This document shows, in pieces, positions 1 through 64,000 of a stretch of DNA of 64,000 nt. The position numbers and the translations under genes were made by a program. The DNA comes from an uncultured Oscillospiraceae bacterium (GTDB lineage: Bacteria > Bacillota > Clostridia > Oscillospirales > Oscillospiraceae). The notes under the pieces were generated by a model. The model ran no database searches. It was not told where the DNA came from and was given only the letters and a program-made list of their open reading frames with translations. The stretch spans positions 1,532-65,531 of the forward strand of contig CAKUIM010000007.1 in NCBI GenBank assembly GCA_934660965.1, read 5' to 3'. How positions within the stretch are numbered: position 1 is the first letter of the stretch; each line of letters opens with the position of its first letter.

Positions 1-1725
1 GCTGTGGATGGCGTCATAGACCGAAACATATTCCTCCGCGGGGACGGACTTGGCGCGGCCGATGCGCTCCCGGGCGCCGATGGCGAACAGCTCCGAGGTG
101 GGCGCGCCCTTCTCGATGGCGGCCCGGCAGAGCTTGTCGTAGTCGAGGATCATGGCCAGCAGCTTCTCCTGGCGGTCATAGCTGGAGAAGGAGTCCACGT
201 CCACAAAGGAGTTCTGCTGCAAAAAGTCCTCGCGAACCATCTTGGCGGACTCCAGGGTGATCTGGTCGTTGGGGGACAGGGAGTCCTTGCCCACCAGCTG
301 CACGATCTCGTTGAGGCTGGCCTCGCTCTGCAGCAGGCCCATGGCCTTCTCCCGGTTCTGCAGGAACTGCCGGCCCAGGTTCTCGTCAAACCAGGGCTTG
401 AGGGAGTCGAGGTACAGGGAGTAGGAGTTGAGCCAGTTGATGGCCGGGAAGTGGCGCTTGTAGGCAAGCTGGGCGTCCAGGGCCCAGAACACCTTGACGA
501 TACGCATGGTGCCCTGGCTCACCGGCTCGGACAGGTCGCCGCCCGGAGGGGACACGGCGCCCACCGCGGTCAGGGAGCCCCGGCGGTCGGCGTCGCTGCC
601 GATGCAGGACACGGAGCCCGCCCGCTCGTAGAACTGGGCCAGGCGGGAGGCCAGGTACGCAGGGTAGCCCTCTTCGCCGGGCATCTCTTCCAGGCGGCCG
701 GACATCTCGCGCAGGGCCTCGGCCCAGCGGGAGGTGGAGTCGGCGATGACGGCCACGTCATAGCCCATGTCCCGGAAGTACTCGGCAATGGTGATGCCGG
801 TGTAGATGGACGCCTCGCGGGCGGCCACCGGCATATCGGAGGTGTTGGCGATGAGGACGGTGCGCTTCATCAGCGTCTCGCCGGTGCGCGGGTCGATAAG
901 CTCGGGGAACTCGCGCAGAACGTCGGTCATCTCGTTGCCGCGCTCGCCGCAGCCGATGTAGATCACGATGTCCACATCAGACCACTTGGCCAGCGCGTGC
1001 TGCATCACCGTCTTGCCCGAGCCGAAGGGGCCGGGGATGGCGGCGGTGCCGCCCTTGGCCACGGGGAAGAACGTATCCACGATACGCTGCCCGGAGGACA
1101 GGGGCCGGGTGGGGGGGAACTTGTTCTTGTAGGGCCGGCCGGTCCGGACGGGCCAGCGCTGGCTCATAGTCAGCTCCACCTCGGTGCCGTCGTCCTTCAC
1201 CAGCACGGCGATGGGGGTCTTGACGTTGTAAGAGCCGGCCGCGGCCACGCTCTTGAGGGTGCCCTTCAGGGCGGGGGGCACCATGATTTTGTGGAGCACC
1301 ACGGCGGTCTCGGGGACGGTGCCCAGGATGTCGCCGCCGGTGACGCGGTCGCCCGCCTTGGCCACGGGAGTGAACTCCCACAGCTTCTCCTGGTCGATGG
1401 CGGGCACCTCCACGCCGCGGGGCAGGTTGTTGCCCTGCACCTTTTTCATGATCTCCTCCAGCGGGCGCTGGATACCGTCATAAATGTTCTCGATCATACC
1501 CGGGCCCAGCTCCACGCTCATGGGGTACCCGGTGGTTTCCACCTCGGCGCCGGGGCCGAGGCCAGAGGTCTCTTCGTACACCTGAATGTTGGCGGTATCG
1601 CCCTTCATGGTCAGGATCTCGCCGATCAGGCGCTGGGGGCCCACACGGACCACGTCGGACATGTTGGCGTCCGCAAGGCCGGTGGCCACCACCAGCGGGC
1701 CGGAGACCTTCACTACTTTACCCAT
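1..1725 (-). CDS. ntpA: V/A-type ATP synthase catalytic subunit A, truncated by the left window edge (C-terminal residues missing)
   Basis: Not in the ORF track because no stop lies inside the window. Hand reverse-translation from ATG 1725..1723 gives [29 protein letters not shown]..., Walker [21 protein letters not shown] and [29 protein letters not shown]. Open to position 1 (575 codons). Follows the F-subunit gene as in the ntpFIKECGABD order. Confidence 0.93.
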
Positions 1726-1777
1726 AGATGTCTAACCTTCTTTCATAAGAGGTTGTGTCTGATTGCTGTCACGCTCG

Positions 1778-1877
1778 CCTCAAGGCTCCCTTGTGTAAAG
1801 GGAGCTGTCCGCCTCAGGGTTGACTGAGGGATTGTGCGCGCGTCTGGCGCGCCGCTGGCTCTCTCTGACGAGGGAGG
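1778..1877. repeat. Composite palindromic intergenic repeat unit (same family as 13928-14201 and 25626-25757)
   Basis: CCTCAAGGCTCCC-loop-GGGAGCTGTC, CCTCAGGGTTGACTGAGGG, ATTGTGCGCGC and the CTCTCTCTGACGAGGGAG hairpin are colinear with the 13934-14026 unit. The block is flanked by the perfect 12-mer TGCTGTCACGCT at 1764-1775 and 1899-1910. Confidence 0.75.
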
Positions 1878-2037
1878 CTTAGGACGGCCCGCGCCTTGTG
1901 CTGTCACGCTGCGGGCTGGACACGCGGCCGGGTCGCTTTCACTCCGTCTCGGGCAAAATACGGCTTTGCTTCGCAAATCCTGGTTTTTTGCCCTCGCTCC
2001 GCTCCAAGCTCCCCTGCGTGTCTGCCCTCCGCGCTTC

Positions 2038-2352
2038 TTATAAAATGTCTGCGCCCACGGCCCGCTCCACGGCCTGCTTGATGTTGCGCATGCCGATGCC
2101 CAGGCTGCCTTCCTTCCCGGGGATGAGGATAATGGCCGGGGTCAGGGAATCCTTGAACCGGGCGATGTCCGCCTCCATCTGGGCGGCGAACTGCTCGGTG
2201 AGGTACACAACGGCGTAGTCCTCCTTGGCAAGGCGGTGGAGGATGACGCGGGCCTCGTCTGCCGTCTGCGCCGGGAAGGTGTCAAGCCCCAGGGCCTTGA
2301 AGCCCAGGACGCTGTCCTTGTCGCCCAGCACGGCGATCTTATAGCTTGCCAT
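2038..2352 (-). CDS. ntpG: V/A-type ATP synthase subunit F (E. hirae NtpG equivalent)
   Basis: 104 aa, MASYKIAVLGDKDSVLGFKALGLD...VVYLTEQFA...PAIILIPG, typical of small subunit F. Position between the C and A genes. Confidence 0.85.
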   Translation of the reverse strand: MASYKIAVLGDKDSVLGFKALGLDTFPAQTADEARVILHRLAKEDYAVVYLTEQFAAQMEADIARFKDSLTPAIILIPGKEGSLGIGMRNIKQAVERAVGADIL

Positions 2353-2365
2353 CTCTCACCCCTCC

Positions 2366-3364
2366 TTACGCGTAGGTGCGGCGCAGCCGCTGCCGGATGG
2401 TCTCCCGGTCAAGGCCGGCCAGCCGTCCGTTCATGATGATGCGCACGGCGGTCATCTCCGCCTCCCGGGCGTAGAGATAGCCAATCACCGGCTGCTCCCC
2501 GAAGGGGGCCATCCGGGCGCCGTCCAGGTAGCTCATCACCGCGTCGTCGCACAGCCGCTCAAAATCGGTGAGCGCGCCGCTGCCGGGTGCGGAGAGGGCC
2601 GCGCCCGCCTTGGCCGCCTCGGCCAGGGGGCCGCTGTGGTACACGTTGCCCAGGTCCTCTCCCCGGGCGGCGGCCACCGTCTGGTCGCTGACATTGCCGC
2701 CGGGGGCCAGCACCTGGCTCAGGAACTCCCGGCCCTTTCCAAGGCGGGACGCCCGCACGGCGGAGCGCAGGTTGGCGCAGTCGATAAGCAGCGCCACATA
2801 GCCCCGGAGGAACCTGCTGTCCGTCCCCTGGGCAAGGCTCGCCAGCTCCTCAAAATAGGCCTTGTCCAGCACAAAGTCCGCAAGCTGCGGGTCGCCGGTG
2901 GAGCCGAGCACCTCCCGGGCGCGCTCCACGGCCCGCCGGAAAATCTCGCTGCACCGGTTCAGATCCTCCCGGGCAAAATCCTGGGACAGGGCCTCCGGGT
3001 CATACCGGCCGCCCCAGAGCATCAGCCCATCGGCCGTAGTATGCAGCGCCTCGGCCTTTACAAGGGTCTTGGCGTTATGATAATCGTAGCGCACGCGGAA
3101 TACATCCACCACCGTCTTGTCGGGCACGCTGGCGCTCAAATCCGCCATGGTCTCCTTCTGCTTCTGGGCCAGGGCGCGCTCCACGCCGTCGCCGGTGAGC
3201 TCGGAAAGCTCGGGGTAGCCGCACTCCGTGAGGACCTTGGCCGCCTCTTCGTTGGTGGCAGCGTCCAGCATCCGCTCGATGCGCTCCCGGGTGAGCAGGC
3301 CCCGTTCCATTGCCTTGACCCGGGTGGAAATAAAGACATAGTCAATATCCTTGGTCTGCTTCAA
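2366..3364 (-). CDS. ntpC: V/A-type ATP synthase subunit C (eukaryotic d homologue)
   Basis: 332 aa helical protein. YVFISTRVKAMERGLL start and a YLYAREAEMTAVRIIMNG C-terminal motif are typical of the family. Operon position between E and F. Confidence 0.85.
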   Translation of the reverse strand: MKQTKDIDYVFISTRVKAMERGLLTRERIERMLDAATNEEAAKVLTECGYPELSELTGDGVERALAQKQKETMADLSASVPDKTVVDVFRVRYDYHNAKTLVKAEALHTTADGLMLWGGRYDPEALSQDFAREDLNRCSEIFRRAVERAREVLGSTGDPQLADFVLDKAYFEELASLAQGTDSRFLRGYVALLIDCANLRSAVRASRLGKGREFLSQVLAPGGNVSDQTVAAARGEDLGNVYHSGPLAEAAKAGAALSAPGSGALTDFERLCDDAVMSYLDGARMAPFGEQPVIGYLYAREAEMTAVRIIMNGRLAGLDRETIRQRLRRTYA

Positions 3365-3385
3365 AGGGTCTCCCCTCCTTCCTCG

Positions 3386-4072
3386 TCACGGAAACAGCAC
3401 AGCAGATACTTCGCCGGTGATGTCCGCTTTCTTCATCCGGATCAGCGCGTCAAAGCTGCAATTGACCTCTACCGCGCCGTCGCTCAAAACGAAGCCGCCG
3501 TCGATGGGCCGGGTCTCCTCGGCCAGGGTGAGCATGCCCGTGCCGTTGAGCAGGGCAGACGCGCCGGTGACCACCCGGTCCAGGATGGTGCCCGCCCGGG
3601 AGTCGGTGACCTCGTCGGGCAGCTTGGGGGCCACGGCCTTGGCAAGGCGCTCGTTGGCGGCAAGCACCACGGCCTTGCCCACCCGGGCCCGGTCCGCCGG
3701 GGAGAAGATCAGCTTCTCCCGTCCGGTGGTGGAAGCCTCCACCGCCAGGCGCACCAGCAGCTCCACATAGTCCGCCTCGGGCAGCGCCCGCAGCTTCTTC
3801 TGGGCCAGCGCGAAGGCCTCTTCAATGACCTCCTGCTTCCCCGCCAGATTCTCCTTGCGGCACTCCAGCTGGGCCACCGAGTCAAGCCGGCCGCCCCGCT
3901 CCGCCGCGGCCTTGCGGCCCTTGGAGAGGATCTCTTCCGCCTCGGCGCTGGCCTGGGCGGCGTACTTGGCGGTGATGGCCTGGGCCTGCTCGTTGGCCTG
4001 GGCCAGGATGCCGTCGATCTCGCCCTTGGCGTCGCCGCCGATGCGGTCGATGATCTTATCAATACCGTTCAT
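3386..4072 (-). CDS. ntpE: V/A-type ATP synthase subunit E (peripheral stalk)
   Basis: 228 aa. N-terminal Ala/Glu/Lys-rich coiled coil (IIDRIGGDAKGEIDGILAQANEQAQAITAKY) plus a globular C-terminus. Synteny K-E-C. Confidence 0.8.
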   Translation of the reverse strand: MNGIDKIIDRIGGDAKGEIDGILAQANEQAQAITAKYAAQASAEAEEILSKGRKAAAERGGRLDSVAQLECRKENLAGKQEVIEEAFALAQKKLRALPEADYVELLVRLAVEASTTGREKLIFSPADRARVGKAVVLAANERLAKAVAPKLPDEVTDSRAGTILDRVVTGASALLNGTGMLTLAEETRPIDGGFVLSDGAVEVNCSFDALIRMKKADITGEVSAVLFP

Positions 4073-4110
4073 ATTTCATACCAGCCTTTCTGGTCGTCTC
4101 TGCCGTCGGC

Positions 4111-6582
<2,472 letters not shown>

Positions 6583-6583
<1 letters not shown>

Positions 6584-6897
6584 CAGAGATTCACTACCCT
6601 TCTCACGATGAGATCCGCAGCCTCTTCCAGATGTGTGCGCGCCTGGCTTTTCATCCCGGCGCACGCCTGGGCGTTGGCCGCAAGCGTCTGCTCAGACTGG
6701 GCCTTGGCCTGGGCCTCCGCCTGGGCCAGCAGCTGTTTGACCTGGGCCTCTGCCTCGGCCCGGGCCTTTTCCACTGCTGCGGTGCCCGCCTTCTCGGCTG
6801 CCGCGATGATCTGCTTTGCCTGCGCCTGGGCCGCAGCCTTCTCGTCCTTGGCGCTGCGCTCGGCATCCATCACCTTCTGAATATCCTCATAGGACAT
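6583..6897 (-). CDS. ntpF: Small coiled-coil V-ATPase stalk subunit (G/H-like; E. hirae NtpF position)
   Basis: Trimmed from track ORF 6583..7077 to MSYEDIQKVMDAERSAKDEKAAAQAQAKQ..., preceded by AAGAAAGAGGGTGAG. 104 aa Ala/Glu/Lys/Gln-rich helix. First gene of the operon. Confidence 0.7.
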
Positions 6898-6970
6898 TGT
6901 CTCACCCTCTTTCTTTTTTAGAAATGTCGACAAATTATCCCAAACAAAACTTTTCCCCGATTCTGACGGA

Positions 6971-6999
6971 ATTATAGCACTTTTGTCAAGCAATAGCAA
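6971..6999 (-). promoter_or_regulatory. Sigma-A type promoter of the V-ATPase operon
   Basis: On the minus strand: TTGCTA, 17 nt, TATAAT, with an extended TGc just upstream of the -10. About 70 nt upstream of the ntpF start. Confidence 0.5.
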
Positions 7000-7257
7000 G
7001 CCCATTTTGGCCGAAACAGCGAAAAACGTCACCGTTTTTTGTGAAATATAAGTGCTGCTCTTTTCTGCTTTTTGCACATTTTCTGTACCTTTTGCAAATC
7101 TATACCTATTTAATTAATACTAACCTGAATTTTTTTGATTTGCCGAAAAAATGACAATCTTTTCGTTCAAGAAATAACAATCTTTACCCTCTGCCAAAAA
7201 TATTATCCCGACCTGAAAATCAGGCAATTTTTCCCGCCGCGTATCCTCCGTGCAGAC

Positions 7258-7313
7258 TTTACAAAGACTTTACAAAAGGCGGATAACATCCTTTACCTGC
7301 CCCGGGCTATACT
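7258..7313 (+). promoter_or_regulatory. Pho-box promoter of pstS (PhoP-type direct repeats replacing a -35)
   Basis: TTTACA (7258) and TTTACA (7269) are exactly 11 bp apart. They are followed by ATAACA (7283), TTTACC (7292) and a TATACT -10 at 7308-7313. Lies upstream of the pst operon, which also encodes the PhoP/PhoR pair. Confidence 0.55.
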
Positions 7314-7364
7314 CGGCTCGTACAAGGGAATCCACCACATGAACATGAAAAGGAGATCTATGAA

Positions 7365-8285
7365 ATGAAGATCCAGAAACGCATTTTCAGCCTTGCCGCC
7401 GCGGCCGCCCTGGCCGTCGCCGCCCTCTCCGGCTGCTCCAGCGCCGGCAAGCCTTCCGATTCCGCCGCTCCCTCCGCTAATCCCTCCGGCTCCGCCGCCC
7501 CCTCCGCCAGTGCCTCCCCCATCACCGTCATCTCCCGGGAAGAGGGCTCGGGTACCCGGGGCGCCTTTGTGGAGCTCCTGGGCATCGAGACCGCCGACGG
7601 CGACGGCACCACCGACAACGCCGAGATCGCCAACTCCACCTCTCTGGTGCAGAGCACGGTAGCCGGCAACAAGGCCGCCATCGGCTACATCTCCCTGGGC
7701 TCCTATGACGCGTCCGTGGTCAAGGCCCTGAAGGTGGACGGCGTGGAGCCCACCGTGGACAACATCAAGGCCGGCAAGTACGCCGTGGCCCGCCCCTTCA
7801 ACATCTGCTATAAGGAAGAGAACCTCACCGACCTGGGCCGGGACTTCGTCTCCTTTATCATGAGCGCCGATGGCCAGGCCATCCTCTCCGCCAAGGGCTA
7901 CATTGCCGCGGATGAGTCCGCCAAGCCCTACGCCGCCGCGGGCCTGACCGGCGCGCTGAGCGTCAACGGCTCCACCAGCGTGGGCCCCGTGATGGAGAAG
8001 CTGGCCGAGACCTATATGGAGCTCAACGCCGGCGTCACCATCGACATCCAGCAGACCGGCTCCGGCACCGGCATCACCTCCACCATTGACGGCTCCTGCG
8101 AGATCGGCATGAGCTCCCGGGCCCTCAAGGACGAAGAGCTCTCCCAGGGCCTCACCCCCGTGACCATCGCCATGGACGGCATCGCGGTGATCGTCAGCCT
8201 GGAGAACACGGTGGACGGCCTGACCTCCGAGCAGATCCGCCAGATCTACACCGGCGAGCTCACCGACTGGAACAGCGTAGGCTGA
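7365..8285 (+). CDS. pstS: Phosphate ABC transporter substrate-binding lipoprotein PstS
   Basis: Lipobox LSGCSS, then a Ser/Ala/Pro linker. SREEGSGTRGAF and QQTGSGTG phosphate-binding-type motifs. Precedes pstCAB. Confidence 0.9.
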   Translation: MKIQKRIFSLAAAAALAVAALSGCSSAGKPSDSAAPSANPSGSAAPSASASPITVISREEGSGTRGAFVELLGIETADGDGTTDNAEIANSTSLVQSTVAGNKAAIGYISLGSYDASVVKALKVDGVEPTVDNIKAGKYAVARPFNICYKEENLTDLGRDFVSFIMSADGQAILSAKGYIAADESAKPYAAAGLTGALSVNGSTSVGPVMEKLAETYMELNAGVTIDIQQTGSGTGITSTIDGSCEIGMSSRALKDEELSQGLTPVTIAMDGIAVIVSLENTVDGLTSEQIRQIYTGELTDWNSVG

Positions 8286-8308
8286 TCAAAAACTGCACAA
8301 GCGGCGTC

Positions 8309-8330
8309 AGGGGCGGGTTCTCCCGCCCTT
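8309..8330 (+). other. Intercistronic hairpin between pstS and pstC
   Basis: GGGCGGG-TTCT-CCCGCCC stem-loop in the 91-nt pstS-pstC gap with a weak T tract. Could be a partial terminator or mRNA stabiliser, as is common after binding-protein genes. Confidence 0.3.
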
Positions 8331-8376
8331 GCCGCCGTATCCGCACACCCGGTCGTCCCGGGAGAGAGGAGCCCCT

Positions 8377-9225
8377 ATGGCACGCTTCAAAGAAACCGCC
8401 ATGCACATCGTCTTTCTCATCACCGCCTGCGTCTCCATCGCCGCCGTGGCCCTCATCTGCGTATACCTGCTGGGCAACGGCATCCCCACCATCGCCGAGA
8501 TCGGCCCGTCCAACTTCTTCGGCTCCGTCTGGAAGCCCGCCAAGGACCTCTATGGCATCTTCCCCTTCATCATCGGCTCCATCTACGCCACCGCCGGGGC
8601 TATCGTGGTGGGGGTGCCCGTGGGGGTGCTGTGCGCCGTGTTCCTTGCCTACTTCTGCCCCCGCTGGCTCTACCGCATTCTGAATCCCGCGGTGCGCCTC
8701 ATGGCGGGCGTACCCTCCATCGTCTACGGCTTCTGGGGACTGATGGTCATCGTCCCCGCCGTGCAGCGCCTTACCGGCACCTCGGGCAAGGGCCTGCTCA
8801 CCGCCTCGCTGCTGCTGGGCGTCATGATATTGCCCACCATCATCGGCACCGCGGAGCCCGCTCTGCGGGCCGTCCCCCGCAGCTATTACGAGGGGTCGCT
8901 GGCCCTGGGCGCCACCCATGAGCGCAGCGTTTTTTCCGCCGTGTTCCCCGCCGCCCGCTCGGGCGTGCTGTCCGGCGTCATCCTGGGCATCGGCCGGGCC
9001 ATCGGCGAAACCATGGCCGTCATCATGGTGGCCGGCAACCAGACCCGCATGCCCGGCGGGCTGCTGGACGGCCTGCGCACCATGACGGCCAACATCGTGC
9101 TCGAAATGGGCTACTCCACCGGCCTCCACCGCCGGGCCCTCATCGCCACCGGCGTGGTGCTCTTCGTGTTCATTCTCATCATCAACACCTGCTTCTCCCT
9201 GCTCAAACGGAGGGACCGCACATGA
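8377..9225 (+). CDS. pstC: Phosphate ABC transporter permease PstC
   Basis: Start trimmed to MARFKETAMHIVFL after GGGAGAGAGGAG. Multi-TM, with the EAA-type loop ...YYEGSLALGATHERSVF. Confidence 0.9.
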   Translation: MARFKETAMHIVFLITACVSIAAVALICVYLLGNGIPTIAEIGPSNFFGSVWKPAKDLYGIFPFIIGSIYATAGAIVVGVPVGVLCAVFLAYFCPRWLYRILNPAVRLMAGVPSIVYGFWGLMVIVPAVQRLTGTSGKGLLTASLLLGVMILPTIIGTAEPALRAVPRSYYEGSLALGATHERSVFSAVFPAARSGVLSGVILGIGRAIGETMAVIMVAGNQTRMPGGLLDGLRTMTANIVLEMGYSTGLHRRALIATGVVLFVFILIINTCFSLLKRRDRT

Positions 9226-10136
9226 AGCATACGGAAAAAAACGCTGTCCCCGCCGCCCTGCCCCGCCACGCAAAGCTTGCCGCCGCAGTGCAGCGCACCC
9301 TGGTGTGGCTGGCCGCCGTCCTCACCATGGCGGTCATCGCGCTCATCGCGGGCTATATCCTGGTCACCGGCGTCCCCAACCTCTCGCCGGACCTCTTCGC
9401 CTGGAAGTTCACCACCGAAAATCAGTCCATGATGCCCGCCATCGTCAACACCCTGTGCATGACCGTTCTGTCCCTCCTGATGGCCGCCCCCATCGGCATC
9501 GGCGGCGCCGTCTATATGGTAGAGTACGCCCATCGGGGCAACCGCCTGGTGCGCCTGGTGCGCCTGACGGCGGAGACCCTCTCGGGCATCCCCTCCATCA
9601 TCTACGGCCTGTTCGGCATGATGTTCTTCAACATTCTGCTCCACTGGGGCTACTCCATGCTCTCCGGCTGTGTGACCCTGGCCATCATGATCTTGCCCCT
9701 CATCCTACGCACCACGGAGGAGGCCCTGCTCTCCGTCCCCGACAGCTACCGGGAGGGCTCCTTCGGCCTTGGCGCGGGCAAGCTGCGCACGGTGTTCAGC
9801 GTCATCCTGCCGGCGGCCATGCCGGGCATCCTCTCGGGCATCATCCTGGCCATCGGCCGCATCGTGGGCGAGAGCGCCGCCCTCATCTTCACCGCCGGCA
9901 CCGGCAAGGAGAACCTGCGCTTCGGCCAGACGGGCAACTTCTTCAAAGACCTCTTCGCCCCCCTCTTCCAGTCCACCCGCACCCTGTCGGTGCACATGTA
10001 CACCCAGATGAGCGAGGGCCTCTATATGCGCCAGGCCCAGGCCACCGCCGTGGTGCTGCTCGCGCTGGTGGTCGTGGTCAACGCACTCTCCAGCTTCCTT
10101 GCCAAAAAACTTTCAAGGGGGAACGAACATGGATAA
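9222..10136 (+). CDS. pstA: Phosphate ABC transporter permease PstA
   Basis: ATGA overlap with pstC. Multi-[30 protein letters not shown] motif. Confidence 0.9.
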
Positions 10137-10878
10137 GATCACCGTCTCCGACCTCAATCTGTATTACGGCGACTTTCACGCCCTGAAAAACATCAACCTC
10201 AACATCCCCGCCGGCGAGATCACCGCCCTCATCGGCCCCTCGGGCTGCGGCAAATCCACCCTGCTCAAAAGCCTCAACCGCATGAACGACCTGGTGGAGA
10301 ACTGCCGCATCACCGGCTCTGTGCAGCTCGACGGCACCGAGATCTACGGCGGCATGGATGTCAACCTGCTGCGCAAGCGGGTGGGCATGGTCTTTCAGAA
10401 GCCCAACCCCTTCCCCATGAGCGTGTACGACAACATCGCCTACGGCCCCCGCACCCACGGCATCCGCTCCAAGGCAAAGCTGGACGAGATTGTAGAGCGC
10501 AGCCTCACCCAGGCCGCCATCTGGGGCGAGGTAAAGGACCGCCTGAAAAAAAGCGCCCTGGGCCTGTCCGGCGGGCAGCAGCAGCGGCTGTGCATCGCCC
10601 GGGCCCTGGCGGTAGAGCCCGAGGTGCTGCTCATGGACGAGAGCACCTCCGCCCTGGACCCCATCTCCACCGGCAAGATCGAAGAGCTTGCGCTGGAATT
10701 GAAAAAACAGTATACTATTGTTATCGTGACCCACAACATGCAGCAGGCGGTGCGCATCTCGGACAATACCGCCTTCTTCCTCCTGGGCGAGATGGTGGAG
10801 TTCGGCTCCACCGAGAAAATTTTCTCCATGCCCGCCGACAAGCGCACCGAGGACTACATTACGGGGAGGTTTGGATGA
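10129..10878 (+). CDS. pstB: Phosphate ABC transporter ATP-binding protein PstB
   Basis: Start trimmed to [20 protein letters not shown]. Walker [10 protein letters not shown], signature LSGGQQQRL, Walker [12 protein letters not shown]. Confidence 0.93.
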
Positions 10879-11528
10879 TGAGATCAAAATTCGACCAGCA
10901 GCTGGACGCCCTCAATCACGAGCTGATTGCCACCGGCGCCCTGTGCGAAAACGCCATTGCCATGTCCGCCAAGGCCCTTGTGGCCGGGGATACCGCCCTG
11001 GCCGCCGCCGTGGGCGAGCTCTCCGCCCAGATCAACCAGAAGGAGCGGGACATCGAGGGCATGTGCATGAAGCTGCTGCTGCAGCAGCAGCCCGTGGCCC
11101 GGGACCTGCGCACCATCTCCTCCGCGCTGAAAATGGTCACCGACCTGGAGCGCATCGGCCAGCAGAGCGCCGACATCGCCGAGATCATCCTCACCGGCTG
11201 CATCCGCACCGCCAACGAGACCCCCCACATCCGGGACATGGCCATGGCCGTCATCAAAATGGTCACCGAGAGCATCGACGCCTTCGTCCGCCGGGACACC
11301 GCCCTGGCCCACGCGGTGATCGACTACGACGACGTGGTGGACGAGTGCTTCGACGCCGTCAAGGCCACCCTCATCGACCGCCTGGGCCGGGGCGAGGCCG
11401 ACGGCGAGCTCACGCTGGACCTGCTGATGATCGCCAAATACTTCGAGCGTATCGGCGACCACGCCGTCAACATCGCCCAGTGGGTGTGCTTTTCCATTAC
11501 CGGCAACCGAGAGGGGGATGCGGGATGA
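10875..11528 (+). CDS. phoU: Phosphate signalling accessory protein PhoU
   Basis: [18 protein letters not shown]..., with two PhoU repeats (ERDIEGMC..., ...[16 protein letters not shown]). ATGA overlap with the pstB stop. The longer track ORF 10590..11528 is a frame artefact. Confidence 0.9.
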
Positions 11529-12199
11529 TCTGCTGCGTGGAGGACGACGACGGCATCCGCAACATGATGGTCTATGCCCTGAACGCCGCCGGTCTTGAGG
11601 CCGCGGGCTTCCCCGACGGCGAGGCCTTCTTCGCCGCGCTCTCCGGCGGGCTCGACTGCACCCTGGTGCTGCTGGACATCATGCTCCCCGGGGAGGACGG
11701 CCTGACCATCCTGCACCGGCTGCGGGGCAGGGCCGCCACCGCGTCCATCCCCGTCATTCTCGCCACCGCCCGGGGTACCGAGTACGACAAGGTCACCGGT
11801 CTTGACAGCGGGGCGGACGATTACCTTGCAAAGCCCTTCGGCATGCTGGAAATGGTGGCCCGGGTGCGCTCGGTGCTGCGCCGCTCCGCCCCGGCCCAGC
11901 CCACGCAGCTGCGCCTGGGCGCCCTGGAGCTGGACAGCGCCGCCCACACCGCCTGCGTCGGCGGCAGCCGCCTCCAGCTCACCCTCAAGGAGTATGAGCT
12001 GCTGCGGCTGTTCCTCTCCCACCCCGGCAGGGTCTTTACCCGGGAGCAGCTTCTCGCCCAGATCTGGGGTGCGGACTTTTTTGGCGAGACCCGCACGGTG
12101 GACGTCCACATCGGCACCCTGCGCGCAAAGCTTGCCGGCAGCGGCACACGCATCGAGACGGTGCGGGGCGTGGGCTACCGAATGGAGGAAGAGCCATGA
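11525..12199 (+). CDS. phoP: OmpR/PhoB-family response regulator (PhoP-like)
   Basis: [15 protein letters not shown]..., receiver Asp in LLDIMLPGEDG. Winged-helix C-terminus LTLKEYELLRLFLSHPGRVFTREQLL...TVDVHIGTLRAKL. ATGA overlap with phoU. Confidence 0.85.
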   Translation: MICCVEDDDGIRNMMVYALNAAGLEAAGFPDGEAFFAALSGGLDCTLVLLDIMLPGEDGLTILHRLRGRAATASIPVILATARGTEYDKVTGLDSGADDYLAKPFGMLEMVARVRSVLRRSAPAQPTQLRLGALELDSAAHTACVGGSRLQLTLKEYELLRLFLSHPGRVFTREQLLAQIWGADFFGETRTVDVHIGTLRAKLAGSGTRIETVRGVGYRMEEEP

Positions 12200-13854
12200 C
12201 ACAAAAAATCTTCCGCTCCATCTGCCTTGCCTGCCTTGCCGTGTTCCTCTCAAGCCTTGTGCTCATCATGGGCGCGCTCTACGGCTACTTCTCCCGCACC
12301 CAGCTGCGCCAGCTCCAGGTGGAGACGGCCCTGGCCGCCCAGGGCGTGTCCCGGGACGGGGCGGACTATTTTGACCGCCTTGACGTCTCCGGCCTGCGCT
12401 TTACCTGGATCGCCGCCGACGGCTCGGTCCTTTACGACAGCGCCTCCGACAGCTCCGCCATGGAAAACCACCTGGAGCGCGAGGAGATCCAGCAGGCCCT
12501 CTCCACCGGCACCGGCACCAGCACCCGCTATTCCTCCACCCTGCTCGAGCGGCTTCTCTACGCCGCCCAGCGCCTGCCCGACGGCACAGTGCTGCGCCTT
12601 GCAAGCAGCCAGTACTCCGTTGTCACCATCACACTCGGCACCCTCCAGCCCATTTTGCTCGTGGCGGTGATTGCCGTCGTCCTGGCTCTGGTGCTGGCCT
12701 CCCGGCTCTCCAAGCGCCTGGTGCGCCCCTTAAACGAGCTTGATCTGGACGACCCTCTCTCCAACGACTGCGCCGACGAGCTCGCCCCCCTGCTGCGCCG
12801 CATCGACAGCCAGCAGCGGCAGCTGCGCGCCCAGCAGTCCCAGCTGCGCCAGCGCCGGGAGGAGTTCGCCGCCGTTACCAACAATATGAGCGAGGGGCTG
12901 CTGCTCCTGTCCGCCAAGGGCGCCGTTTTGAGCATCAACCCCGCCGCCGCCCGCCTGCTCGGCACGGACAAGGACTGCGTCGGCCAGGACCTTTTAAGCG
13001 TCAACCGCTCGCTGGAGCTCCAGAACCTCATCGCCCAGGCCCGGGCCGGCCGGCGCGCCGAGGCGGTGCTCCCCCTTTCCGCCGGCAGCTACCAGATCGA
13101 CGCAAACCCCGTGGTGTCCGACGGCGCGGTGTCCGGCGTGGCGGTGCTGATGTTCGATGTCACCGAGCGTGAGAGCGCCGAGCAGATGCGCCGGGAATTC
13201 ACCGCCAACGTCTCCCACGAGCTCAAAACCCCCCTCCACTCCATCTCCGGCTGCGCCGAGCTTCTTTTGAACGGCATGGTCAAAAGCGAGGATGTGGAGC
13301 GCTTCTCCCGCCAGATTTACACCGAGGCCCAGCGGATGATCACCCTGGTGGACGACATCATCCGCCTGTCCCGGCTGGACGAGGGGGCGGAGGGCATGCA
13401 GTGGGAGACGGTGGATCTGTTCTCCCTTGCCGAGGACACCGTCCGCCGCCTCTCTTCCACCGCCCAGGCCGCGGACGTCTCCCTCACCCTCACCGGCGAG
13501 GGCGTCTCCATCCGGGGCATTCCCCAGCTGCTGGAGGGCATCGTCTACAACCTGTGCGACAATGCCATCAAGTATAACCGCCCCGGCGGCAGCGTCACCG
13601 TAAACGTGCGGCGCACCCCCGGCTGGGCGCAGCTGTCGGTGGCCGACACCGGCATCGGCATCCCGCCGGAGCACCAGGGCCGGGTGTTCGAGCGCTTCTA
13701 CCGGGTGGACAAGAGCCACTCCAAGGAGGTGGGGGGCACCGGTCTGGGCCTTTCCATCGTCAAGCATGCCGCCCGGATCCACAACGCCCAGCTCGACCTG
13801 CGCAGCACCCCCGGCGAGGGCACCACTATCACCGTCCGCTTCCCCCTGTCCTGA
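12196..13854 (+). CDS. phoR: Sensor histidine kinase (PhoR-like)
   Basis: Two TM segments bracketing an extracytoplasmic domain, then a PAS-like region. H-box FTANVSHELKTPLHSI; N/G boxes NAIKYN, DTGIGIP, GGTGLGLSIVKH. Confidence 0.85.
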   Translation: MTQKIFRSICLACLAVFLSSLVLIMGALYGYFSRTQLRQLQVETALAAQGVSRDGADYFDRLDVSGLRFTWIAADGSVLYDSASDSSAMENHLEREEIQQALSTGTGTSTRYSSTLLERLLYAAQRLPDGTVLRLASSQYSVVTITLGTLQPILLVAVIAVVLALVLASRLSKRLVRPLNELDLDDPLSNDCADELAPLLRRIDSQQRQLRAQQSQLRQRREEFAAVTNNMSEGLLLLSAKGAVLSINPAAARLLGTDKDCVGQDLLSVNRSLELQNLIAQARAGRRAEAVLPLSAGSYQIDANPVVSDGAVSGVAVLMFDVTERESAEQMRREFTANVSHELKTPLHSISGCAELLLNGMVKSEDVERFSRQIYTEAQRMITLVDDIIRLSRLDEGAEGMQWETVDLFSLAEDTVRRLSSTAQAADVSLTLTGEGVSIRGIPQLLEGIVYNLCDNAIKYNRPGGSVTVNVRRTPGWAQLSVADTGIGIPPEHQGRVFERFYRVDKSHSKEVGGTGLGLSIVKHAARIHNAQLDLRSTPGEGTTITVRFPLS

Positions 13855-13870
13855 CCCATCCGCACGGCAA

Positions 13871-13910
13871 AGCCCGGCCTGCTTTCGCAGGCCGGGCTCT
13901 TTGCTTGCTT
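13871..13910 (+). terminator. Rho-independent terminator after phoR
   Basis: AGCCCGGCCTGC-TTTC-GCAGGCCGGGCT followed by CTTTGCTTGCTTT. Confidence 0.8.
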
Positions 13911-13927
13911 TGACGCGCCCCTCAAGC

Positions 13928-14201
13928 CTCCCTCCCTCAAGGCTCCCCTGAAAGGGGAGCTGTCGAGCGTTAAGCGAGACTGAGGGATTGCACGCGCAGC
14001 GTCTTTGGCTCCCTCTGATGAGGGAGCTGTCGAGCGATAGCGAGACTGAGGGAGAGAGGCCTTAACGCCAATGCTGTTTTTCTCTCCCTCCGTCAAAGCC
14101 TGCAGCTTTGCCACCTCCCTCGTCAGAGGGAGGCTTTCAGGGCTCCCTCCCTCAAGGCTCCCCTGAAAGGGGAGCTGTCGAGCGTTAAGCGAGACTGAGG
14201 G
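13928..14201. repeat. Cluster of structured intergenic repeat units
   Basis: A perfect 59-bp direct repeat at 13928-13986 and 14143-14201 (CTCCCTCCCTCAAGGCTCCCCTGAAAGGGGAGCTGTCGAGCGTTAAGCGAGACTGAGGG). A variant unit at 14009-14051 (CTCCCTCTGATGAGGGAGCTGTCGAGCGATAGCGAGACTGAGGG). An inverted hairpin CCTCCCTCGTCAGAGGGAGG at 14115-14134. Confidence 0.85.
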
Positions 14202-14279
14202 GTTGCCCAGCACGTGCCCGGCCCTCTCTCGGCGAACAGCGCCCGGGCCATCCGGCCCGGGCGCTGCTCCTTCTTCTTT

Positions 14280-15359
14280 TTACTTTCCGGGCAGCACCGC
14301 GCTGCCCTCCCAGCCCGCTTCGGGCTTGAGCAGCGCAAGGCGGTGATCCACGTCCTCCATGCCCGCCAGGGTCAGGGCCTCGGCGCACGCCCGGGCATCC
14401 GCCCCGGCCTCCAGCCATACCCGGTGGACGCCGGCAAGGGCCTCCGCCGTAAGGCCGGTGGCCCGGCTGCCCTCGAGATCCCGCTGCCCCGCCTCCACGG
14501 ACAGGGCCACCCCCTGCTCCTCCAGGGCGGCGCGCACCTCATCGAGCCACCGCCCCGCCGCCTCCGTCAGATCGTCCGGGTAGCGGTCCCCGCCGGCAAT
14601 GGCGGTGAGCCGTCCCCGTCCCGGGAAGCCCGCGTCCGCCAGCACGATTTCGTCAAAGCCCAGCTCCCCCAGCTCCAGGCACAGCGCTGTAAGATAGTCC
14701 CGGGCGCCGGCGCTCGCCGCGCTCAGCCAGGGCATGCCGTTGGTGTCGTACCACAGCTTGCCCCCCGGGGTGGTCAGGGCCAGCTCCCGGGAATGGACGC
14801 ACATCCAAAGATCCTGGAAGCAGGTCAGCCGGGCGATGAGATAGAGCTCCCCCTCATCGTCAAGGGCGCGCACGGCGTCGTCAAACTCCCCGCTGCCGGT
14901 AAGGCCGGCGCTGCGGGCAAGCTCATTCTGGCTTGCCCAGGCAAGGTGCCCCTCCGCGTCCTTCACCGTCACCAGCAGGGCATTCCCCCCGGCAGCGCGC
15001 ACCGCGTCGGCGGCGGTGCCGTCTGTCATGGCATCCGTGTCAGCCTCCACCGCCTGCACCGGCGCAGGCAGGGGGTCGGGCGTGGGCGTGGGGTCAGGCT
15101 CCTGGGTGACAATCAGCTCCCCGCCGCTCACGCCGGGGACGGGGGCAGAGGGCGCAGGCTGCTCCCGCTGAAACCAGGGCAGGTTCAGCCGCACGCCGTC
15201 GTCGGTATATTCTATGTACCGCCCCAGCATCAGAAGAAAGGCAATGGCGCAGCCCAGCAAAGCGGCCAGCACCACCAGCAGCGCCCGCAGGCCGCCGCGC
15301 CCTCTGCCCCGGCCCCGGTAGCGCTCGTTTATCCCCCGGTTCCTCCTGCTCATATGCAT
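14280..15359 (-). CDS. Membrane-anchored putative glycoside-hydrolase-like protein (DUF4015-type TIM barrel)
   Basis: Arg-rich N-terminus, one TM helix, a Pro-rich linker, then ...YLIARLTCFQD...WYDTNGMPWLS...LGFDEIVLADAGFP, which resembles the DUF4015 GFDEIQFDYVRFP signature. The true start may be the second ATG (15353). Confidence 0.5.
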   Translation of the reverse strand: MHMSRRNRGINERYRGRGRGRGGLRALLVVLAALLGCAIAFLLMLGRYIEYTDDGVRLNLPWFQREQPAPSAPVPGVSGGELIVTQEPDPTPTPDPLPAPVQAVEADTDAMTDGTAADAVRAAGGNALLVTVKDAEGHLAWASQNELARSAGLTGSGEFDDAVRALDDEGELYLIARLTCFQDLWMCVHSRELALTTPGGKLWYDTNGMPWLSAASAGARDYLTALCLELGELGFDEIVLADAGFPGRGRLTAIAGGDRYPDDLTEAAGRWLDEVRAALEEQGVALSVEAGQRDLEGSRATGLTAEALAGVHRVWLEAGADARACAEALTLAGMEDVDHRLALLKPEAGWEGSAVLPGK

Positions 15360-15422
15360 CTCACCTTTTCTATGTATCTTCAGCGGCGCCTGTTTCCCGC
15401 CGCCCGTTGTCTCCCCGCCCCG

Positions 15423-15680
15423 TCAGCGCAGCGCCCACTGGGCCATGAGCAAAAGCCCAAAGCCAGGCGCGCCCAGCACCCCGAGGACAAGGCCGCCCAG
15501 CGGGTTGACCCCCACCTGCACGCCGATGAGGGCCCCCGCCTGATTGAACGCCCACAGGCAGCACAGCCCCAGGGCGGAGCGCACCGCCGTGCGCCAGACC
15601 CATCCAAGGGGCCTGCGCAGCGCCAGCAGCGCCAAAGCCGCCGCCAGCGCCGCCCCCAGGCCGATCACCCATCGCTCCAT
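15423..15680 (-). CDS. bofA: Pro-sigma-K processing inhibitor BofA
   Basis: 85 aa, two TM helices, ...GVNPLGGLVLGVLGAPGFGLLLM typical BofA C-terminal motif. Directly follows a yaaL-like gene, as in Bacillus. Confidence 0.8.
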   Translation of the reverse strand: MERWVIGLGAALAAALALLALRRPLGWVWRTAVRSALGLCCLWAFNQAGALIGVQVGVNPLGGLVLGVLGAPGFGLLLMAQWALR

Positions 15681-15944
15681 TTAGCCGGCCTCCTCCCGCT
15701 CCCGGCGCTCCAGCTCCTTGAAGCGCCGCACAAAGTAGGAGTACCGGCTTTGCAGGGCGTTGATCTCGTACACGCAGGAATCCACCAGGTCCGGGTCGCT
15801 GTGCTGGTTAAAGAGGGCGTAGGCCTGGTTGATCTGCACCCTGGTCTGGGCCATGACCTCCATAAGCTGTGCCCGTTCCTCCTGCTGCGCCCGGCGCTCC
15901 TCGCTCCGTCTCCGGGCCCTGACCGCTTCTGCCATATTGTCCAC
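15681..15944 (-). CDS. yaaL: YaaL family protein (DUF2508)
   Basis: 87 aa, ...INQAYALFNQHSDPDLVDSCVYEINALQSRYSYFVRRFKE, matching the DUF2508 pattern. Stop abuts the bofA start. Confidence 0.7.
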   Translation of the reverse strand: MDNMAEAVRARRRSEERRAQQEERAQLMEVMAQTRVQINQAYALFNQHSDPDLVDSCVYEINALQSRYSYFVRRFKELERREREEAG

Positions 15945-16049
15945 CGTCCTTTCGCCCAGTGCCCGGTCTGCCCGGGCACTGCTACTCTATGACAAGTCTG
16001 GACAAATATGCCTCCGGCTATACCCGCCGCCCGTCGCCGCCGGAAAAAC

Positions 16050-17900
16050 TCAAAGCTCGACCCATTCCTCCAGCCGCACGCACTCCGGCGCGGTATACGC
16101 CGCGCTGTCCTTCCCGATATCCGTCACCCCCGGCCCGGCGTTGGGAAAAAAGTGGGAGTAGACAAGGTCGCCGGTAAAGGCCGCCGCCAGTACGATGCAC
16201 GCCGCCATCACCGGCCGCCGCGGCAGCTTTTGCACCAGGGTGTCGATCAGCGGTGCCGCCGCGTACACAATGGCCAGCGCCCCCACGCCGAACACCAGCA
16301 GTCCCTCGGCGCAGATGCGCCCGTTGAGGTTGAGGAAATAGCCGCTGTAGTCCCACCAGCGCGCCCCGCCGTGGGTGGCCTCCAGCACCACGGAGGTCAG
16401 GTACTCCACCGTGCCGCACAGCACCACCGCCGCGCCGAACTCCGCCGCCGGGCGGCTGCGCAGCCGGTAGAGCAGCACCAGGATCATCACGCCCCCCGTG
16501 CCGTAAATGGGCAGCCACGGCCCGTGGAGCACGCCGCGGTTGGCAAAGCTGCCGTTGACGATGAAGTTGAGCATAACCTCCCAAAGCCAGCCAAAGCCGG
16601 CAAAGGCAAAGAAAAGCACGATCAGCGACCAGATCGAGTAGCGCCGCATATAGTGCAGCCGCTCGATGGCCAGCCGCCGCCCCCGCTCCCAAAGGGGGCA
16701 CAGCCGGGAGGGGTAGGCCTTCCCCTCCAGGCACAAAAGCTCCTGGGCGTACCGGGTCTGCTGCTCCAGGGCCTCTTCATAGGCCCGCTGGGCCTTCCCG
16801 CCGCCGATGAGCACCCCGAAATTGTCCGCCAGGAAGGAGCGCACCCCCGCCGGCCGCCCGGGCTTGACCACCGGCTTTGTCAGGGCCGCCTCCTGATAGG
16901 TACGCCGGAGAAGGCCCGTGCTGGCCCGGCGGAAGAGATAGGTGTCGCACAAAAGCTCGCTGCCGGGCAGCTGCGCCTCCTTCGCCCGGGCGCGCAGGGC
17001 GGTATAGAACTCGCACCGGGCCGCCGCCTTGTAGGGGTTGGCGTAAAAAATACCAACAAGGCCGGCGGTGGCGGCGCTCAGCGCGCTCCAGCCCAGGAAG
17101 GACAGGTCCAGCACGAAGCACTCCCACTTGTGGCCATGCATCATGGCCTTGGAAAGGCGGATGGCCTGCCGGGGGGCGGCCGACGGATTCTCCGCCACGA
17201 TGTACGGCACCGCCCAGTAGGAGTAGTGCTTGATCACGCCCCCCGCAGCGGTCAGCGACCACAGCAGGGTAAACAGAAACGTCACCAGCAGGGTAAGCGC
17301 CGCAGCGCACCATCTGCGCACCCGCAGCAAAAACCAAAAGCGCTGCATGGGCACCCGGCTGTATACCCGCCCCTCCAGGAAGAGCCGCCGGTAGATGACA
17401 TTATAAATATTGATGACGAAAAACTCCAAAAAGAGGAACGCCAGTACGCTCAGGATGGTAAACACGATCTCCGCCGCGCTCCTCGAGCGGGTGACGGCGC
17501 ACACCGCCGCCCACACCGCCGCCACCGGCGCCCCGGAGGACACCGCGTTTATCAGAAAGGCCAGCACGCCCCGGCTGCGGCCGAACACTCCCTCCTGCTC
17601 CGGCGCGCCCTGTCCGCCGCCGGCAGCGTCCGCACCCTGCAGGGGCCGCTCCCCCTCCTGCGCGTCCGCCCGGCTCCTGGCCCAGGCCCGCACCACCGCC
17701 GCGCCCACGTCCCAGGCCGCAATGCCGGTGTTTGTCTCGCTCTCCTCCACCCCCAGCAGCCGCGCCCGGGCTACGCTCACCGACGGGGAAAACCCCACCC
17801 CGATGAGGGCCGCCGCCAGGCACAGCGCCGCAAAAAGCCAGTAATGCCGCCGCAGGGCCCGGCGGGCGCCGGCCTTCCATTGTTTCCGTTTCTGTGCCAT
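16050..17900 (-). CDS. Fusion membrane protein: DUF975 domain plus CmpB-type 'putative ABC-transporter type IV' domain
   Basis: Track ORF 16050..18962 is over-extended into the antisense of parE. Start taken at MAQKRKQWKAG after AAGGGAG. DUF975 signature AIRLSKAMMHGHKWECFVLDLSFLGWSAL...ANPYKAAARCEFY. C-terminal GFGWLWEVMLNFIVNGSFANRGVLHGPWLPIYG...ARWWDYSGYFLNLNGRIC. Confidence 0.7.
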   Translation of the reverse strand: MAQKRKQWKAGARRALRRHYWLFAALCLAAALIGVGFSPSVSVARARLLGVEESETNTGIAAWDVGAAVVRAWARSRADAQEGERPLQGADAAGGGQGAPEQEGVFGRSRGVLAFLINAVSSGAPVAAVWAAVCAVTRSRSAAEIVFTILSVLAFLFLEFFVINIYNVIYRRLFLEGRVYSRVPMQRFWFLLRVRRWCAAALTLLVTFLFTLLWSLTAAGGVIKHYSYWAVPYIVAENPSAAPRQAIRLSKAMMHGHKWECFVLDLSFLGWSALSAATAGLVGIFYANPYKAAARCEFYTALRARAKEAQLPGSELLCDTYLFRRASTGLLRRTYQEAALTKPVVKPGRPAGVRSFLADNFGVLIGGGKAQRAYEEALEQQTRYAQELLCLEGKAYPSRLCPLWERGRRLAIERLHYMRRYSIWSLIVLFFAFAGFGWLWEVMLNFIVNGSFANRGVLHGPWLPIYGTGGVMILVLLYRLRSRPAAEFGAAVVLCGTVEYLTSVVLEATHGGARWWDYSGYFLNLNGRICAEGLLVFGVGALAIVYAAAPLIDTLVQKLPRRPVMAACIVLAAAFTGDLVYSHFFPNAGPGVTDIGKDSAAYTAPECVRLEEWVEL

Positions 17901-18011
17901 GCCATGGGCTCCCTTCTCTCTCTTACCGTGCATTATACCAGACTTTTCCCCGCTCGTAAAGCCGCAGCCGCGCCGCCTGCGCGCCCCGGCGCGAAAAAAC
18001 CGCCCCTTTCC

Positions 18012-18041
18012 TTGACGGCCCGGCGGGCGCTGCGCTATAAT
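18012..18041 (+). promoter_or_regulatory. Sigma-A type promoter upstream of the topoisomerase genes
   Basis: TTGACG, 18 nt, TATAAT, about 45 nt upstream of ATG 18087. Confidence 0.5.
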
Positions 18042-18086
18042 GAAATGTAAAATATAAAATGAAACTCTTATCAAGTAGGTGCAGCC

Positions 18087-20078
18087 ATGTCCACTCCCGC
18101 CAAAAAGCAGTACGACAACCAATCCATCTCCTCCCTCAAGGGCGCGGACCGTGTCCGCCGGCGCCCCGGGGTCATCTTCGGCTCCGACGGGCTGGAGGGC
18201 TGCGAGCACGCCGTGTTCGAGATCCTCTCCAACGCCATCGACGAGGCCCGGGAGGGACACGGCCGGGAGATCATCGTCACCCGCTACGAGGACAAGTCCA
18301 TCGAGGTGGAGGACTTCGGCCGGGGCTGCCCGGTGGACTGGAACGAGGCGGAGGGCCGCTACAACTGGGAGCTTGTGTTCTGCGAGCTCTACGCCGGCGG
18401 CAAGTATAAGGACGGCGGGGACGACAACTACGAGTACTCCCTGGGCCTCAACGGCCTGGGCTCCTGCGCCACCCAGTACGCCAGCGAATACTTCGACGCC
18501 GTCATCTGCCGCGACGGCTTCAAGTACACCCTCCACTTCGAAAAGGGCGAGATCGTGGGCGAGATGAAGAAGGAGCCCGCCGACCGGAAAAAGACCGGCT
18601 CCAAATTCCACTGGAAGCCCGACCTGGACGTCTTTACCGACATCGACATTCCCCTTTCCTACTATACCGACACCCTCAAGCGCCAGGCGGTGGTCAACGC
18701 CGGCATCACCTTCCGCCTGCGCAATCAGGTTGGCGGCAAGTTCGAAACGGAGGACTTCTGCTACCAGAACGGCATCCAGGACTATGTCCGGGAGCTTGCC
18801 GGGGAGGACACCCTCACCCAGCCCGTTTTCTGGCAGGCCGAGCGCCGGGGCCGGGACCGGGCGGACAAGCCCGAGTACAAGGTCAAGCTGTCCGTCTCCT
18901 TCTGCTTCTCCAACCGGGTGCAGCTCATCGAGTATTACCACAACTCCTCCTGGCTCGAGCACGGCGGCTCGCCGGAAAAGGCGGTGCGCTCCGCCTTCGT
19001 CTCCGCCATCGACGCCTGGCTGCGCCAGAACAGCAAGTACCAGAAGAGCGAGAGCAAAATCACCTTCAACGACGTGCAGGACGCCCTGGTGCTGGTTTCC
19101 AACAGCTTCTCCACCCAGACAAGCTATGAAAACCAGACCAAGAAGTCCATCACCAACAAATTCATCCAGGACGCCATGACCGACTTCCTGCGCAGCCAGC
19201 TGGAGGTCTACTTCATCGAGAACCCCCTGGACGCCGAGCGCATCGCCGGCCAGGTGCTGGTGAACAAGCGCTCCCGGGAGACGGCGGAAAAGACCCGCCT
19301 GGGCATCAAGAAAAAGCTCTCCGGCTCCCTCGACATCTCCAACCGGGTGCAGAAATTCGTGGACTGCCGCTCCAAGGACGTGGCCCGGCGGGAGCTCTAC
19401 ATCGTGGAGGGCGACTCCGCCCTGGGTGCCGTCAAGCTGGGGCGGGACGCGGAGTTCCAGGGCATCATGCCCATCCGGGGCAAAATTCTCAACTGCCTGA
19501 AGGCGGACTACGCCAAAATCTTCAAAAGCGAGATCATCACCGACCTATTGAAGGTCATCGGCTGCGGCGTGGAGGTGCAGCACAAGACCAACCGGGACCT
19601 CAACGCCTTCGACCTCAATAACCTGCGCTGGAGCAAGATCGTCATCTGCACCGACGGCGACGTGGACGGCTTCCAGATCCGCACCCTGGTGCTCACCATG
19701 CTCTACCGCCTCACCCCCACCCTCATCCGGGAGGGCTTTGTCTACATCGCCGAGTCCCCCCTCTACGAGATCACCTGCAAGGAAAAGACCTGGTTCGCCT
19801 ACTCCGACAAGGAGAAGGGCGACATCACCGCCCAGCTCTCCGCCGAGGGCAAGAAGTTCGACATCCAGCGCTCCAAGGGCCTTGGTGAGAACGAGCCCGA
19901 CATGATGTGGCTGACCACCATGAACCCCGACACCCGCCGGCTCATCAAGGTCATGCCCGCCGACGCCCGGCGCACCGCCCAGGTGTTCGACCTGCTCCTG
20001 GGGGACGACCTCCAGGGCCGGAAAAACCACATCGCCGACAACGGCTACAAATACCTTGATATGGCGGACATTTCGTAA
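18087..20078 (+). CDS. parE: Type IIA topoisomerase ATPase subunit B (topoisomerase IV ParE-like / GyrB paralogue)
   Basis: 663 aa. GHKL ATPase N-terminus (GLEGCEHAVFEILSNAIDEA, SLGLNGLGSCA). Toprim EGDSALG and ...CTDGDVDGFQIRTL. Paired with an A subunit downstream. Choosing ParE over GyrB is inference. Confidence 0.8.
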   Translation: MSTPAKKQYDNQSISSLKGADRVRRRPGVIFGSDGLEGCEHAVFEILSNAIDEAREGHGREIIVTRYEDKSIEVEDFGRGCPVDWNEAEGRYNWELVFCELYAGGKYKDGGDDNYEYSLGLNGLGSCATQYASEYFDAVICRDGFKYTLHFEKGEIVGEMKKEPADRKKTGSKFHWKPDLDVFTDIDIPLSYYTDTLKRQAVVNAGITFRLRNQVGGKFETEDFCYQNGIQDYVRELAGEDTLTQPVFWQAERRGRDRADKPEYKVKLSVSFCFSNRVQLIEYYHNSSWLEHGGSPEKAVRSAFVSAIDAWLRQNSKYQKSESKITFNDVQDALVLVSNSFSTQTSYENQTKKSITNKFIQDAMTDFLRSQLEVYFIENPLDAERIAGQVLVNKRSRETAEKTRLGIKKKLSGSLDISNRVQKFVDCRSKDVARRELYIVEGDSALGAVKLGRDAEFQGIMPIRGKILNCLKADYAKIFKSEIITDLLKVIGCGVEVQHKTNRDLNAFDLNNLRWSKIVICTDGDVDGFQIRTLVLTMLYRLTPTLIREGFVYIAESPLYEITCKEKTWFAYSDKEKGDITAQLSAEGKKFDIQRSKGLGENEPDMMWLTTMNPDTRRLIKVMPADARRTAQVFDLLLGDDLQGRKNHIADNGYKYLDMADIS

Positions 20079-20114
20079 TATCCCGCCGAAATATTACAAA
20101 AAGGAGTGTCATTT

Positions 20115-20402
20115 ATGAAAAACGTCATCCTCCACGTCACCTATGTCTGCAAGCCCGGCATGGCCGAACCCTTTGTCCGCGCCCTCAAGGAGCAGGGCCT
20201 GCAGGATGCCGTCCGGGCAGAGGACGGCTGCATGCAGTACGACTACCACATCTCCTGCGAGGTGCCCGATACGGTGGTGCTGTTGGAAATGTGGCGGGAT
20301 ATGGACGCCCTCAAGGTCCACAGCGGCCAGCCCCACATGAAGGACATCCTCAAGCTCAAGCAGGAGTACACCACCGATACCCGCATCCTCCGCTTCGACT
20401 AA
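20115..20402 (+). CDS. Antibiotic-biosynthesis-monooxygenase (ABM) / Dabb-fold domain protein
   Basis: 95 aa from MKNVILHVTYVCKPG after AAGGAG. ...CMQYDYHIS...VVLLEMWRDMDALKVHSGQPHMKD is the classic ABM pattern. Confidence 0.65.
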   Translation: MKNVILHVTYVCKPGMAEPFVRALKEQGLQDAVRAEDGCMQYDYHISCEVPDTVVLLEMWRDMDALKVHSGQPHMKDILKLKQEYTTDTRILRFD

Positions 20403-20467
20403 GCCTCCCTGCGCCCACACAAAGCGCGCCCCGCCTGCCCGGGCGCGCAGAAAAGGACTGATCCCAT

Positions 20468-22714
20468 TTGGCAAAGAAGAAGGCCCCCGACCAGGGCGGC
20501 GCCAAGCACCTCAATAACCCCAACGTCATGGGCCTGCGCTCCCAGGTGCTCGAGCAGCCCATCATTGATACGCTGGAGCTCAACTATATGCCCTACGCCA
20601 TGAGCGTCATTGTCTCCCGGGCCATCCCGGAGATCGACGGCTTCAAGCCCAGCCACCGCAAGCTGCTCTACACCATGTATCAGATGCGCCTGCTGGGCGG
20701 TGGGCGCACCAAAAGCGCCAACGTAGTGGGCCAGACCATGAAGCTCAACCCCCATGGCGACGCCGCCATTTACGACACCCTCGTGCGGCTCTCCCGGGGC
20801 TACGGCGCCCTGCTCCACCCCCTGGTGGACTCCAAGGGCAACTTCGGCAAGGTCTACTCCCGGGACATGGCCTGGGCCGCCAGCCGGTATACCGAGGTGC
20901 GGCTGGACGGCGTGTGCCAGGAGCTCTTCCGCGACATCGACGAGGACGCGGTGGACTTCGTCCCCAACTATGACGGCAAGCTCACCGAGCCCACCCTTCT
21001 GCCCACCACCTTCCCCAACGTCCTGGTGTGCGCAAACCAGGGCATCGCCGTGGGCATGGCCTCCAACCTGTGCGGCTTCAACCTGGGCGAGGTGTGCGAC
21101 GCCGCCGCGGCCTACCTGCGCGACCCCAATACCGACCTGCTCGCCATCCTCAAGGCCCCCGACTTCTCCACCGGCGGCCAGCTGCTCTACGACGGCGCCG
21201 CCATGGCCGACATCTACCGCACCGGCCGGGGCCCCGTCAGGCTCCGGGCCCGCTGGCGCTATGTCAAAGAGGAAAATCTCATCGAGATTTATGAAATCCC
21301 CTACTCCACCACCGTGGAGGCCATTCTCGACAAGGTGGCCGAGCTTGTCAAGGCCGGCAAGCTCCGGGAGATTGCCGACATGCGCGACGAGACCGACCTT
21401 GACGGCCTCAAGCTCACCATCGACCTCAAGCGGGGCACCGACCCGGACAAGCTCATGGCCCGCCTGTTCAAGGCCACCCCTTTGCAGGACACCTTCTCGT
21501 GCAACTTCAACATCCTCATCGCCGGCATGCCCCGGGTGATGGGCGTGGGGGAGATTCTCGACGAGTGGACCGCCTGGCGGATGGACTGCGTGCGCCGGCG
21601 CACCTACCACGTGTGCAAAAAGAAGGAGGACAAGCTCCACCTTCTCCGCGGCCTCAAGCGCATCCTGCTGGACATCGACAAGGCCATCCACATCATCCGC
21701 GAGACGCAGGAGGACGCCGAGGTGGTGCCCAACCTGATGATCGGCTTCGGCATCGACCAGGTTCAGGCCGAGTTCGTGGCGGACATCAAGCTGCGCAACA
21801 TCAATAAAGAGTATATCCTCAGGCGCATCGACGAGGTGGACGCCCTGGAGGCCGAGATCGCCGACCTCAAGGACATCATCGGCTCTCCGGCGCGCATCAG
21901 GGCCATCATCATCGCAGAGCTGGAGAACGTCAAGAAAAAATACGCCGTCCCCCGCCGCACCGAGATCGTCTACGAACACCAGCTGGAGGCCGAACCCGCC
22001 CCCGAGGAGGAGACCCCCGACTACCCTGTGAACGTATTCATTTCCAAGGAGGGCTACTTCAAGAAGATCACCCCCCAGTCCCTGCGTATGAGCGGCGAGC
22101 AGAAGTATAAGGACGGCGACGGCCCCTTCCTCCAGTGGGAGGGGAGCAACCGGGACGAGCTGCTGGTCTTTACCGACCGCCAGCAGTGCTATAAGACCCG
22201 CCTTTCCGACTTTGACGACGCCAAGGCAAGCGTCCTGGGCGACTACCTGCCCACCAAGCTTGGCATGGACGCGGATGAGCGCTTTGTCTGGGCCTGCTGC
22301 CCCGGCGACTACTCCGCCCACCTGCTCTTCGTCTTTGAAAACGGCAAGGCCGCCCGGGTGGAGCTCTCCGCCTACCAGACCCAGACCCGCCGGAAAAAGC
22401 TCACCGGCGCGTACTCGGATAAGTCCCCCCTTGCCGCCGCCATGCTCCTTCCCGAGGATGCCGAGCTTGCCGTGTGCTCCACCGAGGGGCGCTGCGTGGT
22501 GTTCCACACCGCCTCCCTCAACCCCAAAACCACCCGCTCCACCCAGGGCGTGGCCGTGATGACCCTCAAGCCCAAGTATAAGGTGGACTGGGTCCGGCCC
22601 CTGGCCGACACCGCCATCGTCAACGCCGGGCGCTACCGCGCCCGCTCCCTGCCCATCGCCGGCGCCCTTCTCAAGGAAGAGGACCGGGGTGAGACTCAAA
22701 TGAGCCTGCTGTAA
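20468..22714 (+). CDS. parC: Type IIA topoisomerase subunit A (topoisomerase IV ParC-like)
   Basis: 748 aa with a TTG start. YAMSVIVSRAIPEIDGFKPSHRKLLY, active-site region AASRYTEVRL, and a C-terminal beta-pinwheel region. Confidence 0.85.
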   Translation: MAKKKAPDQGGAKHLNNPNVMGLRSQVLEQPIIDTLELNYMPYAMSVIVSRAIPEIDGFKPSHRKLLYTMYQMRLLGGGRTKSANVVGQTMKLNPHGDAAIYDTLVRLSRGYGALLHPLVDSKGNFGKVYSRDMAWAASRYTEVRLDGVCQELFRDIDEDAVDFVPNYDGKLTEPTLLPTTFPNVLVCANQGIAVGMASNLCGFNLGEVCDAAAAYLRDPNTDLLAILKAPDFSTGGQLLYDGAAMADIYRTGRGPVRLRARWRYVKEENLIEIYEIPYSTTVEAILDKVAELVKAGKLREIADMRDETDLDGLKLTIDLKRGTDPDKLMARLFKATPLQDTFSCNFNILIAGMPRVMGVGEILDEWTAWRMDCVRRRTYHVCKKKEDKLHLLRGLKRILLDIDKAIHIIRETQEDAEVVPNLMIGFGIDQVQAEFVADIKLRNINKEYILRRIDEVDALEAEIADLKDIIGSPARIRAIIIAELENVKKKYAVPRRTEIVYEHQLEAEPAPEEETPDYPVNVFISKEGYFKKITPQSLRMSGEQKYKDGDGPFLQWEGSNRDELLVFTDRQQCYKTRLSDFDDAKASVLGDYLPTKLGMDADERFVWACCPGDYSAHLLFVFENGKAARVELSAYQTQTRRKKLTGAYSDKSPLAAAMLLPEDAELAVCSTEGRCVVFHTASLNPKTTRSTQGVAVMTLKPKYKVDWVRPLADTAIVNAGRYRARSLPIAGALLKEEDRGETQMSLL

Positions 22715-22760
22715 GCGCCCGCGTCCCGGGCGCGCAGGCCGCCGGAACTGGAGGGCCCCC

Positions 22761-23639
22761 ATGAAAAAGCTTCCCGAGCTCATCCGCAGGGCGTGGAAAC
22801 CCGCCCTGCTCATCACCCTGGCCTCCCTGGTATATGCCCTGTCCTTCGTCTGGTGCTTCGACCCCACCGGCATCGCCTTCGGCGGCATCACCGGCATTGC
22901 CCAGATCATCAACAAGCTGCTGCCCGCCGTCCCGGTGGGCGTGACGGTGATCGTGCTGAACATCCCGCTGTTCCTGCTGGGCTGGCGGCTCATCGGCGGA
23001 AAGCTGCTGGTGTCCTCCCTGTACGCCATGGCGGTGTCCTCCCTGTTTATCGACCTGCTCTCCTCCCTGCGCGCCTGGGAGCCCATGGACCCGCTGCTCT
23101 CGTGCATCTTCGGCGGGCTGCTGCTGGGCGGCTCGCTGGGGGTCATCTTTCTCCAGGGCGCCACCACCGGCGGCACCGACCTGGCCGCCCGGCTTCTGAA
23201 GCTGCGCCTTGCGTGGCTTCCCATGGGCAAGCTCCTTCTTGCCATCGACCTTGGGGTCATCATCCTGGTGGCCCTCTTCTTCCGCAACCTCAACACCGCC
23301 CTCTACGGCTTCATCGCCCTTTATATCTCCACCCTTGCCATGGACGGCATCCTCTACGGCCTTGACACCGCCAAGGTAGCCTACATCATCAGCGACCGCA
23401 ACGATGAGATCTGCTCCGCCATCGTCCACGACCTGGACCGGGGCGTCACCATCCTCCAGGGCCGGGGCGCCTACACCGGCGCGGACAAAAAGGTGCTCAT
23501 GTGCGCCTTCAAGCAGCGGGAGATCGCCGCCATCAAGGCCGCCGTCAAGGGCATCGACCCCGACGCCTTCCTCATCGTGTGCAACGCCCACGAGGTTCTG
23601 GGCGACGGCTTCCGGCAGTACAGCAAAAACAGCCTGTAG
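22761..23639 (+). CDS. YitT family membrane protein (with C-terminal DUF2179 domain)
   Basis: 292 aa. FDPTGIAFGGITGIAQII, several TM helices, C-terminal ...GVTILQGRGAYTGADKKVLMCAFKQREIAAIKAAVKGIDPDAFLIV. Confidence 0.75.
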   Translation: MKKLPELIRRAWKPALLITLASLVYALSFVWCFDPTGIAFGGITGIAQIINKLLPAVPVGVTVIVLNIPLFLLGWRLIGGKLLVSSLYAMAVSSLFIDLLSSLRAWEPMDPLLSCIFGGLLLGGSLGVIFLQGATTGGTDLAARLLKLRLAWLPMGKLLLAIDLGVIILVALFFRNLNTALYGFIALYISTLAMDGILYGLDTAKVAYIISDRNDEICSAIVHDLDRGVTILQGRGAYTGADKKVLMCAFKQREIAAIKAAVKGIDPDAFLIVCNAHEVLGDGFRQYSKNSL

Positions 23640-23751
23640 CGGGCTGCCCTGACAAAAGGCCGGCGGCGCAGCTTCCGCGGGGGGAGTGGAGCGCACGGAC
23701 AGGCCGCGGCTGTGAAACAACGCACAGAATATTTTTGCAGGAGGGATCACT

Positions 23752-24351
23752 ATGGCTAACATCGAGCTGCTCCGCAAAAACCTGGAAGCCGAGGGCTTCC
23801 AGACCTCGTACTTTGCCACAGCGGAGGAATGCTGCGCCTATCTGGACGGGGCGCTGGACGGCCGCACCATCGGCTTCGGCGGCTCCCTGACCGTCCGGGA
23901 CATGGGCCTTTTCGAGCGTCTTTCCTCCCACAACGAATGCATCTGGCACTGGGACAAGACGCGCAGCGTCGTCCCCAAGGATGCCGTCGGCACCCAAATC
24001 TACATCTGCTCCCTCAACGGTGTGGCCGAGACCGGGGAGCTGGTCAACATCGACGGCGGCGGCAACCGGCTGGCCGCCGGCCTGTTCGGCCACGAGAAGG
24101 TGTATTTCATCATCGGCGTGAACAAGATCGCCCCGGACCTCAACAGGGCCATCTGGCGGGCCCGGAACATCGCCGGCCCGAAAAACGCCCAGCGGCTGAA
24201 GAGAAAGACTCCCTGCGCCGTCCGTGCCGACCGCTGCTACGACTGCAAAAGCCCGGAGCGCATCTGCGCCGCCATGACCATTTACTGGCGCAGGCCCTCC
24301 CGCACCCCCGAGATGGAGATCGTCATCGTGAATCAGGAGCTGGGCTTCTGA
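23752..24351 (+). CDS. LUD-domain (LutC/YkgG-like lactate-utilisation family) protein
   Basis: 199 aa. ...IGFGGSLT..., SLNGVAETGELVNIDGGGNR, and a C-terminal Cys cluster CAVRADRCYDCKSPERIC. Confidence 0.6.
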   Translation: MANIELLRKNLEAEGFQTSYFATAEECCAYLDGALDGRTIGFGGSLTVRDMGLFERLSSHNECIWHWDKTRSVVPKDAVGTQIYICSLNGVAETGELVNIDGGGNRLAAGLFGHEKVYFIIGVNKIAPDLNRAIWRARNIAGPKNAQRLKRKTPCAVRADRCYDCKSPERICAAMTIYWRRPSRTPEMEIVIVNQELGF

Positions 24352-24383
24352 CCCTGTTCAATCCCGAAAGGAGGCCCTTCGGA

Positions 24384-25526
24384 ATGAAACCGCGTCTCAC
24401 CGCCCTGGCGCTGGCGGCCGCCGCCGCGCTGCTGCTGACCGGCTGCGCGCCGCTGCTCCATCGCTCCTATTCCTCCTACTCCCCCCATGTGGAGTCGGTG
24501 GTGGCCGACGACTCCTCTGCCCTGCGGGCGGAGAGCTACCGGGGCCTGGTGGACGCCCTCCTATATTATGTCAACCGGCACATCACCAGCGGCGTCATCC
24601 GCCTTGCAAACTACCCCTCCGACGTCTCCGCCGACCTGGAAAACGCCCGGCTGGAGGTCATGCGGGAGGACCCGCTGGGCGCCTTCGCCGTGGAGGAGCT
24701 GACCTACGATTTCTCCCGCATCGTCTCCTACTATGAGGTAAGCGTGTCCATCGCCTACTCTCACACCGCCGAGGAGATCGCCGCCATCGAGTTTGCCTCC
24801 GGCTCCGCCGCCATCCGGCCCCGGCTGCGCCAGGCCATGGCCAAGTTTTCCTCCACGCTGCTGCTGCGCACCTCTTACTTTACCGGCGATGAGGACCAGG
24901 TGCGCGCCATGGCCGTCCAGGCCTATTACGACACCCCACAGTCCGCCTTCGGCCTTCCGGAGATTGCCGTTACCCTCTATCCCGACAGCGGCGTGCAGCG
25001 CATCATCGCCCTGACCTTTACCTGGCCGGAGAGGCGCACCGTCTCCGCCGCCCGCTCCGAGCAGCTGCTCTCCCTGGCCCGCCGCCTGCTGGCCGACACC
25101 CCGCCGGAGGGGGAGCAGTACACCCCGGACGAGCTCTACCGCATCCTGCTCTCTGCCGGTGCCGGGGAGGACGGCTCCGCCCCCTCCTCTGACCCCTATG
25201 CCGCCCTCACCGGCAAAAGCGCCGACCAGCTCGCCCGCACCCTGGCCCTGGAGCTGCTGTTCCAGCAGTCCGGCATCGACGCCACCCTGGTCTCCGGCGT
25301 GGCTCCCGGAGGCAATACCTGCTGGCTCATCGCCGACTGCGGCAGCGGCTACCGCCATCTCCTGCCCGGGGAAGAGACAATTTCCCTCTATACCGACCTT
25401 GAGATGAGCGCCGCGGGCTACCTCTGGAACCAGAGCATGTACCCCGACTGCGTGGACTACAGCGCCCCTGTCACCACCCCCGCACCGGAGGTCTCTCCCG
25501 CCGCCGTCGAGACCGGCACCCCCTGA
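24384..25526 (+). CDS. Hypothetical lipoprotein
   Basis: Track ORF 23829..25526 trimmed to MKPRLTALALAAAAALLLTGCAP (lipobox) after GAAAGGAGG. No family recognised. The CWLIADCGSGYRHLL segment is vaguely transglutaminase-core-like. Confidence 0.6.
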   Translation: MKPRLTALALAAAAALLLTGCAPLLHRSYSSYSPHVESVVADDSSALRAESYRGLVDALLYYVNRHITSGVIRLANYPSDVSADLENARLEVMREDPLGAFAVEELTYDFSRIVSYYEVSVSIAYSHTAEEIAAIEFASGSAAIRPRLRQAMAKFSSTLLLRTSYFTGDEDQVRAMAVQAYYDTPQSAFGLPEIAVTLYPDSGVQRIIALTFTWPERRTVSAARSEQLLSLARRLLADTPPEGEQYTPDELYRILLSAGAGEDGSAPSSDPYAALTGKSADQLARTLALELLFQQSGIDATLVSGVAPGGNTCWLIADCGSGYRHLLPGEETISLYTDLEMSAAGYLWNQSMYPDCVDYSAPVTTPAPEVSPAAVETGTP

Positions 25527-25543
25527 CACAAGGCGGGCAAGCA

Positions 25544-25575
25544 AAAACCCACCCGGGTCTCCCCGGGTGGGTTTT
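25544..25575. terminator. Bidirectional rho-independent terminator
   Basis: AAAACCCACCCGGG-TCTC-CCCGGGTGGGTTTT, a perfect 14-bp stem carrying both an A tract and a T tract. Confidence 0.8.
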
Positions 25576-25625
25576 GTCATATCCTTTGCGATTTCTGCGC
25601 CCCGCGCGGGAGCGTGCCCTTAACC

Positions 25626-25757
25626 CTCCCTCTGACGAGGGAGCCCCAATGGCCCGCACCCCACAATGTCTCCCTCTGATGAGGGGCGCGAAGCGGCCGG
25701 AGTTCTCTCACGCCTCCCTCTGATGCGGGAGGTGGCGCGAAGCGCCGGAGGGAGAGA
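25626..25757. repeat. Three tandem, degenerate ~44-bp hairpin repeat units
   Basis: CTCCCTCTGACGAGGGAG (25626), CTCCCTCTGATGAGGGG (25670) and CCTCCCTCTGATGCGGGAGG (25713). The last two are each followed by a GCGCGAAGCG(G/C)C hairpin. The hairpin motif is shared with 14009-14026 and 1859-1876. The array abuts the psuG stop codon. Confidence 0.8.
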
Positions 25758-26678
25758 TCAGCCCAGCTTCGTATATGCCGCCGCGGTTCGGGCGGCCAGG
25801 CGGGCGTTGTTGAACACCAGCTGAATGTTGGCGTCCAGGCTGTCGCCGCCGGTGAGCTCCTTGACCTTGGCCAGCAGGAAGGGGGTGGTCTCTTTGCCGT
25901 GGATGCCCTGCTCGGCGGCCTCACGGATGGCCTCGTCAATGGCGGCGTTGATCACATTGGCGTCCATGGAGTACTCCTCGGGGATGGGGTTGGTGACCAG
26001 CATGCCGCCCCGCAGGCCCAGCTCGTGCTGCACCCGGAAGGCCCGGGCCAGCTCCTCGGGGGTGTCGATCTCATAGTCCACAGAGAAGCCGGAGTGGCGG
26101 GTGTAGAAGGCGGGCAGCTCGCGGGTGCCGTAGCCGATCACGGGCACGCCGTGGGTCTCCAGATACTCCAGGGTCAGTCCCAAATCCAGGATGGACTTGG
26201 CGCCGGCGCACACCACCATCACGTCGGTCTGGGCCAGCTCCTCCAGGTCGGCGGAGATGTCCATGGTGGTCTCGGCGCCGCGGTGCACACCGCCGATGCC
26301 GCCGGTGGCAAAGATCTTGATGCCCGCCATGTGGGCGATCATCATGGTGGTGGTCACGGTGGTGGCGCCGTCCTCGCCCCGGGCCACCAGCACCGCCAGG
26401 TCCCGGCGGGAGGCCTTGGTCACCCCGGCGCCCTTCTTGCCCAGATACTCAATCTCGTCGGCGCTCAGGCCGGCCTTGAGCCGGCCGCCCAGCACGGCGA
26501 TGGTGGCGGGCACCGCGCCGTTGTCCCGGATGACCTGCTCCACCTTCAGCGCCGTCTCCACATTCTGGGGATAGGGCATGCCGTGGGAGATGATGGTGGA
26601 CTCCAGGGCCACCACGGGCCGGCCCTCGGCCAGGGCGGCGGCTACCTCGGGGGCAACGTCAAGATATTTGTTCAGCAT
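25758..26678 (-). CDS. psuG: Pseudouridine-5'-phosphate glycosidase
   Basis: 306 aa. VALESTIISHGMPYPQN, ATGGIGGVHRG, VVCAGAKSILD: strong family signature. Confidence 0.92.
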   Translation of the reverse strand: MLNKYLDVAPEVAAALAEGRPVVALESTIISHGMPYPQNVETALKVEQVIRDNGAVPATIAVLGGRLKAGLSADEIEYLGKKGAGVTKASRRDLAVLVARGEDGATTVTTTMMIAHMAGIKIFATGGIGGVHRGAETTMDISADLEELAQTDVMVVCAGAKSILDLGLTLEYLETHGVPVIGYGTRELPAFYTRHSGFSVDYEIDTPEELARAFRVQHELGLRGGMLVTNPIPEEYSMDANVINAAIDEAIREAAEQGIHGKETTPFLLAKVKELTGGDSLDANIQLVFNNARLAARTAAAYTKLG

Positions 26679-26696
26679 GGTGATTTCCTCCTAAAA

Positions 26697-27776
26697 TCAA
26701 TATTTCATTCTGCGCCGCATGGCGTCAGGGTTCAAATCGGGATTGATGGTTTCCGCCCCTTCGGCGGCGATGGCTGCGGCGGCGCAGGCCGCAGCGGCGC
26801 TGCCCGCAAGGTCCTGCCCGTCCAGATAAGCCCAGGCAAGGGCGGCCATGGCGGCGTCGCCCGCGCCGGTGGCGTTGCGCATCTGGGCCGGGCAGCAGCC
26901 CTGCAAAATCCGCTCGCGCCCCTCGGCCGCCAGGATGCCGTGCTCCCCCAGGGAGATAAACGCCCGCTTCAGCCCCGTGCCCAGCAGCCGGTCCGCCGCC
27001 AGATAAAGGCTCTTCTCGTCGGTGATGGCCACCCCGGAGAGCAGCTGCGCCTCCAGCCGGTTTGGCTTGAGCGTGTGCAGCCGGCCCAGCACGCCCCGCA
27101 GCTTCTCCGCCTTGGTGGTAGACACCGGATCGGCAAAGAGCGGCGCGGTGCAGCGCTCGGCCAGATACGCGATGGACTCCTCCGGCAGGTTGGTGTCCAG
27201 CACCACAAGCCTCGCCCGGTTGAGCAGGGGCAGGTTTTTCTCAAAATAGTCCGGCGTGAGTTTCTCGCAGATCTCCATGTCCGACACCGCCAGGGCCATA
27301 TCCCCATCCGCGCCGTTGATGAAGAGGTAGGTGGACGTGCTGCACCCCGGCGCGTGGAGCACCCGGCTGATGTCGATGCCCAGGCTCCGGCAGGAGTCCA
27401 CCACGCGCTGGGCATGCAGATCGTCCCCCAGGGCGGTGAGCAGCCGCACGTCCGCTCCCAGAAGCCGCAGGTTGTGGGCGATGTTCCGGCCCACGCCGCC
27501 CAGACTCACCGTCACCCGGCCGGGGTTGGAGTCCCGCGGGCGCAGAGGCGCCGCCGACCGGCCGCCGATGTCGATGTTCACCCCGCCGGCCACCACAACG
27601 TACTCCCCGGCGCTGAGCACATAGCCCTTCCCGGCGATGTACCCCTTCTTCATCAGGTTGGAGATATGCACCGCCACCGATGACCGGGTGATGCCCGCCC
27701 GCTCGGCCAGCGCCTCCTGGGAGATCATCGGGTCCGCCGCGATCCACTGCAGGATCTGCCGTTCCCGCTGGGTCAT
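26697..27776 (-). CDS. psuK: Pseudouridine kinase (PfkB family) with an N-terminal winged-helix domain
   Basis: HTH MTQRERQILQWIAADPMISQEALAERAGITRSSVAVHISNLMKKGYI, then a ribokinase-like fold (GGVGRNIA ... NATGAGDA). Co-oriented immediately upstream of psuG. Confidence 0.75.
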   Translation of the reverse strand: MTQRERQILQWIAADPMISQEALAERAGITRSSVAVHISNLMKKGYIAGKGYVLSAGEYVVVAGGVNIDIGGRSAAPLRPRDSNPGRVTVSLGGVGRNIAHNLRLLGADVRLLTALGDDLHAQRVVDSCRSLGIDISRVLHAPGCSTSTYLFINGADGDMALAVSDMEICEKLTPDYFEKNLPLLNRARLVVLDTNLPEESIAYLAERCTAPLFADPVSTTKAEKLRGVLGRLHTLKPNRLEAQLLSGVAITDEKSLYLAADRLLGTGLKRAFISLGEHGILAAEGRERILQGCCPAQMRNATGAGDAAMAALAWAYLDGQDLAGSAAAACAAAAIAAEGAETINPDLNPDAMRRRMKY

Positions 27777-27830
27777 ATGCCCGCCCCCTTCATAAGCAAG
27801 TTTTTATTTCGCAATCAACTGTTTATAATA

Positions 27831-27859
27831 TAGTCGTTGAGCTCCCCCTTGTCAAGAGA
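27831..27859 (-). promoter_or_regulatory. Sigma-A type promoter for psuK-psuG
   Basis: Minus strand: TTGACA, 17 nt, TATATT, about 55 nt upstream of ATG 27776. Confidence 0.5.
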
Positions 27860-27882
27860 ATATTTCATTCTTTTTTGCCTAG

Positions 27883-27938
27883 ATGTTGACAAATCAACTT
27901 TTACAGTGTATGATCTGCGCATGTTGATAAATCAACAT
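27883..27938 (+). promoter_or_regulatory. marR-degV promoter with two palindromic operator candidates
   Basis: TTGACA (27886), 17 nt, TATGAT (27909). The palindrome ATGTTGACAAATCAAC overlaps the -35. The perfect palindrome ATGTTGAT-AA-ATCAACAT (27921-27938) lies just downstream of the -10. Confidence 0.6.
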
Positions 27939-27969
27939 CTGAATTCATCCGTCCCAAGGAGGCTCCGCC

Positions 27970-28431
27970 ATGGAAACGCGTTTTGAGACCTTTACCGTCC
28001 TGATAGCCCGGATCGGCCGGAGCATCCGCCGCATCAAGGCAGAAGAAATGGCCCGTTTCCGTCTCAAGGGGCCCCATGTGTCCTGCCTGTACTACCTGTC
28101 CCTGGCCGGCCCCATGACCGCCAGCGAGCTGCGGGAGCGCTGCGAAGAGGACAAAGCCGCCCTCTCCCGCTCCCTGAACTACCTGGAGCGGGAGGGCTAC
28201 ATCTGCTGCGCCGGCGGCGGGGCGCGGGGCTACCGCACCCCCCTGGCCCTCACCGACCGCGGCCGGGAGGTATGCGAGGCCATTACCGGTGCCATTGACC
28301 GCATCGTTGCCGCCGCCGGTGACGGCCTGTCCCAGGCCGATCGCCAGACCATGTACCGCGCCCTCTCCTGCATCTGTGCCCGGCTGGAGGCCATCTCCGA
28401 GCCCAGCGCCCACCAAAGTCAAACCCAATAA
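27970..28431 (+). CDS. MarR family transcriptional regulator
   Basis: 153 aa. ...MTASELRERCEEDKAALSRSLNYLEREGYI... winged-helix core. Confidence 0.8.
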   Translation: METRFETFTVLIARIGRSIRRIKAEEMARFRLKGPHVSCLYYLSLAGPMTASELRERCEEDKAALSRSLNYLEREGYICCAGGGARGYRTPLALTDRGREVCEAITGAIDRIVAAAGDGLSQADRQTMYRALSCICARLEAISEPSAHQSQTQ

Positions 28432-28443
28432 AGGAGCATCCTC

Positions 28444-29289
28444 ATGAGCGTTCAGATCATCATCGACTCCACCGCAGACCTGCCCGACCGCCTGCGCGGC
28501 GCCTTCCCCACCGTCCCCCTCACCGTGCGCTTCGGGGAGGAGGAATTTGTTGACGGCGTCACCATCGACCGCCAGACCTTTTACGAGCGCCTGGTAGAAA
28601 GCGACGTCCTGCCCACCACCAGCCAGGCCACCCCGGCGGACTTCCTGCCCTTTTACGAGAACGTCAAGCGCGCCGGGGACAGCGCCGTGGTCCTCACCAT
28701 CGCCTCTGCCCTCTCGGGCACCTATCAAAGCGCCTGCCTGGCCGCCCAGGACTACGACAATATCTACGTGGTAGACAGCCAGACCGCCGCCATCGGCACG
28801 GGCATCCTGGCGGAATACGCCCTGCTCTGCGCCCGGCAGGGTATGGACGCCCCCTCCCTGGCCGCCCGCCTGGAGGAAAAGCGGCAGGACGTGTGCCTCA
28901 TCGCCCTGCTGGACACCCTGGAGTACCTCAAGCGGGGCGGACGCATCTCCAAGGCCGCCGCCATGGCCGGCTCTCTTCTGAACATCAAGCCTGTCGTCAC
29001 CGTGCAGGACGGCGAGGTTTTGGTCGTCGGCAAGGCCCGGGGCTCCCGCCAGGGCAACAACCTGCTTGCCGAAAAAATCCGGGCGTGCGGCGGCATCGAC
29101 TTTGATCTGCCCATCCTGCTGGGCTACAGCGGCCTGTCCGATGCATGCCTGCAAAAATACGCGGAGGACAGCCGCGCCCTCTGGCAGGACGGCACCCACA
29201 CCCTGGACTCCACCCTCATCTGCGGCGTCATCGGCACCCACACCGGCCCCGGCGTGGTGGCCGCCGCCTTCTTCAGAAAGCACCCGTGA
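28444..29289 (+). CDS. DegV family fatty-acid-binding protein
   Basis: 281 aa. IIIDSTADLP, ...TSQATPADF..., LSGTYQSA, LEYLKRGGRIS. Confidence 0.88.
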   Translation: MSVQIIIDSTADLPDRLRGAFPTVPLTVRFGEEEFVDGVTIDRQTFYERLVESDVLPTTSQATPADFLPFYENVKRAGDSAVVLTIASALSGTYQSACLAAQDYDNIYVVDSQTAAIGTGILAEYALLCARQGMDAPSLAARLEEKRQDVCLIALLDTLEYLKRGGRISKAAAMAGSLLNIKPVVTVQDGEVLVVGKARGSRQGNNLLAEKIRACGGIDFDLPILLGYSGLSDACLQKYAEDSRALWQDGTHTLDSTLICGVIGTHTGPGVVAAAFFRKHP

Positions 29290-29349
29290 GGGCAGCGCCT
29301 GCCCGAGCGCGCTCCCGGTGCAGCAGGCGCATCGCCCCCCAGCGCAGCA

Positions 29350-29381
29350 AAAGCGCCGGAACCATGCGGTTCCGGCGCTTT
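29350..29381. terminator. Bidirectional terminator hairpin (twin of 51065-51096)
   Basis: AAAGCGCCGGAACC-ATG-CGGTTCCGGCGCTTT between the convergent degV and phosphoesterase genes. Confidence 0.75.
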
Positions 29382-29396
29382 CCCTGTCTGCATATC

Positions 29397-30523
29397 TCAA
29401 TGTTCCGCCGGCTCAATCCGGCCCCGGTACCAGCCTGTCTCGCCGCGGCGCTTGGCGATGCACCCCCGGCTGCACCTGCGCACCAGGGCCAGCCGCTCCC
29501 CCGCCGCCACCGGCAGCAGATAGTCGGTGGTGTCCTCGGTGTGGGTCACGCCGTCCCGGCCCTCATAGAGGTACTCATTCAAAATCCACATCTCCCGGCC
29601 GCTGGAAATATGCCGGCACCAGGCGCAGTCCCCCTCCCGGCGCAGCACCTCCACGGCGCTGTCGCTCCAGCGGATGTTCACCGCGTCCCGGCTGGCCTGC
29701 TGGGCGTCCAGCGCCCGCACCACCGGCAGGCCGTCGTAGGCGGTGTAGGTCATCTCATCACCGTTGATGTCCGGGATGATGAGGGCGTTGAGCTGCCCGT
29801 CCAGCTTGAGCACGCACCCGCCGTCGATGGACACAATGTGCCGCTCCCGCTCGATAAGGGGGCTTGCAGTGGGGATGTCCGGGTGATAGAGGGTCACCGG
29901 CCAGTGGCCCACCACCACCCAGCGGCGAAAGCGCAGGCCCTGGCCCAGAAAATCGTCGTTTTTCATGCAGGAGTAGGCATCCAGCTCCTCCAGGCGGTCC
30001 TCCCGGGGGACGCCGCCGTGGACGAACAGATACCGCCCCGCCTCCAGAATGTGGGGCATGCCGTTGAGGAAGGCGCACTCCGCCGGAAAGCGCTCCAGCA
30101 GCGCCTGGCGCAGCGCCGGCAGCTCCTCGGGAGATTTGGGGTGCAGCCCCAGCTCCGCGCCCATCTGGAACACCAGTGAGCGGTCCTCCCAGCAGCGGAA
30201 CACCGGCCACAGCCGCCCGTCCACCCCCGGCCGGCCGCTTAAAAAGGCCACGTCCAGATTGTCGCAGTTGCCGCACAGGGCATACACCGTGTGGCTGCGG
30301 GAGAGCTCCATCACATAGCGCAGCACCCCCAGGCTGTCCTCCCCCTTTTCCAGAAGGTCGCCGATGAGCACCAGCACATCCGCCTTGGAAAACCCGGCCT
30401 TGGCCAGCACCCCCCGAAGGAAGGGGAGGTTTCCGTGAATGTCGCTGATGGCCAGCACCCGGCGGCCCGGGGCAATGTCCGGCCGGATCACCCGGGCGGG
30501 TCTGTATGGGGGTCTTGCAAGCA
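29397..30523 (-). CDS. Calcineurin-like metallophosphoesterase
   Basis: Track ORF 29397..31361 trimmed to MLARPPYRPARVI... Motifs AISDIHGN, LIGDLLEKG, CGNCD, FVHGG. Confidence 0.75.
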
Positions 30524-30647
30524 TGGGGCGTGTCTCCTTCCCGGCATCCGGCGATGCCGCTTCCGTTTCGGCTGCGCTCCGCCTTCCCGGCACGGCGCAT
30601 AATAAGGATATTATAGCACCCGAGCGCCCCCTTTTCCACCGGCAGCG

Positions 30648-30676
30648 GCATATTTTTCCCATTTCCAGCCATACTA
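30648..30676 (+). promoter_or_regulatory. Forespore sigma-G/F-type promoter candidate for spoVAD-spoVAE
   Basis: GCATA, 17 nt, CATACTA, about 30 nt upstream of ATG 30708. This matches the GHATR...CATnnTA pattern known for sigma-G promoters, and spoVA is sigma-G dependent in Bacillus. Confidence 0.45.
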
Positions 30677-30707
30677 AGCCCAAACGCCGCCAGAAGGAGG
30701 GCTTTTT

Positions 30708-31721
30708 ATGGACAACACCAAGCTGGGCGCCCAGACCTTCCGCCCTGCCCTGCCCCCGGTCATCGTGGGCTACGGCTCCGCCGCCGGCAGCAAGGAGAGC
30801 CGGGGGCCGCTGGGCGGCTGCTTTGACCACCAAAGCGAGAACGACACCTTCGGGGAGCAGACCTGGGAGAAGGCGGAGTCCCGGATGCAGCAGCTCGCCC
30901 TGGACGCCGCCCTCAGGCGTGCCGGACTCCACAGCGGCGACCTGGACCTTCACCTGGCCGGCGACCTGCTCAACCAGTGCATCGGCGCCTCCTTCGCCGC
31001 CCGGCAGGTCTGTGCCCCCTTCCTCGGGCTGTACGGCGCCTGCTCCACCATGGGGGAGAGCCTGGGCCTGGCCGCCCTGCTTCTCTCCGGGGGCTGCGGG
31101 CGCTATGCCGCCGCCTCCACCTCCTCCCACTTCTGCTCGGCGGAGCGGCAGTACCGCACCCCCCTGGAATACGGCAGCCAGCGCACCCCCACCGCCCAGT
31201 GGACCGCCACCGCCGCCGGGGCCGTGGTCCTGGCCGCCCGGGGCAGCGGCGTGGCCGTCACCCACGTCACCGTGGGCCGGGTGGTGGACAAGGGCATCCG
31301 GGACGCCAACAACATGGGCGCCGCCATGGCCCCCGCCGCCTACGCAACCCTGGCCGCCCACTTTGCCGACACCGGCCGCTCACCGGAGGATTACGACCTC
31401 ATCCTCACCGGCGACCTGGGGGCCCTGGGCCGGGACATCGTCCTGGATTTCTTCTCCCGGGACGGCATCACGCTGCCGAACTATCAGGACTGCGGCCTGC
31501 TGCTCTTCGACCGCGCCCGGCAGGACGTCCACTGCGGCGCTTCGGGCTGCGGCTGCTCCGCCGCCGTGCTCACCGCAAGCGTTATCCCGGGGCTGCTCTC
31601 AGGCCGGTGGCGGCGCGTCCTGTTCTGCCCCACTGGAGCGCTGCTCTCCCCCACCTCCACCCAGCAGGGGGAGTCCATCCCCGGCGTCGCCCACGCCATC
31701 GCCCTGGAAGGAGGCATGTGA
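30708..31721 (+). CDS. spoVAD: Stage V sporulation protein AD
   Basis: 337 aa, thiolase-like fold. ...VIVGYGSAAGSKESRGPLG..., LYGACST, ...HCGASGCGCSA... Confidence 0.88.
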   Translation: MDNTKLGAQTFRPALPPVIVGYGSAAGSKESRGPLGGCFDHQSENDTFGEQTWEKAESRMQQLALDAALRRAGLHSGDLDLHLAGDLLNQCIGASFAARQVCAPFLGLYGACSTMGESLGLAALLLSGGCGRYAAASTSSHFCSAERQYRTPLEYGSQRTPTAQWTATAAGAVVLAARGSGVAVTHVTVGRVVDKGIRDANNMGAAMAPAAYATLAAHFADTGRSPEDYDLILTGDLGALGRDIVLDFFSRDGITLPNYQDCGLLLFDRARQDVHCGASGCGCSAAVLTASVIPGLLSGRWRRVLFCPTGALLSPTSTQQGESIPGVAHAIALEGGM

Positions 31722-31723
31722 CC

Positions 31724-32080
31724 ATGGAATATCTGCGCGCATTCCTGTGCGGCGGCGCGCTGTGCGTCGTCGGCCAGCTGCTCATCGACAAGACAAGGCT
31801 CACCCCCGCCCGCATTCTGGTGGCCTATGTGGTCTCCGGCGTCGTCCTTGGCGGCACGGGCGTGTACGGGCATCTCGCGGACTGGGCCGGGGCGGGGGCC
31901 ACCGTCCCCCTCACCGGCTTCGGCTATGCCCTGGCCCGGGGCGTCAAAAAGGCGGTGGAGGAAAAGGGTCTGCTGGGCGCCCTCACCGGCGGCGTCACCG
32001 CCACCGCCGGGGGCATCGCCGCCGCCGTGTTCCTGGGCATCCTGGTGGCCATGATCTTCAAGCCCCGCCCCAAGGGGTGA
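31724..32080 (+). CDS. spoVAE: Stage V sporulation protein AE (SpoVAEB-type)
   Basis: 118 aa, MEYLRAFLCGGALCVVGQLLIDKT...VPLTGFGYALARGV... Starts 2 nt after the spoVAD stop. Confidence 0.85.
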   Translation: MEYLRAFLCGGALCVVGQLLIDKTRLTPARILVAYVVSGVVLGGTGVYGHLADWAGAGATVPLTGFGYALARGVKKAVEEKGLLGALTGGVTATAGGIAAAVFLGILVAMIFKPRPKG

Positions 32081-32176
32081 GCCGGGGCCGCCTCAACGCC
32101 GTCCCCTCACTGTCCCGGCACTGTCCCCTTATCTCCGGGGACACCCCAAAACCGTCCCGCGCCCGCTCATCAAAGC

Positions 32177-32216
32177 TGCCGCCGCTGCCCAAGCCGGGCA
32201 GCGGCGGCATTTTTTG
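32177..32216 (+). terminator. Rho-independent terminator after spoVAE
   Basis: TGCCGCCGCTGCCC-AAGCC-GGGCAGCGGCGGCA followed by TTTTTTG. Confidence 0.85.
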
Positions 32217-32298
32217 CTTCCCTTTCCGGAAAAAACGCGGTATACTTTTGCCAGAGCACCGGCGGGGAGCGCCCGCCGCAGAAAGGATGTTATCAATC

Positions 32299-33519
32299 AT
32301 GCGCGCCTATGAACGCCTTTTGAAGTACGCCGCCGTCCACACCGCCTCCGCCGAGGGGCAGGGCGTCACCCCCAGCACCCCCTGCCAGTGGGACCTTGCC
32401 CATATGCTGGTAGAGGAGCTTGCCGCCCTGGGCCTTGAAAACCCCGGCGTGGACGAGAACTGCATCGTCACCGCGTGGCTCCCCGCCACCCCGGGCTGTG
32501 AGAACGCCCCCGCCCTGGGCCTGCTCTCCCATATGGACACCTCCCCCGCCTTCTCCGGCGAGAACGTCCGCCCCATCCTCCACGAGAATTATGACGGCGG
32601 CGATATCGTCCTGCCCAAGGACGGCCGGGTCATCCGGGTCTCCGACTTCCCCTTCCTCTCCGCCCTCAAGGGCCAGACCCTCATCACCGCCGACGGCTCC
32701 ACCCTGCTGGGCGCCGACGACAAGGCGGGCATCGCGGAGATCATGACCCTCTGTCAGGATCTTCTTGCCTCCGGCGCGCCCCACGGCCGGCTGTGCGTCG
32801 CCTTCACCCCCGACGAGGAGATCGGCGAGGGCCCTGACCACTTCGATGTGGCGCGCTTCGGCGCCCGGTACGCCTACACCGTGGACGGCGCCGCCGCCGG
32901 CAGCATCGAGTACGAGAACTTCAACGCCGCCTCCGCCCGGGTGGACATCACCGGCGTGTCCGTCCATCCCGGCTCCGCCAAGGGCATCATGGAGAACGCC
33001 CTGCTCATCGCCATGGAATTGAACGCCCTGCTCCCCGCCGACGCCGTCCCCGGCAAGACCAGCGGCTACGAGGGCTTCTTCCACCTCGACCAGCTCAGCG
33101 GCAGCGTGGCCTCCGCCCGGATGGACTACATCATCCGCGACCACGACATGGAAAAGTTTGAGGCCAAAAAGGCCCTTATCGAGCGTGCTGTCCAGACCGT
33201 TCAGGCTGCCCACCCCACCGCCAGGCTGGAGCTGACCGTCAAGGACAGCTACTACAACATGTCCCGCCAGCTCCAGGGCTGCATGCACCTGGTGGAGAAC
33301 GCCGAAAAGGCCGCCCGCATGGCCGGCGTAGAGCCGGTGGTGGAGCCCATCCGCGGCGGCACCGACGGCGCCCGGCTCTCCTATATGGGCCTTCCCTGCC
33401 CCAACCTGGGCACCGGCGCGGGCAACTTCCACGGCCCCTACGAGCTTGCAAGCGTGGAGCAGATGGACCAGGTGGTGGAGATCCTCAAAAACATCGTCGC
33501 CCTCTACGCCCAGTTCTGA
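32299..33519 (+). CDS. pepT: Peptidase T (tripeptide aminopeptidase, M20B)
   Basis: Track ORF 30439..33519 trimmed to MRAYERLLKYAAVHTASAE... Motifs SHMDTSP, LGADDKAGIAEIM, FTPDEEIG, IRGGTDGARLS, NFHGPYE. Confidence 0.9.
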   Translation: MRAYERLLKYAAVHTASAEGQGVTPSTPCQWDLAHMLVEELAALGLENPGVDENCIVTAWLPATPGCENAPALGLLSHMDTSPAFSGENVRPILHENYDGGDIVLPKDGRVIRVSDFPFLSALKGQTLITADGSTLLGADDKAGIAEIMTLCQDLLASGAPHGRLCVAFTPDEEIGEGPDHFDVARFGARYAYTVDGAAAGSIEYENFNAASARVDITGVSVHPGSAKGIMENALLIAMELNALLPADAVPGKTSGYEGFFHLDQLSGSVASARMDYIIRDHDMEKFEAKKALIERAVQTVQAAHPTARLELTVKDSYYNMSRQLQGCMHLVENAEKAARMAGVEPVVEPIRGGTDGARLSYMGLPCPNLGTGAGNFHGPYELASVEQMDQVVEILKNIVALYAQF

Positions 33520-33528
33520 CCTTCGCCG

Positions 33529-33645
33529 TCAAGCGGACAGCAGGGCCAGCTCCGCCTCCGCCTCGCTGCGGGTGTCCGCTGAAAAGCAGAACTCCCCGTT
33601 CAGATAAACCTCAACATGGCCCCGGACAAACTCGATCTCATACAT
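33529..33645 (-). CDS. Candidate small protein (38 aa), unannotated by the ORF track
   Basis: ATG 33645 is preceded by GGAAAGGGG 10 nt upstream. Translation: MYEIEFVRGHVEVYLNGEFCFSADTRSEAEAELALLSA, ending in TGA. GC-rich third positions like real genes here. No family recognised. Confidence 0.3.
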   Translation of the reverse strand: MYEIEFVRGHVEVYLNGEFCFSADTRSEAEAELALLSA

Positions 33646-33756
33646 GGCGGACACGCCCCTTTCCTGTTTCTGTATGCAGGATACCACACGTGCAGTCCTA
33701 TAAACCGGACTTTCAGCGTCCTGTCCCCATTTTTACCCAAGGAGGAATCACAAACT

Positions 33757-34122
33757 ATGGAAGTCATTCATCACGAGCCCCACGGCCGCGCCAGCCGCAT
33801 TGTAGAGTACAACGGCGTTTTGTATTTCGACATGCACGGTGCCGCCGGCGCCACCGAGCGCCCCATGTCCATGTACGAGCAGGCCACCGTCCTGCTCCAC
33901 CGCTATGACGAACTGCTGGCCCAGTACGGCTCGGACAAGCGCCACATCCTGCGCGCCGAGATCGTCCTGCGCAGCGCTGACGACCTGGACGAATTCAACC
34001 GCGCCTGGACCGAGTGGGTGGAGGACGGCTATCAGCCCGCCCGGGCCACCCACACCGGCTCCGTCCTGCCCGCGGGCATGCTGGTGGGCATCTTCGTCAC
34101 CGCCGCCAAGAAGGACGCCTGA
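33757..34122 (+). CDS. RidA/YjgF-like (endoribonuclease L-PSP fold) family protein
   Basis: Trimmed to MEVIHHEPHGRASRIVEYNGVLYF after AAGGAGGAA. 121 aa, ...ILRAEIVLRSADDLDEFNRAW...PARATHTG... Confidence 0.65.
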   Translation: MEVIHHEPHGRASRIVEYNGVLYFDMHGAAGATERPMSMYEQATVLLHRYDELLAQYGSDKRHILRAEIVLRSADDLDEFNRAWTEWVEDGYQPARATHTGSVLPAGMLVGIFVTAAKKDA

Positions 34123-34140
34123 TTTTCCCCCGCAAATGCC

Positions 34141-34175
34141 AAAAACCGCGCTTCCCAGTGGGAAGCGCGGTTTTT
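34141..34175. terminator. Bidirectional rho-independent terminator
   Basis: AAAAACCGCGCTTCCC-AGT-GGGAAGCGCGGTTTTT between the convergent ridA-like and ymdB genes. Confidence 0.85.
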
Positions 34176-34215
34176 CCTGTCTTTTATGCGGCTCTCGGCG
34201 GTCTCCGCCCGGCCC

Positions 34216-34995
34216 TCATTCCTCCAAATCCAGCCGCTCCGCGCCGGTGCACCGGCCCTTGGCAGTGTCGATGGTAAAGAGCACCGATTCCAGCTTCTGC
34301 GGCCCCGCCGCCGGCTGGAACCGCTGGGGCAGCCCGCCGAGAAAGCGGTTGATGGCCTGCTCCGGCCGGATTCCGATGACCCCCATGGCAGGCCCGGTCA
34401 TGCCAAGGTCGGTGACGTACCCCAGCCCCCCGGGCAGCACCCGGCAGTCCGCCGTGGGCACGTGGGTGTGGGTGCCCCACAGCGCCTGGGCCCGGCCGTC
34501 CAGATACCAGGCCATGGCCTCCTTCTCGCTGGTGGCCTCGGCGTGAAAATCCACCAGCGTCACGTCCGCCCCCTCCCCGGCCAGGATGGCGTCCATGGCG
34601 GTAAAGGGGTTATCAAAGTTGGCGTCCAGCCCGCACCGGCCGATGAGGTTTACCACCCGGATGCGCAGCCCCCGGGGCCCGTCATAAACGCCCCAGCCCC
34701 GGCCCGGAGCCCGTGCGGTGTAGTTGGCTGGCCGGAGGAGGTAGGGATTGTCCTCCATCATGGGTACGATCTGTAATTTATCCCAGGTGTGATTGCCCAG
34801 TGTAATCGCATCGGCGCCGGCGGAGAAGATGTCCTCCGCCTGCCGTGGCAGCAGCCCGTTGGAGGCGGCGTTCTCCCCGTTGACCACCGTAAACCCTGCG
34901 CCGCACATCCTTCGCAGCCCGGGCAGCCTGCGGCAGAGAAAGTCAACGCCTTCCTCCCCCACCACGTCGCCCACGGCCAGCACGCGAAGCTCCAT
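34216..34995 (-). CDS. ymdB: YmdB-family metallophosphoesterase (2',3'-cyclic-nucleotide phosphodiesterase type, TIGR00282-like)
   Basis: MELRVLAVGDVVG..., VVNGENAA.G.G, LGNHTWD, DFHAEATSEK, GTHTHVPTAD, ...DLGMTGP. An alternative start lies 2 codons upstream (35001). Confidence 0.88.
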   Translation of the reverse strand: MELRVLAVGDVVGEEGVDFLCRRLPGLRRMCGAGFTVVNGENAASNGLLPRQAEDIFSAGADAITLGNHTWDKLQIVPMMEDNPYLLRPANYTARAPGRGWGVYDGPRGLRIRVVNLIGRCGLDANFDNPFTAMDAILAGEGADVTLVDFHAEATSEKEAMAWYLDGRAQALWGTHTHVPTADCRVLPGGLGYVTDLGMTGPAMGVIGIRPEQAINRFLGGLPQRFQPAAGPQKLESVLFTIDTAKGRCTGAERLDLEE

Positions 34996-35047
34996 CCTCA
35001 TCCATCCTTTCCATCCGGCCGGGTCCGCATGCGGCCCGTTTCTCCCG

Positions 35048-35761
35048 TCACACGGCGCCGGGCAGCAGCTTATAGCCCCGGTACTCCTGCAAAAGGGCGC
35101 CCATGTTGCTGTAGCCCGTCTTGCGGTAGATGTTGCGCATGTGGGTGCGCACCGTGTTCATAGACACCACCAGCGCGTCCGCCACCCCCTGATAGGTCTT
35201 GCCGGCGAAGAAGAGGTCCACCACCTCAAGCTCCCGCTTGGTCAGGCCGTGCTTCCGGCAGAAGGCCTGCTCCCCCGCCGTTTTCTTCTCCAGATCCCGG
35301 CGGACGTAGTCCTCCAGATGGGCGGACTTCCAGATGGTGCACACCACCAGCTCCAGCTGCCCGTCCCGGCCAAACACCGGTGAGCCCATCACAATGCCCG
35401 TGTCCATCCGTCCGTCCTTCAAAATGGTGCCGATGGACCGCACCCCCCGGCGCTCCCGGATGACCTCCGGCGTCACGCCGCCCTCAAAGAGGTTGTTCTG
35501 CCGCTCCAGCTCCTCCACCGAGCGGCCCACCACCTCCTCCGCCCGGATACCGGTGGCCTCCTCATAGGCGCGGTTTACATAAACCGTCGTCCCCTGGGCG
35601 TCGGCGATGTACACGCCCACGGCCAGATGGTCCAGGATGCGCCGGCAGTCCTGCCCGGCCCGCTCCTGCTCCAGGTCGCTCAGGGCGGCGGCCGCGGCGG
35701 CCTTGTCCTCCCCCTCCGGGAGCCGGCCGATGATCTCGTACAGCTGAGAAATAGGTTCCAT
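35048..35761 (-). CDS. PAS-domain / LuxR-type HTH transcriptional regulator
   Basis: Trimmed to MEPISQLYEI... PAS core ILDHLAVGVYIADAQGTTVYVNRAYEEATGIRAEEVVGRSV. C-terminal LTKRELEVVDLFFAGKTYQGVADALVVSMNTVRTHMRNIYRK. Confidence 0.75.
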   Translation of the reverse strand: MEPISQLYEIIGRLPEGEDKAAAAAALSDLEQERAGQDCRRILDHLAVGVYIADAQGTTVYVNRAYEEATGIRAEEVVGRSVEELERQNNLFEGGVTPEVIRERRGVRSIGTILKDGRMDTGIVMGSPVFGRDGQLELVVCTIWKSAHLEDYVRRDLEKKTAGEQAFCRKHGLTKRELEVVDLFFAGKTYQGVADALVVSMNTVRTHMRNIYRKTGYSNMGALLQEYRGYKLLPGAV

Positions 35762-35927
35762 GGCGCGCGCCCCTTTCTCTTCCGGCCGCCTGCCCGTCGC
35801 CGCGGCCGGTGTGTTCCCGGACAGTATATCACGTCCGCCGCCGCCGCACAAGCGGCAGCTTTCCCGCCGGCCCCGGAAAGACGCATCGCCGGCCCCTTTG
35901 GGGCCGGCGATAGAAAAATTCCTGCGG

Positions 35928-37091
35928 TCAGATCACCCGCAGCCGGATGATGCCGGGGATGGCGCGGATGCCCGCCAGGGCCTCCTCCTCGGCGGCGGCG
36001 CCCAGATCCACCAGGGTATAGGCGTAATCCCCCCGGGACTTGTTGGTCATGTTCTCCACGTTGATGCCGTTTTTGGACAGCTGCAGGGTGATGTTGGCCA
36101 GCATGGCGGGGATGTTCTTGTGAACGATGCACAGCCGCTGCACGCCGGAGCGCTCCATCTCCACGTTGGGGAAGTTGACGGAGTTTTTGATGTTGCCGTT
36201 CTCAAGGTAATCCTTGAGCTGCCGGGCAGCCATCACCGCGCAGTTCTCCTCGCTCTCCGGGGAGGACGCACCCAGATGGGGGATGGCCACCACATTTTTG
36301 GCCAGGGTGATGGTGTTGTCCGGGAAGTCGGTAACATAGCAGGCCGCCTTGCCCGATTCCAGCGCGGCGATCATGGCCTCGTCGTCCACAAGCTCGCCCC
36401 GGGCCAGGTTCAGGATGCGCACCCCGTCCTTCATGGCGGCAAGGGCCTCGGCGTTAACGGTGCCGCGGGTGGCGTCGGTATAGGGCAGGTGGAGGGTCAC
36501 ATAGTCGGCCCGGCGGTAGAGCTCGCCCAGGTCCTTCACCACGTGGACGTGGCGGTCCAGCCGCAGGGCGGTGTCCACCGAGAGATAGGGGTCATAACCG
36601 TAGACCTCCATGCCGAGGGACAGGGCGGCGTTTGCCACCAGCACGCCGATGGCCCCCAGCCCGATGACGCCCAGGGTCTTATGGTAGATCTCCGGCCCCA
36701 CAAAGGCGGACTTGCCCTTTTCCACCGCGGCGGCCACGTCCACCCCGGGGGTCGCGGCCTGCTCCCGCACCCAGTCGGCCCCGCCCAGCACATTGCGGGA
36801 GGCCAGCAGCAGCGCGCAGATGGCAAGCTCCTTCACGGCGTTGGCGTTGGCGCCGGGGGTGTTGAACACCACGATGCCCGCCTGGGCACAGCGCTCCACC
36901 GGGATGTTGTTGGTGCCCGCCCCGGCCCGGGCGATGGCAAGGAGCGACTCCGGGAAGGGATAGTCGTGGAGCTTTGCCGAGCGCACCAGGATGCCGTCCT
37001 CATTATAGAGGTCGCTGCCCGCCCGGTAGTCCGGCCCCAGCACGTCAAGGCCGGCCTGAGCGATGGCATTCATCGTCTTAATCTGAAACAT
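35928..37091 (-). CDS. serA: D-3-phosphoglycerate dehydrogenase (with C-terminal ACT domain)
   Basis: 387 aa. ARAGAGTNNIP, GVIGLGAIGVLVA, ...PHLGASSPESE..., C-terminal ACT-like RLCIVHKNIPAMLANIT. Co-transcribed after serC. Confidence 0.85.
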   Translation of the reverse strand: MFQIKTMNAIAQAGLDVLGPDYRAGSDLYNEDGILVRSAKLHDYPFPESLLAIARAGAGTNNIPVERCAQAGIVVFNTPGANANAVKELAICALLLASRNVLGGADWVREQAATPGVDVAAAVEKGKSAFVGPEIYHKTLGVIGLGAIGVLVANAALSLGMEVYGYDPYLSVDTALRLDRHVHVVKDLGELYRRADYVTLHLPYTDATRGTVNAEALAAMKDGVRILNLARGELVDDEAMIAALESGKAACYVTDFPDNTITLAKNVVAIPHLGASSPESEENCAVMAARQLKDYLENGNIKNSVNFPNVEMERSGVQRLCIVHKNIPAMLANITLQLSKNGINVENMTNKSRGDYAYTLVDLGAAAEEEALAGIRAIPGIIRLRVI

Positions 37092-37106
37092 GTCTCCCGC
37101 CCCCCT

Positions 37107-38192
37107 TCAGTTGGCCTTGTCAAAGGCGCGGATGAAATCGGCCAGCTTTTCAACGCCCTCTACCGGCATGGCGTTGTAGATGGACGCGCGCATGCCGCCC
37201 ACATTCCGGTGGCCCTTGAGGTTGACAAAGCCGGCGGCGGTGGCCTCGGCGACGAATTTGGCGTCCAGCTCGGCATTGCCGGTGCGGAAGGTCACGTTCA
37301 TGTCCGACCGGCTGCCCTTCTCCGCCGGGCAGGTGAAGAGGCGGGAATCGTCCAGCACGTCGTAGAGAAGCGCGGCCTTGCCGTGCTTGAGCTTCTCCAT
37401 GCCCTCAACGCCGCCCTTGCCGTCCAGCCACTCCAGCACCAGGCCCAGCATATAAATGCACCAGCAGGGGGGCGTGTTGTACATGGAGTCCTTGTCGATC
37501 ATGGTCTTGTAGCTCATCATCAGCGGGGTATAGGGCAGCTCGCCGCCGGCCAGATCCTCCCGGACGATGGCGATGGTCAGCCCCGCCGGGGCCAGGTTCT
37601 TCTGGGCGCCGCCGAAGATGATGCCGTACTTGGATACGTCCACCGCCCGGCTCAGGAAATCGGAGGACATGTCGCACACGATGGGCACGTCGCCGGTGTC
37701 GGGGACATACTGCCACTCGGTGCCGTAAATGGTGTTGTTGGCACAGTAGTAGAAATAGCTGGCCTCCGGGTCCAGCTTAAGCTGATCCTGGGCGGGGATA
37801 TAGGTGTGATTGCGGTCCTCGCTGGAGGCGGCCAGATTGATGGTGCCGTACTTCTTGGCCTCTTTATAGGCGATGTTGGCGAAGTTGCCGGTGACGGCGT
37901 AGTCCGCCTTGCCCGTGCGGCCCATCAGGTTCAGGGGCACCATGGAGAACTGGGCGGAGGCGCCCCCCTGCAGGAAGAGCACCCTGTAGTTGTCGGGCAC
38001 GCGGAACAGGCGGATGAAATTCGCCTTGGCGTCCTCAAAAATCTTCTCAAAGACCTTAGATCGGTGGCTCATCTCCATAACAGACATACCGGACCCCTGA
38101 TAATTGGTGATCTCAGACCCGGCACGGGTGAGCACTTCCAGCGGCAGCATGGAAGGGCCAGCGGAAAAATTATAAACGCGATTGGTTCCCAT
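37107..38192 (-). CDS. serC: Phosphoserine aminotransferase
   Basis: 361 aa. VYNFSAGPSMLP, ...FLQGGASAQF..., GAQKNLAPAGLTIAIVRE, NLKGHRNVGGMRASIYNAMP. Confidence 0.92.
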   Translation of the reverse strand: MGTNRVYNFSAGPSMLPLEVLTRAGSEITNYQGSGMSVMEMSHRSKVFEKIFEDAKANFIRLFRVPDNYRVLFLQGGASAQFSMVPLNLMGRTGKADYAVTGNFANIAYKEAKKYGTINLAASSEDRNHTYIPAQDQLKLDPEASYFYYCANNTIYGTEWQYVPDTGDVPIVCDMSSDFLSRAVDVSKYGIIFGGAQKNLAPAGLTIAIVREDLAGGELPYTPLMMSYKTMIDKDSMYNTPPCWCIYMLGLVLEWLDGKGGVEGMEKLKHGKAALLYDVLDDSRLFTCPAEKGSRSDMNVTFRTGNAELDAKFVAEATAAGFVNLKGHRNVGGMRASIYNAMPVEGVEKLADFIRAFDKAN

Positions 38193-38257
38193 GAGTCATA
38201 CTCCTCTCTTTCGGTCTTTTGGTTTAGTTTAATAGCGCTTTAGTGCGCTGTAACCTT

Positions 38258-38287
38258 ATTATATGGGCCCCATCCAGTTTCTGTCAA
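38258..38287 (-). promoter_or_regulatory. Sigma-A type promoter for serC-serA
   Basis: Minus strand: TTGACA, 18 nt, TATAAT, about 65 nt upstream of ATG 38192. Confidence 0.55.
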
Positions 38288-38610
38288 TGCCATTATCCTC
38301 CTGAAATCCGTCATGACCCATACGCATTTTTGGTGATGTTTCCTCTTTTCTCCGGGCCCGCCTGCCTGATTTTGCAGGATTCGGCGGCCCATCCGTCTTT
38401 TTCCCGCCTTCCGCGCCCTCCGCCGGGTGCTTTCCCCATCTCTTTTCCCGGGCAGCGCCCGCCGGGCGTGCCCCGGTTTTGGTCCTTTTCACGTGGCCCC
38501 GCGCGGCGCGGGGCGACAACTTCTCCGCCTGTGCCACTTGTTTTTTCCGGGCCGTTCCTTTAATATAGTAGTATATTCGGCGCCTGCGGGCGCTTACAGG
38601 AGGCGTTACT

Positions 38611-38955
38611 ATGAAACTGGAGGAAGTCCGCCGTATTCTCTGCGCCGATGTGCTGTGCGGAGAGGAAGCCCTCGACCAGGAGGTCAGCTCCGCCTGCGGC
38701 AGCGATTTCATGAGCGATGTCCTGACCTTTGTCAGCCCCCAGCCCTCCCTTCTGCTCACCGGCCTTGTCAACCCCCAGGTGATCCGCACCGCAGACATGG
38801 TGGATGCACGCTGCATCGTATTTGTCCGGGGAAAGGTCCCCGACGCGGATATGCTGGAGCTGGCCCGCCAGCGCCAGATGGTGGTGATGGCCACAGCCCT
38901 GCGCATGTACCCGGCCTGCGGCCTTCTCTACACCGCCGGCCTGCGGGGGGACTGA
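38611..38955 (+). CDS. DRTGG-domain protein (first of two)
   Basis: 114 aa. MKLEEVRRILCADVLCGEEALDQEVSSACGSDFMSDVL...LLLTGLVNPQVIRTADMVDARCIVFVRGK. This pattern is typical of the small DRTGG proteins found next to [FeFe]-hydrogenase loci. Confidence 0.75.
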   Translation: MKLEEVRRILCADVLCGEEALDQEVSSACGSDFMSDVLTFVSPQPSLLLTGLVNPQVIRTADMVDARCIVFVRGKVPDADMLELARQRQMVVMATALRMYPACGLLYTAGLRGD

Positions 38956-38959
38956 CGGC

Positions 38960-39385
38960 ATGGAGAGCATCCGCCTGACCTACGCCGTGGCGGGAGGGGA
39001 TCTGACCATGGCGGGGGAGGCCTCCAGCCAGGTCAAGCAGACCCTGCGCAAGCTGGCGCTGGACGCCGATACCATCCGCCGGGTGTCCGTGTGCATGTAC
39101 GAGGGTGAGATCAATATGGTCATCCACGCAAACGGCGGCACCGCCACGGTGGAAATCGGCCTTGATGACATCACCATCACCCTGGCCGACTCCGGCCCGG
39201 GCATCCCCGACGTGGACCTTGCCATGAAGGCGGGCTACTCCACCGCCAGCGCGGTGGCCCGTGACCTGGGCTTCGGCGCCGGCATGGGCCTTCCCAACAT
39301 GAAAAAATACAGCGATGAGATGACCATCGAATCCACCGTAGGGGTGGGCACCACGGTCACGCTGCTCATCCGTATTCCGCAATAG
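38960..39385 (+). CDS. GHKL-type ATP-binding protein (SpoIIAB/RsbW-like 'anti-sigma regulatory factor' fold), no DHp/His domain
   Basis: 141 aa. N-box YEGEINMVIHA, G1 DSGPGI, G2 GFGAGMGLPNM. Confidence 0.75.
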   Translation: MESIRLTYAVAGGDLTMAGEASSQVKQTLRKLALDADTIRRVSVCMYEGEINMVIHANGGTATVEIGLDDITITLADSGPGIPDVDLAMKAGYSTASAVARDLGFGAGMGLPNMKKYSDEMTIESTVGVGTTVTLLIRIPQ

Positions 39386-39428
39386 CCCCGGGCGCGCCCA
39401 GCGCCCCTTGTCATGGGAGGTGTTTCCT

Positions 39429-40778
39429 ATGCGCCACTCCGTGGCCCTTGATCTGAAAAAATGCCGGGGCTGCACCACCTGCATCAAAAGCTGCCCCACC
39501 GAGGCCATCCGGGTCCGCAACGGCAAGGCCACCGTCCTGCCCAACCGCTGCATCGACTGCGGCACCTGCATCCGGGTATGCCCCCACAAGGCAGTGCAGT
39601 CCCTGTGCGACACGCTCCGCGACCTGCAGGACTATCCCTACACCGTGGCCGTGCCCGACCCGGCGCTTTACGGCCAGTTCCAGAATCTGGACGACCGGGA
39701 GATCATTCTTAACGCCCTGCCCGCCCTGGGCTTTGACGAGGTGTTCGAGTCCGCCGCCGCCAGCGAGCTGCTCTCCGACGCCGCCCGGCAGCGCATCCAA
39801 AACGGAGAGGGCCGTGTCCTGCCTGAGATCTCCTCCGCCTGCCCGGCGGTCGTGCGGCTCATTTCCATCCGTTTCCCCAAGCTCATCAGCCACATCGCCC
39901 CCATCGTCACCCCCTCGGAGCTTGCCGCCATCCTCGCCCGCAAACGGGCCGCGGAGGCCACCGGCCTTCCGCCGGAGCAGATCGGGGTGTTCTCCATCGT
40001 CCCCTGCTCCTCCCTTGTCACCGCCGCCCACTCGCCGGTGGGCCTTGACAAGCCGGTGCTCAACGGCGCCTTCGCCATCCGGGACGTGTATCTTGCCCTG
40101 CTGGAGCCCATGCGCCGGCTGGACCCGGAGGCCCTGCGCCCCCTGTCCCGCTCGGGTATTATGGGGGTAAGCTGGGCCTACGCCGGGGGCGAGTCCGCCT
40201 CCCACCTGCGGGAGCGCTATGTGGCGGTAGACGGCATCGACAATGTCATCAGGATGCTCGAGGACATTGAGGACGGCCGCTTCCCCGAGGCGGACTTTGT
40301 GGAACTGCGCGCCTGCACCCAGGGCTGCGTGGGGGGCTGCCTGAACGTGGAGAACCCCTTCGGCGCCAAAATGCGCCTGAAAAAGGTCATGCATGAGCTG
40401 CCCGTTTCCCGGACGGAAATCGCCGGCCAGGCCGACGCCCTGGACATCCTCCGCTCCGCTCGCCGCCCGGAATTTCTCCCCGCCCTGCAGCTCGACTCCA
40501 ACCGGCTGCGGGCCATGGAAAAGATGACCCGCATCCAGGCCCTGGAGCGGCAGCTGCCCGGCCTGCGCTGCGGCTCCTGCGGCGCCCCCTCCTGCCACGC
40601 CTTCGCCGAGGACGTGGTCATGGGCCGGGCCCGGGAGGATGACTGCATCTTCAAGGTGCGCGAGCGCATGCAGCACATGACCGGCGCGCCGGACGCAGAT
40701 GACTATCTGCCCGCTCCCTTCCGCCGCCCCCATGAGAGCTCCGGCTCCGGCCCCGACTCCGTCTCCTCCCGCCGCTGA
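39429..40778 (+). CDS. [FeFe]-hydrogenase-like protein: 2x[4Fe-4S] ferredoxin N-terminus, Fe-hydrogenase large-subunit C-domain with degenerate H-cluster motifs, C-terminal PF04060-type Fe-S domain
   Basis: Start at ATG 39429 after GGGAGGTG. CRGCTTCIKSCP and CIDCGTCIRVCP. L1-like ISSACPAVV, L2-like IVPCSS, L3-like ELRACTQGCVGGC. C-terminal LRCGSCGAPSCHAFAEDVV...DDCIF. Confidence 0.8.
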   Translation: MRHSVALDLKKCRGCTTCIKSCPTEAIRVRNGKATVLPNRCIDCGTCIRVCPHKAVQSLCDTLRDLQDYPYTVAVPDPALYGQFQNLDDREIILNALPALGFDEVFESAAASELLSDAARQRIQNGEGRVLPEISSACPAVVRLISIRFPKLISHIAPIVTPSELAAILARKRAAEATGLPPEQIGVFSIVPCSSLVTAAHSPVGLDKPVLNGAFAIRDVYLALLEPMRRLDPEALRPLSRSGIMGVSWAYAGGESASHLRERYVAVDGIDNVIRMLEDIEDGRFPEADFVELRACTQGCVGGCLNVENPFGAKMRLKKVMHELPVSRTEIAGQADALDILRSARRPEFLPALQLDSNRLRAMEKMTRIQALERQLPGLRCGSCGAPSCHAFAEDVVMGRAREDDCIFKVRERMQHMTGAPDADDYLPAPFRRPHESSGSGPDSVSSRR

Positions 40779-40828
40779 CCGCCCCCGCTCCCTTTCGTGC
40801 TCCAAAATCCCTCTGCATAAGAAAGGCA

Positions 40829-41188
40829 GTGATCCCCTTGACTGTTGCACAGCTCATTGATCGCCTGGACCTTGGCGTTTTCCATCTTGCCGACCCAGAC
40901 GCCGCCGTCCTGGGCGGCTACTGCGGCGACCTTCTAAGCTGGGTCATGGGCCGCGCCGTCGAAGGCGAGGCGTGGCTTACCATCATGAGCAATATAAACG
41001 TGGCGGCGGTGGCCTCCCTGGCCGGAGCGCCCTGCGTCATCCTCACCGAGGGCGTGCCCCCCGACCCGCCCCTGCTCGCGCGCGCCCGGGAGCAGGGTGT
41101 CACCCTTCTGGGCACCGGGCTTTCCACCTACCGGTGCGCCGCCGCCCTCTCCAATGCCCTCTCGCAGCCGCCGGAAGGCCGGATCTGA
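40829..41188 (+). CDS. DRTGG-domain protein (second)
   Basis: 119 aa with a GTG start. ...GGYCGDLLSWVMGRAVEGEAWLTIMSNINVAAVASLAGAPCVILTEGVPP... Confidence 0.7.
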   Translation: MIPLTVAQLIDRLDLGVFHLADPDAAVLGGYCGDLLSWVMGRAVEGEAWLTIMSNINVAAVASLAGAPCVILTEGVPPDPPLLARAREQGVTLLGTGLSTYRCAAALSNALSQPPEGRI

Positions 41189-41192
41189 CGCC

Positions 41193-41906
41193 ATGCCGGA
41201 CTACTTCTTCGACCTGCATCTTCATAGCTGCCTGTCCCCCTGCGGCGGCGAGGAAATGACCCCCTGCGACCTTGCCGCCATGTGCGCCCTGGCCGGACTC
41301 CAGATCGTCGCCCTCACTGACCACAACACCGCCGGCAACTGCGCCGCCTTCTGCGCCGCAGCCCGCCGCTGCGGCCTGCTGGCCCTGCCCGGCATGGAGC
41401 TCACCACCCGGGAGGAGGTCCATGTGGTGTGCCTCTTCCCCGGCCTTGCCGAAGCCGAAGCTTTCTCCCGAACGGTGCGCGCCCTGCTGCCCCCCATCCC
41501 CAACGATCCCGCCGTGTTCGGCCCCCAGCTCCTCATGGACGACCGGGACCGCATCCTCGGAGAGGAGACCGCCCTGCTCGCCGGCGCCGCCGACATCGGC
41601 GTGTACGAGGCCGCCCGGGCGGTGGAGGCCCTCGGGGGCGTCGCCTACCCCGCCCATATCGACCGGCCGTCCTTCTCCCTGCTTGCAAGCCTCGGCCTGT
41701 GGGACCCGGCCCTGGGCTTCCCTCTGGCGGAGATCTCCCCCCATTGCCCGCCGGAGCTGCTGCGCCGGCGCGACCTTGCCGGGGTGCGCACCATCACCGC
41801 CTGCGATGCCCACTATCTCCACCAGATTCCCGACGCCCACCAGACCATGTTCCTGTCCGCCCTCACCCCCGAGGCCGTGCTGGAATGGCTGCGCCGGAGC
41901 GGCTGA
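41193..41906 (+). CDS. PHP-domain (polymerase/histidinol-phosphatase family) metal-dependent phosphoesterase
   Basis: Trimmed to MPDYFFDLHLHSCLSPCGG... Then LTDHNT, PGMELTTREEVHVVCLF, AYPAHIDR, TACDAHYL. Confidence 0.75.
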   Translation: MPDYFFDLHLHSCLSPCGGEEMTPCDLAAMCALAGLQIVALTDHNTAGNCAAFCAAARRCGLLALPGMELTTREEVHVVCLFPGLAEAEAFSRTVRALLPPIPNDPAVFGPQLLMDDRDRILGEETALLAGAADIGVYEAARAVEALGGVAYPAHIDRPSFSLLASLGLWDPALGFPLAEISPHCPPELLRRRDLAGVRTITACDAHYLHQIPDAHQTMFLSALTPEAVLEWLRRSG

Positions 41907-42040
41907 CGGCCCCTCACCCCTTCCAAACTCTCCGCCAGGCCCGTGGCCCGGCATCTCCCGGCTCCCTCCCCGCCGCAAGGCGGACTTGACTTATTTTCCG
42001 CCCTCATTCCCCTGAGTTTTGTGCCGAAACTCAGACTATT

Positions 42041-42069
42041 TTGCTGGGAATTCGGAAAATTCTTATAAA
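42041..42069 (+). promoter_or_regulatory. Sigma-A type promoter candidate for the hydrogenase operon
   Basis: TTGCTG, 17 nt, TATAAA in the AT-rich gap. Leaves a ~160-nt leader before ATG 42235. Confidence 0.4.
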
Positions 42070-42234
42070 ATATTTGTCAAATTTATGTAGTTAGCCTTTA
42101 CTAACCCTCTGCCACTGTGTTAAACTTATAACGATTGGACGGGCGGTTGTTAAAAAATAACGGCCGCCCTGTTCCATTACCCAGGAAACCCTGACCGCCC
42201 CTGCCCGGTCAAACCATTATAAGGAGGAACCACT

Positions 42235-42738
42235 ATGCCCAACTGCAAAACCGCAGTCCCGTACCGGCCCGACCCGGAGCGGGAGGAGCGCCTGCGCCAG
42301 GTCATTGCGGAACACAAAGGCCAGAGCGGCGCCACCATGCCCGTTCTTCAGGCCGCGCAGAATATCTTCGGATATCTGCCGGAGGAGGTCCAGATCATGA
42401 TCGCCGAGGGGCTGGACATTCCCCTGTCCGAGGTCTACGGCGTTGCCACCTTCTACTCCCTGTTCACCCTCAACCCCAAGGGCAAATACAAGATCTCCGT
42501 GTGTCTCGGCACCGCCTGCTATGTCAAGGGCGCCGGCGACGTGCTGGAGGCCGTTGAAAAAAAGCTCAATATCGCCCCCGGCGGCATCACGGCGGACGGC
42601 CTGTTCTCCCTGGAGGCCTGCCGCTGCATCGGCGCGTGCGGTCTGGCCCCCGTCATGACCATCAATGAGGATGTCTACGGCCGGCTCACCCCCGCCCAGA
42701 TCGGCCCCATCCTGGATCAGTACATTCAGAAGGGATGA
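42235..42738 (+). CDS. hydC: NuoE-like [2Fe-2S] subunit of a multimeric [FeFe]-hydrogenase (HydC/HndA type)
   Basis: 167 aa. ...VCLGTACYVKGAGDVLE..., LEACRCIGACGLAPVMTINEDVYGRL. Confidence 0.88.
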   Translation: MPNCKTAVPYRPDPEREERLRQVIAEHKGQSGATMPVLQAAQNIFGYLPEEVQIMIAEGLDIPLSEVYGVATFYSLFTLNPKGKYKISVCLGTACYVKGAGDVLEAVEKKLNIAPGGITADGLFSLEACRCIGACGLAPVMTINEDVYGRLTPAQIGPILDQYIQKG

Positions 42739-43286
42739 AGGAGCTCTCCCTTCACCTTCTTGACATTGCGCAGAACTCCCTTGCCGCCGGTGCGCAGCAC
42801 CTGGACATCTCCCTCACCGAGGACGGCGCGGGCCGGCTGGAGATCACCGTCTCCGACGACGGCCGGGGCATGACGCCGGAGCTGCTCGCGCGCGTCACCG
42901 ACCCCTTCACCACCACCCGCACCACCCGGAAGGTGGGCCTTGGTCTGCCCCTCTACCGCCTGGCGGCGGAGCAGACCGGCGGCAGCCTTGCCATCCAGAG
43001 CGCCGTGGGCCGCGGCACCGTTGTCACCGCGGTATTCTGCCGCACCCACCTGGACTGCCCCCCGCTGGGGGACCTGGCCGGGACGGTGGCGCTGCTCATC
43101 CAGGGCAGCCCCGGCGTCAGCCTCACCTACCGGCACACCACCCCCTCCGGCGCCGCAGCGCTCTCCACCGCGCAGCTCACCGACGCCCTGGGGGAGGACG
43201 TGAGCCTGTCAGAGCCGGCAGTCTTTGCATGGATCCGCGACTATCTCTCCGAGCAGGAAGCCCAAATAGAAGGAGCTGAATCATAA
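42735..43286 (+). CDS. GHKL-type ATP-binding protein embedded in the hydrogenase operon
   Basis: 183 aa. HLLDIAQNSLAAGA (N-box), DDGRGM (G1), GLGLPL (G2). No His-phosphotransfer domain. ATGA overlap with hydC. Confidence 0.75.
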   Translation: MKELSLHLLDIAQNSLAAGAQHLDISLTEDGAGRLEITVSDDGRGMTPELLARVTDPFTTTRTTRKVGLGLPLYRLAAEQTGGSLAIQSAVGRGTVVTAVFCRTHLDCPPLGDLAGTVALLIQGSPGVSLTYRHTTPSGAAALSTAQLTDALGEDVSLSEPAVFAWIRDYLSEQEAQIEGAES

Positions 43287-43288
43287 TA

Positions 43289-43657
43289 ATGAAGAGCCTG
43301 GAAGAACTCAAAGCCATTCGTGAAAAGATGAAGAAGCAGATGGACCTGCGGGACAGCGACGACAGCAATATCCGCGTGGTCGTCGGCATGGCCACCTGCG
43401 GCATCGCCGCCGGCGCCCGCCCTGTGCTGTCCGCCTTCCTGGAGGAGGTTGACAAGCGGGGCCTCCAGAACATCACCGTCTCTCAGACCGGCTGCATCGG
43501 CGTGTGCCGTCTGGAGCCCATTGTGGAGGTCTTTGTCCCCGGCCAGGAGAAGGTCACCTACGCCAAGGTCAAGCCCGAGATGGTCCCCATCATCGTGGAG
43601 CAGCACCTGGTCAACCACAACGTGGTCACCGATTTCACCATCGGCGCTGCCGAATAA
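43289..43657 (+). CDS. Thioredoxin-like [2Fe-2S] ferredoxin domain protein (HndB type)
   Basis: 122 aa. ...VVVGMATCGIAAGA..., SQTGCIGVCRLEPIVEV. Confidence 0.8.
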   Translation: MKSLEELKAIREKMKKQMDLRDSDDSNIRVVVGMATCGIAAGARPVLSAFLEEVDKRGLQNITVSQTGCIGVCRLEPIVEVFVPGQEKVTYAKVKPEMVPIIVEQHLVNHNVVTDFTIGAAE

Positions 43658-43671
43658 GGAGGTAAGTTCAC

Positions 43672-45474
43672 ATGAATCACATCCGCTGCCACATTATGGT
43701 GTGCGCCGGTACCGGCTGTACCTCCTCCGAAAGCCCCAAGATCATCGATGCCTTTGAGCGCGAGCTCAAGGCCGCCGGCGTGGACAGCGAGGCCAAGGTC
43801 GTCAAGACCGGCTGCTTCGGCCTGTGCGCCATGGGGCCCATCGTCATGGTGTTCCCCGAGGGCGCCTGCTACACCCGCGTCACCGCCGACGACGTGCCCG
43901 AGATCGTCTCCGAGCACATTGTCAAGGGCCGCATCGTAGAGCGTCTGCTCCACATGGACGGCGACGCCGGCGAGACTGTCACCTCCCTTGCCGACACCCA
44001 GTTCTATAAGCACCAGATGCGCATTGCCCTGCGCCACTGCGGCGTCATCGACCCCGAGTCCATCGACGAGTACCTGGGCGTCAACGGCTACACCGCCCTC
44101 GAGCGCGTCCTCACCGAGAAGATCCCCCCTCAGGAGATCATCGACTCCCTGAAGAAGTCCGGCCTGCGCGGCCGCGGCGGCGCGGGCTTCTCCACCGGCA
44201 TGAAGTGGCAGTTCACCTACGACGCCGTCAGCCCCGACGGCATCAAGTACGTCTGCTGCAACGCCGACGAGGGCGACCCCGGCGCCTTTATGGACCGCTC
44301 CATCCTGGAGGGCGACCCCTTCTCCGTCATCGAGGCCATGACCATCGCCGGCTACACCGTGGGCTCCAACCAGGGCTACATCTACATCCGCGCCGAGTAC
44401 CCCATCGCCGTCAAGCGCCTGGAGATCGCCATCGCCCAGGCCCGGGACTACGGCCTGCTGGGCGAGAACATTCTGGGCAGCGGCTTCTCCTTCAACCTGG
44501 AGCTGCGCCTGGGCGCCGGCGCCTTTGTGTGCGGCGAGGAGACCGCCCTGATGACCTCCATCGAGGGCCACCGCGGCGAGCCCCGTCCCCGTCCTCCCTT
44601 CCCCGCCGTCAAGGGCCTGTTCGCCCGTCCCACCCTCCTCAACAACGTGGAGACCTACGCCAACATCACCTGGATCCTCCTCAACGGCTGGGAAAAGTTT
44701 GCCGAGATCGGCACCGAGAAGTCCAAGGGCACCAAGGTGTTCGCCCTGGGCGGCAAGATCACCAACACCGGCCTTGTGGAGGTGCCCATGGGCACCACGC
44801 TGCGCACCATCATCGAGGACATCGGCGGCGGCATCCCCAACGGCAAGAAGTTCAAGGCCGCCCAGACCGGCGGCCCCTCCGGCGGCTGCATCCCCGCCGA
44901 GCTCATCGACACCCCCATCGACTATGACTCCCTCACCGCCATCGGCTCCATGATGGGCTCCGGCGGCCTGATCGTCATGGACGAGGACAACTGCATGGTG
45001 GACATCGCCAAGTTCTTCCTGGAATTCTGCGTGGACGAGTCCTGCGGCAAGTGCGTGCCCTGCCGCATCGGCACCAAGCGTCTTTACGACCTGCTGTGCA
45101 AGATTACCGACGGCAAGGGCACCCTGGAGGACCTTGACACCATCGAGGAGCTGTGCCACCACCTGAAGGACTCCGCCCTGTGCGCTCTGGGCCAGTCCGC
45201 CCCCAACCCGGTGCTGTCCACCCTGAAGTATTTCCGGGAGGAGTACATCGCCCACGTTGTGGAGAAGCGCTGCCCTGCCGGCGTGTGCCGGAACCTGCTG
45301 CACTACGAGATCCAGGCAGACAAGTGCAAGGGCTGCACCCTGTGCGCCCGCAGCTGCCCGGTGGGCGCCATCACCGGCGCGGTGCGCGCCCCCCATGTCA
45401 TCGACCAGGACAAGTGCATCAAGTGCGGCCTGTGCCAGAGCAACTGCCGCTTTGACGCCATTGTCAAGCACTAA
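43672..45474 (+). CDS. hydB: NuoF-like FMN/NAD(P)H-binding subunit of a multimeric [FeFe]-hydrogenase (HydB/HndC type)
   Basis: 600 aa. N-terminal 2Fe-2S CAGTGC...CFGLCAMGP. GLRGRGGAGFSTGMKW, NADEGDPGAFMDR, ESCGKCVPCR, and C-terminal 2x[4Fe-4S] CKGCTLCARSCP/CIKCGLCQSNC. Confidence 0.92.
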   Translation: MNHIRCHIMVCAGTGCTSSESPKIIDAFERELKAAGVDSEAKVVKTGCFGLCAMGPIVMVFPEGACYTRVTADDVPEIVSEHIVKGRIVERLLHMDGDAGETVTSLADTQFYKHQMRIALRHCGVIDPESIDEYLGVNGYTALERVLTEKIPPQEIIDSLKKSGLRGRGGAGFSTGMKWQFTYDAVSPDGIKYVCCNADEGDPGAFMDRSILEGDPFSVIEAMTIAGYTVGSNQGYIYIRAEYPIAVKRLEIAIAQARDYGLLGENILGSGFSFNLELRLGAGAFVCGEETALMTSIEGHRGEPRPRPPFPAVKGLFARPTLLNNVETYANITWILLNGWEKFAEIGTEKSKGTKVFALGGKITNTGLVEVPMGTTLRTIIEDIGGGIPNGKKFKAAQTGGPSGGCIPAELIDTPIDYDSLTAIGSMMGSGGLIVMDEDNCMVDIAKFFLEFCVDESCGKCVPCRIGTKRLYDLLCKITDGKGTLEDLDTIEELCHHLKDSALCALGQSAPNPVLSTLKYFREEYIAHVVEKRCPAGVCRNLLHYEIQADKCKGCTLCARSCPVGAITGAVRAPHVIDQDKCIKCGLCQSNCRFDAIVKH

Positions 45475-45491
45475 GGGAAGGAGTGACGAAC

Positions 45492-47252
45492 ATGGACAAG
45501 AAAATGATTTCGCTTACCATCGACAATATCCCCGTCATCGTTCCCGAGGGCACCACCATCCTGGAGGCCGCCCGCAGTGCCGGGATCAAGATCCCGTCTC
45601 TTTGCTACCTCAAGGATGTCAACGAGATCGGCGCCTGCCGCATCTGCGTGGTGGAGGTCAAGGGCGCCCGCTCGCTGATGGCCTCCTGCGTCTATCCCGT
45701 CAGCGAGGGCATGGAGGTCAAGACCAACACCCCCAAGGTCCGCCATTCCCGGCAGCTCACGCTGGAGCTCATCCTCTCCAACCACCGTATGGACTGTCTG
45801 ACCTGCTCCCGCAACGCCCACTGCGAGCTGCGGCAGCTGGCCGCAGACCTTGGCATCGACGCCGTGCGCTACGCCAATGACCAGCTGCTTCCCCAGATTG
45901 AGGACTCCGCCCTCCACCTGGTGCGGGATAACTCCAAGTGCATCCTGTGCCGCCGCTGTGTCGCCGCCTGCCGCAAGCAGCAGGCCGTGGGCGTTATCGG
46001 CCCCAACAACCGCGGCTTCAATACCCACATCGGCTCCGCCTTCGACCGGGACCTGGCCGAGGTGGACTGCGTTTCCTGCGGCCAGTGCATCGTGGCCTGC
46101 CCCACCGGCGCTCTGGCCGAGAAGAGCTCCGTTTCCGAGGTGCTCGAGGCCCTGCACGACCCCAATAAGCACGTTGTGGTGGGCCCCGCCCCCGCCGTGC
46201 GCGTCACCCTGGGCGAGTGCTTCGGCATGCCTGTTGGCACCAACGTGGAGGGCAAGATGATCTCCGCCCTGCGCCGCCTGGGCTTTGACAAGGTCTTTGA
46301 CGTGGACACCGCCGCCGACTTCACCATCATGGAGGAGGGCACCGAGTTCATCCAGCGCCTGGGCGAGGGCGGCACCCTGCCCATGATCACCTCCTGCTCC
46401 CCGGGCTGGATCCGCTTCTGCGAGCAGCACTACCCCGAGTTCATCCCCAACCTGTCCTCCTGCAAGTCCCCCCAGCAGATGTTCGGCTCCCTGGTGAAGA
46501 GCTATTACGCCGAGAAGATGGGCCTCAATCCCGAGGACATCTATGTGGTGTCCATCATGCCCTGCACCGCCAAGAAGTACGAGGTCAAGCGGGAAGAGCA
46601 GCGCATGAAGAACGGCTGCATGCCCGTGGACGCCTCCCTCACCACCCGCGAGCTTGCCCAGATGATCACCCAGGCCGGCATGATGTTTGACCACCTGCCC
46701 GACGGCACCTTCGACCCCATGCTGGGCCTGTCCACCGGCGCGTCCGTTATCTTCGGCGCCACCGGCGGCGTGATGGAGGCCGCGCTGCGCACCGTGGTGG
46801 CCAAGGTCACCGACAGCGAGATGGGCCCCCTGGAGTTCCACGAGGTCCGCGGCATCCAGGGTATCAAGGAGGCCACCTATGAGCTGCCCGGCAAGACTGT
46901 CCGGGTGTGCGTCGCCTCCGGCCTTTCCAACGCCAAGACTGTTCTGGACGGCATCCGCGCCGGAGAGCTCCACTATGACTTTATCGAGTTCATGGCCTGC
47001 CCCGGCGGCTGCATCAACGGCGGCGGCCAGCCCCTGCACCCCTCCTCCGTGCGCTCCTTCACCGATCTGCGCACCCTGCGCGCCCGCGCGCTCTACAAGC
47101 AGGACGAGGGCATGGAGCTGCGCAAGAGCCACGAGAACCCCGTGGTCAAGGAGGTCTACTCCACCTACCTGGGCGCCCCCGGCAGCCACAAGGCTCACGA
47201 ACTGCTCCACTGCGAGTACGTGCCCCAGAAGCGCTACCGCACCGACAACTGA
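45492..47252 (+). CDS. hydA: [FeFe]-hydrogenase catalytic subunit (HydA/HndD type, group A multimeric)
   Basis: Start at ATG 45492 after GGGAAGGAG. N-terminal 2Fe-2S CYLKDVNEIGACRIC, then CLTCSRNAHCELR, CILCRRCVAAC and CVSCGQCIVACP. H-domain motifs are L1 TSCSPGW, L2 MPCTAKKYE and L3 EFMACPGGCINGGGQP. Confidence 0.92.
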   Translation: MDKKMISLTIDNIPVIVPEGTTILEAARSAGIKIPSLCYLKDVNEIGACRICVVEVKGARSLMASCVYPVSEGMEVKTNTPKVRHSRQLTLELILSNHRMDCLTCSRNAHCELRQLAADLGIDAVRYANDQLLPQIEDSALHLVRDNSKCILCRRCVAACRKQQAVGVIGPNNRGFNTHIGSAFDRDLAEVDCVSCGQCIVACPTGALAEKSSVSEVLEALHDPNKHVVVGPAPAVRVTLGECFGMPVGTNVEGKMISALRRLGFDKVFDVDTAADFTIMEEGTEFIQRLGEGGTLPMITSCSPGWIRFCEQHYPEFIPNLSSCKSPQQMFGSLVKSYYAEKMGLNPEDIYVVSIMPCTAKKYEVKREEQRMKNGCMPVDASLTTRELAQMITQAGMMFDHLPDGTFDPMLGLSTGASVIFGATGGVMEAALRTVVAKVTDSEMGPLEFHEVRGIQGIKEATYELPGKTVRVCVASGLSNAKTVLDGIRAGELHYDFIEFMACPGGCINGGGQPLHPSSVRSFTDLRTLRARALYKQDEGMELRKSHENPVVKEVYSTYLGAPGSHKAHELLHCEYVPQKRYRTDN

Positions 47253-47263
47253 TTCTGCTGTCC

Positions 47264-47300
47264 AAAACCCCCGGCAAAGCATGCTTTGCCGGGGGTTTTT
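47264..47300 (+). terminator. Rho-independent terminator after hydA
   Basis: AAAACCCCCGGCAAAGC-AT-GCTTTGCCGGGGGTTTT plus a T run. Confidence 0.88.
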
Positions 47301-47402
47301 CCTGCCCCGGGGGTCGTTGACGCGGGCAAAACGGGCGTGTATAATAGGCTCAAAAAGGCGGGTATTTTGTCCCCTGCGCCCCATAACGGAAGGAGCTTTG
47401 GC

Positions 47403-48455
47403 ATGAACACTCTGGTCATTGAAAAAAGCGCCCTGAAAAATAACGTCAGCCGCATCAAGGAGCTTGCCGGCTCCGCCTATGTCTACGCCAACCTCTCCGG
47501 CGACGGCCAGGGGCTGGGGGCAGCCCCTCTGGCCCTTCTCCTGCGGGACGAGGGGGTGAGCCGCTTCGCGGTGGACAGCGTGGAGTCCGCCCAGGCCGTG
47601 CGCAAGGCCGGCCTTGTGGATGAGGAGCTTCTCATGCTCCGCTCCCTCACCGATCGCGCCGCCCTGGAGCAGCTGGCCGACCTGAACGTCATCTGCTCGG
47701 TTGGCTCGCTGGAGGCGGGCATGGCCCTCAACGCCGTGGCGGAAAACCGCTCCACCGTCATCGAGGCCCACCTGGAGATCGACAGCGGCATGGGCTTCGG
47801 CGGCTTCCCCGCCGAGGAGCCGGAAAAGATTGTCACTGTGGTCCACAACCTGCCCAACGTGGCCTTCTCCGGCGTCTACACCCAGCTTGCCAGCACCAAG
47901 GCCCTCCCCGCCCAGCTGGAGCTGTTCCAGAAGGCGGTGGACGCCCTGCGTGAGGCCGGCTGCGAGACCGGCCTTGTCCATGCCGCCGGCTCCTTCGCTC
48001 TGCTCCACAGCGACCTGACCCATCTCGACGCCGTCCGGGCCGGCTCCGCCCTGCTGGGCCGCTGCCAGCGCACCCGGGGGGACGGCCTGACCCTTGTGGG
48101 CTACGGCGAGGCCGCGGTGGAGAGCGTGCGCTGGCTGCCCGCCGGCCACACCGTGGGCAACGAAAAGCGCAAAACCCTGCGCAAGCCCACCCGCACCGCC
48201 GTCATCCCGGTGGGCTATCAGAACGGCTTCGGGGTAGAGCCCCCGGCGTCCGGCCTCTGGGAGGCCCTGCGGCGGCTGCGCCGGCAGCACCGGCGCACCG
48301 TGCGCATCAACGGCCAGCGCGCCCGCATCCTGGGCTCCATCGGCGCAAGCCAGATCCTGGTCAACGTCACCTCCCTCAAGTGCTCCGAGGGGGACATCGC
48401 CACCTTCGACATCGAGCCTATCTTCGCCCGGGGCTTCCGGCGGGAATTCCGCTGA
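47403..48455 (+). CDS. Alanine-racemase-fold (Ala_racemase_N/C) family protein, apparently lacking the canonical PLP lysine
   Basis: Trimmed to MNTLVIEKSALKNNV after GGAGC. Overall colinear with Alr (…HLEIDSGMGFGGF…, …IPVGYQNGF…, …VRINGQRARILGSI…). The VVKANAYGHG site reads VYANLSGDGQG. Confidence 0.6.
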   Translation: MNTLVIEKSALKNNVSRIKELAGSAYVYANLSGDGQGLGAAPLALLLRDEGVSRFAVDSVESAQAVRKAGLVDEELLMLRSLTDRAALEQLADLNVICSVGSLEAGMALNAVAENRSTVIEAHLEIDSGMGFGGFPAEEPEKIVTVVHNLPNVAFSGVYTQLASTKALPAQLELFQKAVDALREAGCETGLVHAAGSFALLHSDLTHLDAVRAGSALLGRCQRTRGDGLTLVGYGEAAVESVRWLPAGHTVGNEKRKTLRKPTRTAVIPVGYQNGFGVEPPASGLWEALRRLRRQHRRTVRINGQRARILGSIGASQILVNVTSLKCSEGDIATFDIEPIFARGFRREFR

Positions 48456-48467
48456 AGGGGGCGCGCC

Positions 48468-48902
48468 ATGAAAGCAGTGGTCACCCGGGTAAAAAATGCC
48501 CGCGTTGAGATCGGCGGCGCGGTGTGCGGCCAGATCGGCCAGGGCCTTCTGGTGCTGCTGGGCGTCGGCCCGGAGGACACCGAGGCCACCGCCGATAAAA
48601 TGGCGGACAAGCTCTGCGGCCTGCGCATTTTCGAGGACGAAGCCGGCAAAATGAACCGCAATCTCGCCGCCGTGGGGGGCGCGCTGCTCATCATCAGCCA
48701 GTTCACCCTCTATGCCGACACCTCCTCCCGCCGCCCCGGCTTCTCCGGCGCCGCCCGGCCGGAGCTTGCCATCCCCCTCTACGAGCGCGTCATGGCATCG
48801 TGCCGCGAGCGGGGCTTTGCCGTGGAGCACGGACAATTCGGCGCGGATATGCAGGTCTTTTCCCAGAACGACGGCCCCGTCACCATCCTTCTGGAGCTAT
48901 AA
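48468..48902 (+). CDS. dtd: D-aminoacyl-tRNA deacylase
   Basis: 144 aa. MKAVVTRV..., LLVLLGV, SQFTLYAD, NDGPVTILLE. Confidence 0.92.
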   Translation: MKAVVTRVKNARVEIGGAVCGQIGQGLLVLLGVGPEDTEATADKMADKLCGLRIFEDEAGKMNRNLAAVGGALLIISQFTLYADTSSRRPGFSGAARPELAIPLYERVMASCRERGFAVEHGQFGADMQVFSQNDGPVTILLEL

Positions 48903-48944
48903 ATTCCTCTTGCACCATCAATCAAAAAGAAAGCTGGGTCCGGT

Positions 48945-50978
48945 ATGAAATACGCCCGCCTCTTCGCGCCCCTGCAGGTCAACTCCATGAAGCTGAAAAA
49001 CCGCATCTGCATGACCGCCATCGACCTCAACTACTGTCCCGACGACGGCGGCGCCGTCTCTGAGCGGCTCAAGGCCTTCTACTTCCGCCGGGCGGAGGGG
49101 GGCGCGGGGCTGCTGACCATCGGCGGCTGCCGCATCGACGAGCACGGCGCGGGCTATGACATGGACTTTGTAAGCATCGCCGACGACCGCTACATTCCCG
49201 GCCACCGGGAGCTCACCGACGGCATCCACGCCCGGGGGGCCAAGGTCTCCCTCCAACTCTACCACGGCGGGCGCTACGTGGCCGCCCGGGGCCTGCGCGA
49301 TGGGAACGTCCCCTTTGCCCCCTCCCCGGTCTACTCCACCTTCACCCACGAAACCGCCCCGGAAATGTCCCGGGAGGACATCCAGGCCGTCATCGCCTCC
49401 ACCGCCGCCGCAGCCGCGCGGGCCAAATCCGCCGGGTACGACGCCGTGGAGCTGCTGGGCTCCGCCGGCTATCTCATCTGCCAGTTCCTCTCGCCGCTGA
49501 CCAACCTGCGCACCGACGAGTACGGCGGCAGCCTCGAAAACCGCCTGCGCTTCCCCCGGCAGCTCATCGCCGCGGTGCGCGCCGCCGTGGGGCCGGACTT
49601 CCCCCTCATCATGCGCATGGCGGGCAACGACTTCATGCCCGGCTCCAACACCCTGCCCGACACCGTGGGCTTTTCCCGGGAGTATGAGAAGTGCGGCATT
49701 GACATGCTCAGCGTCACCGGCGGCTGGCACGAGACCCGCGTCCCCCAGCTGCCCGGCGAGGTGCCCGACACCTGCTACGCCTACCTTGCCCAGGCCATCC
49801 GGGAGGCGGTGTCCATCCCCGTCATTGCCGCCAACCGCATCCGCACCCCCTCCGAGGCGGAGACCGTTCTGGCCCTTGGCCAGGCGGACTGCGTGGGCAT
49901 GTGCCGCACTCTGCTCGCCGACCCCGACTGGCCCCGCAAGGCCATGGCCGGGGAGGAGACGGAAATCCGCCCCTGCGTGGGCTGCAACCAGGGCTGCCTT
50001 GCCGCCACCTTCTTCTGCAAGCCGGTGCAGTGCCTGGTCAATGCCGACGCCGGGCGGGAGGCTGCCCCCGCCGCCCCCCGTGCCGGGGCGGGCAAGTCAC
50101 TGCTGGTCATCGGCGGCGGCCCTGCCGGACTGGAGGCCGCCCTGCGCGCCGCCCGCTCTGGCTGGCGAACCGAGCTGTGGGAGAGCAGTCCCCGCCTGGG
50201 CGGCCAGCTCCGCCTGGCCGGCGCGGCCCCGGGAAAAGAGGATTTTCTCGCCCTTATTCCCTACTACGAGACCATGCTGAAACAATACGGCGTCACTGTG
50301 CGCCTGGGCACGGAGGCCGACGCCGCCGCCATCGCCGCCGCCGGGTTCGACGCGGTGATCGTGGCCGCCGGCGCCCATCCCCGCGCCCTTCCCATGGACC
50401 TTCCCGGCCCGGACATCGTCTCCGCCTGGGACGTGCTCTCCGGCGCTGTCATCCCCGGAAAGCACGTGGTGGTGCTGGGCGGCGGCGCTGTGGGCTGCGA
50501 AACGGCCCAGTATCTCGCCCGCCAGGGCGCCCTCAACACCGAAAAGCTCTTCTTCCTGTCCGTCCACCACGCCGAGCCTCCCCAGCGCCTGGAGCAAATG
50601 CTCAACCATAGCGCCCGCACCGTCTCCATTGTGGAGGTGGCCCCCAAGGTGGGCAGCGGCTTCGACCCGGGCTGCGCCTGGCCGGTGCTCAAGGACCTCA
50701 AGCGCCTGGGGGTGGCGCAGTACACCCGGGCCTCCATTGTCTCCGCCGCAGACGGCTGCGTCACCGTGGAGCACGGCCCCGAGGGGGAGCGCCAGCGCCT
50801 TACCCTCCCCTGCGATACCCTCATCCAGGCCGTGGGCTCGGTGAGCAATACCGCACTCATGGCTTCCCTGGGTGAGGCGGGCATTCCCGCCGTGGCCATC
50901 GGGGACTGCGCCAAGACCGGCCGCGTGCTGGACGCCGTCCGCGCCGCTGCCGACGCCGTGGCCGCCCTCCCGGTCTGA
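48945..50978 (+). CDS. OYE-like FMN oxidoreductase fused to an FAD/NAD(P)-binding domain (2,4-dienoyl-CoA reductase / enoate reductase family)
   Basis: 677 aa. ...LKNRICMTAI..., QLYHGGRY, a Cys cluster CVGCNQGCLAATFFCKPVQC, then the Rossmann motifs LVIGGGPAGLEAA and VVVLGGGAVGCE. Confidence 0.8.
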   Translation: MKYARLFAPLQVNSMKLKNRICMTAIDLNYCPDDGGAVSERLKAFYFRRAEGGAGLLTIGGCRIDEHGAGYDMDFVSIADDRYIPGHRELTDGIHARGAKVSLQLYHGGRYVAARGLRDGNVPFAPSPVYSTFTHETAPEMSREDIQAVIASTAAAAARAKSAGYDAVELLGSAGYLICQFLSPLTNLRTDEYGGSLENRLRFPRQLIAAVRAAVGPDFPLIMRMAGNDFMPGSNTLPDTVGFSREYEKCGIDMLSVTGGWHETRVPQLPGEVPDTCYAYLAQAIREAVSIPVIAANRIRTPSEAETVLALGQADCVGMCRTLLADPDWPRKAMAGEETEIRPCVGCNQGCLAATFFCKPVQCLVNADAGREAAPAAPRAGAGKSLLVIGGGPAGLEAALRAARSGWRTELWESSPRLGGQLRLAGAAPGKEDFLALIPYYETMLKQYGVTVRLGTEADAAAIAAAGFDAVIVAAGAHPRALPMDLPGPDIVSAWDVLSGAVIPGKHVVVLGGGAVGCETAQYLARQGALNTEKLFFLSVHHAEPPQRLEQMLNHSARTVSIVEVAPKVGSGFDPGCAWPVLKDLKRLGVAQYTRASIVSAADGCVTVEHGPEGERQRLTLPCDTLIQAVGSVSNTALMASLGEAGIPAVAIGDCAKTGRVLDAVRAAADAVAALPV

Positions 50979-51064
50979 TTTCTCGCATAAAAATAGCGGG
51001 GGCAGACGCTCAAGGCCTTCCTTGTATAAGGGGAGGCCGCCCGCAAATCCCCTCCCCCACGCAA

Positions 51065-51096
51065 AAAGCGCCCGAACCATGCGGTTCGGGCGCTTT
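51065..51096. terminator. Bidirectional terminator hairpin (twin of 29350-29381)
   Basis: AAAGCGCCCGAACC-ATG-CGGTTCGGGCGCTTT followed by CCTTTTCCCCTTTTT. Lies between convergent genes. Confidence 0.8.
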
Positions 51097-51109
51097 CCTT
51101 TTCCCCTTT

Positions 51110-51967
51110 TTACTTCTTGTACTCCGCGAGGGACCGGCGGGTGATGCCCAGCATCTCCCGGGCCTCGGCGGCGGTGGCGGGCTCGCGGCCCACCAGGCGG
51201 CCAAGGGCGGCGGCCCGCTCCACCAGCTGCACGTTGGTGGCCTTCACGCCGCGCTCCAGGTAGAGGTTGTCCTCCAGGCCCACGCGCACGCCGTCGGCGC
51301 CCAGGGCAAGGCCGGTGAGGAGCATGGGCAGATGATCCTTGCCGATGCCGGTGACGCTCCAGGTCCAGCCCTCGGGCAGCTTGCTGTGGAGGTACTGCAA
51401 ATTCTCAACGCTGCCCTCCATAGCGCCCAGCACACCCAGCACGAACTGCACGTGGCAGGGGGTCTTGAGCACGCCCTTCTTCGCATAGGCGATGGCGTTG
51501 CCCAGCATGCCGTAGTCAAAGACCTCGATCTCGGGCTTGATGTCCAGCTCCTGGGTGAGCTTGCCGCACTCCACCAGAAAATCGGGGCTGTTCTCGAAGA
51601 TGAGGCCCAGGGACCAGTTGAAGGTGCCCGCGTCGTAGGAGCACACCTCGGGGCGCAGGGCCTTGAGGTGGGCAAGGCGCTCCTCGGTGACGTAGGAGCC
51701 GCCGGAGGTGGTCAGATTCACAATGATGTCCACCCCGGCCTTCTCGGTGGCCTCCTTCACGGCCTCGAAGGCATCCCGGAAGTACCCGGCGTCCATGGTG
51801 GGCTTGCCGTCCTTGTCGTGGACGTGGATGTGGACCATAGAGGCGCCGGCCTTGGCCACCGCCACGGTCTCTTCGGCGATCTCCTCGGCGGTGATGGGAA
51901 TGTAGGGGGAGAGCTCCTTAGAGCCGGCGGTGCCGGTGATGGCGGCGGAAATGAGCAGTTTTTTCAT
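51110..51967 (-). CDS. Beta-keto acid cleavage enzyme (BKACE / DUF849; 3-keto-5-aminohexanoate cleavage enzyme family)
   Basis: 285 aa. ISAAITGT, HIHVHD (two Zn His), PEIEVFD, GVRVGLEDNLY (Zn Glu). Overall colinear with Kce as I remember it. Substrate not assignable from sequence. Confidence 0.85.
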   Translation of the reverse strand: MKKLLISAAITGTAGSKELSPYIPITAEEIAEETVAVAKAGASMVHIHVHDKDGKPTMDAGYFRDAFEAVKEATEKAGVDIIVNLTTSGGSYVTEERLAHLKALRPEVCSYDAGTFNWSLGLIFENSPDFLVECGKLTQELDIKPEIEVFDYGMLGNAIAYAKKGVLKTPCHVQFVLGVLGAMEGSVENLQYLHSKLPEGWTWSVTGIGKDHLPMLLTGLALGADGVRVGLEDNLYLERGVKATNVQLVERAAALGRLVGREPATAAEAREMLGITRRSLAEYKK

Positions 51968-52001
51968 GATCTTGTCTCCTTTTGGGTTTCTCTGTGCGCC
52001 C

Positions 52002-53210
52002 TTAGCGGCGCAGGTTCTCGATGAGGGTGGTGACGCCGTGGCCGCCGCCGCAGCAGGAGGAGAACAGGCCGTAACGGCCGCCCCGACGCTCCAGCTCCTT
52101 CATGGCGAACAGGCAGATCCGGGCACCGGAAGCGCCGTTGGGATGGCCGAAGGCGATGGCGCCGCCGTTGGGGTTCCAGTTGGCCTGGTCGATCTTCTCG
52201 CCGCTCTGGTGCTCCATCTCCTTGATGACGGACAGGTTCTGGGCGGCGAACGCCTCGTTGCACTCGAACACGTCCAGGTCGCTCACCTTCAGGCCCGCGC
52301 GCTTGAGGGCCAGCAGGTTGGAGTAAGCAGGGCCGATGCCCATCAGGCGGGGCTCCACGCCGTAATCGGCGCCGCACACCCACCGGGCATAGGGCTCGTA
52401 GCCCAGCTCCTTCGCCTTCTCGGCGGTCATCATCAGCACAAACGCAGCGCCGTCGTTCCGGCCGGAGGCGTTGCCAGCGGTGGTCACGCCGCCTTCACGG
52501 ACAGCGCGCAGCTTGGTGAGGCCCTCCATGGTGGTCTCGCCGCGGACGTGCTCGTCCTCCGCGAAAATCTTGTCCGGAGCCTTCTTGCCGCCCTTGATGG
52601 TGATGGGCGCGATCTCATCCTTGAAGTAGCCCTTGGCAATGGCGCTGGCGGCACGCTGCTGGCTGCGCAGAGCGAACTCGTCGCACTCCTCGCGGGTGAT
52701 GCCCCACTTGGCCGCCATGGTGTCGGAAACCTCGATCATGCTGATGTTCTGCTCGGGAGTGGGGGCCAGCTTGGAGGGGATGGGCAGAGGCGGAATAGCC
52801 TTGTAGGGCTGGATGGAGGTGGGGAACTTCACCACCATCTGGCTATATGCCTCCATGCCGCCGGCGATCATCACGTCGGCCTCGCCTGCCAGCATCTTCC
52901 ACGCCGCGTGGTTGATGGAGTCGATGGCGCTTCCGCACTGCATCTCAACGTAGGACGCGGAGGTCTCCAGCGGAAGCCCCGCGGCCAGCACCACATAACG
53001 GGCCGGGCCGCCAGCCTGGGCATCGCAGAAGGCGGAGCCGCAGAACAGCGAGTCCACCTTGCCGCCCCGCTCGTAAATCTTGGAGCGCTCCACCAGGGCC
53101 TTCACCGTCATGGCGCCCAGGTCGGAGGCATAGATGTCCCGCAGGCTGCCGCCCATCCGGCCAAAGCCCGTGCGCATGCCGTCTACAAATACGATCTCTC
53201 GCTTTTCCAT
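52002..53210 (-). CDS. Acetyl-CoA C-acetyltransferase (thiolase II family)
   Basis: 402 aa. ...VEMQCGSAIDSI (active Cys), NASGRNDGAA, NPNGGAIAFGHPNGASG, CCGGGHG. Confidence 0.88.
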   Translation of the reverse strand: MEKREIVFVDGMRTGFGRMGGSLRDIYASDLGAMTVKALVERSKIYERGGKVDSLFCGSAFCDAQAGGPARYVVLAAGLPLETSASYVEMQCGSAIDSINHAAWKMLAGEADVMIAGGMEAYSQMVVKFPTSIQPYKAIPPLPIPSKLAPTPEQNISMIEVSDTMAAKWGITREECDEFALRSQQRAASAIAKGYFKDEIAPITIKGGKKAPDKIFAEDEHVRGETTMEGLTKLRAVREGGVTTAGNASGRNDGAAFVLMMTAEKAKELGYEPYARWVCGADYGVEPRLMGIGPAYSNLLALKRAGLKVSDLDVFECNEAFAAQNLSVIKEMEHQSGEKIDQANWNPNGGAIAFGHPNGASGARICLFAMKELERRGGRYGLFSSCCGGGHGVTTLIENLRR

Positions 53211-53275
53211 CTTTCTTGTTCCTTTCCCGCCGGGCCGTCTCCTGCCCGGATTTGTTATTTTTATAACAATGCGTC

Positions 53276-53304
53276 TTGACTTTTCTTGAATTTTTTGTTA
53301 AAAT
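53276..53304 (+). promoter_or_regulatory. Sigma-A type promoter for the sigma-54 activator gene
   Basis: TTGACT, 17 nt, TAAAAT. Confidence 0.5.
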
Positions 53305-53352
53305 AGTCTGTAATTGTGAGTGTTTTGCCTGATTTCCAAGGAGGTCTTTGCT

Positions 53353-54753
<1,401 letters not shown>

Positions 54754-54771
54754 TCGGCCCGGGGTCGGAGA

Positions 54772-54813
54772 AGCTCTGCCGCCTGCGGTATGCGGGCGGC
54801 AGAGCTCTTTTAT
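54772..54813 (+). terminator. Rho-independent terminator after the activator gene
   Basis: AGCTCTGCCGCC, an 11-nt loop, GGCGGCAGAGCT, followed by CTTTTAT. Confidence 0.7.
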
Positions 54814-54832
54814 GCCGCCGGCCGGGCCCCGG

Positions 54833-55726
54833 TCAGTGTGGCAGAACGGGGTTGGGCCCCAGGCGGTTGCCCTTCTCGTCATAGAGATAGAAGCCCGCGC
54901 CGGACTTTTTCCCGCAGAAGCCCGCCTGCACCATCTTGCGCAGCAGCGGGGCCGGACGGTACTTGGAGTCGCCCAGCTGGCTGTGAAGGACCTCCATCAC
55001 CGCCAGCTCCACGTCGATGCCCGCCATGTCGACGAGCTCCAGGGGACCCATGGGATGGTTGCAGCCGAACTTCATGCCGTTGTCCACATCCTCCACGGCG
55101 CCGATCCCCTCGTCCACAATCTGGATGGCTTCGTTGATCATGGGGTCGAGCATACGGTTAACAATAAAGCCGGGCATGTCCTTGGATACAATCATCACCT
55201 TGCCAAGCTTCGCCCCCACGGCGCGGGCCGTTTCCAGCGTCTCCTTGGAGGTGCGCAGGCCGCAGATAATTTCCAGCAGCTTCATAGCCGGCACCGGTGA
55301 GAAGAAATGCATGCCCACAAACCGCTCCGGATGGCTCACTGCACCGGCAAGGGCGGTGAGGGAGAGCGACGACGTGTTGGACGCGATCACCGCCTCCGCC
55401 GGGCAGATTTCCGCCACGGCAGAGAGCACGGCGCGCTTGGCCTGCTCGTTTTCATAGATGGCCTCGATGACAAGCTCGGCGTGGGCGCAGCGGGAGAGGT
55501 CAGCTGCGGCAGTCAGGCGGGCAAGGCAGCCCGCCCGCTCCTCGGCGGTCATGGCCCCCTTATCTACCCGGCGCTGAAGGCGGCCGGCAATGCCCGTCAC
55601 CGCCCGCTGGAGGGCGGCGGTGTTTGTATCGTTGAGGGTCACTTCAAAGCCGCTCTGCAGGGCCACCTGAGCGATGCCGCTGCCCATCAGGCCGCTGCCG
55701 ATGACAAAAATGTGGTTCACTTCCAT
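54833..55726 (-). CDS. hbd: 3-hydroxybutyryl-CoA dehydrogenase
   Basis: Start trimmed to [20 protein letters not shown] after [50 protein letters not shown]. Confidence 0.88.
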
Positions 55727-55739
55727 GCGCTGCACCTCC

Positions 55740-56723
55740 TCAAATCAACTTATGGTAGCGCAGCAGCTCCAAAAGGCCCTTGTCCCGGAAGGCCTGAAGC
55801 TCAGCGTTGTCCCGTCCCGTCCCGGGCTCCCGCCGGGACATGATGTCCAGAATCTCGGCGGGCCAGTCGGTCTCAAAGTGCTTGTGGACCTCCTCGGGCC
55901 AGCGGTCCCAGGAGCACAGCTCGCCCAGCCATTTCTCGCTGGACTGGCCCATGGGGCCGCACATGGTGTTTTTGAAGCCGCCGTCGCCGCCGGTGAGCTG
56001 ATAGACCATATAGGGACCCATCAGGGCGTAGCGCAGGCCGGGGCCGAAGGTAAAGGCGGTGTCCAAATCCTCCAGGCTGCATACGCCGCTGGAGACAATC
56101 TTGGCACTCTCCCGGAACAGGGCAATCATCAATCGGGTGCCCACATAGCCCGGGGAGTTCTTGCGCAGCACCACCGGCTTTTTGCCAACGGCGCGGAAGA
56201 AGGTCAGGGCCTGATTGAGATAGTTCTCCCCCACCTTGGGGCTGATGACGATCTCCACCAGGGGCAGCAGGTAGACCGGCAGATAGGGGTGCGCGCCGAT
56301 GACCCGCTCGGGGTGAGAGGCGTCCCGGGCAATCTCGCTGATCATGATGCCCGAGGTGCTGGAGGTGATAACGGCGTCGTCGCGGCACTCGGCCTCGATG
56401 CCCGCCAGGATGGTGCGCTTGAGCTCCAGATTCTCCGGGCCGTTCTCCAGAATGAGGTCGGCCCCCTCCACGGCGGCGCGCATGACGGTTGTGTACACCG
56501 GCAGGCCCTCAAGCTCCGCGCGCTGTGCGGCGGTGATGGCACCGTTTTCCTCAAAGAAGGCAAGGCCCTGGGAAATCAGCCCCTTGGCACGGTCCAGCGC
56601 CTGGGGCGCGGTGTCGTACAGGGTAATTTCCCGCACGCCGTGGATGAGCAGATGGGTGGCCCAGCCCGCGCCGATGAGGCCCGAGCCGATGATGCCGACG
56701 TGGTAATCCTTATAGTCTTTCAT
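55740..56723 (-). CDS. 3-hydroxyacyl-CoA-dehydrogenase-fold enzyme of the L-carnitine dehydrogenase (LcdH)/lambda-crystallin type
   Basis: 327 aa. [21 protein letters not shown], ...[12 protein letters not shown]..., [32 protein letters not shown], and a C-terminal extension unlike Hbd. Confidence 0.65.
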
Positions 56724-56735
56724 GGATAGTCCCCC

Positions 56736-57440
56736 TTAAATGCCCAGATAGGCGTTGCGCAGCTGCTCATCCGCCAGCAGCTGGTCGGAGGTGCCGCTCA
56801 TCACGTTCTGGCCGATCTCAATAACGTAGGCCCGGTTTGCGATCTCCAGGGAGGACATGACGTTCTGCTCCACCAGGAGGATGGTCATACCCGTCTTGTT
56901 GAGCTCCACCAGGGAGTCGAAGATGTCACCCACCACAATGGGTGCAAGACCCAGGGACGGCTCGTCGAGCATGAGAATCTCCGGGCACTGCATCAGACCC
57001 CGGGCGATGGCGCACATCTGCTGCTCGCCGCCGGACATGGAGTTTGCCATCTGGTTGCGCCGCTCATAGAGCTTGGGGAACATGGTAAAGCAGAAGTCCA
57101 GGTTCTCCTTGCGGCGCTTGCGGGCCTCCGGCAGGTAGGAGCCCACGAGAAGGTTGTCGTACACGCTTAAATAGGGGAAGAGTTTGCGCCCCTCGGGCAC
57201 CTGGATGATGCCCTTTTTCACCCGCTCGTAAGCGGGCATCTTGGAGATGTCCTCCCCCTTGAACTCGATGCTGCCGTTCATGAGGCGGGTGGTGCCGGAA
57301 ACGGTATTGATGGTGGTGGTCTTGCCCGCGCCGTTGTTGCCCAGAAGGGCCACGATCTCTCCCTCTTTTACTTCCAGGGAGACGCCGCGCAGCGCTTCCG
57401 AGCGGCCGTAATTCACATGGATATCATTTACTTTCAGCAT
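56736..57440 (-). CDS. ABC transporter ATP-binding protein (LivF-like)
   Basis: Trimmed to MLKVNDIHVNYGRSEAL. GNNGAGKTT, MSGGEQQMCAIARGL, LMLDEPSLGLAP. Overlaps the upstream ATPase gene by 17 nt. Confidence 0.88.
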   Translation of the reverse strand: MLKVNDIHVNYGRSEALRGVSLEVKEGEIVALLGNNGAGKTTTINTVSGTTRLMNGSIEFKGEDISKMPAYERVKKGIIQVPEGRKLFPYLSVYDNLLVGSYLPEARKRRKENLDFCFTMFPKLYERRNQMANSMSGGEQQMCAIARGLMQCPEILMLDEPSLGLAPIVVGDIFDSLVELNKTGMTILLVEQNVMSSLEIANRAYVIEIGQNVMSGTSDQLLADEQLRNAYLGI

Positions 57441-58170
57441 GCTTTTTCTCCCCAAAATACGATTGAATGACCAGCGGGTTCTGTGCCACCTCCGCCGGGG
57501 TGCCCTCGGCAATGAGCCTGCCCTGGTTGAGCACATACATCCGGTCGGAGATGTTCATGATGACCCGCATGACGTGTTCGATGATGATGACGGTGACGCC
57601 GCTTGCCCGGATGTCCTGCACCAGCTTCATAAAGGCCGGGTGCTCCTTGGGGTTGACGCCGGCTGTGACCTCGTCGAGCAATATGAGCTTGGGCTCGGTG
57701 GCCAGGGCCTTGGCGACCTCCATGCGCTTCATCTGGGTCAGGGTCAGGTTGTTGCCGCGCACGTCCTTGATGTCATAGAGGCCGGTGAACTTGAGCACCT
57801 CCTCGGCCTTGCGCTGGGCGTCCTCCTTCTTGGGGCAGCGCACGAAGGCACCCACCATCACGTTTGCCAGCACCGTCATGTTGGTAAAGGGCTGCACCAG
57901 CTGATAGGTCCGGCCGATGCCCAGCTTGCACACCTGGCTCGCCTTCTTGTTCTGGATTTCCTCGCCGTTGAAGATGATCTTGCCGGAGGTCACGGGGAGG
58001 GCGCCGGAGAGCATGTTGAACAGGGTAGTCTTGCCCGCGCCGTTGGCGCCGATGATGCCCAGGATCTCCCCTTCGTTTGCGTGGATGGTGATGTCCTCAT
58101 TGGCGGTCAGGCCGCCGAACTTTTTGGTCACATGCTGGACATCCAGGATGACCTTCTGATTGTCAGCCAT
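57424..58170 (-). CDS. ABC transporter ATP-binding protein (LivG-like)
   Basis: 248 aa. GANGAGKTTLFN, ...LTQMKRMEVAKALATEPKLILLDEVTAG. Confidence 0.88.
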   Translation of the reverse strand: MADNQKVILDVQHVTKKFGGLTANEDITIHANEGEILGIIGANGAGKTTLFNMLSGALPVTSGKIIFNGEEIQNKKASQVCKLGIGRTYQLVQPFTNMTVLANVMVGAFVRCPKKEDAQRKAEEVLKFTGLYDIKDVRGNNLTLTQMKRMEVAKALATEPKLILLDEVTAGVNPKEHPAFMKLVQDIRASGVTVIIIEHVMRVIMNISDRMYVLNQGRLIAEGTPAEVAQNPLVIQSYFGEKKHAESK

Positions 58171-59182
58171 TGCCGCTGCCTCCCTTCACTGCCTGGGTAG
58201 TCTTTTTCCGGCTGCGCAGGGCGGCAATGCGCTCGCCCAGCCAGGGGAACACGCCGCGGGGCATGAAATACACCACCAGCATCAGAATCGCGCCGTAGAT
58301 GGCCGTGGAAAGGCCCGCGAAGGAGGTGCCCAGGGCAGTGCGCAGCGACTCGTTGATGGGGTAGAGCACCAGGGTGCCGAACACGGGGCCCCAGACGGTG
58401 TCGATGCCGCCCACCACCGCGTAGAGCATGATCTCGATGGAGAAGCCGTAGCTCAAAACGCGGGTGGGATCCAGGAACATGATGAACATCACGTAGAAGC
58501 CGCCGCCCATGGCGGACAGGGCCGCGCTGATGAACTGGGCCTTGAGCTTGTAGAACATGGTGTCCACGCCCAGGGCCTCCGCCGCATTCTGGTTGGTATT
58601 GATGGCGGAAAAGTAGTAGCCGGTGCGGGTGTTCTTGATGCGGATGGAAAGGCCGATGACAAACAGCAGCAGCACCGCGATGATATAGTAATAGCTCACC
58701 TTGCTGTCAAACTGCATGTTGGCAAAGCCGCCCCGCCAGGGGATGCGCAGGCCCATGGACGCGCCGGTCTCGTAGCCGAAAAGCTTCTGCTCGTTGAGGA
58801 TGATGATCTGGAACACGAACAGCAGTGCCACGGTGGACAGGGTGTAGTAGGAGCCCTGGAGCTTGAAGCAGGGGTAGCTGAGCAGCACGGACAGCACGCC
58901 GGCGATGAGCGCCGCGATGATAAGCCCCAGCCAGGGGGAGATGCCGTTCTGCTTGAAGAGCAGGCCTGTAATATAGCCGCCGATGCCGATGTACACGCCG
59001 TTGCCCATGGCGAAGCGGCCGATGAAGCCGCCCAGGATGTTCCAGCTGGCCGCCAGGAAGGTGAACATCAGCGTCATAACCAGGGTGTGGACGGTATACT
59101 GGGTCTTGACAAACAGGGGGATGATGAGCACAGCAACCGCAAACAGCCCCAGCCATTTATACTGGTCAAAAATTTTCTTCAC
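58163..59182 (-). CDS. Branched-chain-amino-acid-type ABC permease (LivM-like)
   Basis: 339 aa multi-TM. Position and composition typical of the HAAT family. Confidence 0.8.
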   Translation of the reverse strand: MKKIFDQYKWLGLFAVAVLIIPLFVKTQYTVHTLVMTLMFTFLAASWNILGGFIGRFAMGNGVYIGIGGYITGLLFKQNGISPWLGLIIAALIAGVLSVLLSYPCFKLQGSYYTLSTVALLFVFQIIILNEQKLFGYETGASMGLRIPWRGGFANMQFDSKVSYYYIIAVLLLFVIGLSIRIKNTRTGYYFSAINTNQNAAEALGVDTMFYKLKAQFISAALSAMGGGFYVMFIMFLDPTRVLSYGFSIEIMLYAVVGGIDTVWGPVFGTLVLYPINESLRTALGTSFAGLSTAIYGAILMLVVYFMPRGVFPWLGERIAALRSRKKTTQAVKGGSGNG

Positions 59183-59212
59183 TCGAATGCCCTCGCTTTC
59201 TCTCGGCGCCCA

Positions 59213-60097
59213 TCAGCTGGTCTCCCGGCCCAGAATGCCGGACGGCCGGAAGAGCAGGATCAGGATAAACAGCACGAACACCAGCAGCGACGCATAGGCG
59301 TCCGTCCACAAAATGCCGCCGAACTTTTCGATGAGGCCCACGATCAGGCCGCCCAGCAGCGCGCCGGGGACGCTCCCCTTGCCGCCCAGGACCACGATGA
59401 TGAAGCACTTGGTGCCGAAGGCGCTGCCCACCGTAGGCGACACCGCGGAGTTGGGCACCAGCAGCGAGCCGGAAACGCCCACCAGGCCCAGGCCGATGCC
59501 GAAGGCCAGGCTGTAGATGCTTTTATGGTTAATGCCCATGAGGGAGGCCACGTGCCGGTTCTGGGCGGTCGCCCGGAGGGCGCGGCCAAACTCTGTGCGC
59601 TGAATGACGATGTACAGGATGATGGTGCAGGCCAGGGCGATGGCAAAGGAGATCAGCCGGGGGACGGACACGATCATGTTGCCCAGCTCAATGGTCTTGC
59701 TGGTGTAGCGGGTCTGGACCGCCAGAATATTGGAGGAGAAAATTACAGTGGCCATGTTGGACAGGAAAATGCCAAGGCCCGAGGTAAAGAGCAGGATGGA
59801 CAGCGGCTCGCGGGACTCGTCCTTGTCCAGCATGCGGTTAAAGACAAAGCGCTGCAGGCAGTAGCCCACGGCAAACATAATAGGACCGGTGATGAAGATG
59901 GAAAGATAGGGGTCGATGCCGAAGTTGATGACGGACAAAAAGGCGATGTACATGCTCACCATCAAAAACTCGCCATGGGCCCAGTTGACGATGCGCATGA
60001 CGCCGAAGGCCAGGGACAGGCCCACCGCGATGGTGGAGTACACGCCGCCTACCATGATCCCGTCGATCAGGGTTTGGAAAAACAGCGATAAAGTCAT
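59213..60097 (-). CDS. Branched-chain-amino-acid-type ABC permease (LivH-like)
   Basis: 294 aa, MTLSLFFQTLIDGIMVGGVYSTIAVGLSLAFGVMRIVNWAHGEF, the classic LivH N-terminus. Confidence 0.85.
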   Translation of the reverse strand: MTLSLFFQTLIDGIMVGGVYSTIAVGLSLAFGVMRIVNWAHGEFLMVSMYIAFLSVINFGIDPYLSIFITGPIMFAVGYCLQRFVFNRMLDKDESREPLSILLFTSGLGIFLSNMATVIFSSNILAVQTRYTSKTIELGNMIVSVPRLISFAIALACTIILYIVIQRTEFGRALRATAQNRHVASLMGINHKSIYSLAFGIGLGLVGVSGSLLVPNSAVSPTVGSAFGTKCFIIVVLGGKGSVPGALLGGLIVGLIEKFGGILWTDAYASLLVFVLFILILLFRPSGILGRETS

Positions 60098-60184
60098 ATA
60101 CCGGAATCCTCCGTTCTCTAATTAAGGGGGGTGGGGCCGCCCCGTGGGGCGGCCCCGGATCACAGCTTCTTTTCTTTCGGGGGC

Positions 60185-61504
60185 TCAGCGGTCAGCGTAA
60201 GCGGGGATGGGGAACACCACGGGGCTCTCGTCCAAGGGGAAGATGATCTTCCAGCGGCCGCCCAGCACCTGGGCGTACTGCATGCCGGACTTGGAGTTCT
60301 GGTTGTAGCGGCCGTCAAAGTCCTCGTACTTGATGCCGCCGAAGGTGGCGTGGAACATCAGGGCGCGGTCGCCCACGGGGATGTCGGTCTCGTCGATGGC
60401 GGTGGCAATGGCCTCGCGGTCAGCGCTGCCGGCCCGGGCAATGGCCTCCAGCAGGGCATACATGCCCATCCAGCCGTTGGCGTAGGGCTCGTTGGCGGTG
60501 GTGTTGCCGGTCTCCTTGACAAAGCGGGCACACCACTCCTTGGCCTCGTCGCTCATGGCGTCCTCGTCATAGATCCAGGAGCCGGAGACCATGATGTACT
60601 CGGCAGCCTCGCCGGCCTGGCTGGTGTAGTCGTCGCCCAGGAAGCCGCCGCCGTAGGCCAGAACGGGGATGTCCACCTTGTACTCCTTCATCTGGCGGGT
60701 GAAGAGCAGGGCGTCGTTGAGGAACATAACGGGGATGATGAGCTCGGCGTCGGTCTGCTTGATCTTGTTGAGGACGCTGGAGAGATCGGTGGAGTTGTTG
60801 GCAAAGGACTCACCGAACACCACCTCGGCGCCGGCGGCGGGCAGAATGCTGTCCTTGAAGGTATTGTAGGCGCCCTGGCCGTAGTCAGTGCCCTCGTAGA
60901 GGATGGCCACCTTGGTGATGGGGGTGCCGCGCAGCTCGCCCAGCCACTGCAGGAGCTTGACATAGGTGGACGCGCCGTCCTTATCGCCCAGGTTGGAGCG
61001 GAAGACGTAGTTGCTGTCCTCGGAGAGGATGACGTCGGACACGGCGTTGGTGACCATGAAGGGGGTCTTGTACTTGATGGCGATGGGGGCGATGGCGGCG
61101 GCGGTGCCGCTGTTGTAGGTACCGATGATGGCGGAGACCTTCTCGTCGTTGATCAGGCGCTCGGCTTCGGTCACGCCTGTGTCGGCAACGCCGGCGGTGT
61201 CACCCTTCACCAGCTCGATCTTCATGCCGTTGAGGGTGTCGCCGTAGTGGTTCATAAAGTCCTCCAGAGCATGCTCATAGCCCACCATCTGGCTCTCGCC
61301 GAAGTAGGAGCTGGAGCCGGAGAAGGGGAGCAGGACGCCGATCTTGACGACCTTTTCCTCATCGCCGCCGCCCTGGGGAGCCTGGGACTCGGTGCCCGCG
61401 TTGGAGGGGGCAGGGGTCTGGGTCTCTTTGGAGCCAGTACCGGCGCAGGCCGCCAGGGACAGGCACATCGCCAGGGCAAGGATCAGTGCAGTCAGCTTTT
61501 TCAT
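60185..61504 (-). CDS. Type-1 periplasmic-binding-fold ABC substrate-binding lipoprotein (LivJ/K family); ligand unknown
   Basis: Trimmed to MKKLTALILALAMCLSLAACAG (lipobox) after AAGGAGG. ...KIGVLLPFSGSSSYFG..., IIGTYNSG. Confidence 0.85.
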   Translation of the reverse strand: MKKLTALILALAMCLSLAACAGTGSKETQTPAPSNAGTESQAPQGGGDEEKVVKIGVLLPFSGSSSYFGESQMVGYEHALEDFMNHYGDTLNGMKIELVKGDTAGVADTGVTEAERLINDEKVSAIIGTYNSGTAAAIAPIAIKYKTPFMVTNAVSDVILSEDSNYVFRSNLGDKDGASTYVKLLQWLGELRGTPITKVAILYEGTDYGQGAYNTFKDSILPAAGAEVVFGESFANNSTDLSSVLNKIKQTDAELIIPVMFLNDALLFTRQMKEYKVDIPVLAYGGGFLGDDYTSQAGEAAEYIMVSGSWIYDEDAMSDEAKEWCARFVKETGNTTANEPYANGWMGMYALLEAIARAGSADREAIATAIDETDIPVGDRALMFHATFGGIKYEDFDGRYNQNSKSGMQYAQVLGGRWKIIFPLDESPVVFPIPAYADR

Positions 61505-61590
61505 GGGAATCCTCCTTAAATTTTTATGCATACAGGGCTCTCGCCCGGTTTGCCTTTTGATAGACGCACACAGGAGCGCCGCAGGGGATT

Positions 61591-62631
61591 TTATACGCCG
61601 TTTTCCAGCAGGATGTCGAAGAAGGGCAGGGCCTCCTCCGGCGTCCACACCTGGGTGTGGGCCTGGGCCAGCCTGACCAGGCCCACCACCATGTCGTTGT
61701 AGGGGGTGGCGATGCCGCACTCCCGGCCCGCCCGGCACACCTGGCCGTTGATGAAGTCGATTTCGCAGGGGCGGCCCTTCTCCAGGTCCTGGAGCATGCT
61801 GGCCTTGAGCGCCCGGTGCTTGGTGCCCCAGAGCTGATGATAGTAGGCCAGCTTGTCCTCCACGGTCTCGCCGGGGCGGATCTCCCGCTCCTCATAGTCG
61901 TTGCCGTCCACCACGGTGAGCTTCACGCCCTTGCCGTGGGCCACCCGCACGCACTCGTCGCCGATGCGCGCCAGGGCCAGCATGGCATTCTCCCGGTCCA
62001 GCACGCCGCCGTAGTCGCAGCCCAGGGCGGCGGACATGCCGCTGGCGGTGGCGTTGATGAGCACCTTGGTCCAGCGGGTGCCCAGGAGCTTGTCGGTGAT
62101 GTCGCACCGGCCCGCCTGGAAGAGGAATTGCTGCACCGCCTTGAGGCGAGGGGTCACCTCGCCATTGCACTCGCCCACCTCGGTGAGCATACCGGTGGCC
62201 ATGTAGTCGCCGCCGGAGGTGCAGCGCACCACGCCGGGGGCCTCCCAGGTGGCGCCGAAGAGGACGATGCCGCCCATGGTGCGCTCCTGCCCCACAATCT
62301 CGGCCACTAGCATCTCGGGGATGCCGTTTTGCAGGGTGCAGACGATGCTGTTCTCGTGGAGGTGACCCTCCAGCTGGGCAAGGGCCTGGCGGGTACCCGT
62401 CTGCTTGCACAGCAGGAACACCAGGTCGTAGGTCTCGGTGAGCTCGTCGGGGGTCAGTGCGGAGACCGGCACGCTCAGGTCAAGCCCGCCTGTGATGGTG
62501 GCGCCCCGGGTGCGCAGGGCCTCCACATGGGGGATGTAGGTGTCGATCAGATCGATCTGCACGCCGCTGCGGGTCAGCAGCGCGCCCAGCACCGTTCCGA
62601 TGGAGCCTGCGCCCATAATTGCAGCCTTCAT
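61591..62631 (-). CDS. Ketopantoate-reductase (PanE/ApbA) family NAD(P)-dependent 2-oxo/hydroxy-acid oxidoreductase
   Basis: 346 aa. MKAAIMGAGSIGTVLG Rossmann start, ...TLQNGI..., TRWTKVLINA, SMLQDLEKGRPCEIDFINGQV. Confidence 0.7.
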   Translation of the reverse strand: MKAAIMGAGSIGTVLGALLTRSGVQIDLIDTYIPHVEALRTRGATITGGLDLSVPVSALTPDELTETYDLVFLLCKQTGTRQALAQLEGHLHENSIVCTLQNGIPEMLVAEIVGQERTMGGIVLFGATWEAPGVVRCTSGGDYMATGMLTEVGECNGEVTPRLKAVQQFLFQAGRCDITDKLLGTRWTKVLINATASGMSAALGCDYGGVLDRENAMLALARIGDECVRVAHGKGVKLTVVDGNDYEEREIRPGETVEDKLAYYHQLWGTKHRALKASMLQDLEKGRPCEIDFINGQVCRAGRECGIATPYNDMVVGLVRLAQAHTQVWTPEEALPFFDILLENGV

Positions 62632-62744
62632 ATCGGTTCTTTTTCCTCCTCTTTCGTGTCGCTGTTTGTCTCGGCATCACTCGCCGGGAGGGCTGCCGCA
62701 GCCGCCCGCCGGGGTGATGCTCTGCCCTCTATTATTGCAATGGG

Positions 62745-62760
62745 CGTGCCAGCTTTTTCC
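62745..62760 (-). promoter_or_regulatory. Sigma-54 (-24/-12) promoter of the PanE-like/Liv/LcdH-like/hbd operon
   Basis: Minus strand reads TGGCACGCCCATTGCA, an exact match to TGGCAC-N5-TTGCA. About 113 nt upstream of ATG 62631. An EBP with GAFTGA is encoded 8 kb away in the same island. Confidence 0.8.
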
Positions 62761-62827
62761 GCCCCTTGAATTTCTCACAATTTCTTTGCATTCTAAGTCA
62801 GATTTTCCGTCAAAATCTTCACAACTC

Positions 62828-62887
62828 GTCTAACGATTAGACAGTTGCGCATAAACGCTTAGACAGTTGTAGACAGTTACTGTCTAA
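62828..62887. promoter_or_regulatory. Upstream activator sequence candidates (repeated TTAGACAG motifs and palindromes)
   Basis: GTCTAACGATTAGAC palindrome (62828-62842). TTAGACAGTT at 62837 and 62859, GTAGACAGTT at 62869. Perfect palindrome TAGACAGT-T-ACTGTCTA at 62870-62886. All lie 70-130 nt upstream of the -24 element. Confidence 0.6.
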
Positions 62888-63091
62888 CCTGGCTCCGGTT
62901 GGAGATTTTTTGTTTTTCTGTTTTTTCCCGGCGTTTTTTCTGCTATAATAGCCGCAAAGAGCCCCTGCGCGCCCCCTGTCCGGGCCGGCTGCGGCGCTTC
63001 TGCCCTGTCAAACGTTTCGCCGCCCCCATCCCGGGCGGCTTGCCGGCGCCTTGTGCCCCCTGCGCAAGGCCGCCAAGGAAAGGAAGATACC

Positions 63092-64000
63092 ATGCCCGAG
63101 ATCAAGCAGCTCTCCCCCCACGTGGCCGACCTCATTGCCGCCGGCGAGGTGGTGGAACGCCCGGCCTCCGTTGTGAAGGAGCTGGTGGAAAACGCCATCG
63201 ACGCCGGGGCCGGCGCCGTCACTGTGGAGATCGAGCACGGCGGCATGACCCTCATCCGGGTCACAGACAACGGCTGCGGCATCCCCGCCCGGGAGGCCGC
63301 CACCGCCTTTCTCCGCCACGCCACCTCCAAAATCTCCACCGAGTACGACCTGGAGGCCATCGGCACCCTGGGCTTCCGGGGCGAGGCTTTGGCCGCCATC
63401 TCCGCGGTAAGCCGCATCGACCTGCTCACCAAAACCGCCGACGCCTCCCTGGGCTGCGCCCTGACCCTGGAGGGGGGGCGGGTGGTGGAGCAGGAGGAGG
63501 CCGGCTGCCCCGACGGCACCACCATGGTGGTGCGCGACCTTTTTTACAACACCCCCGCCCGCCTGAAGTTCACCAAGAAGGACGCCGCCGAGGGCGCCGC
63601 CGTCTTTGCCGCCGTACAGCGCCTGGCCCTCTCCCACCCGGAACTGTCCGTCAAATTTATCCGGGACGGCCGGCAGGAGCTGCTCACCCCCGGCGACGGG
63701 CAGCTCAAAAGCGCCGTCTACTCCGTGCTGGGCCGTGACCTGGCCCTGGGCTTTACCGAGGCCCGGGGCTCCGGCGAGGATATGTCTGTGTCCGGCTTTG
63801 TGTCCATCCCCGCCTGCTGCCGGGGCAGCCGCAGCTATCAGCACTTTTTTGTCAACGGCCGCTATGTGAAAAACCGCACCATGATGGCCGCCCTGGAGGA
63901 GGCCTATCAGAATCAGAAGATGGTGGGCCGCTTCCCCGGGTGCGTGCTGCACCTGACGGTGCGGCCCAACCGGGTGGATGTGAACGTCCACCCGGCCAAG
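63092..64000 (+). CDS. mutL: DNA mismatch repair protein MutL (N-terminal part; runs off the right window edge)
   Basis: Not in the ORF track (no stop). From ATG 63092: MPEIKQLSPHVADLIAAGEVVERPASVVKELVENAIDAGA...TDNGCGI...LGFRGEAL...DVNVHPAK. In frame to position 64000 (303 codons). Confidence 0.93.
   Translation, partial: MPEIKQLSPHVADLIAAGEVVERPASVVKELVENAIDAGAGAVTVEIEHGGMTLIRVTDNGCGIPAREAATAFLRHATSKISTEYDLEAIGTLGFRGEALAAISAVSRIDLLTKTADASLGCALTLEGGRVVEQEEAGCPDGTTMVVRDLFYNTPARLKFTKKDAAEGAAVFAAVQRLALSHPELSVKFIRDGRQELLTPGDGQLKSAVYSVLGRDLALGFTEARGSGEDMSVSGFVSIPACCRGSRSYQHFFVNGRYVKNRTMMAALEEAYQNQKMVGRFPGCVLHLTVRPNRVDVNVHPAK

Follow-up and report, generated by a model that had tools for sequence, protein, structure and literature searches.

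A putative sensory [FeFe]-hydrogenase of Group D and its conserved accessory genes upstream of a bifurcating-type hydrogenase operon in an uncultured Oscillospiraceae bacterium

The window analysed here, a 64,000-nucleotide stretch of contig CAKUIM010000007.1 from an uncultured Oscillospiraceae bacterium, contains a Group D sensory hydrogenase cluster of a widespread, already known type. On the reading that we moderately favour, its five genes encode HydS, a sensory [FeFe]-hydrogenase of Group D (M2e), and dedicated signalling proteins, and these would form an ATP-dependent sensor complex controlling the HydABC hydrogenase.

The five genes are co-oriented on the plus strand with gaps of 4, 43, 50 and 4 nt, and end 328 nt before hydC, as described in the initial annotation. 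DRTGG1 (38611..38955, 114 aa), a stand-alone DRTGG-fold protein and proposed direct partner of HydS, is followed by GHKL1 (38960..39385, 141 aa), a stand-alone GHKL ATPase/kinase of SpoIIAB-like size. HydS, the putative sensory hydrogenase (39429..40778), has 449 aa counted from its ATG; an alternative upstream start is possible at a TTG at 39408. DRTGG2 (40829..41188, 119 aa, GTG start) is DRTGG / HPrK-N-like and is proposed to dock at the HydS C-terminus, and a PHP-family metal-dependent phosphoesterase (41193..41906, 237 aa from ATG) ends the module. Downstream on the same strand are hydC (42235..42738), encoding a NuoE-like 2Fe-2S subunit (Pfam 2Fe-2S_thioredx, 179 bits), fdx (43289-43657), encoding a 2Fe-2S ferredoxin, the NuoF-like hydB (43672-45474) and hydA (45483-47252), which matched NCBIfam NF040763, “NADH-dependent [FeFe] hydrogenase, group A6”, with 880 bits (cut-off 765). 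The second orphan GHKL ATPase reported inside this operon is the 183-aa GHKL2 (42735..43286, plus strand, Pfam HATPase_c), in the order hydC-GHKL-fdx-hydB-hydA. The HydS module presumably acts on the product of the fdx-hydB-hydA genes (43289..47252), a NADH/ferredoxin-dependent bifurcating-type [FeFe]-hydrogenase.

Co-inheritance of the module genes was tight. The main locus set consisted of 80 species-level genome loci with HydS identities of 44-52%. DRTGG1 was found in 73 of 74 evaluable loci, GHKL1 in 73 of 76, DRTGG2 in 75 of 78 and the PHP gene in 70 of 73, every accessory gene being kept in at least 95% of them. The proposed co-occurrence with hydCBA was recovered from both directions: HydABC adjoined the module in 29 of the 33 loci with enough flank (the other four modules stood alone), and with GHKL2 as an independent anchor the HydS module was present at 35 of 38 evaluable metagenome loci. 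Recurring in the species-level set and again in these metagenome loci, the arrangement is far beyond chance. Three gene orders were seen, namely co-directional, divergent and embedded as hydC-[module]-GHKL2-fdx-hydB-hydA. The embedded order, with the module within the structural operon, was found in 14 of the 38 GHKL2-anchored loci, and hydC lay behind the module or ahead of it depending on the species. In locus L135, 39 nt separated the PHP gene from GHKL2. Another locus, L136, had all accessory genes and lacked HydS. The linkage between the module and HydABC outlasts gene rearrangement. A search of the 80 loci for a further conserved neighbour detected none (the best were serA/serC, 12/80, and AraC, 4/80). 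Nor was any conserved DNA-binding protein present in or near the module across these loci, as had been stated for the window itself.

HydS contains two Fer4 motifs, Fe_hyd_lg_C and PF04060 in Pfam, laid out as two N-terminal [4Fe-4S] clusters, the H-domain and a C-terminal Cx2Cx4Cx16C cluster, and no PAS domain was found in it with the Pfam/NCBIfam domain set. Cysteines 12/18/22/41/44/47/51, 138/193/296/300 and 381/384/389/406 were invariant in a 40-sequence alignment and C15 was nearly so. The Fe-S and H-domain make-up originally assigned to the 449-aa protein thus stands, all cysteines of the H-cluster and of three accessory clusters being kept. The P1 motif (SSACP) has Ala at the proton-relay Cys position, the P2 motif (VPCSSL) has Leu at the CpI K358 position, and the P3 motif is ELRACTQGC. 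In CpI, K358 is the lysine that binds the distal CN ligand of the H-cluster. The position is occupied by Leu or Gln in the window's clade and by Lys or Arg in most Group D sequences, and H-cluster binding by the window's HydS is therefore not assured. An identical HydS protein was found on 23 metagenome contigs. Judged by sequence, HydS fits the M2e / Group D putative sensory class of the TamHydS type.

TamHydS from Thermoanaerobacter mathranii, a member of that class (Land 2020, PMC8163306; 2026 study, PMC13104023), binds an H-cluster, turns over slowly and shifts its secondary structure with H2, and its gene precedes those of HydABC, with a “histidine kinase-like ATPase” next to it (PMC8163306, PMC13104023). 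Carere 2012, citing Calusinska 2010, likewise locates the sensory hydrogenase ahead of HydABC and adjacent to “protein kinases”. The window's HydS resembles TamHydS in its two [4Fe-4S] clusters, its H-domain, its Cx2Cx4Cx16C motif, the lack of PAS, the loss of the proton-relay Cys and its position upstream of a bifurcating HydABC. However, compared by published description, the CpI M353/K358/M497 positions are Val/Leu/Arg in the window's HydS, whereas Ser at 353 and Leu at 497 are reported for TamHydS. The AraC gene found beside TamHydS is not conserved in the neighbourhood of the module (4/80 loci). The C-terminal cluster of TamHydS does not respond to H2 (2026, PMC13104023), the H2-sensing role of Group D is still “putative” (PMC13104023), and as late as April 2026 its signalling partners were described as unknown. 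Our literature search found no papers discussing the DRTGG or PHP genes of the cluster. The initial annotation was thus right that the mechanism lacks a functional description, published work leaving the signalling partners unnamed. It erred in taking all characterised sensory hydrogenases to bear PAS domains, since the PAS-less TamHydS has been characterised biochemically since 2020. The Group D cluster is a recognised open problem and not a new kind of system.

Group C enzymes (M2f: TmHydS, R. albus HydS and T. saccharolyticum HfsB) also have an H-cluster, slow turnover and a [4Fe-4S] cluster at the C-terminus and are proposed H2 sensors, and their genes likewise adjoin bifurcating hydrogenases and kinase/phosphatase genes. 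They possess a PAS domain and are associated with PP2C phosphatases and Ser/Thr or His kinases (HydDB C1-C3), whereas the window has two DRTGG proteins, an orphan GHKL and a PHP protein, without PAS. HoxBC-HoxJ-HoxA of Cupriavidus necator is similar in that the regulatory [NiFe]-hydrogenase HoxBC, itself of low activity, is complexed with the GHKL-type kinase HoxJ and controls the energy-converting hydrogenases. HoxJ, however, brings PAS and DHp domains as a complete histidine kinase, and the response regulator HoxA binds DNA; the window has neither feature.

Natural fusions point to DRTGG1, GHKL1 and DRTGG2 as direct partners of HydS, and we consider it likely that all three bind it. In a set of 150 proteins, each representing a 50%-identity cluster, and with fusions checked in genomic context, DRTGG2 was fused to the HydS C-terminus in eight independent clusters and DRTGG1 to the N-terminus in two, and GHKL1 was fused to the N-terminus once (P0156). 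One HydS::DRTGG2 fusion (P0139) came from two independent samples, with a separate DRTGG2 gene absent. In locus L087 GHKL2 immediately precedes a DRTGG1::HydS fusion. No PHP-HydS fusion was seen among the 150 representatives.

DRTGG1 scored 18.6 bits with Pfam DRTGG, under the 25.2 cut-off; its original assignment holds because in a Foldseek comparison its AlphaFold2 model (pLDDT 92) aligns with AF1212 (2ioj), a DRTGG protein, with a TM of 0.87. The model also matched the DRTGG domain of CBS-pyrophosphatase (CBS-PPase; TM 0.73) and the HPrK/P N-domain, and no STAS structure was among its Foldseek matches, the predicted fold being DRTGG / HPrK-N. DRTGG2, already annotated as the second such protein, matched Pfam DRTGG and Hpr_kinase_N with 27.5 bits each. 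Invariant residues were D32, S35, D36, T50, G51, Q56, R59, T60 and R73-G74-K75 in DRTGG1 and D34, L36, S37, W49 and N57 in DRTGG2; the invariant Ser and Thr, which single out no phospho-acceptor, may be mere fold features. In CBS-pyrophosphatase (3l2b/3l31), AF1212 and HPr kinase/phosphorylase, which share the fold of DRTGG1 (TM 0.73-0.87), DRTGG is a regulatory or dimerising module and not a catalyst. Unlike those domains, the proteins found here are free-standing, occur in two paralogous forms with their own invariant motifs, and are repeatedly fused to the hydrogenase.

GHKL1 (Pfam HATPase_c and HATPase_c_2) has N, G1 and G2 boxes and no DHp/His domain. Its SpoIIAB-type annotation agrees with its best PDB match, SpoIIAB (1til/1l0o/1th8, E 2e-7), and with its ATP-binding residues, N-box E48/N52, G1 D77-G79-G81 and G2 G104-G110 being 96-100% conserved in 86 sequences; its NCBIfam SpoIIAB score of 55.7 bits is far under the 135 cut-off. 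As in SpoIIAB-SpoIIAA-SpoIIE and RsbW-RsbV-RsbU, a stand-alone GHKL protein of 140-160 aa that retains its ATP site is encoded next to small alpha/beta proteins and a phosphoesterase. The suggested likeness to partner switching does not amount to membership of that family, the module having DRTGG and not STAS, PHP and not PP2C, and no sigma factor. The best PDB match of GHKL2 by profile was to histidine-kinase CA domains (KinB 3d36, 9e-15), and N14, D41, G43, G45, G68 and G70 were invariant. Its AF2 model (pLDDT 90) has a small C-terminal alpha/beta subdomain and as a whole chain loosely resembles the MutL/PMS2 NTD (TM about 0.5), a fold that would suit a kinase and an ATPase clamp alike and does not separate them. 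GHKL2 is likely to be part of the same signalling system as the HydS module.

The fifth gene product is a PHP-family phosphoesterase as annotated (Pfam PHP), with all metal ligands (H9, H11, D43, H44, E69, H77, H155, D205 and H207) invariant; C17 and C80, also invariant, mark off this PHP clade. Its best PDB relatives by profile were the 5'-3' exoribonuclease 7ug9, EndoQ, the pAp phosphatase 2yb1 and 3e0f, with weak NCBIfam matches to 3',5'-nucleoside bisphosphate phosphatase and RNase RNM. No protein phosphatase was among these best solved relatives, the nearest of which act on nucleotides or nucleic acids. A kinase/phosphatase pair acting on the DRTGG proteins, as in the circuit proposed earlier, is consequently plausible but unproven.

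The spacer before hydC (41907..42234, plus strand, 328 nt) contains a terminator-like hairpin (42012-42034) followed by a T-run, an AT-rich promoter region and a Rex-like box, GTGTTAAACTTATAACGA (42117-42134), with three mismatches. Rex-like boxes are enriched upstream of hydC: those with at most two mismatches occurred in 15 of 63 such regions, compared with 39 across all 1.25 Mb of locus sequence. With its three mismatches, the predicted box of the window is only suggestive of a Rex site. Published work on C. thermocellum and C. bescii counts the hydC-hydA operon among the targets of Rex, and NADH-responsive Rex would probably exert a separate transcriptional control of hydC-A.

We judge it fairly probable that the module forms a sensor/regulatory complex for HydABC. 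HydS would be the input, its H-cluster and N-terminal clusters reporting H2 or redox state. DRTGG1 and GHKL1 would bind its N-terminal side and DRTGG2 would sit beside the C-terminal [4Fe-4S] domain, in one complex. GHKL1, and probably GHKL2, would set a switch using ATP, which could be phosphorylation of a partner (e.g. a DRTGG protein) or ATP-dependent clamping, and the PHP phosphoesterase would return it to its start state. That a GHKL protein phosphorylates a DRTGG protein and PHP takes the phosphate off is, in this specific form, rather doubtful. The output would act on the linked hydC-GHKL2-fdx-hydB-hydA hydrogenase; as no DNA-binding protein is conserved, it would most likely act at the protein level or via a regulator encoded elsewhere. 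Post-translational control of HydABC is offered as a tentative suggestion. We infer the complex formation, the ATP/phosphoesterase cycle, and the target and direction of control.

The signal might instead be a nucleotide. PHP would then break down a small phosphoester, be it pAp, a nucleotide second messenger or a short oligonucleotide; the DRTGG proteins would take part in a nucleotide-responsive switch, and the complex would combine energy charge with H2 or redox state. The solved relatives and weak NCBIfam matches of PHP agree with this, as does the match of the DRTGG1 model to the DRTGG domain in the adenine-nucleotide-regulated region of CBS-PPase. However, the nucleotide of CBS-PPase sits on the CBS pair and not on DRTGG, the PHP matches to nucleotide-active enzymes span only the N-terminal 80-100 residues, the invariant C17 and C80 set the clade apart, and no messenger cyclase or synthetase is encoded. 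We regard a nucleotide signal as unlikely.

The module could also help to assemble, activate or repair the multi-cluster HydABC(D), with the two GHKLs as chaperone or clamp ATPases like Hsp90/MutL, assisted by HydS, the DRTGG adaptors and the PHP hydrolase. The embedded loci, the short gaps (39 nt in L135), the loosely MutL/PMS2-like model of GHKL2, the lack of a conserved DNA-binding output and the HydS-less L136 would all suit such a role. TamHydS, however, is stable and catalytically competent but slow, with sensor-like kinetics; the closest match of GHKL1 is the anti-sigma kinase SpoIIAB, while GHKL2 is in sequence most like the CA domains of histidine kinases; and divergent and stand-alone arrangements suit a regulator better. 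To our knowledge, recombinant HydABC complexes have been made and solved without the module proteins; solved HydA1 chains were among the structure matches found. An assembly role therefore seems quite improbable. Least probable is a role of HydS without signalling, in which the small proteins would tether it as an additional module for catalysis or electron transfer (e.g. a low-rate H2-uptake site). Its cluster ligands are all kept, electrons travel through the N-terminal clusters in TamHydS, and the genes are co-operonic and at times embedded, but the characterised member has a disrupted proton pathway and low turnover, and it is hard to see why a plain redox subunit would need a phosphoesterase and two conserved ATP-binding proteins. 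The purified HydABC(D) enzymes that we know of do not contain HydS.

For the sensor complex that we favour, the question at this known cluster is how the signal is transferred from the Group D sensor, and the fusions suggest candidates for its partners.

The module upstream of the hydrogenase operon consists of five plus-strand ORFs, namely DRTGG1 (38611-38955, 114 aa), the GHKL protein GHKL1 (38960-39385, 141 aa), the putative sensory [FeFe]-hydrogenase HydS (39429-40778, 449 aa), DRTGG2 (40829-41188, 119 aa) and PHP (41193-41906, 237 aa). They are separated by gaps of 4, 43, 50 and 4 nt. A spacer of 328 nt then leads to hydC (42235-42738), which is followed on the same strand by a second GHKL gene, GHKL2 (42735-43286, 183 aa), a 2Fe-2S ferredoxin gene (fdx, 43289-43657), hydB (43672-45474) and hydA (45483-47252). 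The five co-oriented genes of the initial annotation were recovered by an ORF check with exactly matching coordinates and gaps, and its domain assignments were borne out by Pfam and NCBIfam, DRTGG1 being the single weak one. An identical 449-aa HydS was found on 23 human-gut metagenome contigs, all of which had the same ten genes.

Long antisense ORFs were also present at 35760-38243 (plus strand, 827 aa), 45471-48836 (minus strand, 1121 aa) and 43558-45471 (minus strand, 637 aa). Their translations are of low complexity and rich in Gly, Ala and Arg. They resemble the artefact commonly produced by a G+C content of about 65%, which is that of the window, and were not counted as genes. The textbook P1 motif of HydA is TSCCPxW. 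In the window HydA it reads TSCSPGW (46380-46400), as it does in 56/56 HydA sequences of this operon type and in the solved bifurcating HydA1 (PDB 7q4v), and it is thus a family trait and not an error.

Pfam detected two Fer4 domains, Fe_hyd_lg_C and PF04060 in HydS, and no PAS domain. In an alignment of 40 diverse relatives, C12, C18, C22, C41, C44, C47 and C51 were invariant and C15 nearly so, these eight N-terminal cysteines making up two [4Fe-4S] motifs. The H-cluster cysteines C138, C193, C296 and C300 were invariant in the same alignment, as were the four cysteines of a C-terminal Cx2Cx4Cx16C motif. The latter is CGSCGAPSCHAFAEDVVMGRAREDDC in the window (residues 381-406) and was found in 120/120 close and 121/149 wider relatives. 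The P1 motif of HydS is SSACP, in which the proton-relay Cys of the catalytic enzymes (C299 in CpI, the reference [FeFe]-hydrogenase) is replaced by Ala, and loss of this residue is a stated feature of the M2e class (PMC8163306). By its sequence, with these clusters, the Cx2Cx4Cx16C motif, no PAS domain and no relay Cys, and with its module 328 nt upstream of the hydC of a trimeric/tetrameric bifurcating-type HydABC, the window HydS fits M2e / Group D, the putative sensory [FeFe]-hydrogenases, as that class is defined in the literature. According to the initial annotation, the sensory hydrogenases that have been characterised use PAS domains. That statement is out of date, since TamHydS, the PAS-less M2e / Group D counterpart from Thermoanaerobacter mathranii, has been characterised biochemically. 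The HydS family is large, with at least 7,900 clusters at 90% identity (E <= 1e-10) and 387 clusters at 50% identity (E <= 1e-30), and relatives occurred in at least 556 stretches of a species-representative genome collection. No solved Group C or D HydS structure or complex was present in the PDB copy searched.

In Group A enzymes, the Lys of the MPCxxK motif (CpI K358) binds the distal CN ligand. Group D sequences mostly have PC[PA]AK, and the wider group keeps mainly Lys or Arg at this position. The window HydS reads VPCSSL (residues 190-196), with Leu at the K358 position. Among the 120 closest 90%-identity clusters the position was Leu in 57, Gln in 49, Lys in 9, Met in 3 and other or unmatched in 2. 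Since K358 is lost while the four H-cluster cysteines are invariant, the cofactor may be bound differently in the window clade, or the sensor may have turned into a plain Fe-S redox sensor. The position of M497 was Arg in 91 of the same 120 clusters. Compensation for the lost K358 by this Arg was considered, with a raw Fisher p of ~1e-21, but the association shrank to 6/16 versus 12/80 among the 50%-identity representatives. The signal is thus mostly phylogenetic, and no compensation is claimed.

Gene neighbourhoods were compared across 80 species-level loci with HydS proteins 44-52% identical, labelled as Oscillospiraceae, Ruminococcus, Lachnospiraceae, Clostridium, Thermoanaerobacteraceae and others, and annotated with class-specific HMMs seeded on the ten proteins of the window. 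The order DRTGG1-GHKL1-HydS-DRTGG2-PHP was kept in essentially all loci with enough flanking sequence. DRTGG1 was present in 73/74 evaluable loci, GHKL1 in 73/76, DRTGG2 in 75/78 and PHP in 70/73. Adjacency to HydABC was judged in the 33 loci having at least 7-8 kb on each side. The hydC-GHKL2-fdx-hydB-hydA operon lay downstream on the same strand in 16 of these and divergently upstream in 13. In the remaining four the module was flanked by unrelated housekeeping genes, and thus no alternative target was found. Independent anchoring on GHKL2 in metagenome contigs gave 38 evaluable loci, 35 of which carried the HydS module. The GHKL protein of the hyd operon, which had been considered an orphan, therefore travels with the module. 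The module was embedded (hydC-DRTGG1-GHKL1-HydS-DRTGG2-PHP-GHKL2-fdx-hydB-hydA) in 14 loci, preceded hydC-GHKL2-fdx-hydB-hydA as in the window in 10, preceded GHKL2 with hydC not seen in 7 and was divergent in 4; HydS was not found in 3. Its occurrence in three gene orders indicates that the linkage survives rearrangement. The belief that similar neighbourhoods exist near hydABC in other Clostridia is supported by adjacency in 29/33 loci and by the GHKL2 anchor in 35/38.

No DNA-binding or sigma-factor neighbour was conserved in the 80 loci, in agreement with the absence of such genes reported for the module. No other neighbour family occurred in more than 12/80 loci, the commonest being serA/serC (12/80), as in the window, with PolA, GGDEF-EAL (9) and AraC (4) as lesser recurring neighbours. 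In the identical contigs L005 (5620-6333) and L006, a regulator with PAS and GerE (LuxR-type HTH) domains is encoded two genes before the module, probably corresponding to about 35.0-35.8 kb of the window (minus strand). It is missing from that position in the 66%-identical locus L001 and is thus not a conserved partner. Two loci had unusual compositions. A short contig (Logan SRR26974495, L087:3-3468) has the permuted order DRTGG2-PHP-GHKL2-(DRTGG1::HydS)-fdx, in which GHKL2 adjoins the sensor; GHKL1 and hydC were not seen on it. Contig Ga0180435_10002201 (L136:5778-14593) carries DRTGG1, GHKL1, DRTGG2, PHP, hydC, GHKL2, fdx and hydB without a HydS gene, GHKL1 ending at 7113 and DRTGG2 starting at 7179, and its final "HydA" match covers the N-terminal Fe-S domain only. 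The accessory set may therefore function without a hydrogenase-type sensor.

Independent fusions of different neighbours onto one protein are classical evidence of physical association. We screened the 150 best of the 387 representatives of the 50%-identity clusters, and 11 of them were over-long and had an extra domain. DRTGG2 was fused to the C-terminus of HydS in eight clusters, DRTGG1 to its N-terminus in two and GHKL1 to its N-terminus in one, and the genomic context shows that the fused genes are real. One of the representatives (P0139) was seen twice, once in a MAG from NCBI and once in a metagenome from JGI. Its gene order is DRTGG1-GHKL1-[HydS::DRTGG2]-PHP-like gene-GHKL2-fdx-like gene, and the separate DRTGG2 gene is missing. 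Fusions between accessory proteins, or with PHP, were not found in the 166 fetched loci. Since three different neighbours were independently fused to HydS, physical association is predicted, as are the ends at which each partner would bind. The fusions suggest that DRTGG2 is placed next to the C-terminal cluster domain of HydS, and DRTGG1 and GHKL1 ahead of its ferredoxin-like domain. The C-terminal region was flagged in the 2026 TamHydS paper as conserved and of unexplained function (PMC13104023).

DRTGG2 scored above the Pfam cut-off for PF07085, and DRTGG1 below it (18.6 bits against 25.2). However, the AlphaFold2 model of DRTGG1 (pLDDT 92) superposes on AF1212 (2ioj) with a TM of 0.87 and also on the CBS-pyrophosphatase DRTGG domain and the HPr kinase N-domain, and most of the close homologues listed have a precomputed PF07085 match. 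The model settles the predicted fold of DRTGG1 as DRTGG. A STAS-like fold was also considered and rejected; DRTGG and HPrK-N folds were matched, with no STAS structure among the matches.

GHKL1 is a stand-alone GHKL protein in which the N-box (E48, N52), G1 box (D77xGxG81) and G2 box (G104-G110) are kept at 96-100%. Its closest solved relative is SpoIIAB. It could nevertheless not be placed in the SpoIIAB/RsbW family, the scores being far under the family cut-offs (55.7 bits against 135 for TIGR01925, SpoIIAB; 15.6 against 145 for RsbW). GHKL2 keeps N14, D41xGxG45 and G68xG70. By sequence it is nearest to the CA domains of histidine kinases, and matches those only. A small alpha/beta subdomain is added at the C-terminus in its model (pLDDT 90), and over its full length the chain loosely resembles the MutL/PMS2 ATPase domains (TM ~0.5). 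These data fit a kinase and an ATPase clamp alike.

PHP scored 29.3 bits against a cut-off of 26.4 for PF02811 and keeps all nine canonical metal ligands (H9, H11, D43, H44, E69, H77, H155, D205 and H207) across 25 sequences, in which C17 and C80 are also invariant. Four cysteines of the clade (residues 13, 17, 50 and 80; HSCLSPC..., NC, H..C) are invariant or nearly so. C17 comes after "SP", whereas related PHP enzymes have "SD" there, as part of an "SDG" motif whose Asp binds metal. This Cys may take over from the Asp as a ligand, and the metal site may be altered or redox-sensitive. The nearest solved relatives of PHP, whose matches cover the N-terminal part only, are a 5'-3' exoribonuclease, EndoQ and a pAp phosphatase. 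No protein-phosphatase relatives of the CpsB/YwqE type were detected by sequence or profile search.

The 328-nt spacer contains a 10-bp hairpin followed by a T-run (42012-42034), an AT-rich stretch and, 100 nt before hydC, a Rex-like box, GTGTTAAACTTATAACGA, with 3 mismatches to TTGTTAANNNNTTAACAA. Alignment with the spacers of two relatives was uninformative, as they are too diverged. Boxes with at most 2 mismatches were found in 15/63 hydC upstream regions, and only 39 such boxes occurred in all 1.25 Mb of loci. In C. thermocellum and C. bescii, DAP-seq and comparative work assign the five-gene hydC-hydA operon to the Rex regulon. Given these boxes and the published regulon, the hyd operon probably has its own NADH-responsive promoter in the window organism, with the sensor module presumably forming a unit of its own in this arrangement. 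A tblastn search of the window with an approximate B. subtilis Rex query did not find a rex gene. Of the Rex-like boxes in the window, the best is TTGTTATTTTTATAACAA (53252-53269, 2 mismatches), with a thiolase gene (52002-53210, minus strand) on one side and a PAS/sigma-54 activator gene (53320-54753, plus strand) on the other. Since thiolase genes are classical targets of Rex in Clostridia, this position suggests a Rex regulon in the window organism. A perfect sigma-70 consensus, TTGACA-18-TATAAT (38258-38287, minus strand), lies in the 418-nt divergent spacer 5' of the module and is directed at serC/serA. An Rfam scan of the whole window yielded no family at threshold, and thus no known riboswitch or leader in either long spacer.

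Two familiar kinds of signalling system were considered for the module and rejected. The resemblance to partner switching noted in the initial annotation fails as family membership, since the only conserved neighbours are the two DRTGG proteins and PHP, with no STAS antagonist, PP2C or sigma factor; it is at most a working analogy. A two-component histidine kinase would possess a DHp domain with a phospho-accepting His. No HisKA/DHp match was obtained in GHKL1 or GHKL2, and no response regulator was conserved near the module in the 80 loci.

Starting from the observed parts list, co-inheritance, fusions and intact active sites, we infer each dynamic step of the mechanism considered most likely, in which HydS would nucleate a complex with DRTGG1, GHKL1 and DRTGG2. 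An H2- or redox-driven change in HydS would then alter an ATP-dependent step of GHKL1, and probably also of GHKL2, PHP would reverse that step, and the state of the switch would control the linked HydABC hydrogenase. Given the lack of a conserved DNA-binding protein, and given that the structural genes often enclose the module, an output at the protein level or through a regulator encoded elsewhere is favoured, and a local transcription factor less so. Rival explanations are that the module proteins are assembly or maintenance factors, that the signal is nucleotide-based, or that HydS is an extra redox subunit. The most far-reaching proposal is that DRTGG1, GHKL1, DRTGG2, PHP and GHKL2 form an undescribed ATP-driven switch. 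Distinct from both STAS/PP2C partner switching and a His-Asp relay, it would be seated on the sensory hydrogenase and, responding to H2, would gate the electron-bifurcating HydABC at the protein level; in the window's gut clade, the sensor without the CN-binding Lys may instead read, for example, redox state through its Fe-S clusters. We regard this proposal, taken as a whole, as rather unlikely to be correct.

The general proposal of a sensor-regulatory module for HydABC is supported, but it was already in the literature. Table 6 of Carere et al. 2012 (after Calusinska 2010) lists a "D M2e" gene upstream of an "A1 TR(M3)" bifurcating hydrogenase, the first listed hydrogenase gene being five locus tags away. 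The genes are Cthe_0335 and Cthe_0340-42 in C. thermocellum, TTE0887 and TTE0892-94 in Caldanaerobacter subterraneus, and Athe_1292 and Athe_1297-99 in Caldicellulosiruptor, and the same layout is given there for C. phytofermentans and Thermoanaerobacter. This numbering, and that of a Rex-regulon table (Athe_1292 versus Athe_1295-99), fits the window order in C. bescii, C. thermocellum and others. HydDB includes a "histidine kinase-linked" sensory subgroup. TamHydS is the Group D type enzyme, the subject of at least four biochemical papers from 2020 to 2026; the April 2026 paper reports that its C-terminal cluster does not respond to H2, and describes its interaction partners as still to be identified, a task that it calls critical (PMC13104023). 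No role for the DRTGG or PHP genes was found in the searchable literature. Group D signalling is thus a recognised unsolved problem and not a new kind of system.

In Clostridia of the gut, of the rumen and of biofuel production, the bifurcating HydABC hydrogenases determine how much H2 fermentation yields. How "sensory" [FeFe]-hydrogenases sense H2 is an open question, and the well-studied Group D enzyme, TamHydS, has no known signalling partner. C. thermocellum and Caldicellulosiruptor are genetically tractable, and by published gene numbering they share the HydS-HydABC layout. The locus itself is ordinary, with thousands of relatives. Its named candidate partners make Group D signalling directly testable: the three small proteins DRTGG1, GHKL1 and DRTGG2 are predicted partners that would each bind a defined end of HydS, and two ATP-binding proteins (GHKL1 and GHKL2) and one hydrolase (PHP) are candidates for the switch.

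Follow-up and report, generated by a model that had tools for sequence, protein, structure and literature searches.

A conserved BKACE, importer and dehydrogenase gene cluster in an uncultured Oscillospiraceae bacterium that may serve the catabolism of a small 3-hydroxy acid

The gene cluster described here lies within a 64-kb stretch of DNA (hereafter, the window) and contains three transcription units, in which gene calls, Pfam and NCBIfam searches placed all eleven genes where the first-pass annotation had put them. The longest unit, given as a nine-gene operon, is located on the minus strand and encodes PanE-like, PBP, LivH, LivM, LivG, LivF, LcdH-like and Hbd-like proteins, the genes being spaced by 4-87 nt or overlapping. 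Its first gene (61591-62631) encodes a PanE/ApbA-family NAD(P)H oxidoreductase (Pfam ApbA and ApbA_C) that scores above the cut-off of the TIGR00745 subfamily (177.6 bits, cut-off 141) and below the cut-off of every equivalog model. Enzymes of the PanE family normally use 2-oxo acids. Homologues with 42-44% identity adjoin BKACEs in Papillibacter, Flavonifractor An306 and L006 (L numbers denote individual loci). The second gene encodes a Liv-type substrate-binding lipoprotein, the PBP (60185-61504; Peripla_BP_6, 177 bits; start from the L035 gene call), whose translation shows a signal peptide with an LAAC lipobox and which reaches 71 bits against the LivJ-type NCBIfam model (cut-off 477). It is followed by ABC permeases of the LivH type (59213-60097; BPD_transp_2, gene call and Pfam in L035; 89% identical to the L039 counterpart) and LivM type (58163-59182; BPD_transp_2) and by ABC ATPases of the LivG type, with BCA_ABC_TP_C (57424-58170), and LivF type (56736-57440), the last three placed by the L035 gene call and comparison with L039. 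Transporters of this family are classically branched-chain amino acid importers.

Downstream of the transporter genes lies the gene for an LcdH-like dehydrogenase of the 3HCDH family (55740-56723; Pfam 3HCDH_N/3HCDH), orthologues of which (46-76% identity) are present in related BKACE clusters. Its best NCBIfam matches are carnitine dehydrogenases, both below cut-off (194 bits against 592 and 184 against 414), and it lies outside the carnitine dehydrogenase functional family. Among solved structures, FHMPC dehydrogenase and lambda-crystallin/L-gulonate 3-dehydrogenase are closest to it. These matches place the enzyme in the free-acid branch of the 3HCDH family. The last gene of the operon (54833-55726; Pfam; start from L035) encodes an Hbd-like 3-hydroxyacyl-CoA dehydrogenase with 377.5 bits against the 3-hydroxybutyryl-CoA dehydrogenase model NF004474 (cut-off 408). 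A hairpin with a 16-bp stem (54772-54806) separates this gene from the convergent activator gene and is a probable bidirectional terminator.

The exact TGGCAC-N5-TTGCA promoter that had been proposed to drive the long operon was found on the minus strand at 62736-62751 (TGGCACgcccaTTGCA), some 105 nt ahead of the PanE-like gene. No other site in the 64 kb matches exactly, the expected number of matches being 0.08. Between 85 and 135 nt upstream of this -24/-12 element lies a repeat array (62837-62887, minus strand) in which AACTGTCTAA occurs three times in direct and once in inverted orientation; none of 100 shuffles equalled this count of four AACTGTCTAA/TTAGACAGT copies. The array includes the palindromes TAGACAGT-A-ACTGTCTA and ACTGTCTAA-N3-TTAGACGAGT, and the repeat families D1/D2 and inverted pairs I4, I5 and I7 map to the same positions. 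It is a probable enhancer (UAS), to which the activator encoded in the cluster is predicted to bind. This activator (53353-54753, plus strand) is a sigma-54 enhancer-binding protein (EBP) with the PAS, AAA+ (GAFTGA) and HTH_8 architecture noted before, as borne out by Pfam (Sigma54_activat, 235 bits) and by the GAFTGA motif in its translation. Its start was assigned, in agreement with the first-pass annotation, to TTG 53353, which is located 8 nt after a GGAGG; an upstream GTG at 53320 was rejected in favour of this codon. The protein is 61% identical to its L039 counterpart and remains below every equivalog cut-off, the best match being PrdR (393 bits versus 795). A sigma-70-like promoter, TTGACT-17-TAAAAT, with 10 of 12 positions matched and a TG before the -10 element, precedes the activator gene (53276-53304, plus strand). 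Consensus -24/-12 elements were also found ahead of related operons in L031, L033 (three promoters), L038, L004, L005, L012 and L014, and rpoN adjoins the BKACE cluster of the relative L092. At the level of sequence, sigma-54 control is thus a theme conserved among related BKACE operons.

The earlier description of the whole locus as a sigma-54-controlled island holds for the PanE-to-Hbd operon, but not for the third unit, which consists of a thiolase gene and the co-transcribed BKACE gene. Indeed, no -24/-12 element was found ahead of these genes either here or in the syntenic relative L039. The thiolase (52002-53210, minus strand) is an acetyl-CoA C-acyltransferase (TIGR01930, 382 bits, cut-off 240) that stays below the cut-off of every acetoacetyl-CoA thiolase equivalog, and it is 84% identical to the L039 protein and 62-65% identical to those of L004 and L033. 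A palindrome read directly from the sequence, TTGTTAT-TTTT-ATAACAA (53252-53269), is overlapped on the minus strand by a TGnTATAAA extended -10 motif and represents a candidate sigmaA promoter/operator. Thiolase and BKACE would be transcribed apart from the long operon, probably from a sigmaA promoter, and co-regulation of the two units in this organism is less secure because the thiolase-BKACE unit lacks a sigma-54 promoter. At the other end of this unit, a GC-rich hairpin with adjoining T-runs on both strands (51068-51093) is a probable bidirectional terminator between the BKACE gene and a convergent gene for an OYE/FadH-type Fe-S flavoenzyme (48945-50978, plus strand; Pfam and NCBIfam; BaiCD-like, 455 bits, cut-off 825). 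The presence and orientation of the latter were as first described, but it is not a conserved partner: it stands beside the BKACE gene in this species only (L001, L002), no orthologue was found in the other BKACE clusters, and a FadH-type gene near L093 is just 35% identical. It probably lies outside the module.

The BKACE (51110-51967, minus strand; PF05853, 306 bits, E 2.6e-91) falls below the cut-off of all four NCBIfam BKACE models in profile searches, including the Kce (270 bits, cut-off 382), 3-oxoadipate-type (195, cut-off 350) and triacetate-type (188, cut-off 430) models. It thus lies outside the Kce, triacetate-lyase and 3-oxoadipate functional families, its nearest typed relative being Kce, which is the best match in NCBIfam, among PDB sequences and by fold (Foldseek of an AlphaFold model with pLDDT 93.9 against 2Y7F; TM 0.89/0.92, rmsd 1.8 A). 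The zinc ligands had been recognised correctly: His46, His48 and Glu232 correspond in the alignment to His46, His48 and Glu230 of Kce. Together with Glu146/148, Arg228 and Asp233, they show no variation across 38 BKACE homologues. By sequence and fold, then, the catalytic apparatus is intact and the enzyme should be competent. The active-site comparison with typed BKACEs revealed a difference at the position of Kce Glu14, the amine-binding residue that contacts the 5-amino group of the substrate (PMC10470551). This residue is Ala here and, across the 38 homologues, always Ala, Gly, Met or Gln; none of them has Glu or the Trp of the triacetate lyase of C. scatologenes (CsTAL).

Gene neighbourhoods support the original proposal that the three units work together as a single functional module. 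The identical 11-gene order occurs in a second lineage, L039, with proteins 61-89% identical. Across other Oscillospiraceae, BKACE orthologues (74-86% identity) occur with an ABC importer and a 3HCDH-type dehydrogenase in one sigma-54-driven operon; in five other architectures this operon is shared (BKACE 74-84%). These include PBP-LivHMGF-LcdH-like-BKACE-Hbd-type with upstream crotonase and 4HBT genes (L031/L090, 84%; Etf as well in L031), Opp-crotonase-Hbd-thiolase-DH-BKACE (L038, 82%) and CtfAB-LcdH-like-Hbd-type-thiolase-BKACE-Opp adjoining Etf/crotonase/ACAD (L091/L092, 82-83%); L033 (74%) and L004/L093 (75-77%) are further variants. The surroundings of the core are mostly C4/butyrate-pathway genes (thiolase, Hbd-type, crotonase and Etf, within or adjoining the operons), hydrolases and CoA-transferases. 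PF04199 cyclase-family genes are present in the operons of L004/L093 and L028/L036 (61-64%), which also hold PTE or MBL hydrolases, and SDRs in L093. No deaminase, betaine-handling gene or glycerate kinase was found in the clusters examined. The noted absence of thioesterase and CoA-transferase genes stands for the 64-kb window, but not for the relatives, which carry 4HBT, CtfAB or family III CoA-transferases beside the BKACE. Lastly, BKACEs that are nearly identical do not always have the same partners. Their dehydrogenases share 27-54% identity and fall into three 3HCDH subtypes, and their binding proteins belong to the Liv type (with 33% identity between the window and L031) or to the Opp type, so different species may transport different compounds.

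From the gene identities, the promoter and repeats, the conservation of the module and the intact BKACE, we infer reaction steps, direction of flux, pairing of regulator and sites, and substrate. We consider it rather probable that the cluster serves, as a module, the inducible breakdown of a small 3-hydroxy carboxylic acid in its free form. In this scheme, the EBP would sense the inducer through its PAS domain, bind the AACTGTCTAA repeats and switch on the sigma-54 promoter of the long operon. The acid would be taken up by the Liv-type system, and the LcdH-like, NAD-dependent dehydrogenase would turn it into a beta-keto acid by oxidising the 3-hydroxyl; this step may also be open to the PanE-like enzyme, for example with the other enantiomer or with a second hydroxyl/keto group. 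The zinc BKACE would then convert the beta-keto acid and acetyl-CoA to acetoacetate and the CoA ester of the remaining acyl group, at no cost of ATP. Thiolase and the Hbd-like enzyme would feed C4-CoA intermediates into acetate/butyrate fermentation, with Hbd re-oxidising the NADH formed by the LcdH-like dehydrogenase. It should be noted that the PanE-like gene has no clear place here, given the usual substrates of its family, and that the window has no CoA-transferase for acetoacetate; both observations count against this proposal.

In line with the first-pass annotation, the locus conforms neither to the lysine paradigm nor to the carnitine one. A Kce paralogue acting on 3-keto-5-aminohexanoate supplied by kam/kdd genes outside the window, suggested by the Kce matches, is the least probable reading and can nearly be dismissed: the Kce cut-off is missed, Glu14 is replaced, no kamA, kamDE, kdd or kal was found in the window or the related clusters examined, and the lysine pathway does not require the conserved hydroxy-acid dehydrogenase and importer. 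Scarcely more credible is a chance juxtaposition of branched-chain amino acid import, ordinary butyrate synthesis by thiolase and Hbd, and an unrelated orphan BKACE. The separate, non-sigma-54 promoter and the classical role of the transporter family would agree with this view, which synteny already largely refutes: at least five independent architectures place the BKACE gene inside a transporter/dehydrogenase operon, the binding protein is far from LivJ, and thiolase and Hbd-like enzyme do not reach the cut-offs set for the canonical ThlA/Hbd models.

Anaerobic catabolism of L-carnitine or a related 4-substituted 3-hydroxybutyrate, in which the LcdH-like enzyme would form dehydrocarnitine and the BKACE acetoacetate and betainyl-CoA, is improbable. 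The dehydrogenase does match carnitine dehydrogenases best, the small residue at position 14 could accommodate a trimethylammonium group, CaiB-family CoA-transferases are present in L004/L093, and the 4HBT thioesterase that forms the third component of the paradigm occurs in L031, L033, L004 and L090. However, the dehydrogenase scores are far under the curated cut-offs, 4HBT accompanies Etf, crotonase or Hbd-type genes in L031, L033 and L090 and stands at a contig end beside the activator gene in L004, and the window has no thioesterase, BCCT/OpuC-type transporter, glycine-betaine reductase or methyltransferase genes. Salvage of a phloroglucinol intermediate is possible, if doubtful. Polyphenol degraders would release (S)-3-hydroxy-5-oxohexanoate or a closely related compound, which the importer would take up and the dehydrogenase would convert to triacetate, and the BKACE, as triacetate acetoacetate-lyase, would yield acetoacetate and acetoacetyl-CoA, a product that would account for the neighbouring thiolase and Hbd. 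The phloroglucinol pathway is the only validated system of cyclase, 3HCDH, BKACE and thiolase (PMC10470551), cyclase-family genes occur in the relatives' operons, and 3,5-dioxohexanoate is listed among the substrates of BKACE15 of Paracoccus denitrificans in PMC11961710, where a published BKACE screen is mentioned. Against this stand the low triacetate-type score, the absence of the CsTAL Trp, dehydrogenases just ~30% identical to CsTfD/FpTfD, relatives' cyclases ~32% identical to DPGC over half their length, a window with neither a cyclase nor a PGR-type SDR, and the lack of a known precedent for an ABC importer of such an intermediate.

Returning to the 3-hydroxy acid module, our best guess in broader terms is a neutral 3-hydroxy acid of C5-C6 size, the acyl-CoA derived from it being a usual intermediate of fermentation. 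The substrate might, tentatively, be a neutral C6 acid that carries an oxygen function at C5, along the lines of 3,5-dihydroxyhexanoate or 3-hydroxy-5-oxohexanoate, and a short 3-hydroxyalkanoate is the next most likely. BKACE substrates documented in PMC11961710 and bioRxiv 10.1101/205583 include 5-hydroxy-beta-ketohexanoate, 3,5-dioxohexanoate, beta-ketohexanoate and beta-ketopentanoate. Under either guess, the product (3-hydroxybutyryl-, acetoacetyl-, butyryl- or propionyl-CoA) would require no dedicated downstream enzyme. Liv/Opp binding proteins and the SBP_bac_3 sensor kinase carried by L033 are more typical of amino-acid-like ligands, which counts against a plain hydroxy acid. If the proposed function is correct, the cluster would represent a variant of the known BKACE strategy and possibly an additional way of making butyrate in an uncultured gut Oscillospiraceae bacterium.

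Reading frames were checked by GC3 and by gene calls on L035, a Hadza gut metagenome contig that carries an identical cluster. All genes that the first-pass annotation had listed for the cluster were found, and gene calls and family searches showed all of them to be intact. On the minus strand, one operon encodes a PanE/ApbA-like reductase (61591-62631) and a Peripla_BP_6 lipoprotein with an LAAC lipobox (60185-61504), both assigned by family searches, followed by permeases of the LivH (59213-60097) and LivM type (58163-59182), ATPases of the LivG (57424-58170) and LivF type (56736-57440), a 3HCDH-family dehydrogenase resembling L-carnitine dehydrogenase (LcdH; 55740-56723) and a dehydrogenase of the 3-hydroxybutyryl-CoA type (Hbd; 54833-55726). 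The genes of this PanE-to-Hbd operon (called nine-gene) overlap or are separated by gaps of 4-87 nt. [quoted passage not shown] The convergent neighbour of the latter, on the plus strand, encodes an OYE/FadH enzyme (48945-50978), a 677-aa Fe-S flavoenzyme that scores about half of the curated cut-offs for BaiCD (455/825) and the long-form bilirubin reductase (436/750).

The OYE gene is flanked on its left by dtd, an alanine racemase gene and a HydABC-type hydrogenase cluster (locus L001), and to the right of the sigma-54 promoter are mutL and the citrate synthase gene (L035). The remaining surveyed window genes are housekeeping genes (V-type ATPase, Pst, topoisomerase IV, psuG/psuK, DegV, YmdB, serA/serC). 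In the hydrogenase region (39408-47252), an Fe-only hydrogenase-like sensor protein is followed by the HydABC-type set, which comprises subunits resembling NuoE and NuoF, HydA (589 aa) and small genes of the HATPase and PHP type. At 25758-27776, a pseudouridine-5'-phosphate glycosidase-like gene (Indigoidine_A, 453 bits) and a PfkB kinase gene with an N-terminal winged-helix domain form a psuG/psuK-type pair. The G+C content of the window is about 65%, and very long antisense or out-of-frame ORFs (45471-48836 and many others, for example 1121 aa opposite hydA/alr) are artefacts of this composition that were discarded by GC3 filtering.

The BKACE matches PF05853 over its full length (profile positions 1-274 of 274; 306.2 bits, cut-off 24.8). 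The best Foldseek match of its AlphaFold2 model (pLDDT 93.9, pTM 0.92) is Kce, the BKACE of lysine fermentation that acts on 3-keto-5-aminohexanoate (2Y7F; TM 0.89/0.92, rmsd 1.8 Å; 37% sequence identity), followed by 3NO5, 3C6C, 3LOT, 3FA5 and 8RIP. His46, His48 and Glu232 align with Kce His46, His48 and Glu230, and Arg228 and Asp233 with Kce Arg226 and Asp231; since the phmmer alignment to Kce is gap-free over the N-terminal 75 residues, the numbering coincides there. The zinc ligands, which the first-pass annotation had recognized as HxH and E, are invariant in all 38 homologues compared (56-85% identity), as are Glu146/148, Arg228 and Asp233. Inactive 'G7' members of the family lack at least one zinc or catalytic residue. 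The window BKACE has the intact set and is predicted to cleave a beta-keto acid to acetoacetate with acetyl-CoA.

Assignment of the enzyme to a subfamily was attempted and placed it outside bona fide Kce (270 bits against a curated cut-off of 382) and outside the other curated functional families, namely the 3-oxoadipate type (NF053568; 195/350), the 3,5-dioxohexanoate type (NF053538; 188/430, in a match split in two pieces) and the Kal-Kce fusion (187/725). Ten relatives likewise stay below every curated cut-off, with Kce-model scores of 252-304. Glu14 of Kce binds the 5-amino group of the substrate, and Trp16 takes this position in the triacetate lyase of Clostridium scatologenes (PMC10470551). 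The window BKACE has Ala at the Glu14 position, where the 38 homologues have Ala (19), Gly (15), Met (3) or Gln (1), and none has Glu or Trp. The closest clade also has His at the position of Kce Arg50.

The three transcription units had been proposed to form one set. Indeed, L039, a related locus with an 81% identical BKACE and proteins 61-89% identical to those of the window, retains the whole gene order between PanE-like reductase and BKACE, and in other relatives the core is found within single operons. When the neighbourhood of the exact gene set was mapped, as the first-pass annotation had suggested, this 11-gene arrangement was recovered in two lineages and is rare; a metagenome scan for further close relatives mostly returned a BKACE clade of 45-52% identity. 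BKACE orthologues of 74-84% identity are placed within importer/dehydrogenase operons of differing design in relatives that are, where named, uncultured Oscillospiraceae, including Candidatus Enterenecus stercoripullorum. Loci L031 and L090 (BKACE 84%) have crotonase-4HBT-PBP-LivHMGF-LcdH-like-BKACE-Hbd-type, preceded by Etf in L031; L038 (82%) has RR-EBP, Opp ABC, crotonase, Hbd, thiolase, dehydrogenase, BKACE and TauE; and L091 and L092 (82-83%) have CtfAB-LcdH-like-Hbd-type-thiolase-BKACE-Opp with adjoining Etf/crotonase/ACAD/PTE/MaoC. In L033 (74%) a sensor kinase and RR-EBP, Opp, dehydrogenase and BKACE adjoin Hbd-type-4HBT-Etf and thiolase-thiolase-SDR-CtfAB-ACAD, and L004 and L093 (75-77%) combine EBP, cyclase, Opp, Hbd-type, BKACE, family III CoA-transferases, PTE, and thiolases or SDRs. 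Consensus sigma-54 promoters precede the operons of these relatives, with three in L033. The recurrent core is thus a BKACE, a 3HCDH-type dehydrogenase and an ABC importer, usually under sigma-54/EBP control, and thiolase and/or Hbd-type genes join it in all clusters examined. This conservation indicates that the window units form one module.

The OYE/FadH enzyme, which had been grouped with the BKACE unit, is not part of the recurrent core. It was ruled out as a conserved partner, as the sole FadH-type gene near a relative (L093) is only 35% identical. The reported lack of a thioesterase and a CoA-transferase holds for the window, where a tblastn panel gave no homologue of either, nor of Etf, crotonase, acyl-CoA dehydrogenase or cyclase; it does not extend to the relatives, which have 4HBT (L031, L033, L004, L090), CtfAB and family III CoA-transferase genes.

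Phosphotriesterase-family (lactonase-like) genes are present in three cluster designs (L004, 12224-13282; L093, 13047-14012; L091/L092, ~240-1200). Given this recurrence, a lactone or another cyclic compound may be the starting point in some relatives. A 61-64% identical gut clade is very prevalent (L028-L030 and L036-L037, BKACE at 10001-10867; P0056 is listed in 836 collection blocks), and P0041 includes Ca. Galloscillospira stercoripullorum. This clade has cyclase-MBL-BKACE adjoining a fused CoA-transferase and an MFS gene, an AraC regulator, Opp ABC and an LcdH-like dehydrogenase, with a thiolase following in both; in L028-L030 there are also genes for a cupin and an acetoacetate-decarboxylase-family protein. 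The clade (P0056, P0041) was considered as the published phloroglucinol cluster of Flavonifractor plautii and rejected, as PGR is absent, its cyclases are only distantly similar to DPGC and its dehydrogenases share about 30% identity with TfD. Sigma-54-driven clusters of the 45-52% clade are found in named isolates: that of Lawsonibacter hominis (L014, 8538-18110) also has a butyrate-kinase-like gene, Ptb, an M24/creatinase-type hydrolase gene, an MFS gene and SDRs, and that of Flavonifractor sp. An306 (L009, 4597-12833) has an acetyl-CoA hydrolase/transferase-family gene and a PanE-like gene.

The partner proteins belong to known families, yet stay below the curated cut-offs for defined functions. 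Carnitine dehydrogenases are the best curated matches of the LcdH-like enzyme (NF005471 and NF005716; 183.6/414 and 194.2/592), in alignments that cover only its N-terminal ~250 residues, and among solved structures it is closest to FHMPC dehydrogenase and lambda-crystallin/L-gulonate 3-dehydrogenase, of the free-acid branch of the family. Orthologues of 46-76% identity stand beside the BKACE gene in L039, L031, L036 and L028, and L033, L038 and L004 have other 3HCDH subtypes as dehydrogenase. The binding protein scores 71/477 against the LivJ/LivK model NF011933 and reaches only 96 bits with its best solved relative, 8WCH; it is 33% identical to that of L031, and other relatives have Opp-type importers. 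Solved binding-protein structures gave no clue to the ligand for either the Liv or the Opp type. The thiolase and Hbd-like proteins are family members, yet below the canonical ThlA and Hbd cut-offs. PanE enzymes usually act on 2-oxo acids. In Papillibacter cinnamivorans, Flavonifractor sp. An306 and L006, BKACE genes of the 45-52% clade have PanE-like genes (42-44% identical) beside them, and an LcdH-like gene is in places missing. The PanE-like enzyme therefore probably offers another way to the beta-keto acid or modifies it, a role for which the 2-oxo-acid chemistry of the family does not account.

With regard to regulation, TGGCACgcccaTTGCA at 62736-62751 on the minus strand is the sole exact sigma-54 consensus in 64 kb (0.08 expected), and it lies ~105 nt before the first, PanE-like gene, in agreement with the exact TGGCAC-N5-TTGCA promoter reported by the first-pass annotation. 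Four copies of AACTGTCTAA/TTAGACAGT, two of which form palindromes, are located at 62837-62887, 85-135 nt upstream of this promoter, a copy number reached in none of 100 shuffles. The repeats lie where an enhancer would be expected and are putative EBP sites. The EBP itself matches Sigma54_activat with 235 bits and has the GAFTGA motif; its gene has a sigma-70-like promoter (TTGACT-17-TAAAAT) and starts with TTG at 53353, 8 nt downstream of GGAGG. A hairpin with a 16-bp stem (54772-54806) separates the convergent activator and Hbd-like genes, and a GC hairpin with T-runs on either strand (51068-51093) the BKACE and OYE genes. Since neither a -24/-12 element nor a AACTGTCTAA site was found upstream of thiolase-BKACE in the window or in the syntenic L039, the earlier description of the whole island as sigma-54-controlled fits the PanE-to-Hbd operon only. 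Between the divergent activator and thiolase genes, a perfect palindrome (TTGTTAT-TTTT-ATAACAA, 53252-53269) was read directly from the sequence. An extended -10 element on the minus strand (TGtTATAAA) overlaps it, and the two may therefore represent the thiolase-BKACE promoter and an operator for a second regulator. The predicted thiolase leader contains a GC hairpin (CCGGGC-N8-GCCCGG, 53230-53249) that is terminator-like on the plus strand; an Rfam scan of the whole window gave no match, so this hairpin is not a known riboswitch.

No rpoN was found among the surveyed window genes, and rpoN is located next to the orthologous cluster in L092. There it lies ~8 kb from the BKACE gene and is called as two adjacent ORFs (18712-19895), encoding the activator-interacting domain (107 aa) and the core-binding/DNA-binding domains (291 aa), which could reflect a frameshift, an assembly error or a split gene. 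The arrangement in the window resembles Clostridiales sigma-54/EBP fermentation operons, such as those controlled by PrdR (PMC6615313), in that an EBP gene adjoins the operon it would control, which has a consensus -24/-12 promoter with repeats upstream, but the window activator reaches no curated family (PrdR 393/795). The text of that regulon survey makes no mention of BKACE/DUF849, thiolase or carnitine clusters.

Of the other possible readings, the strongest is a triacetate-type BKACE fed by polyphenol breakdown. In the phloroglucinol pathway of C. scatologenes, Eubacterium ramulus and F. plautii (PGR, DPGC, TfD, TAL; PMC10470551), butyrate-forming Clostridia likewise combine a 3HCDH-type dehydrogenase, a Kce-like BKACE without Glu14 and a thiolase, and a cyclase-family hydrolase is also found in some relatives of the window cluster; moreover, thiolase and Hbd would suit the acetoacetyl-CoA product. 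However, the window has neither a reductase nor a cyclohydrolase and contains no cyclase or SDR gene, position 14 is Ala instead of Trp, the dehydrogenase is ~30-34% identical to TfD, and the cyclases of the relatives are ~30% identical to DPGC. The ABC importer also implies that a linear acid is taken up. All membership tests for the published system thus failed (188/430; Ala14; no PGR/DPGC-type genes in the window; TfD 31-34%). Carnitine catabolism is suggested by the best curated matches of the dehydrogenase and by 4HBT and CaiB-type genes in relatives. The dehydrogenase/BKACE/betainyl-CoA thioesterase pathway of Pseudomonas and other Pseudomonadota similarly pairs an LcdH-family dehydrogenase for a free 3-hydroxy acid with a BKACE, alongside an uptake system. 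Against this, the window dehydrogenase remains below half of the curated cut-offs, the transporter is of the wrong type and betaine-handling genes are lacking; tblastn and the Pfam survey found no 4HBT, OpuAC or BCCT homologue in the window, which bears out the first-pass statement that a betaine-type (BCCT/OpuC) transporter is missing. The window host is, in addition, a strict anaerobe with sigma-54/EBP control and with thiolase and Hbd in the module.

A lysine-pathway paralogue of Kce is poorly supported. Kce is the closest match in both sequence and fold, the two TIM-barrel zinc enzymes share their zinc ligands and the catalytic Glu/Arg/Asp, and both would convert a beta-keto acid and acetyl-CoA to acetoacetate and an acyl-CoA in a butyrate-forming anaerobe. 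However, the window BKACE is under the equivalog cut-off and has Ala in place of the amine-binding Glu14, the Pfam survey found no lysine-fermentation genes (aminomutase, 3,5-diaminohexanoate dehydrogenase, ammonia-lyase) in the window, and, as first noted for kamA/kamDE/kdd, no such gene, nor kal, is present among the surveyed window genes or in the related clusters examined. The beta-keto acid is instead proposed to arise from an imported hydroxy acid via the 3HCDH-type dehydrogenase. The oxidative 2-deoxy-D-ribonate pathway of Pseudomonas simiae and Paraburkholderia (bioRxiv 10.1101/205583) shares the sequence from 3-hydroxy acid via beta-keto acid to acetoacetate and acyl-CoA, a dedicated transporter and the need for a thiolase, but it uses an SDR dehydrogenase, an MFS transporter and a glycerate kinase for the glyceryl-CoA branch, and nothing comparable is found in the window. 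Chance juxtaposition of the units is also poorly supported, as BKACE orthologues lie within importer/dehydrogenase operons of several designs.

For the proposed uptake-and-cleavage module, the EBP would sense an inducer and activate sigma-54-dependent transcription, the ABC system would import a free 3-hydroxy acid, and NAD-dependent oxidation would yield the beta-keto acid. BKACE would then exchange it with acetyl-CoA to give acetoacetate and an acyl-CoA, and thiolase and Hbd would process the C4-CoA esters. This chain, which we infer for the window locus as the most likely one, follows established BKACE chemistry (PMC10470551, PMC11961710, bioRxiv 10.1101/205583). Around the core, the examined architectures mostly have genes of the C4/butyrate pathway, CoA-transferases or thioesterases, and hydrolases (cyclase, PTE, MBL), without a deaminase, a betaine-handling gene or a glycerate kinase, which suggests that an ordinary fermentation intermediate is formed directly as the acyl-CoA product. 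BKACE substrates documented in PMC11961710 and bioRxiv 10.1101/205583 include 5-hydroxy-beta-ketohexanoate, 3,5-dioxohexanoate, beta-ketohexanoate and beta-ketopentanoate. Given that Kce is the closest relative and that the Glu which binds the amine has been lost, our preferred substrate is either a neutral C6 acid with oxygen at C5 or a 3-hydroxyalkanoate of short chain length. This is a guess, and an unlikely one to prove correct; the amino-acid-type importers and sensors call for caution.

BKACEs allow anaerobes to convert a free beta-keto acid to a CoA thioester without ATP cost. To our knowledge, only few physiological substrates have been established, namely the lysine intermediate, dehydrocarnitine, triacetate, probably ketodeoxyribonate, and 3-oxoadipate, for which a curated model exists. 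The clade of the window BKACE is found in conserved uptake operons of gut Oscillospiraceae, usually near a complete acetoacetyl-CoA-to-butyryl-CoA gene set, and these operons are predicted to be inducible. The BKACE strategy and the diversity of the family are already known. The new elements are an uncharacterised clade of BKACEs whose active site has a signature of its own, the conserved association of this clade in gut Oscillospiraceae with sigma-54/EBP control and with importers of the Liv or Opp type, and a modular cluster family with interchangeable dehydrogenases and hydrolases. Tentatively, and with more doubt than confidence, we propose that sigma-54-controlled BKACE modules with swappable importers, dehydrogenases and ring- or lactone-opening hydrolases may provide animal-gut Oscillospiraceae with an unrecognised entry to butyrate, and that the window version may serve a nutrient new to BKACE chemistry, with a new specificity for which Ala/Gly at Kce position 14 and His at position 50 would be the markers. 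The L014 and L009 isolates offer culturable entry points for experiments, and identification of the substrate would give a new specificity class for BKACE engineering. The cluster is a good and directly testable target in the search for a new substrate of BKACEs, and it may reveal a route to butyrate that has been overlooked.

Follow-up and report, generated by a model that had tools for sequence, protein, structure and literature searches.

A predicted sigma-54 promoter and candidate activator array ahead of a transporter–dehydrogenase operon in an uncultured gut Oscillospiraceae bacterium

Which protein switches on the transporter and dehydrogenase operon of this gut bacterium, and through which DNA sites? 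The 64-kb stretch analysed here (the window), from an uncultured Oscillospiraceae genome of 2.07 Mb and 63% GC, holds an eight-gene operon on the minus strand, the gene for a PAS-type enhancer-binding protein (EBP) at the 3′ end of that operon and, ahead of the operon, a segment that an earlier note read as a sigma-54 promoter with upstream activator sites. This reading is upheld by an exact −24/−12 element, by the repeats upstream of it, by an intact EBP and by the presence in the genome of rpoN, which any sigma-54 reading requires (C12; PF04552, 201 bits; RpoN box SRRTVAKYR).

The operon and its promoter

The first gene of the operon encodes an ApbA/PanE-like reductase and is followed by one for a Peripla_BP_6 binding protein. 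The remaining genes encode two Liv-type BPD_transp_2 permeases, two ABC ATPases and two dehydrogenases of the 3HCDH type, one a 327-aa carnitine-dehydrogenase-like protein and the other a 297-aa 3-hydroxybutyryl-CoA dehydrogenase. The promoter sits in the 460-bp divergent intergenic region that separates the operon (minus strand) from mutL (plus strand, from about 63092). The features on this side of the locus are:

54833–62631, minus strand: target operon of eight genes, first ATG at 62631
62632–62725, minus strand: predicted 5′ leader, about 94 nt long and containing a GC-rich hairpin
62736–62751, minus strand: −24/−12 sigma-54 promoter TGGCACGCCCATTGCA, with GG at 62749–50, GC at 62737–38 and a predicted transcription start site (TSS) at about 62725
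62752–62826, minus strand: A/T-tract-rich spacer of 75 bp running from enhancer to promoter, 38% GC against 63% GC for the genome
62827–62887, minus strand: upstream activator array of five heptamer half-sites TGTCTAA/TTAGACA, a candidate enhancer

The promoter sequence TGGCACGCCCATTGCA matches TGGCAC-N5-TTGCW exactly, and precisely one helical turn separates its GG and GC dinucleotides. By chance, 0.05 exact matches would be expected in 64 kb (5 of 100 shuffles), and this is the sole match within the window even when one mismatch is allowed, although the one-mismatch pattern alone is not significant (2.3 expected per 64-kb window). The element is intergenic, points at the operon and lies 105 nt upstream of the ATG of the ApbA-like first gene. 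The earlier note had correctly assigned it to the minus strand but had given its position as 62760–62745, which is 9 nt off; the start of the span examined at that time, 62745, cuts into the −12 element. With the corrected coordinates the predicted TSS, placed 12 nt downstream of the GC at 62737–38, moves from near 62735 to about 62725.

All 16 nt of the promoter are invariant across 13 strain contigs, and the element is conserved in the syntenic ortholog L027 as CTGGCATGAAAATTGCA. We found no sigma-70-like promoter on the operon strand of the 460-bp intergenic region. On sequence grounds we regard 62736–62751 as a real sigma-54 promoter that is both well formed and conserved. An Rfam scan of the leader and the intergenic region gave no match at threshold. 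The leader hairpin (GCATCAC...GTGATGC, GC-rich, 62680–62720, minus strand) is missing from the L027 leader. On the other side of the intergenic region, mutL is likely to have its own promoter, with a perfect extended −10 TGCTATAAT at 62941–62949 (plus strand), about 35–55 bp beyond the array, and a terminator-like hairpin and T-run at 62883–62903 (plus strand) lie just ahead of this extended −10.

The upstream array and its variation among strains

The array consists of five half-sites, with centres numbered from the predicted TSS, that can be combined into two dyads:

62881–62887, read on the minus strand: H1, TTAGACA, centre −159
62869–62875, read on the minus strand: H2, TGTCTAC, centre −147
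62859–62865, read on the minus strand: H3, TGTCTAA, centre −137
62837–62843, read on the minus strand: H4, TGTCTAA, centre −115
62827–62833, read on the minus strand: H5, TTAGACG, centre −105
62870–62886: dyad A (H1 and H2), a perfect 17-bp palindrome TAGACAGTTACTGTCTA, which is TAGACAGT-A-ACTGTCTA
62828–62842: dyad B (H4 and H5), GTCTAA-tcg-TTAGAC (GTCTAACGATTAGAC, which is GTCTAAcgaTTAGAC), centre 85.5 bp from the −24 GG

Read along the operon strand, the array is TTAGACA-gtaac-TGTCTAc-aac-TGTCTAA-(15 nt)-TGTCTAA-tcg-TTAGACg. The half-sites lie 80–135 bp upstream of the −24 GG, and their successive spacings of 12, 10, 22 and 10 bp are such that none of the five deviates by more than 1.5 bp from a common helical phase. 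Repeats had previously been reported some 70 to 130 nt upstream, with the third copy forming a perfect 17-bp palindrome; we locate them 77–136 nt upstream of TGGCAC and confirm the palindrome at 62870–62886. The 8-mer TAGACAGT occurs four times within 50 bp (62838–45, 62860–67 and 62870–77, plus strand; 62879–86, minus strand), a count reached in 0 of 100 shuffles, and these copies make up 4 of the 9 in the 2.07-Mb genome.

Dyads A and B are opposite in polarity (TTAGACA-N5-TGTCTA versus TGTCTAA-N3-TTAGAC). They also differ in spacing, and a rigid dimer that reads one could not read the other. The 16-nt unit CAACTGTCTAA(G/T)CGTT also recurs in the array with a 22-bp period, so that the array can also be read as three dyad-like positions 21–22 bp apart, namely dyad A, H3 with a degenerate partner, and dyad B. 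The A/T-rich spacer at 62752–62826 is likely to be a looping or bending segment.

Human-gut metagenome samples, Hadza ones among them, repeatedly yield contigs with this locus, and we compared 13 such contigs representing four haplotypes (the window together with loci L019–L026 and L098–L101). Across the 460 nt of intergenic DNA, 19 sites vary. Within the array (62827–62887) none of the 35 heptamer core positions varies, versus 7 of the 26 non-core positions (Fisher p = 0.0015). The absence of core variation amid variable flanks points to TGTCTA(A) as the constrained unit. The longer motif proposed in the earlier note, TAGACAGT(N)ACTGTCTA, therefore has to be shortened to the heptamer TGTCTAA/TTAGACA, since some of its positions vary among strains, including the extra AGT/ACT of the 8-mer TAGACAGT.

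The non-core positions are about ninefold more variable than the remaining intergenic DNA (7 of 19 SNPs in 26 nt; binomial p = 5e-5). One variant, 62834 G>A, creates the palindrome GTCTAAT-c-ATTAGAC in the array, and another, 62879 T>C in one strain haplotype, breaks the 17-mer palindrome of dyad A. A further contig from the same species (L089; OQWE01017802.1, 1359 nt) is without the enhancer and the −24 element, and has mutL-proximal DNA inverted and joined beside the −12 region. It is probably a chimeric assembly; the alternative is a real inversion or deletion.

The candidate activator, its relatives and the sigma-54 network

The only EBP gene on the 81-kb contig is convergent with the operon and lies at its 3′ end, where the following features are found:

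53353–54753, plus strand: candidate cognate EBP with PAS, AAA+ (GAFTGA) and HTH_8 domains, recognition helix SRATLYNKLK
53276–53304, plus strand: sigma-70-like promoter of the EBP gene, TTGACT-17-TAAAAT with TG
54772–54806, plus strand: strong hairpin terminator separating the end of the operon from the convergent EBP gene
51110–53210, minus strand: thiolase–BKACE bicistron, divergent from the EBP gene (thiolase 52002–53210, BKACE 51110–51967)

The EBP is intact, with GAFTGA, Walker A and B and HTH_8 all in place (PF00158, 235 bits). It is encoded 8.4 kb from the promoter, a distance that exceeds that of most such pairs in this genome, and the window offers it no other candidate target, the −24/−12 site upstream of the operon being the only one. 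The array would most likely be bound by this protein. Its best curated NCBIfam match is PrdR, an identity that we rejected on score (NF041552, 393 bits against a cut-off of 795) and because the target genes are not prd; NifA, NorR and AtoC were rejected too, as all score under their curated cut-offs, and the protein belongs to no curated equivalog. A search of 40 relatives returned no ortholog (best 47%), and in 185k species representatives the matches were all generic AAA+ ones of at most 48% identity; relatives in a large protein collection reach at most 63% identity. The C44 paralog in the same genome, 63% identical, could cross-talk.

The genome encodes 18 full-length EBPs and contains 20 strict −24/−12 matches, versus about 1.7 expected from base composition. 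A slightly relaxed search yields 28 sites. For 24 of them the same contig has an EBP gene no more than 10 kb away (mean 4.3 and maximum 11 in 1000 trials with randomly placed sites), and most sites come with direct or inverted repeats, private to each, between −50 and −190. Sigma-54 is thus used both extensively and locally in this genome. Four consensus sites (C15:34821, C19:18141, C19:15290 and C35:4219) have no EBP gene within 10 kb, and contig C18 has an EBP gene and no consensus −24/−12 site that we could find. The genome's sigma-54 network thus appears to be built of private, local modules.

The array fits this pattern. The earlier note had put its motif forward as a means of defining the regulon of the activator, but a genome search revealed no wider regulon: TGTCTAA/TTAGACA clusters, TAGAC-N5-9-GTCTA dyads and GTCTA-N3-8-TAGAC dyads co-occur only at this promoter, and a single TAGAC-N9-GTCTA on C1 is isolated. 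Because the cluster is unique in the genome, the motif-defined regulon amounts to one operon. A search of 400 other genomes of the order also failed to turn up the composite dyad-plus-promoter pattern. Promoter, array and EBP would together form a private, one-promoter regulatory module.

Related loci allow the promoter, the repeats and the recognition helix of the EBP to be set side by side:

Window: reference operon; promoter TGGCACGCCCATTGCA; five TGTCTAA/TTAGACA half-sites; helix SRATLYNKLK
L027: EBP 63% and ApbA-like protein 77%, full synteny; promoter GCTGGCATGAAAATTGCAATA; one dyad, cGTCTAA-ccag-aTAGACA; helix SRATLYNKLK
C44, in-genome paralog: EBP 63%, parallel operon design; promoter TGGCATGGGATTTGCT; TTGACA/ATACAC repeats; helix TRATLYSKLK
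L033: EBP 55%; divergent sigma-54 promoters on both strands drive both arms; ACAGTAATGTG twice; helix DRSVLYSKIK
L038: ApbA-like gene 53%, EBP divergent; sigma-54 promoter TGGCACGTCCTTTGC upstream of the ApbA-like gene; TGTCC/TGTCT repeats; helix HRSSLYRKLQ

L027 provides the one orthologous promoter that we found outside the species. Its recognition helix is identical to that of the window EBP, and its dyad is a counterpart of dyad B, not of dyad A; it lies 74 bp from the −24 GG, versus 85.5 bp for dyad B, a shift of 11.5 bp or about one helical turn. The immediate divergent gene in L027 is Imp-YgjV-like rather than mutL-like. The same helix thus accompanies the same core in L027, and three other helix types accompany other repeats, which suggests that the motif tracks the recognition helix, as it should in a cognate pair, albeit over very few (about four) independent cases. 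A metagenome scan with the first gene of the operon recovered homologs mostly inside unrelated operons and added a sigma-54 promoter only at L038. The paralogous C44 module (locus L036, 1–8423) combines the promoter TTGGCATGGGATTTGCT, an ApbA-like first gene and a convergent EBP gene; upstream are three copies of TTGACA and two of (C/T)ATACAC with a 22-bp period, and the contig reaches no further than 297 nt ahead of the promoter.

The thiolase–BKACE leader has neither a −24/−12 element nor TGTCTAA repeats, in the window or in L027. The earlier note had remarked on both absences in the window and had concluded that the two halves of the island are wired differently, which these leaders support. 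Since both arms are sigma-54 driven in L033, the split wiring is lineage-specific. The region between the thiolase and EBP genes contains a palindrome, TTGTTAT-tttt-ATAACAA (TTGTTATttttATAACAA, 53254–53271), which overlaps a possible extended −10 for thiolase. We considered this palindrome as a second EBP site and rejected it, as it is unrelated to TGTCTAA and is not conserved in L027. An open reading frame at 50097–51080 (minus strand) was likewise set aside as spurious, being without a family match and overlapping a 677-aa gene on the plus strand.

Together the operon and the thiolase–BKACE pair look like an uptake-and-cleavage route that would feed a beta-hydroxy or beta-keto acid into acetoacetate/butyrate metabolism. 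Relatives of the EBP are recurrently encoded beside operons that combine BKACE, a carnitine-dehydrogenase-like 3HCDH, an ApbA-like reductase, Hbd or thiolase, and an ABC or other transporter (window 51110–56723, L028, L029, L031, L033, L094 and L095). This recurrent context may reflect a family of catabolic routes for beta-hydroxy and beta-keto acids under sigma-54 control. A literature search for BKACE operons together with sigma-54 found no paper.

Proposed mechanism, alternatives and known systems

We think it probable that the sigma-54 promoter at 62736–62751 drives the operon (62631 to 54833, minus strand) and that the adjacent EBP is what serves it. RNA polymerase–sigma-54 would form a closed complex at 62736–62751. 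The PAS-AAA+-HTH_8 activator (53353–54753), made from its own sigma-70-type promoter, would bind the five TGTCTAA/TTAGACA half-sites 80–135 bp upstream of the −24, all of them on the same face of the helix. A signal at the PAS domain would then cause it to assemble into an active oligomer, which may loop over the A/T-rich spacer and would open the promoter with ATP. We also offer, as a speculation to which we give little credence, that a single EBP hexamer might be templated one to one by the five heptamers, which share a helical phase and are mixed in polarity (pairs 10–12 bp apart are inverted, direct or everted, and the pattern has a period of about 21–22 bp). Its flexibly tethered HTH domains would then recognise each half-site on its own, whatever the symmetry of the dyads, and the unusually fast turnover between the cores among strains would tune the strength of the enhancer.

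The operon might instead be sigma-54 dependent with its array bound by another protein, whether the C44 paralog, a different one of the 18 EBPs, or an unrelated regulator (repressor or activator) that possibly acts for mutL. The C44 paralog has a similar HTH (TRATLYSKLK versus SRATLYNKLK) and a parallel operon design, the mutL promoter TGCTATAAT is close to the array, and the four −24/−12 sites distant from any EBP gene indicate that distant wiring occurs. However, the repeats upstream of the C44 promoter differ, the L027 dyad stays with the sigma-54 promoter despite the different divergent gene, and the local EBP is without an alternative candidate target in the window. We consider such a binder unlikely.

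It is less probable still that the repeats are non-functional, as products of quasi-palindrome formation or slippage or as a mobile-element remnant, with the EBP acting from solution or from unrecognised sites. The clustering of SNPs at non-core positions is what a mutational hotspot would give, and the polarity of the dyads is inconsistent. Against this, the core positions are invariant, the half-sites share a helical phase, the core is kept in a different organism (L027) at a phase-preserving distance, and the genome has no other copies of the kind that a mobile element would leave. Least credible to us is a fortuitous −24/−12 match, with the operon read from a sigma-70-type promoter. One-mismatch patterns do arise by chance in a 64-kb window, but this element is exact, intergenic and correctly oriented, is invariant among strains and conserved in L027, and is accompanied by rpoN and an adjacent EBP; its strand yielded no sigma-70-like site.

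With the adjacent EBP as the preferred activator, the TGTCTAA half-sites become a concrete candidate operator, and the operon a candidate target, for one of 18 uncharacterised sigma-54 activators of a gut bacterium, and the promoter–EBP pair could serve as a biosensor for finding the inducer. The regulatory architecture is of a textbook kind and is not surprising, and this pairing of motif and operon adds to it. At glnAp2, NtrC, and at their UAS (TGT-N10-ACA), NifA and FhlA, bind dyads about 100–150 bp upstream as Fis-type HTH dimers and act through DNA looping. NtrC is a response regulator, which the window EBP is not.

Nie et al. (2019; PMC6615313) cite TGT-N10-12-ACA as a common UAS motif class of the NifA/FhlA type. 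The TGTCTAA half-site fits this class only loosely: as TGT-N11-ACG in the window and as CGT-N12-ACA in L027, dyad B satisfies one half of the TGT/ACA rule each time and does not belong to the class, and dyad A (ACA-N5-TGT) falls outside it. That study reconstructs 39 groups of Clostridiales PAS-type one-component EBP modules and reports Clostridiales EBPs with multiple UAS sites, most of them 100–250 bp upstream of the promoter. As described there, these modules resemble the window in having the target operon adjacent to the gene of its activator (PAS-AAA+-Fis-type HTH), a consensus TTGGCA-N6-TTGC promoter, catabolic or transport targets and multiple UAS. The full text of that paper has no match to 'branched-chain amino acid', 'thiolase' or '3-hydroxybutyryl'.

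At the E. coli norVW promoter, NorR needs three enhancer sites for its oligomer and ATPase (PMC2831303). NorR has a GAF sensor and three like-oriented inverted repeats, whereas the window combines a PAS domain with sites of mixed polarity, one of them with a degenerate partner, in an array known from its sequence. What the two systems share is a set of several close sites ahead of a single sigma-54 promoter, and these sites could plausibly template one hexamer.
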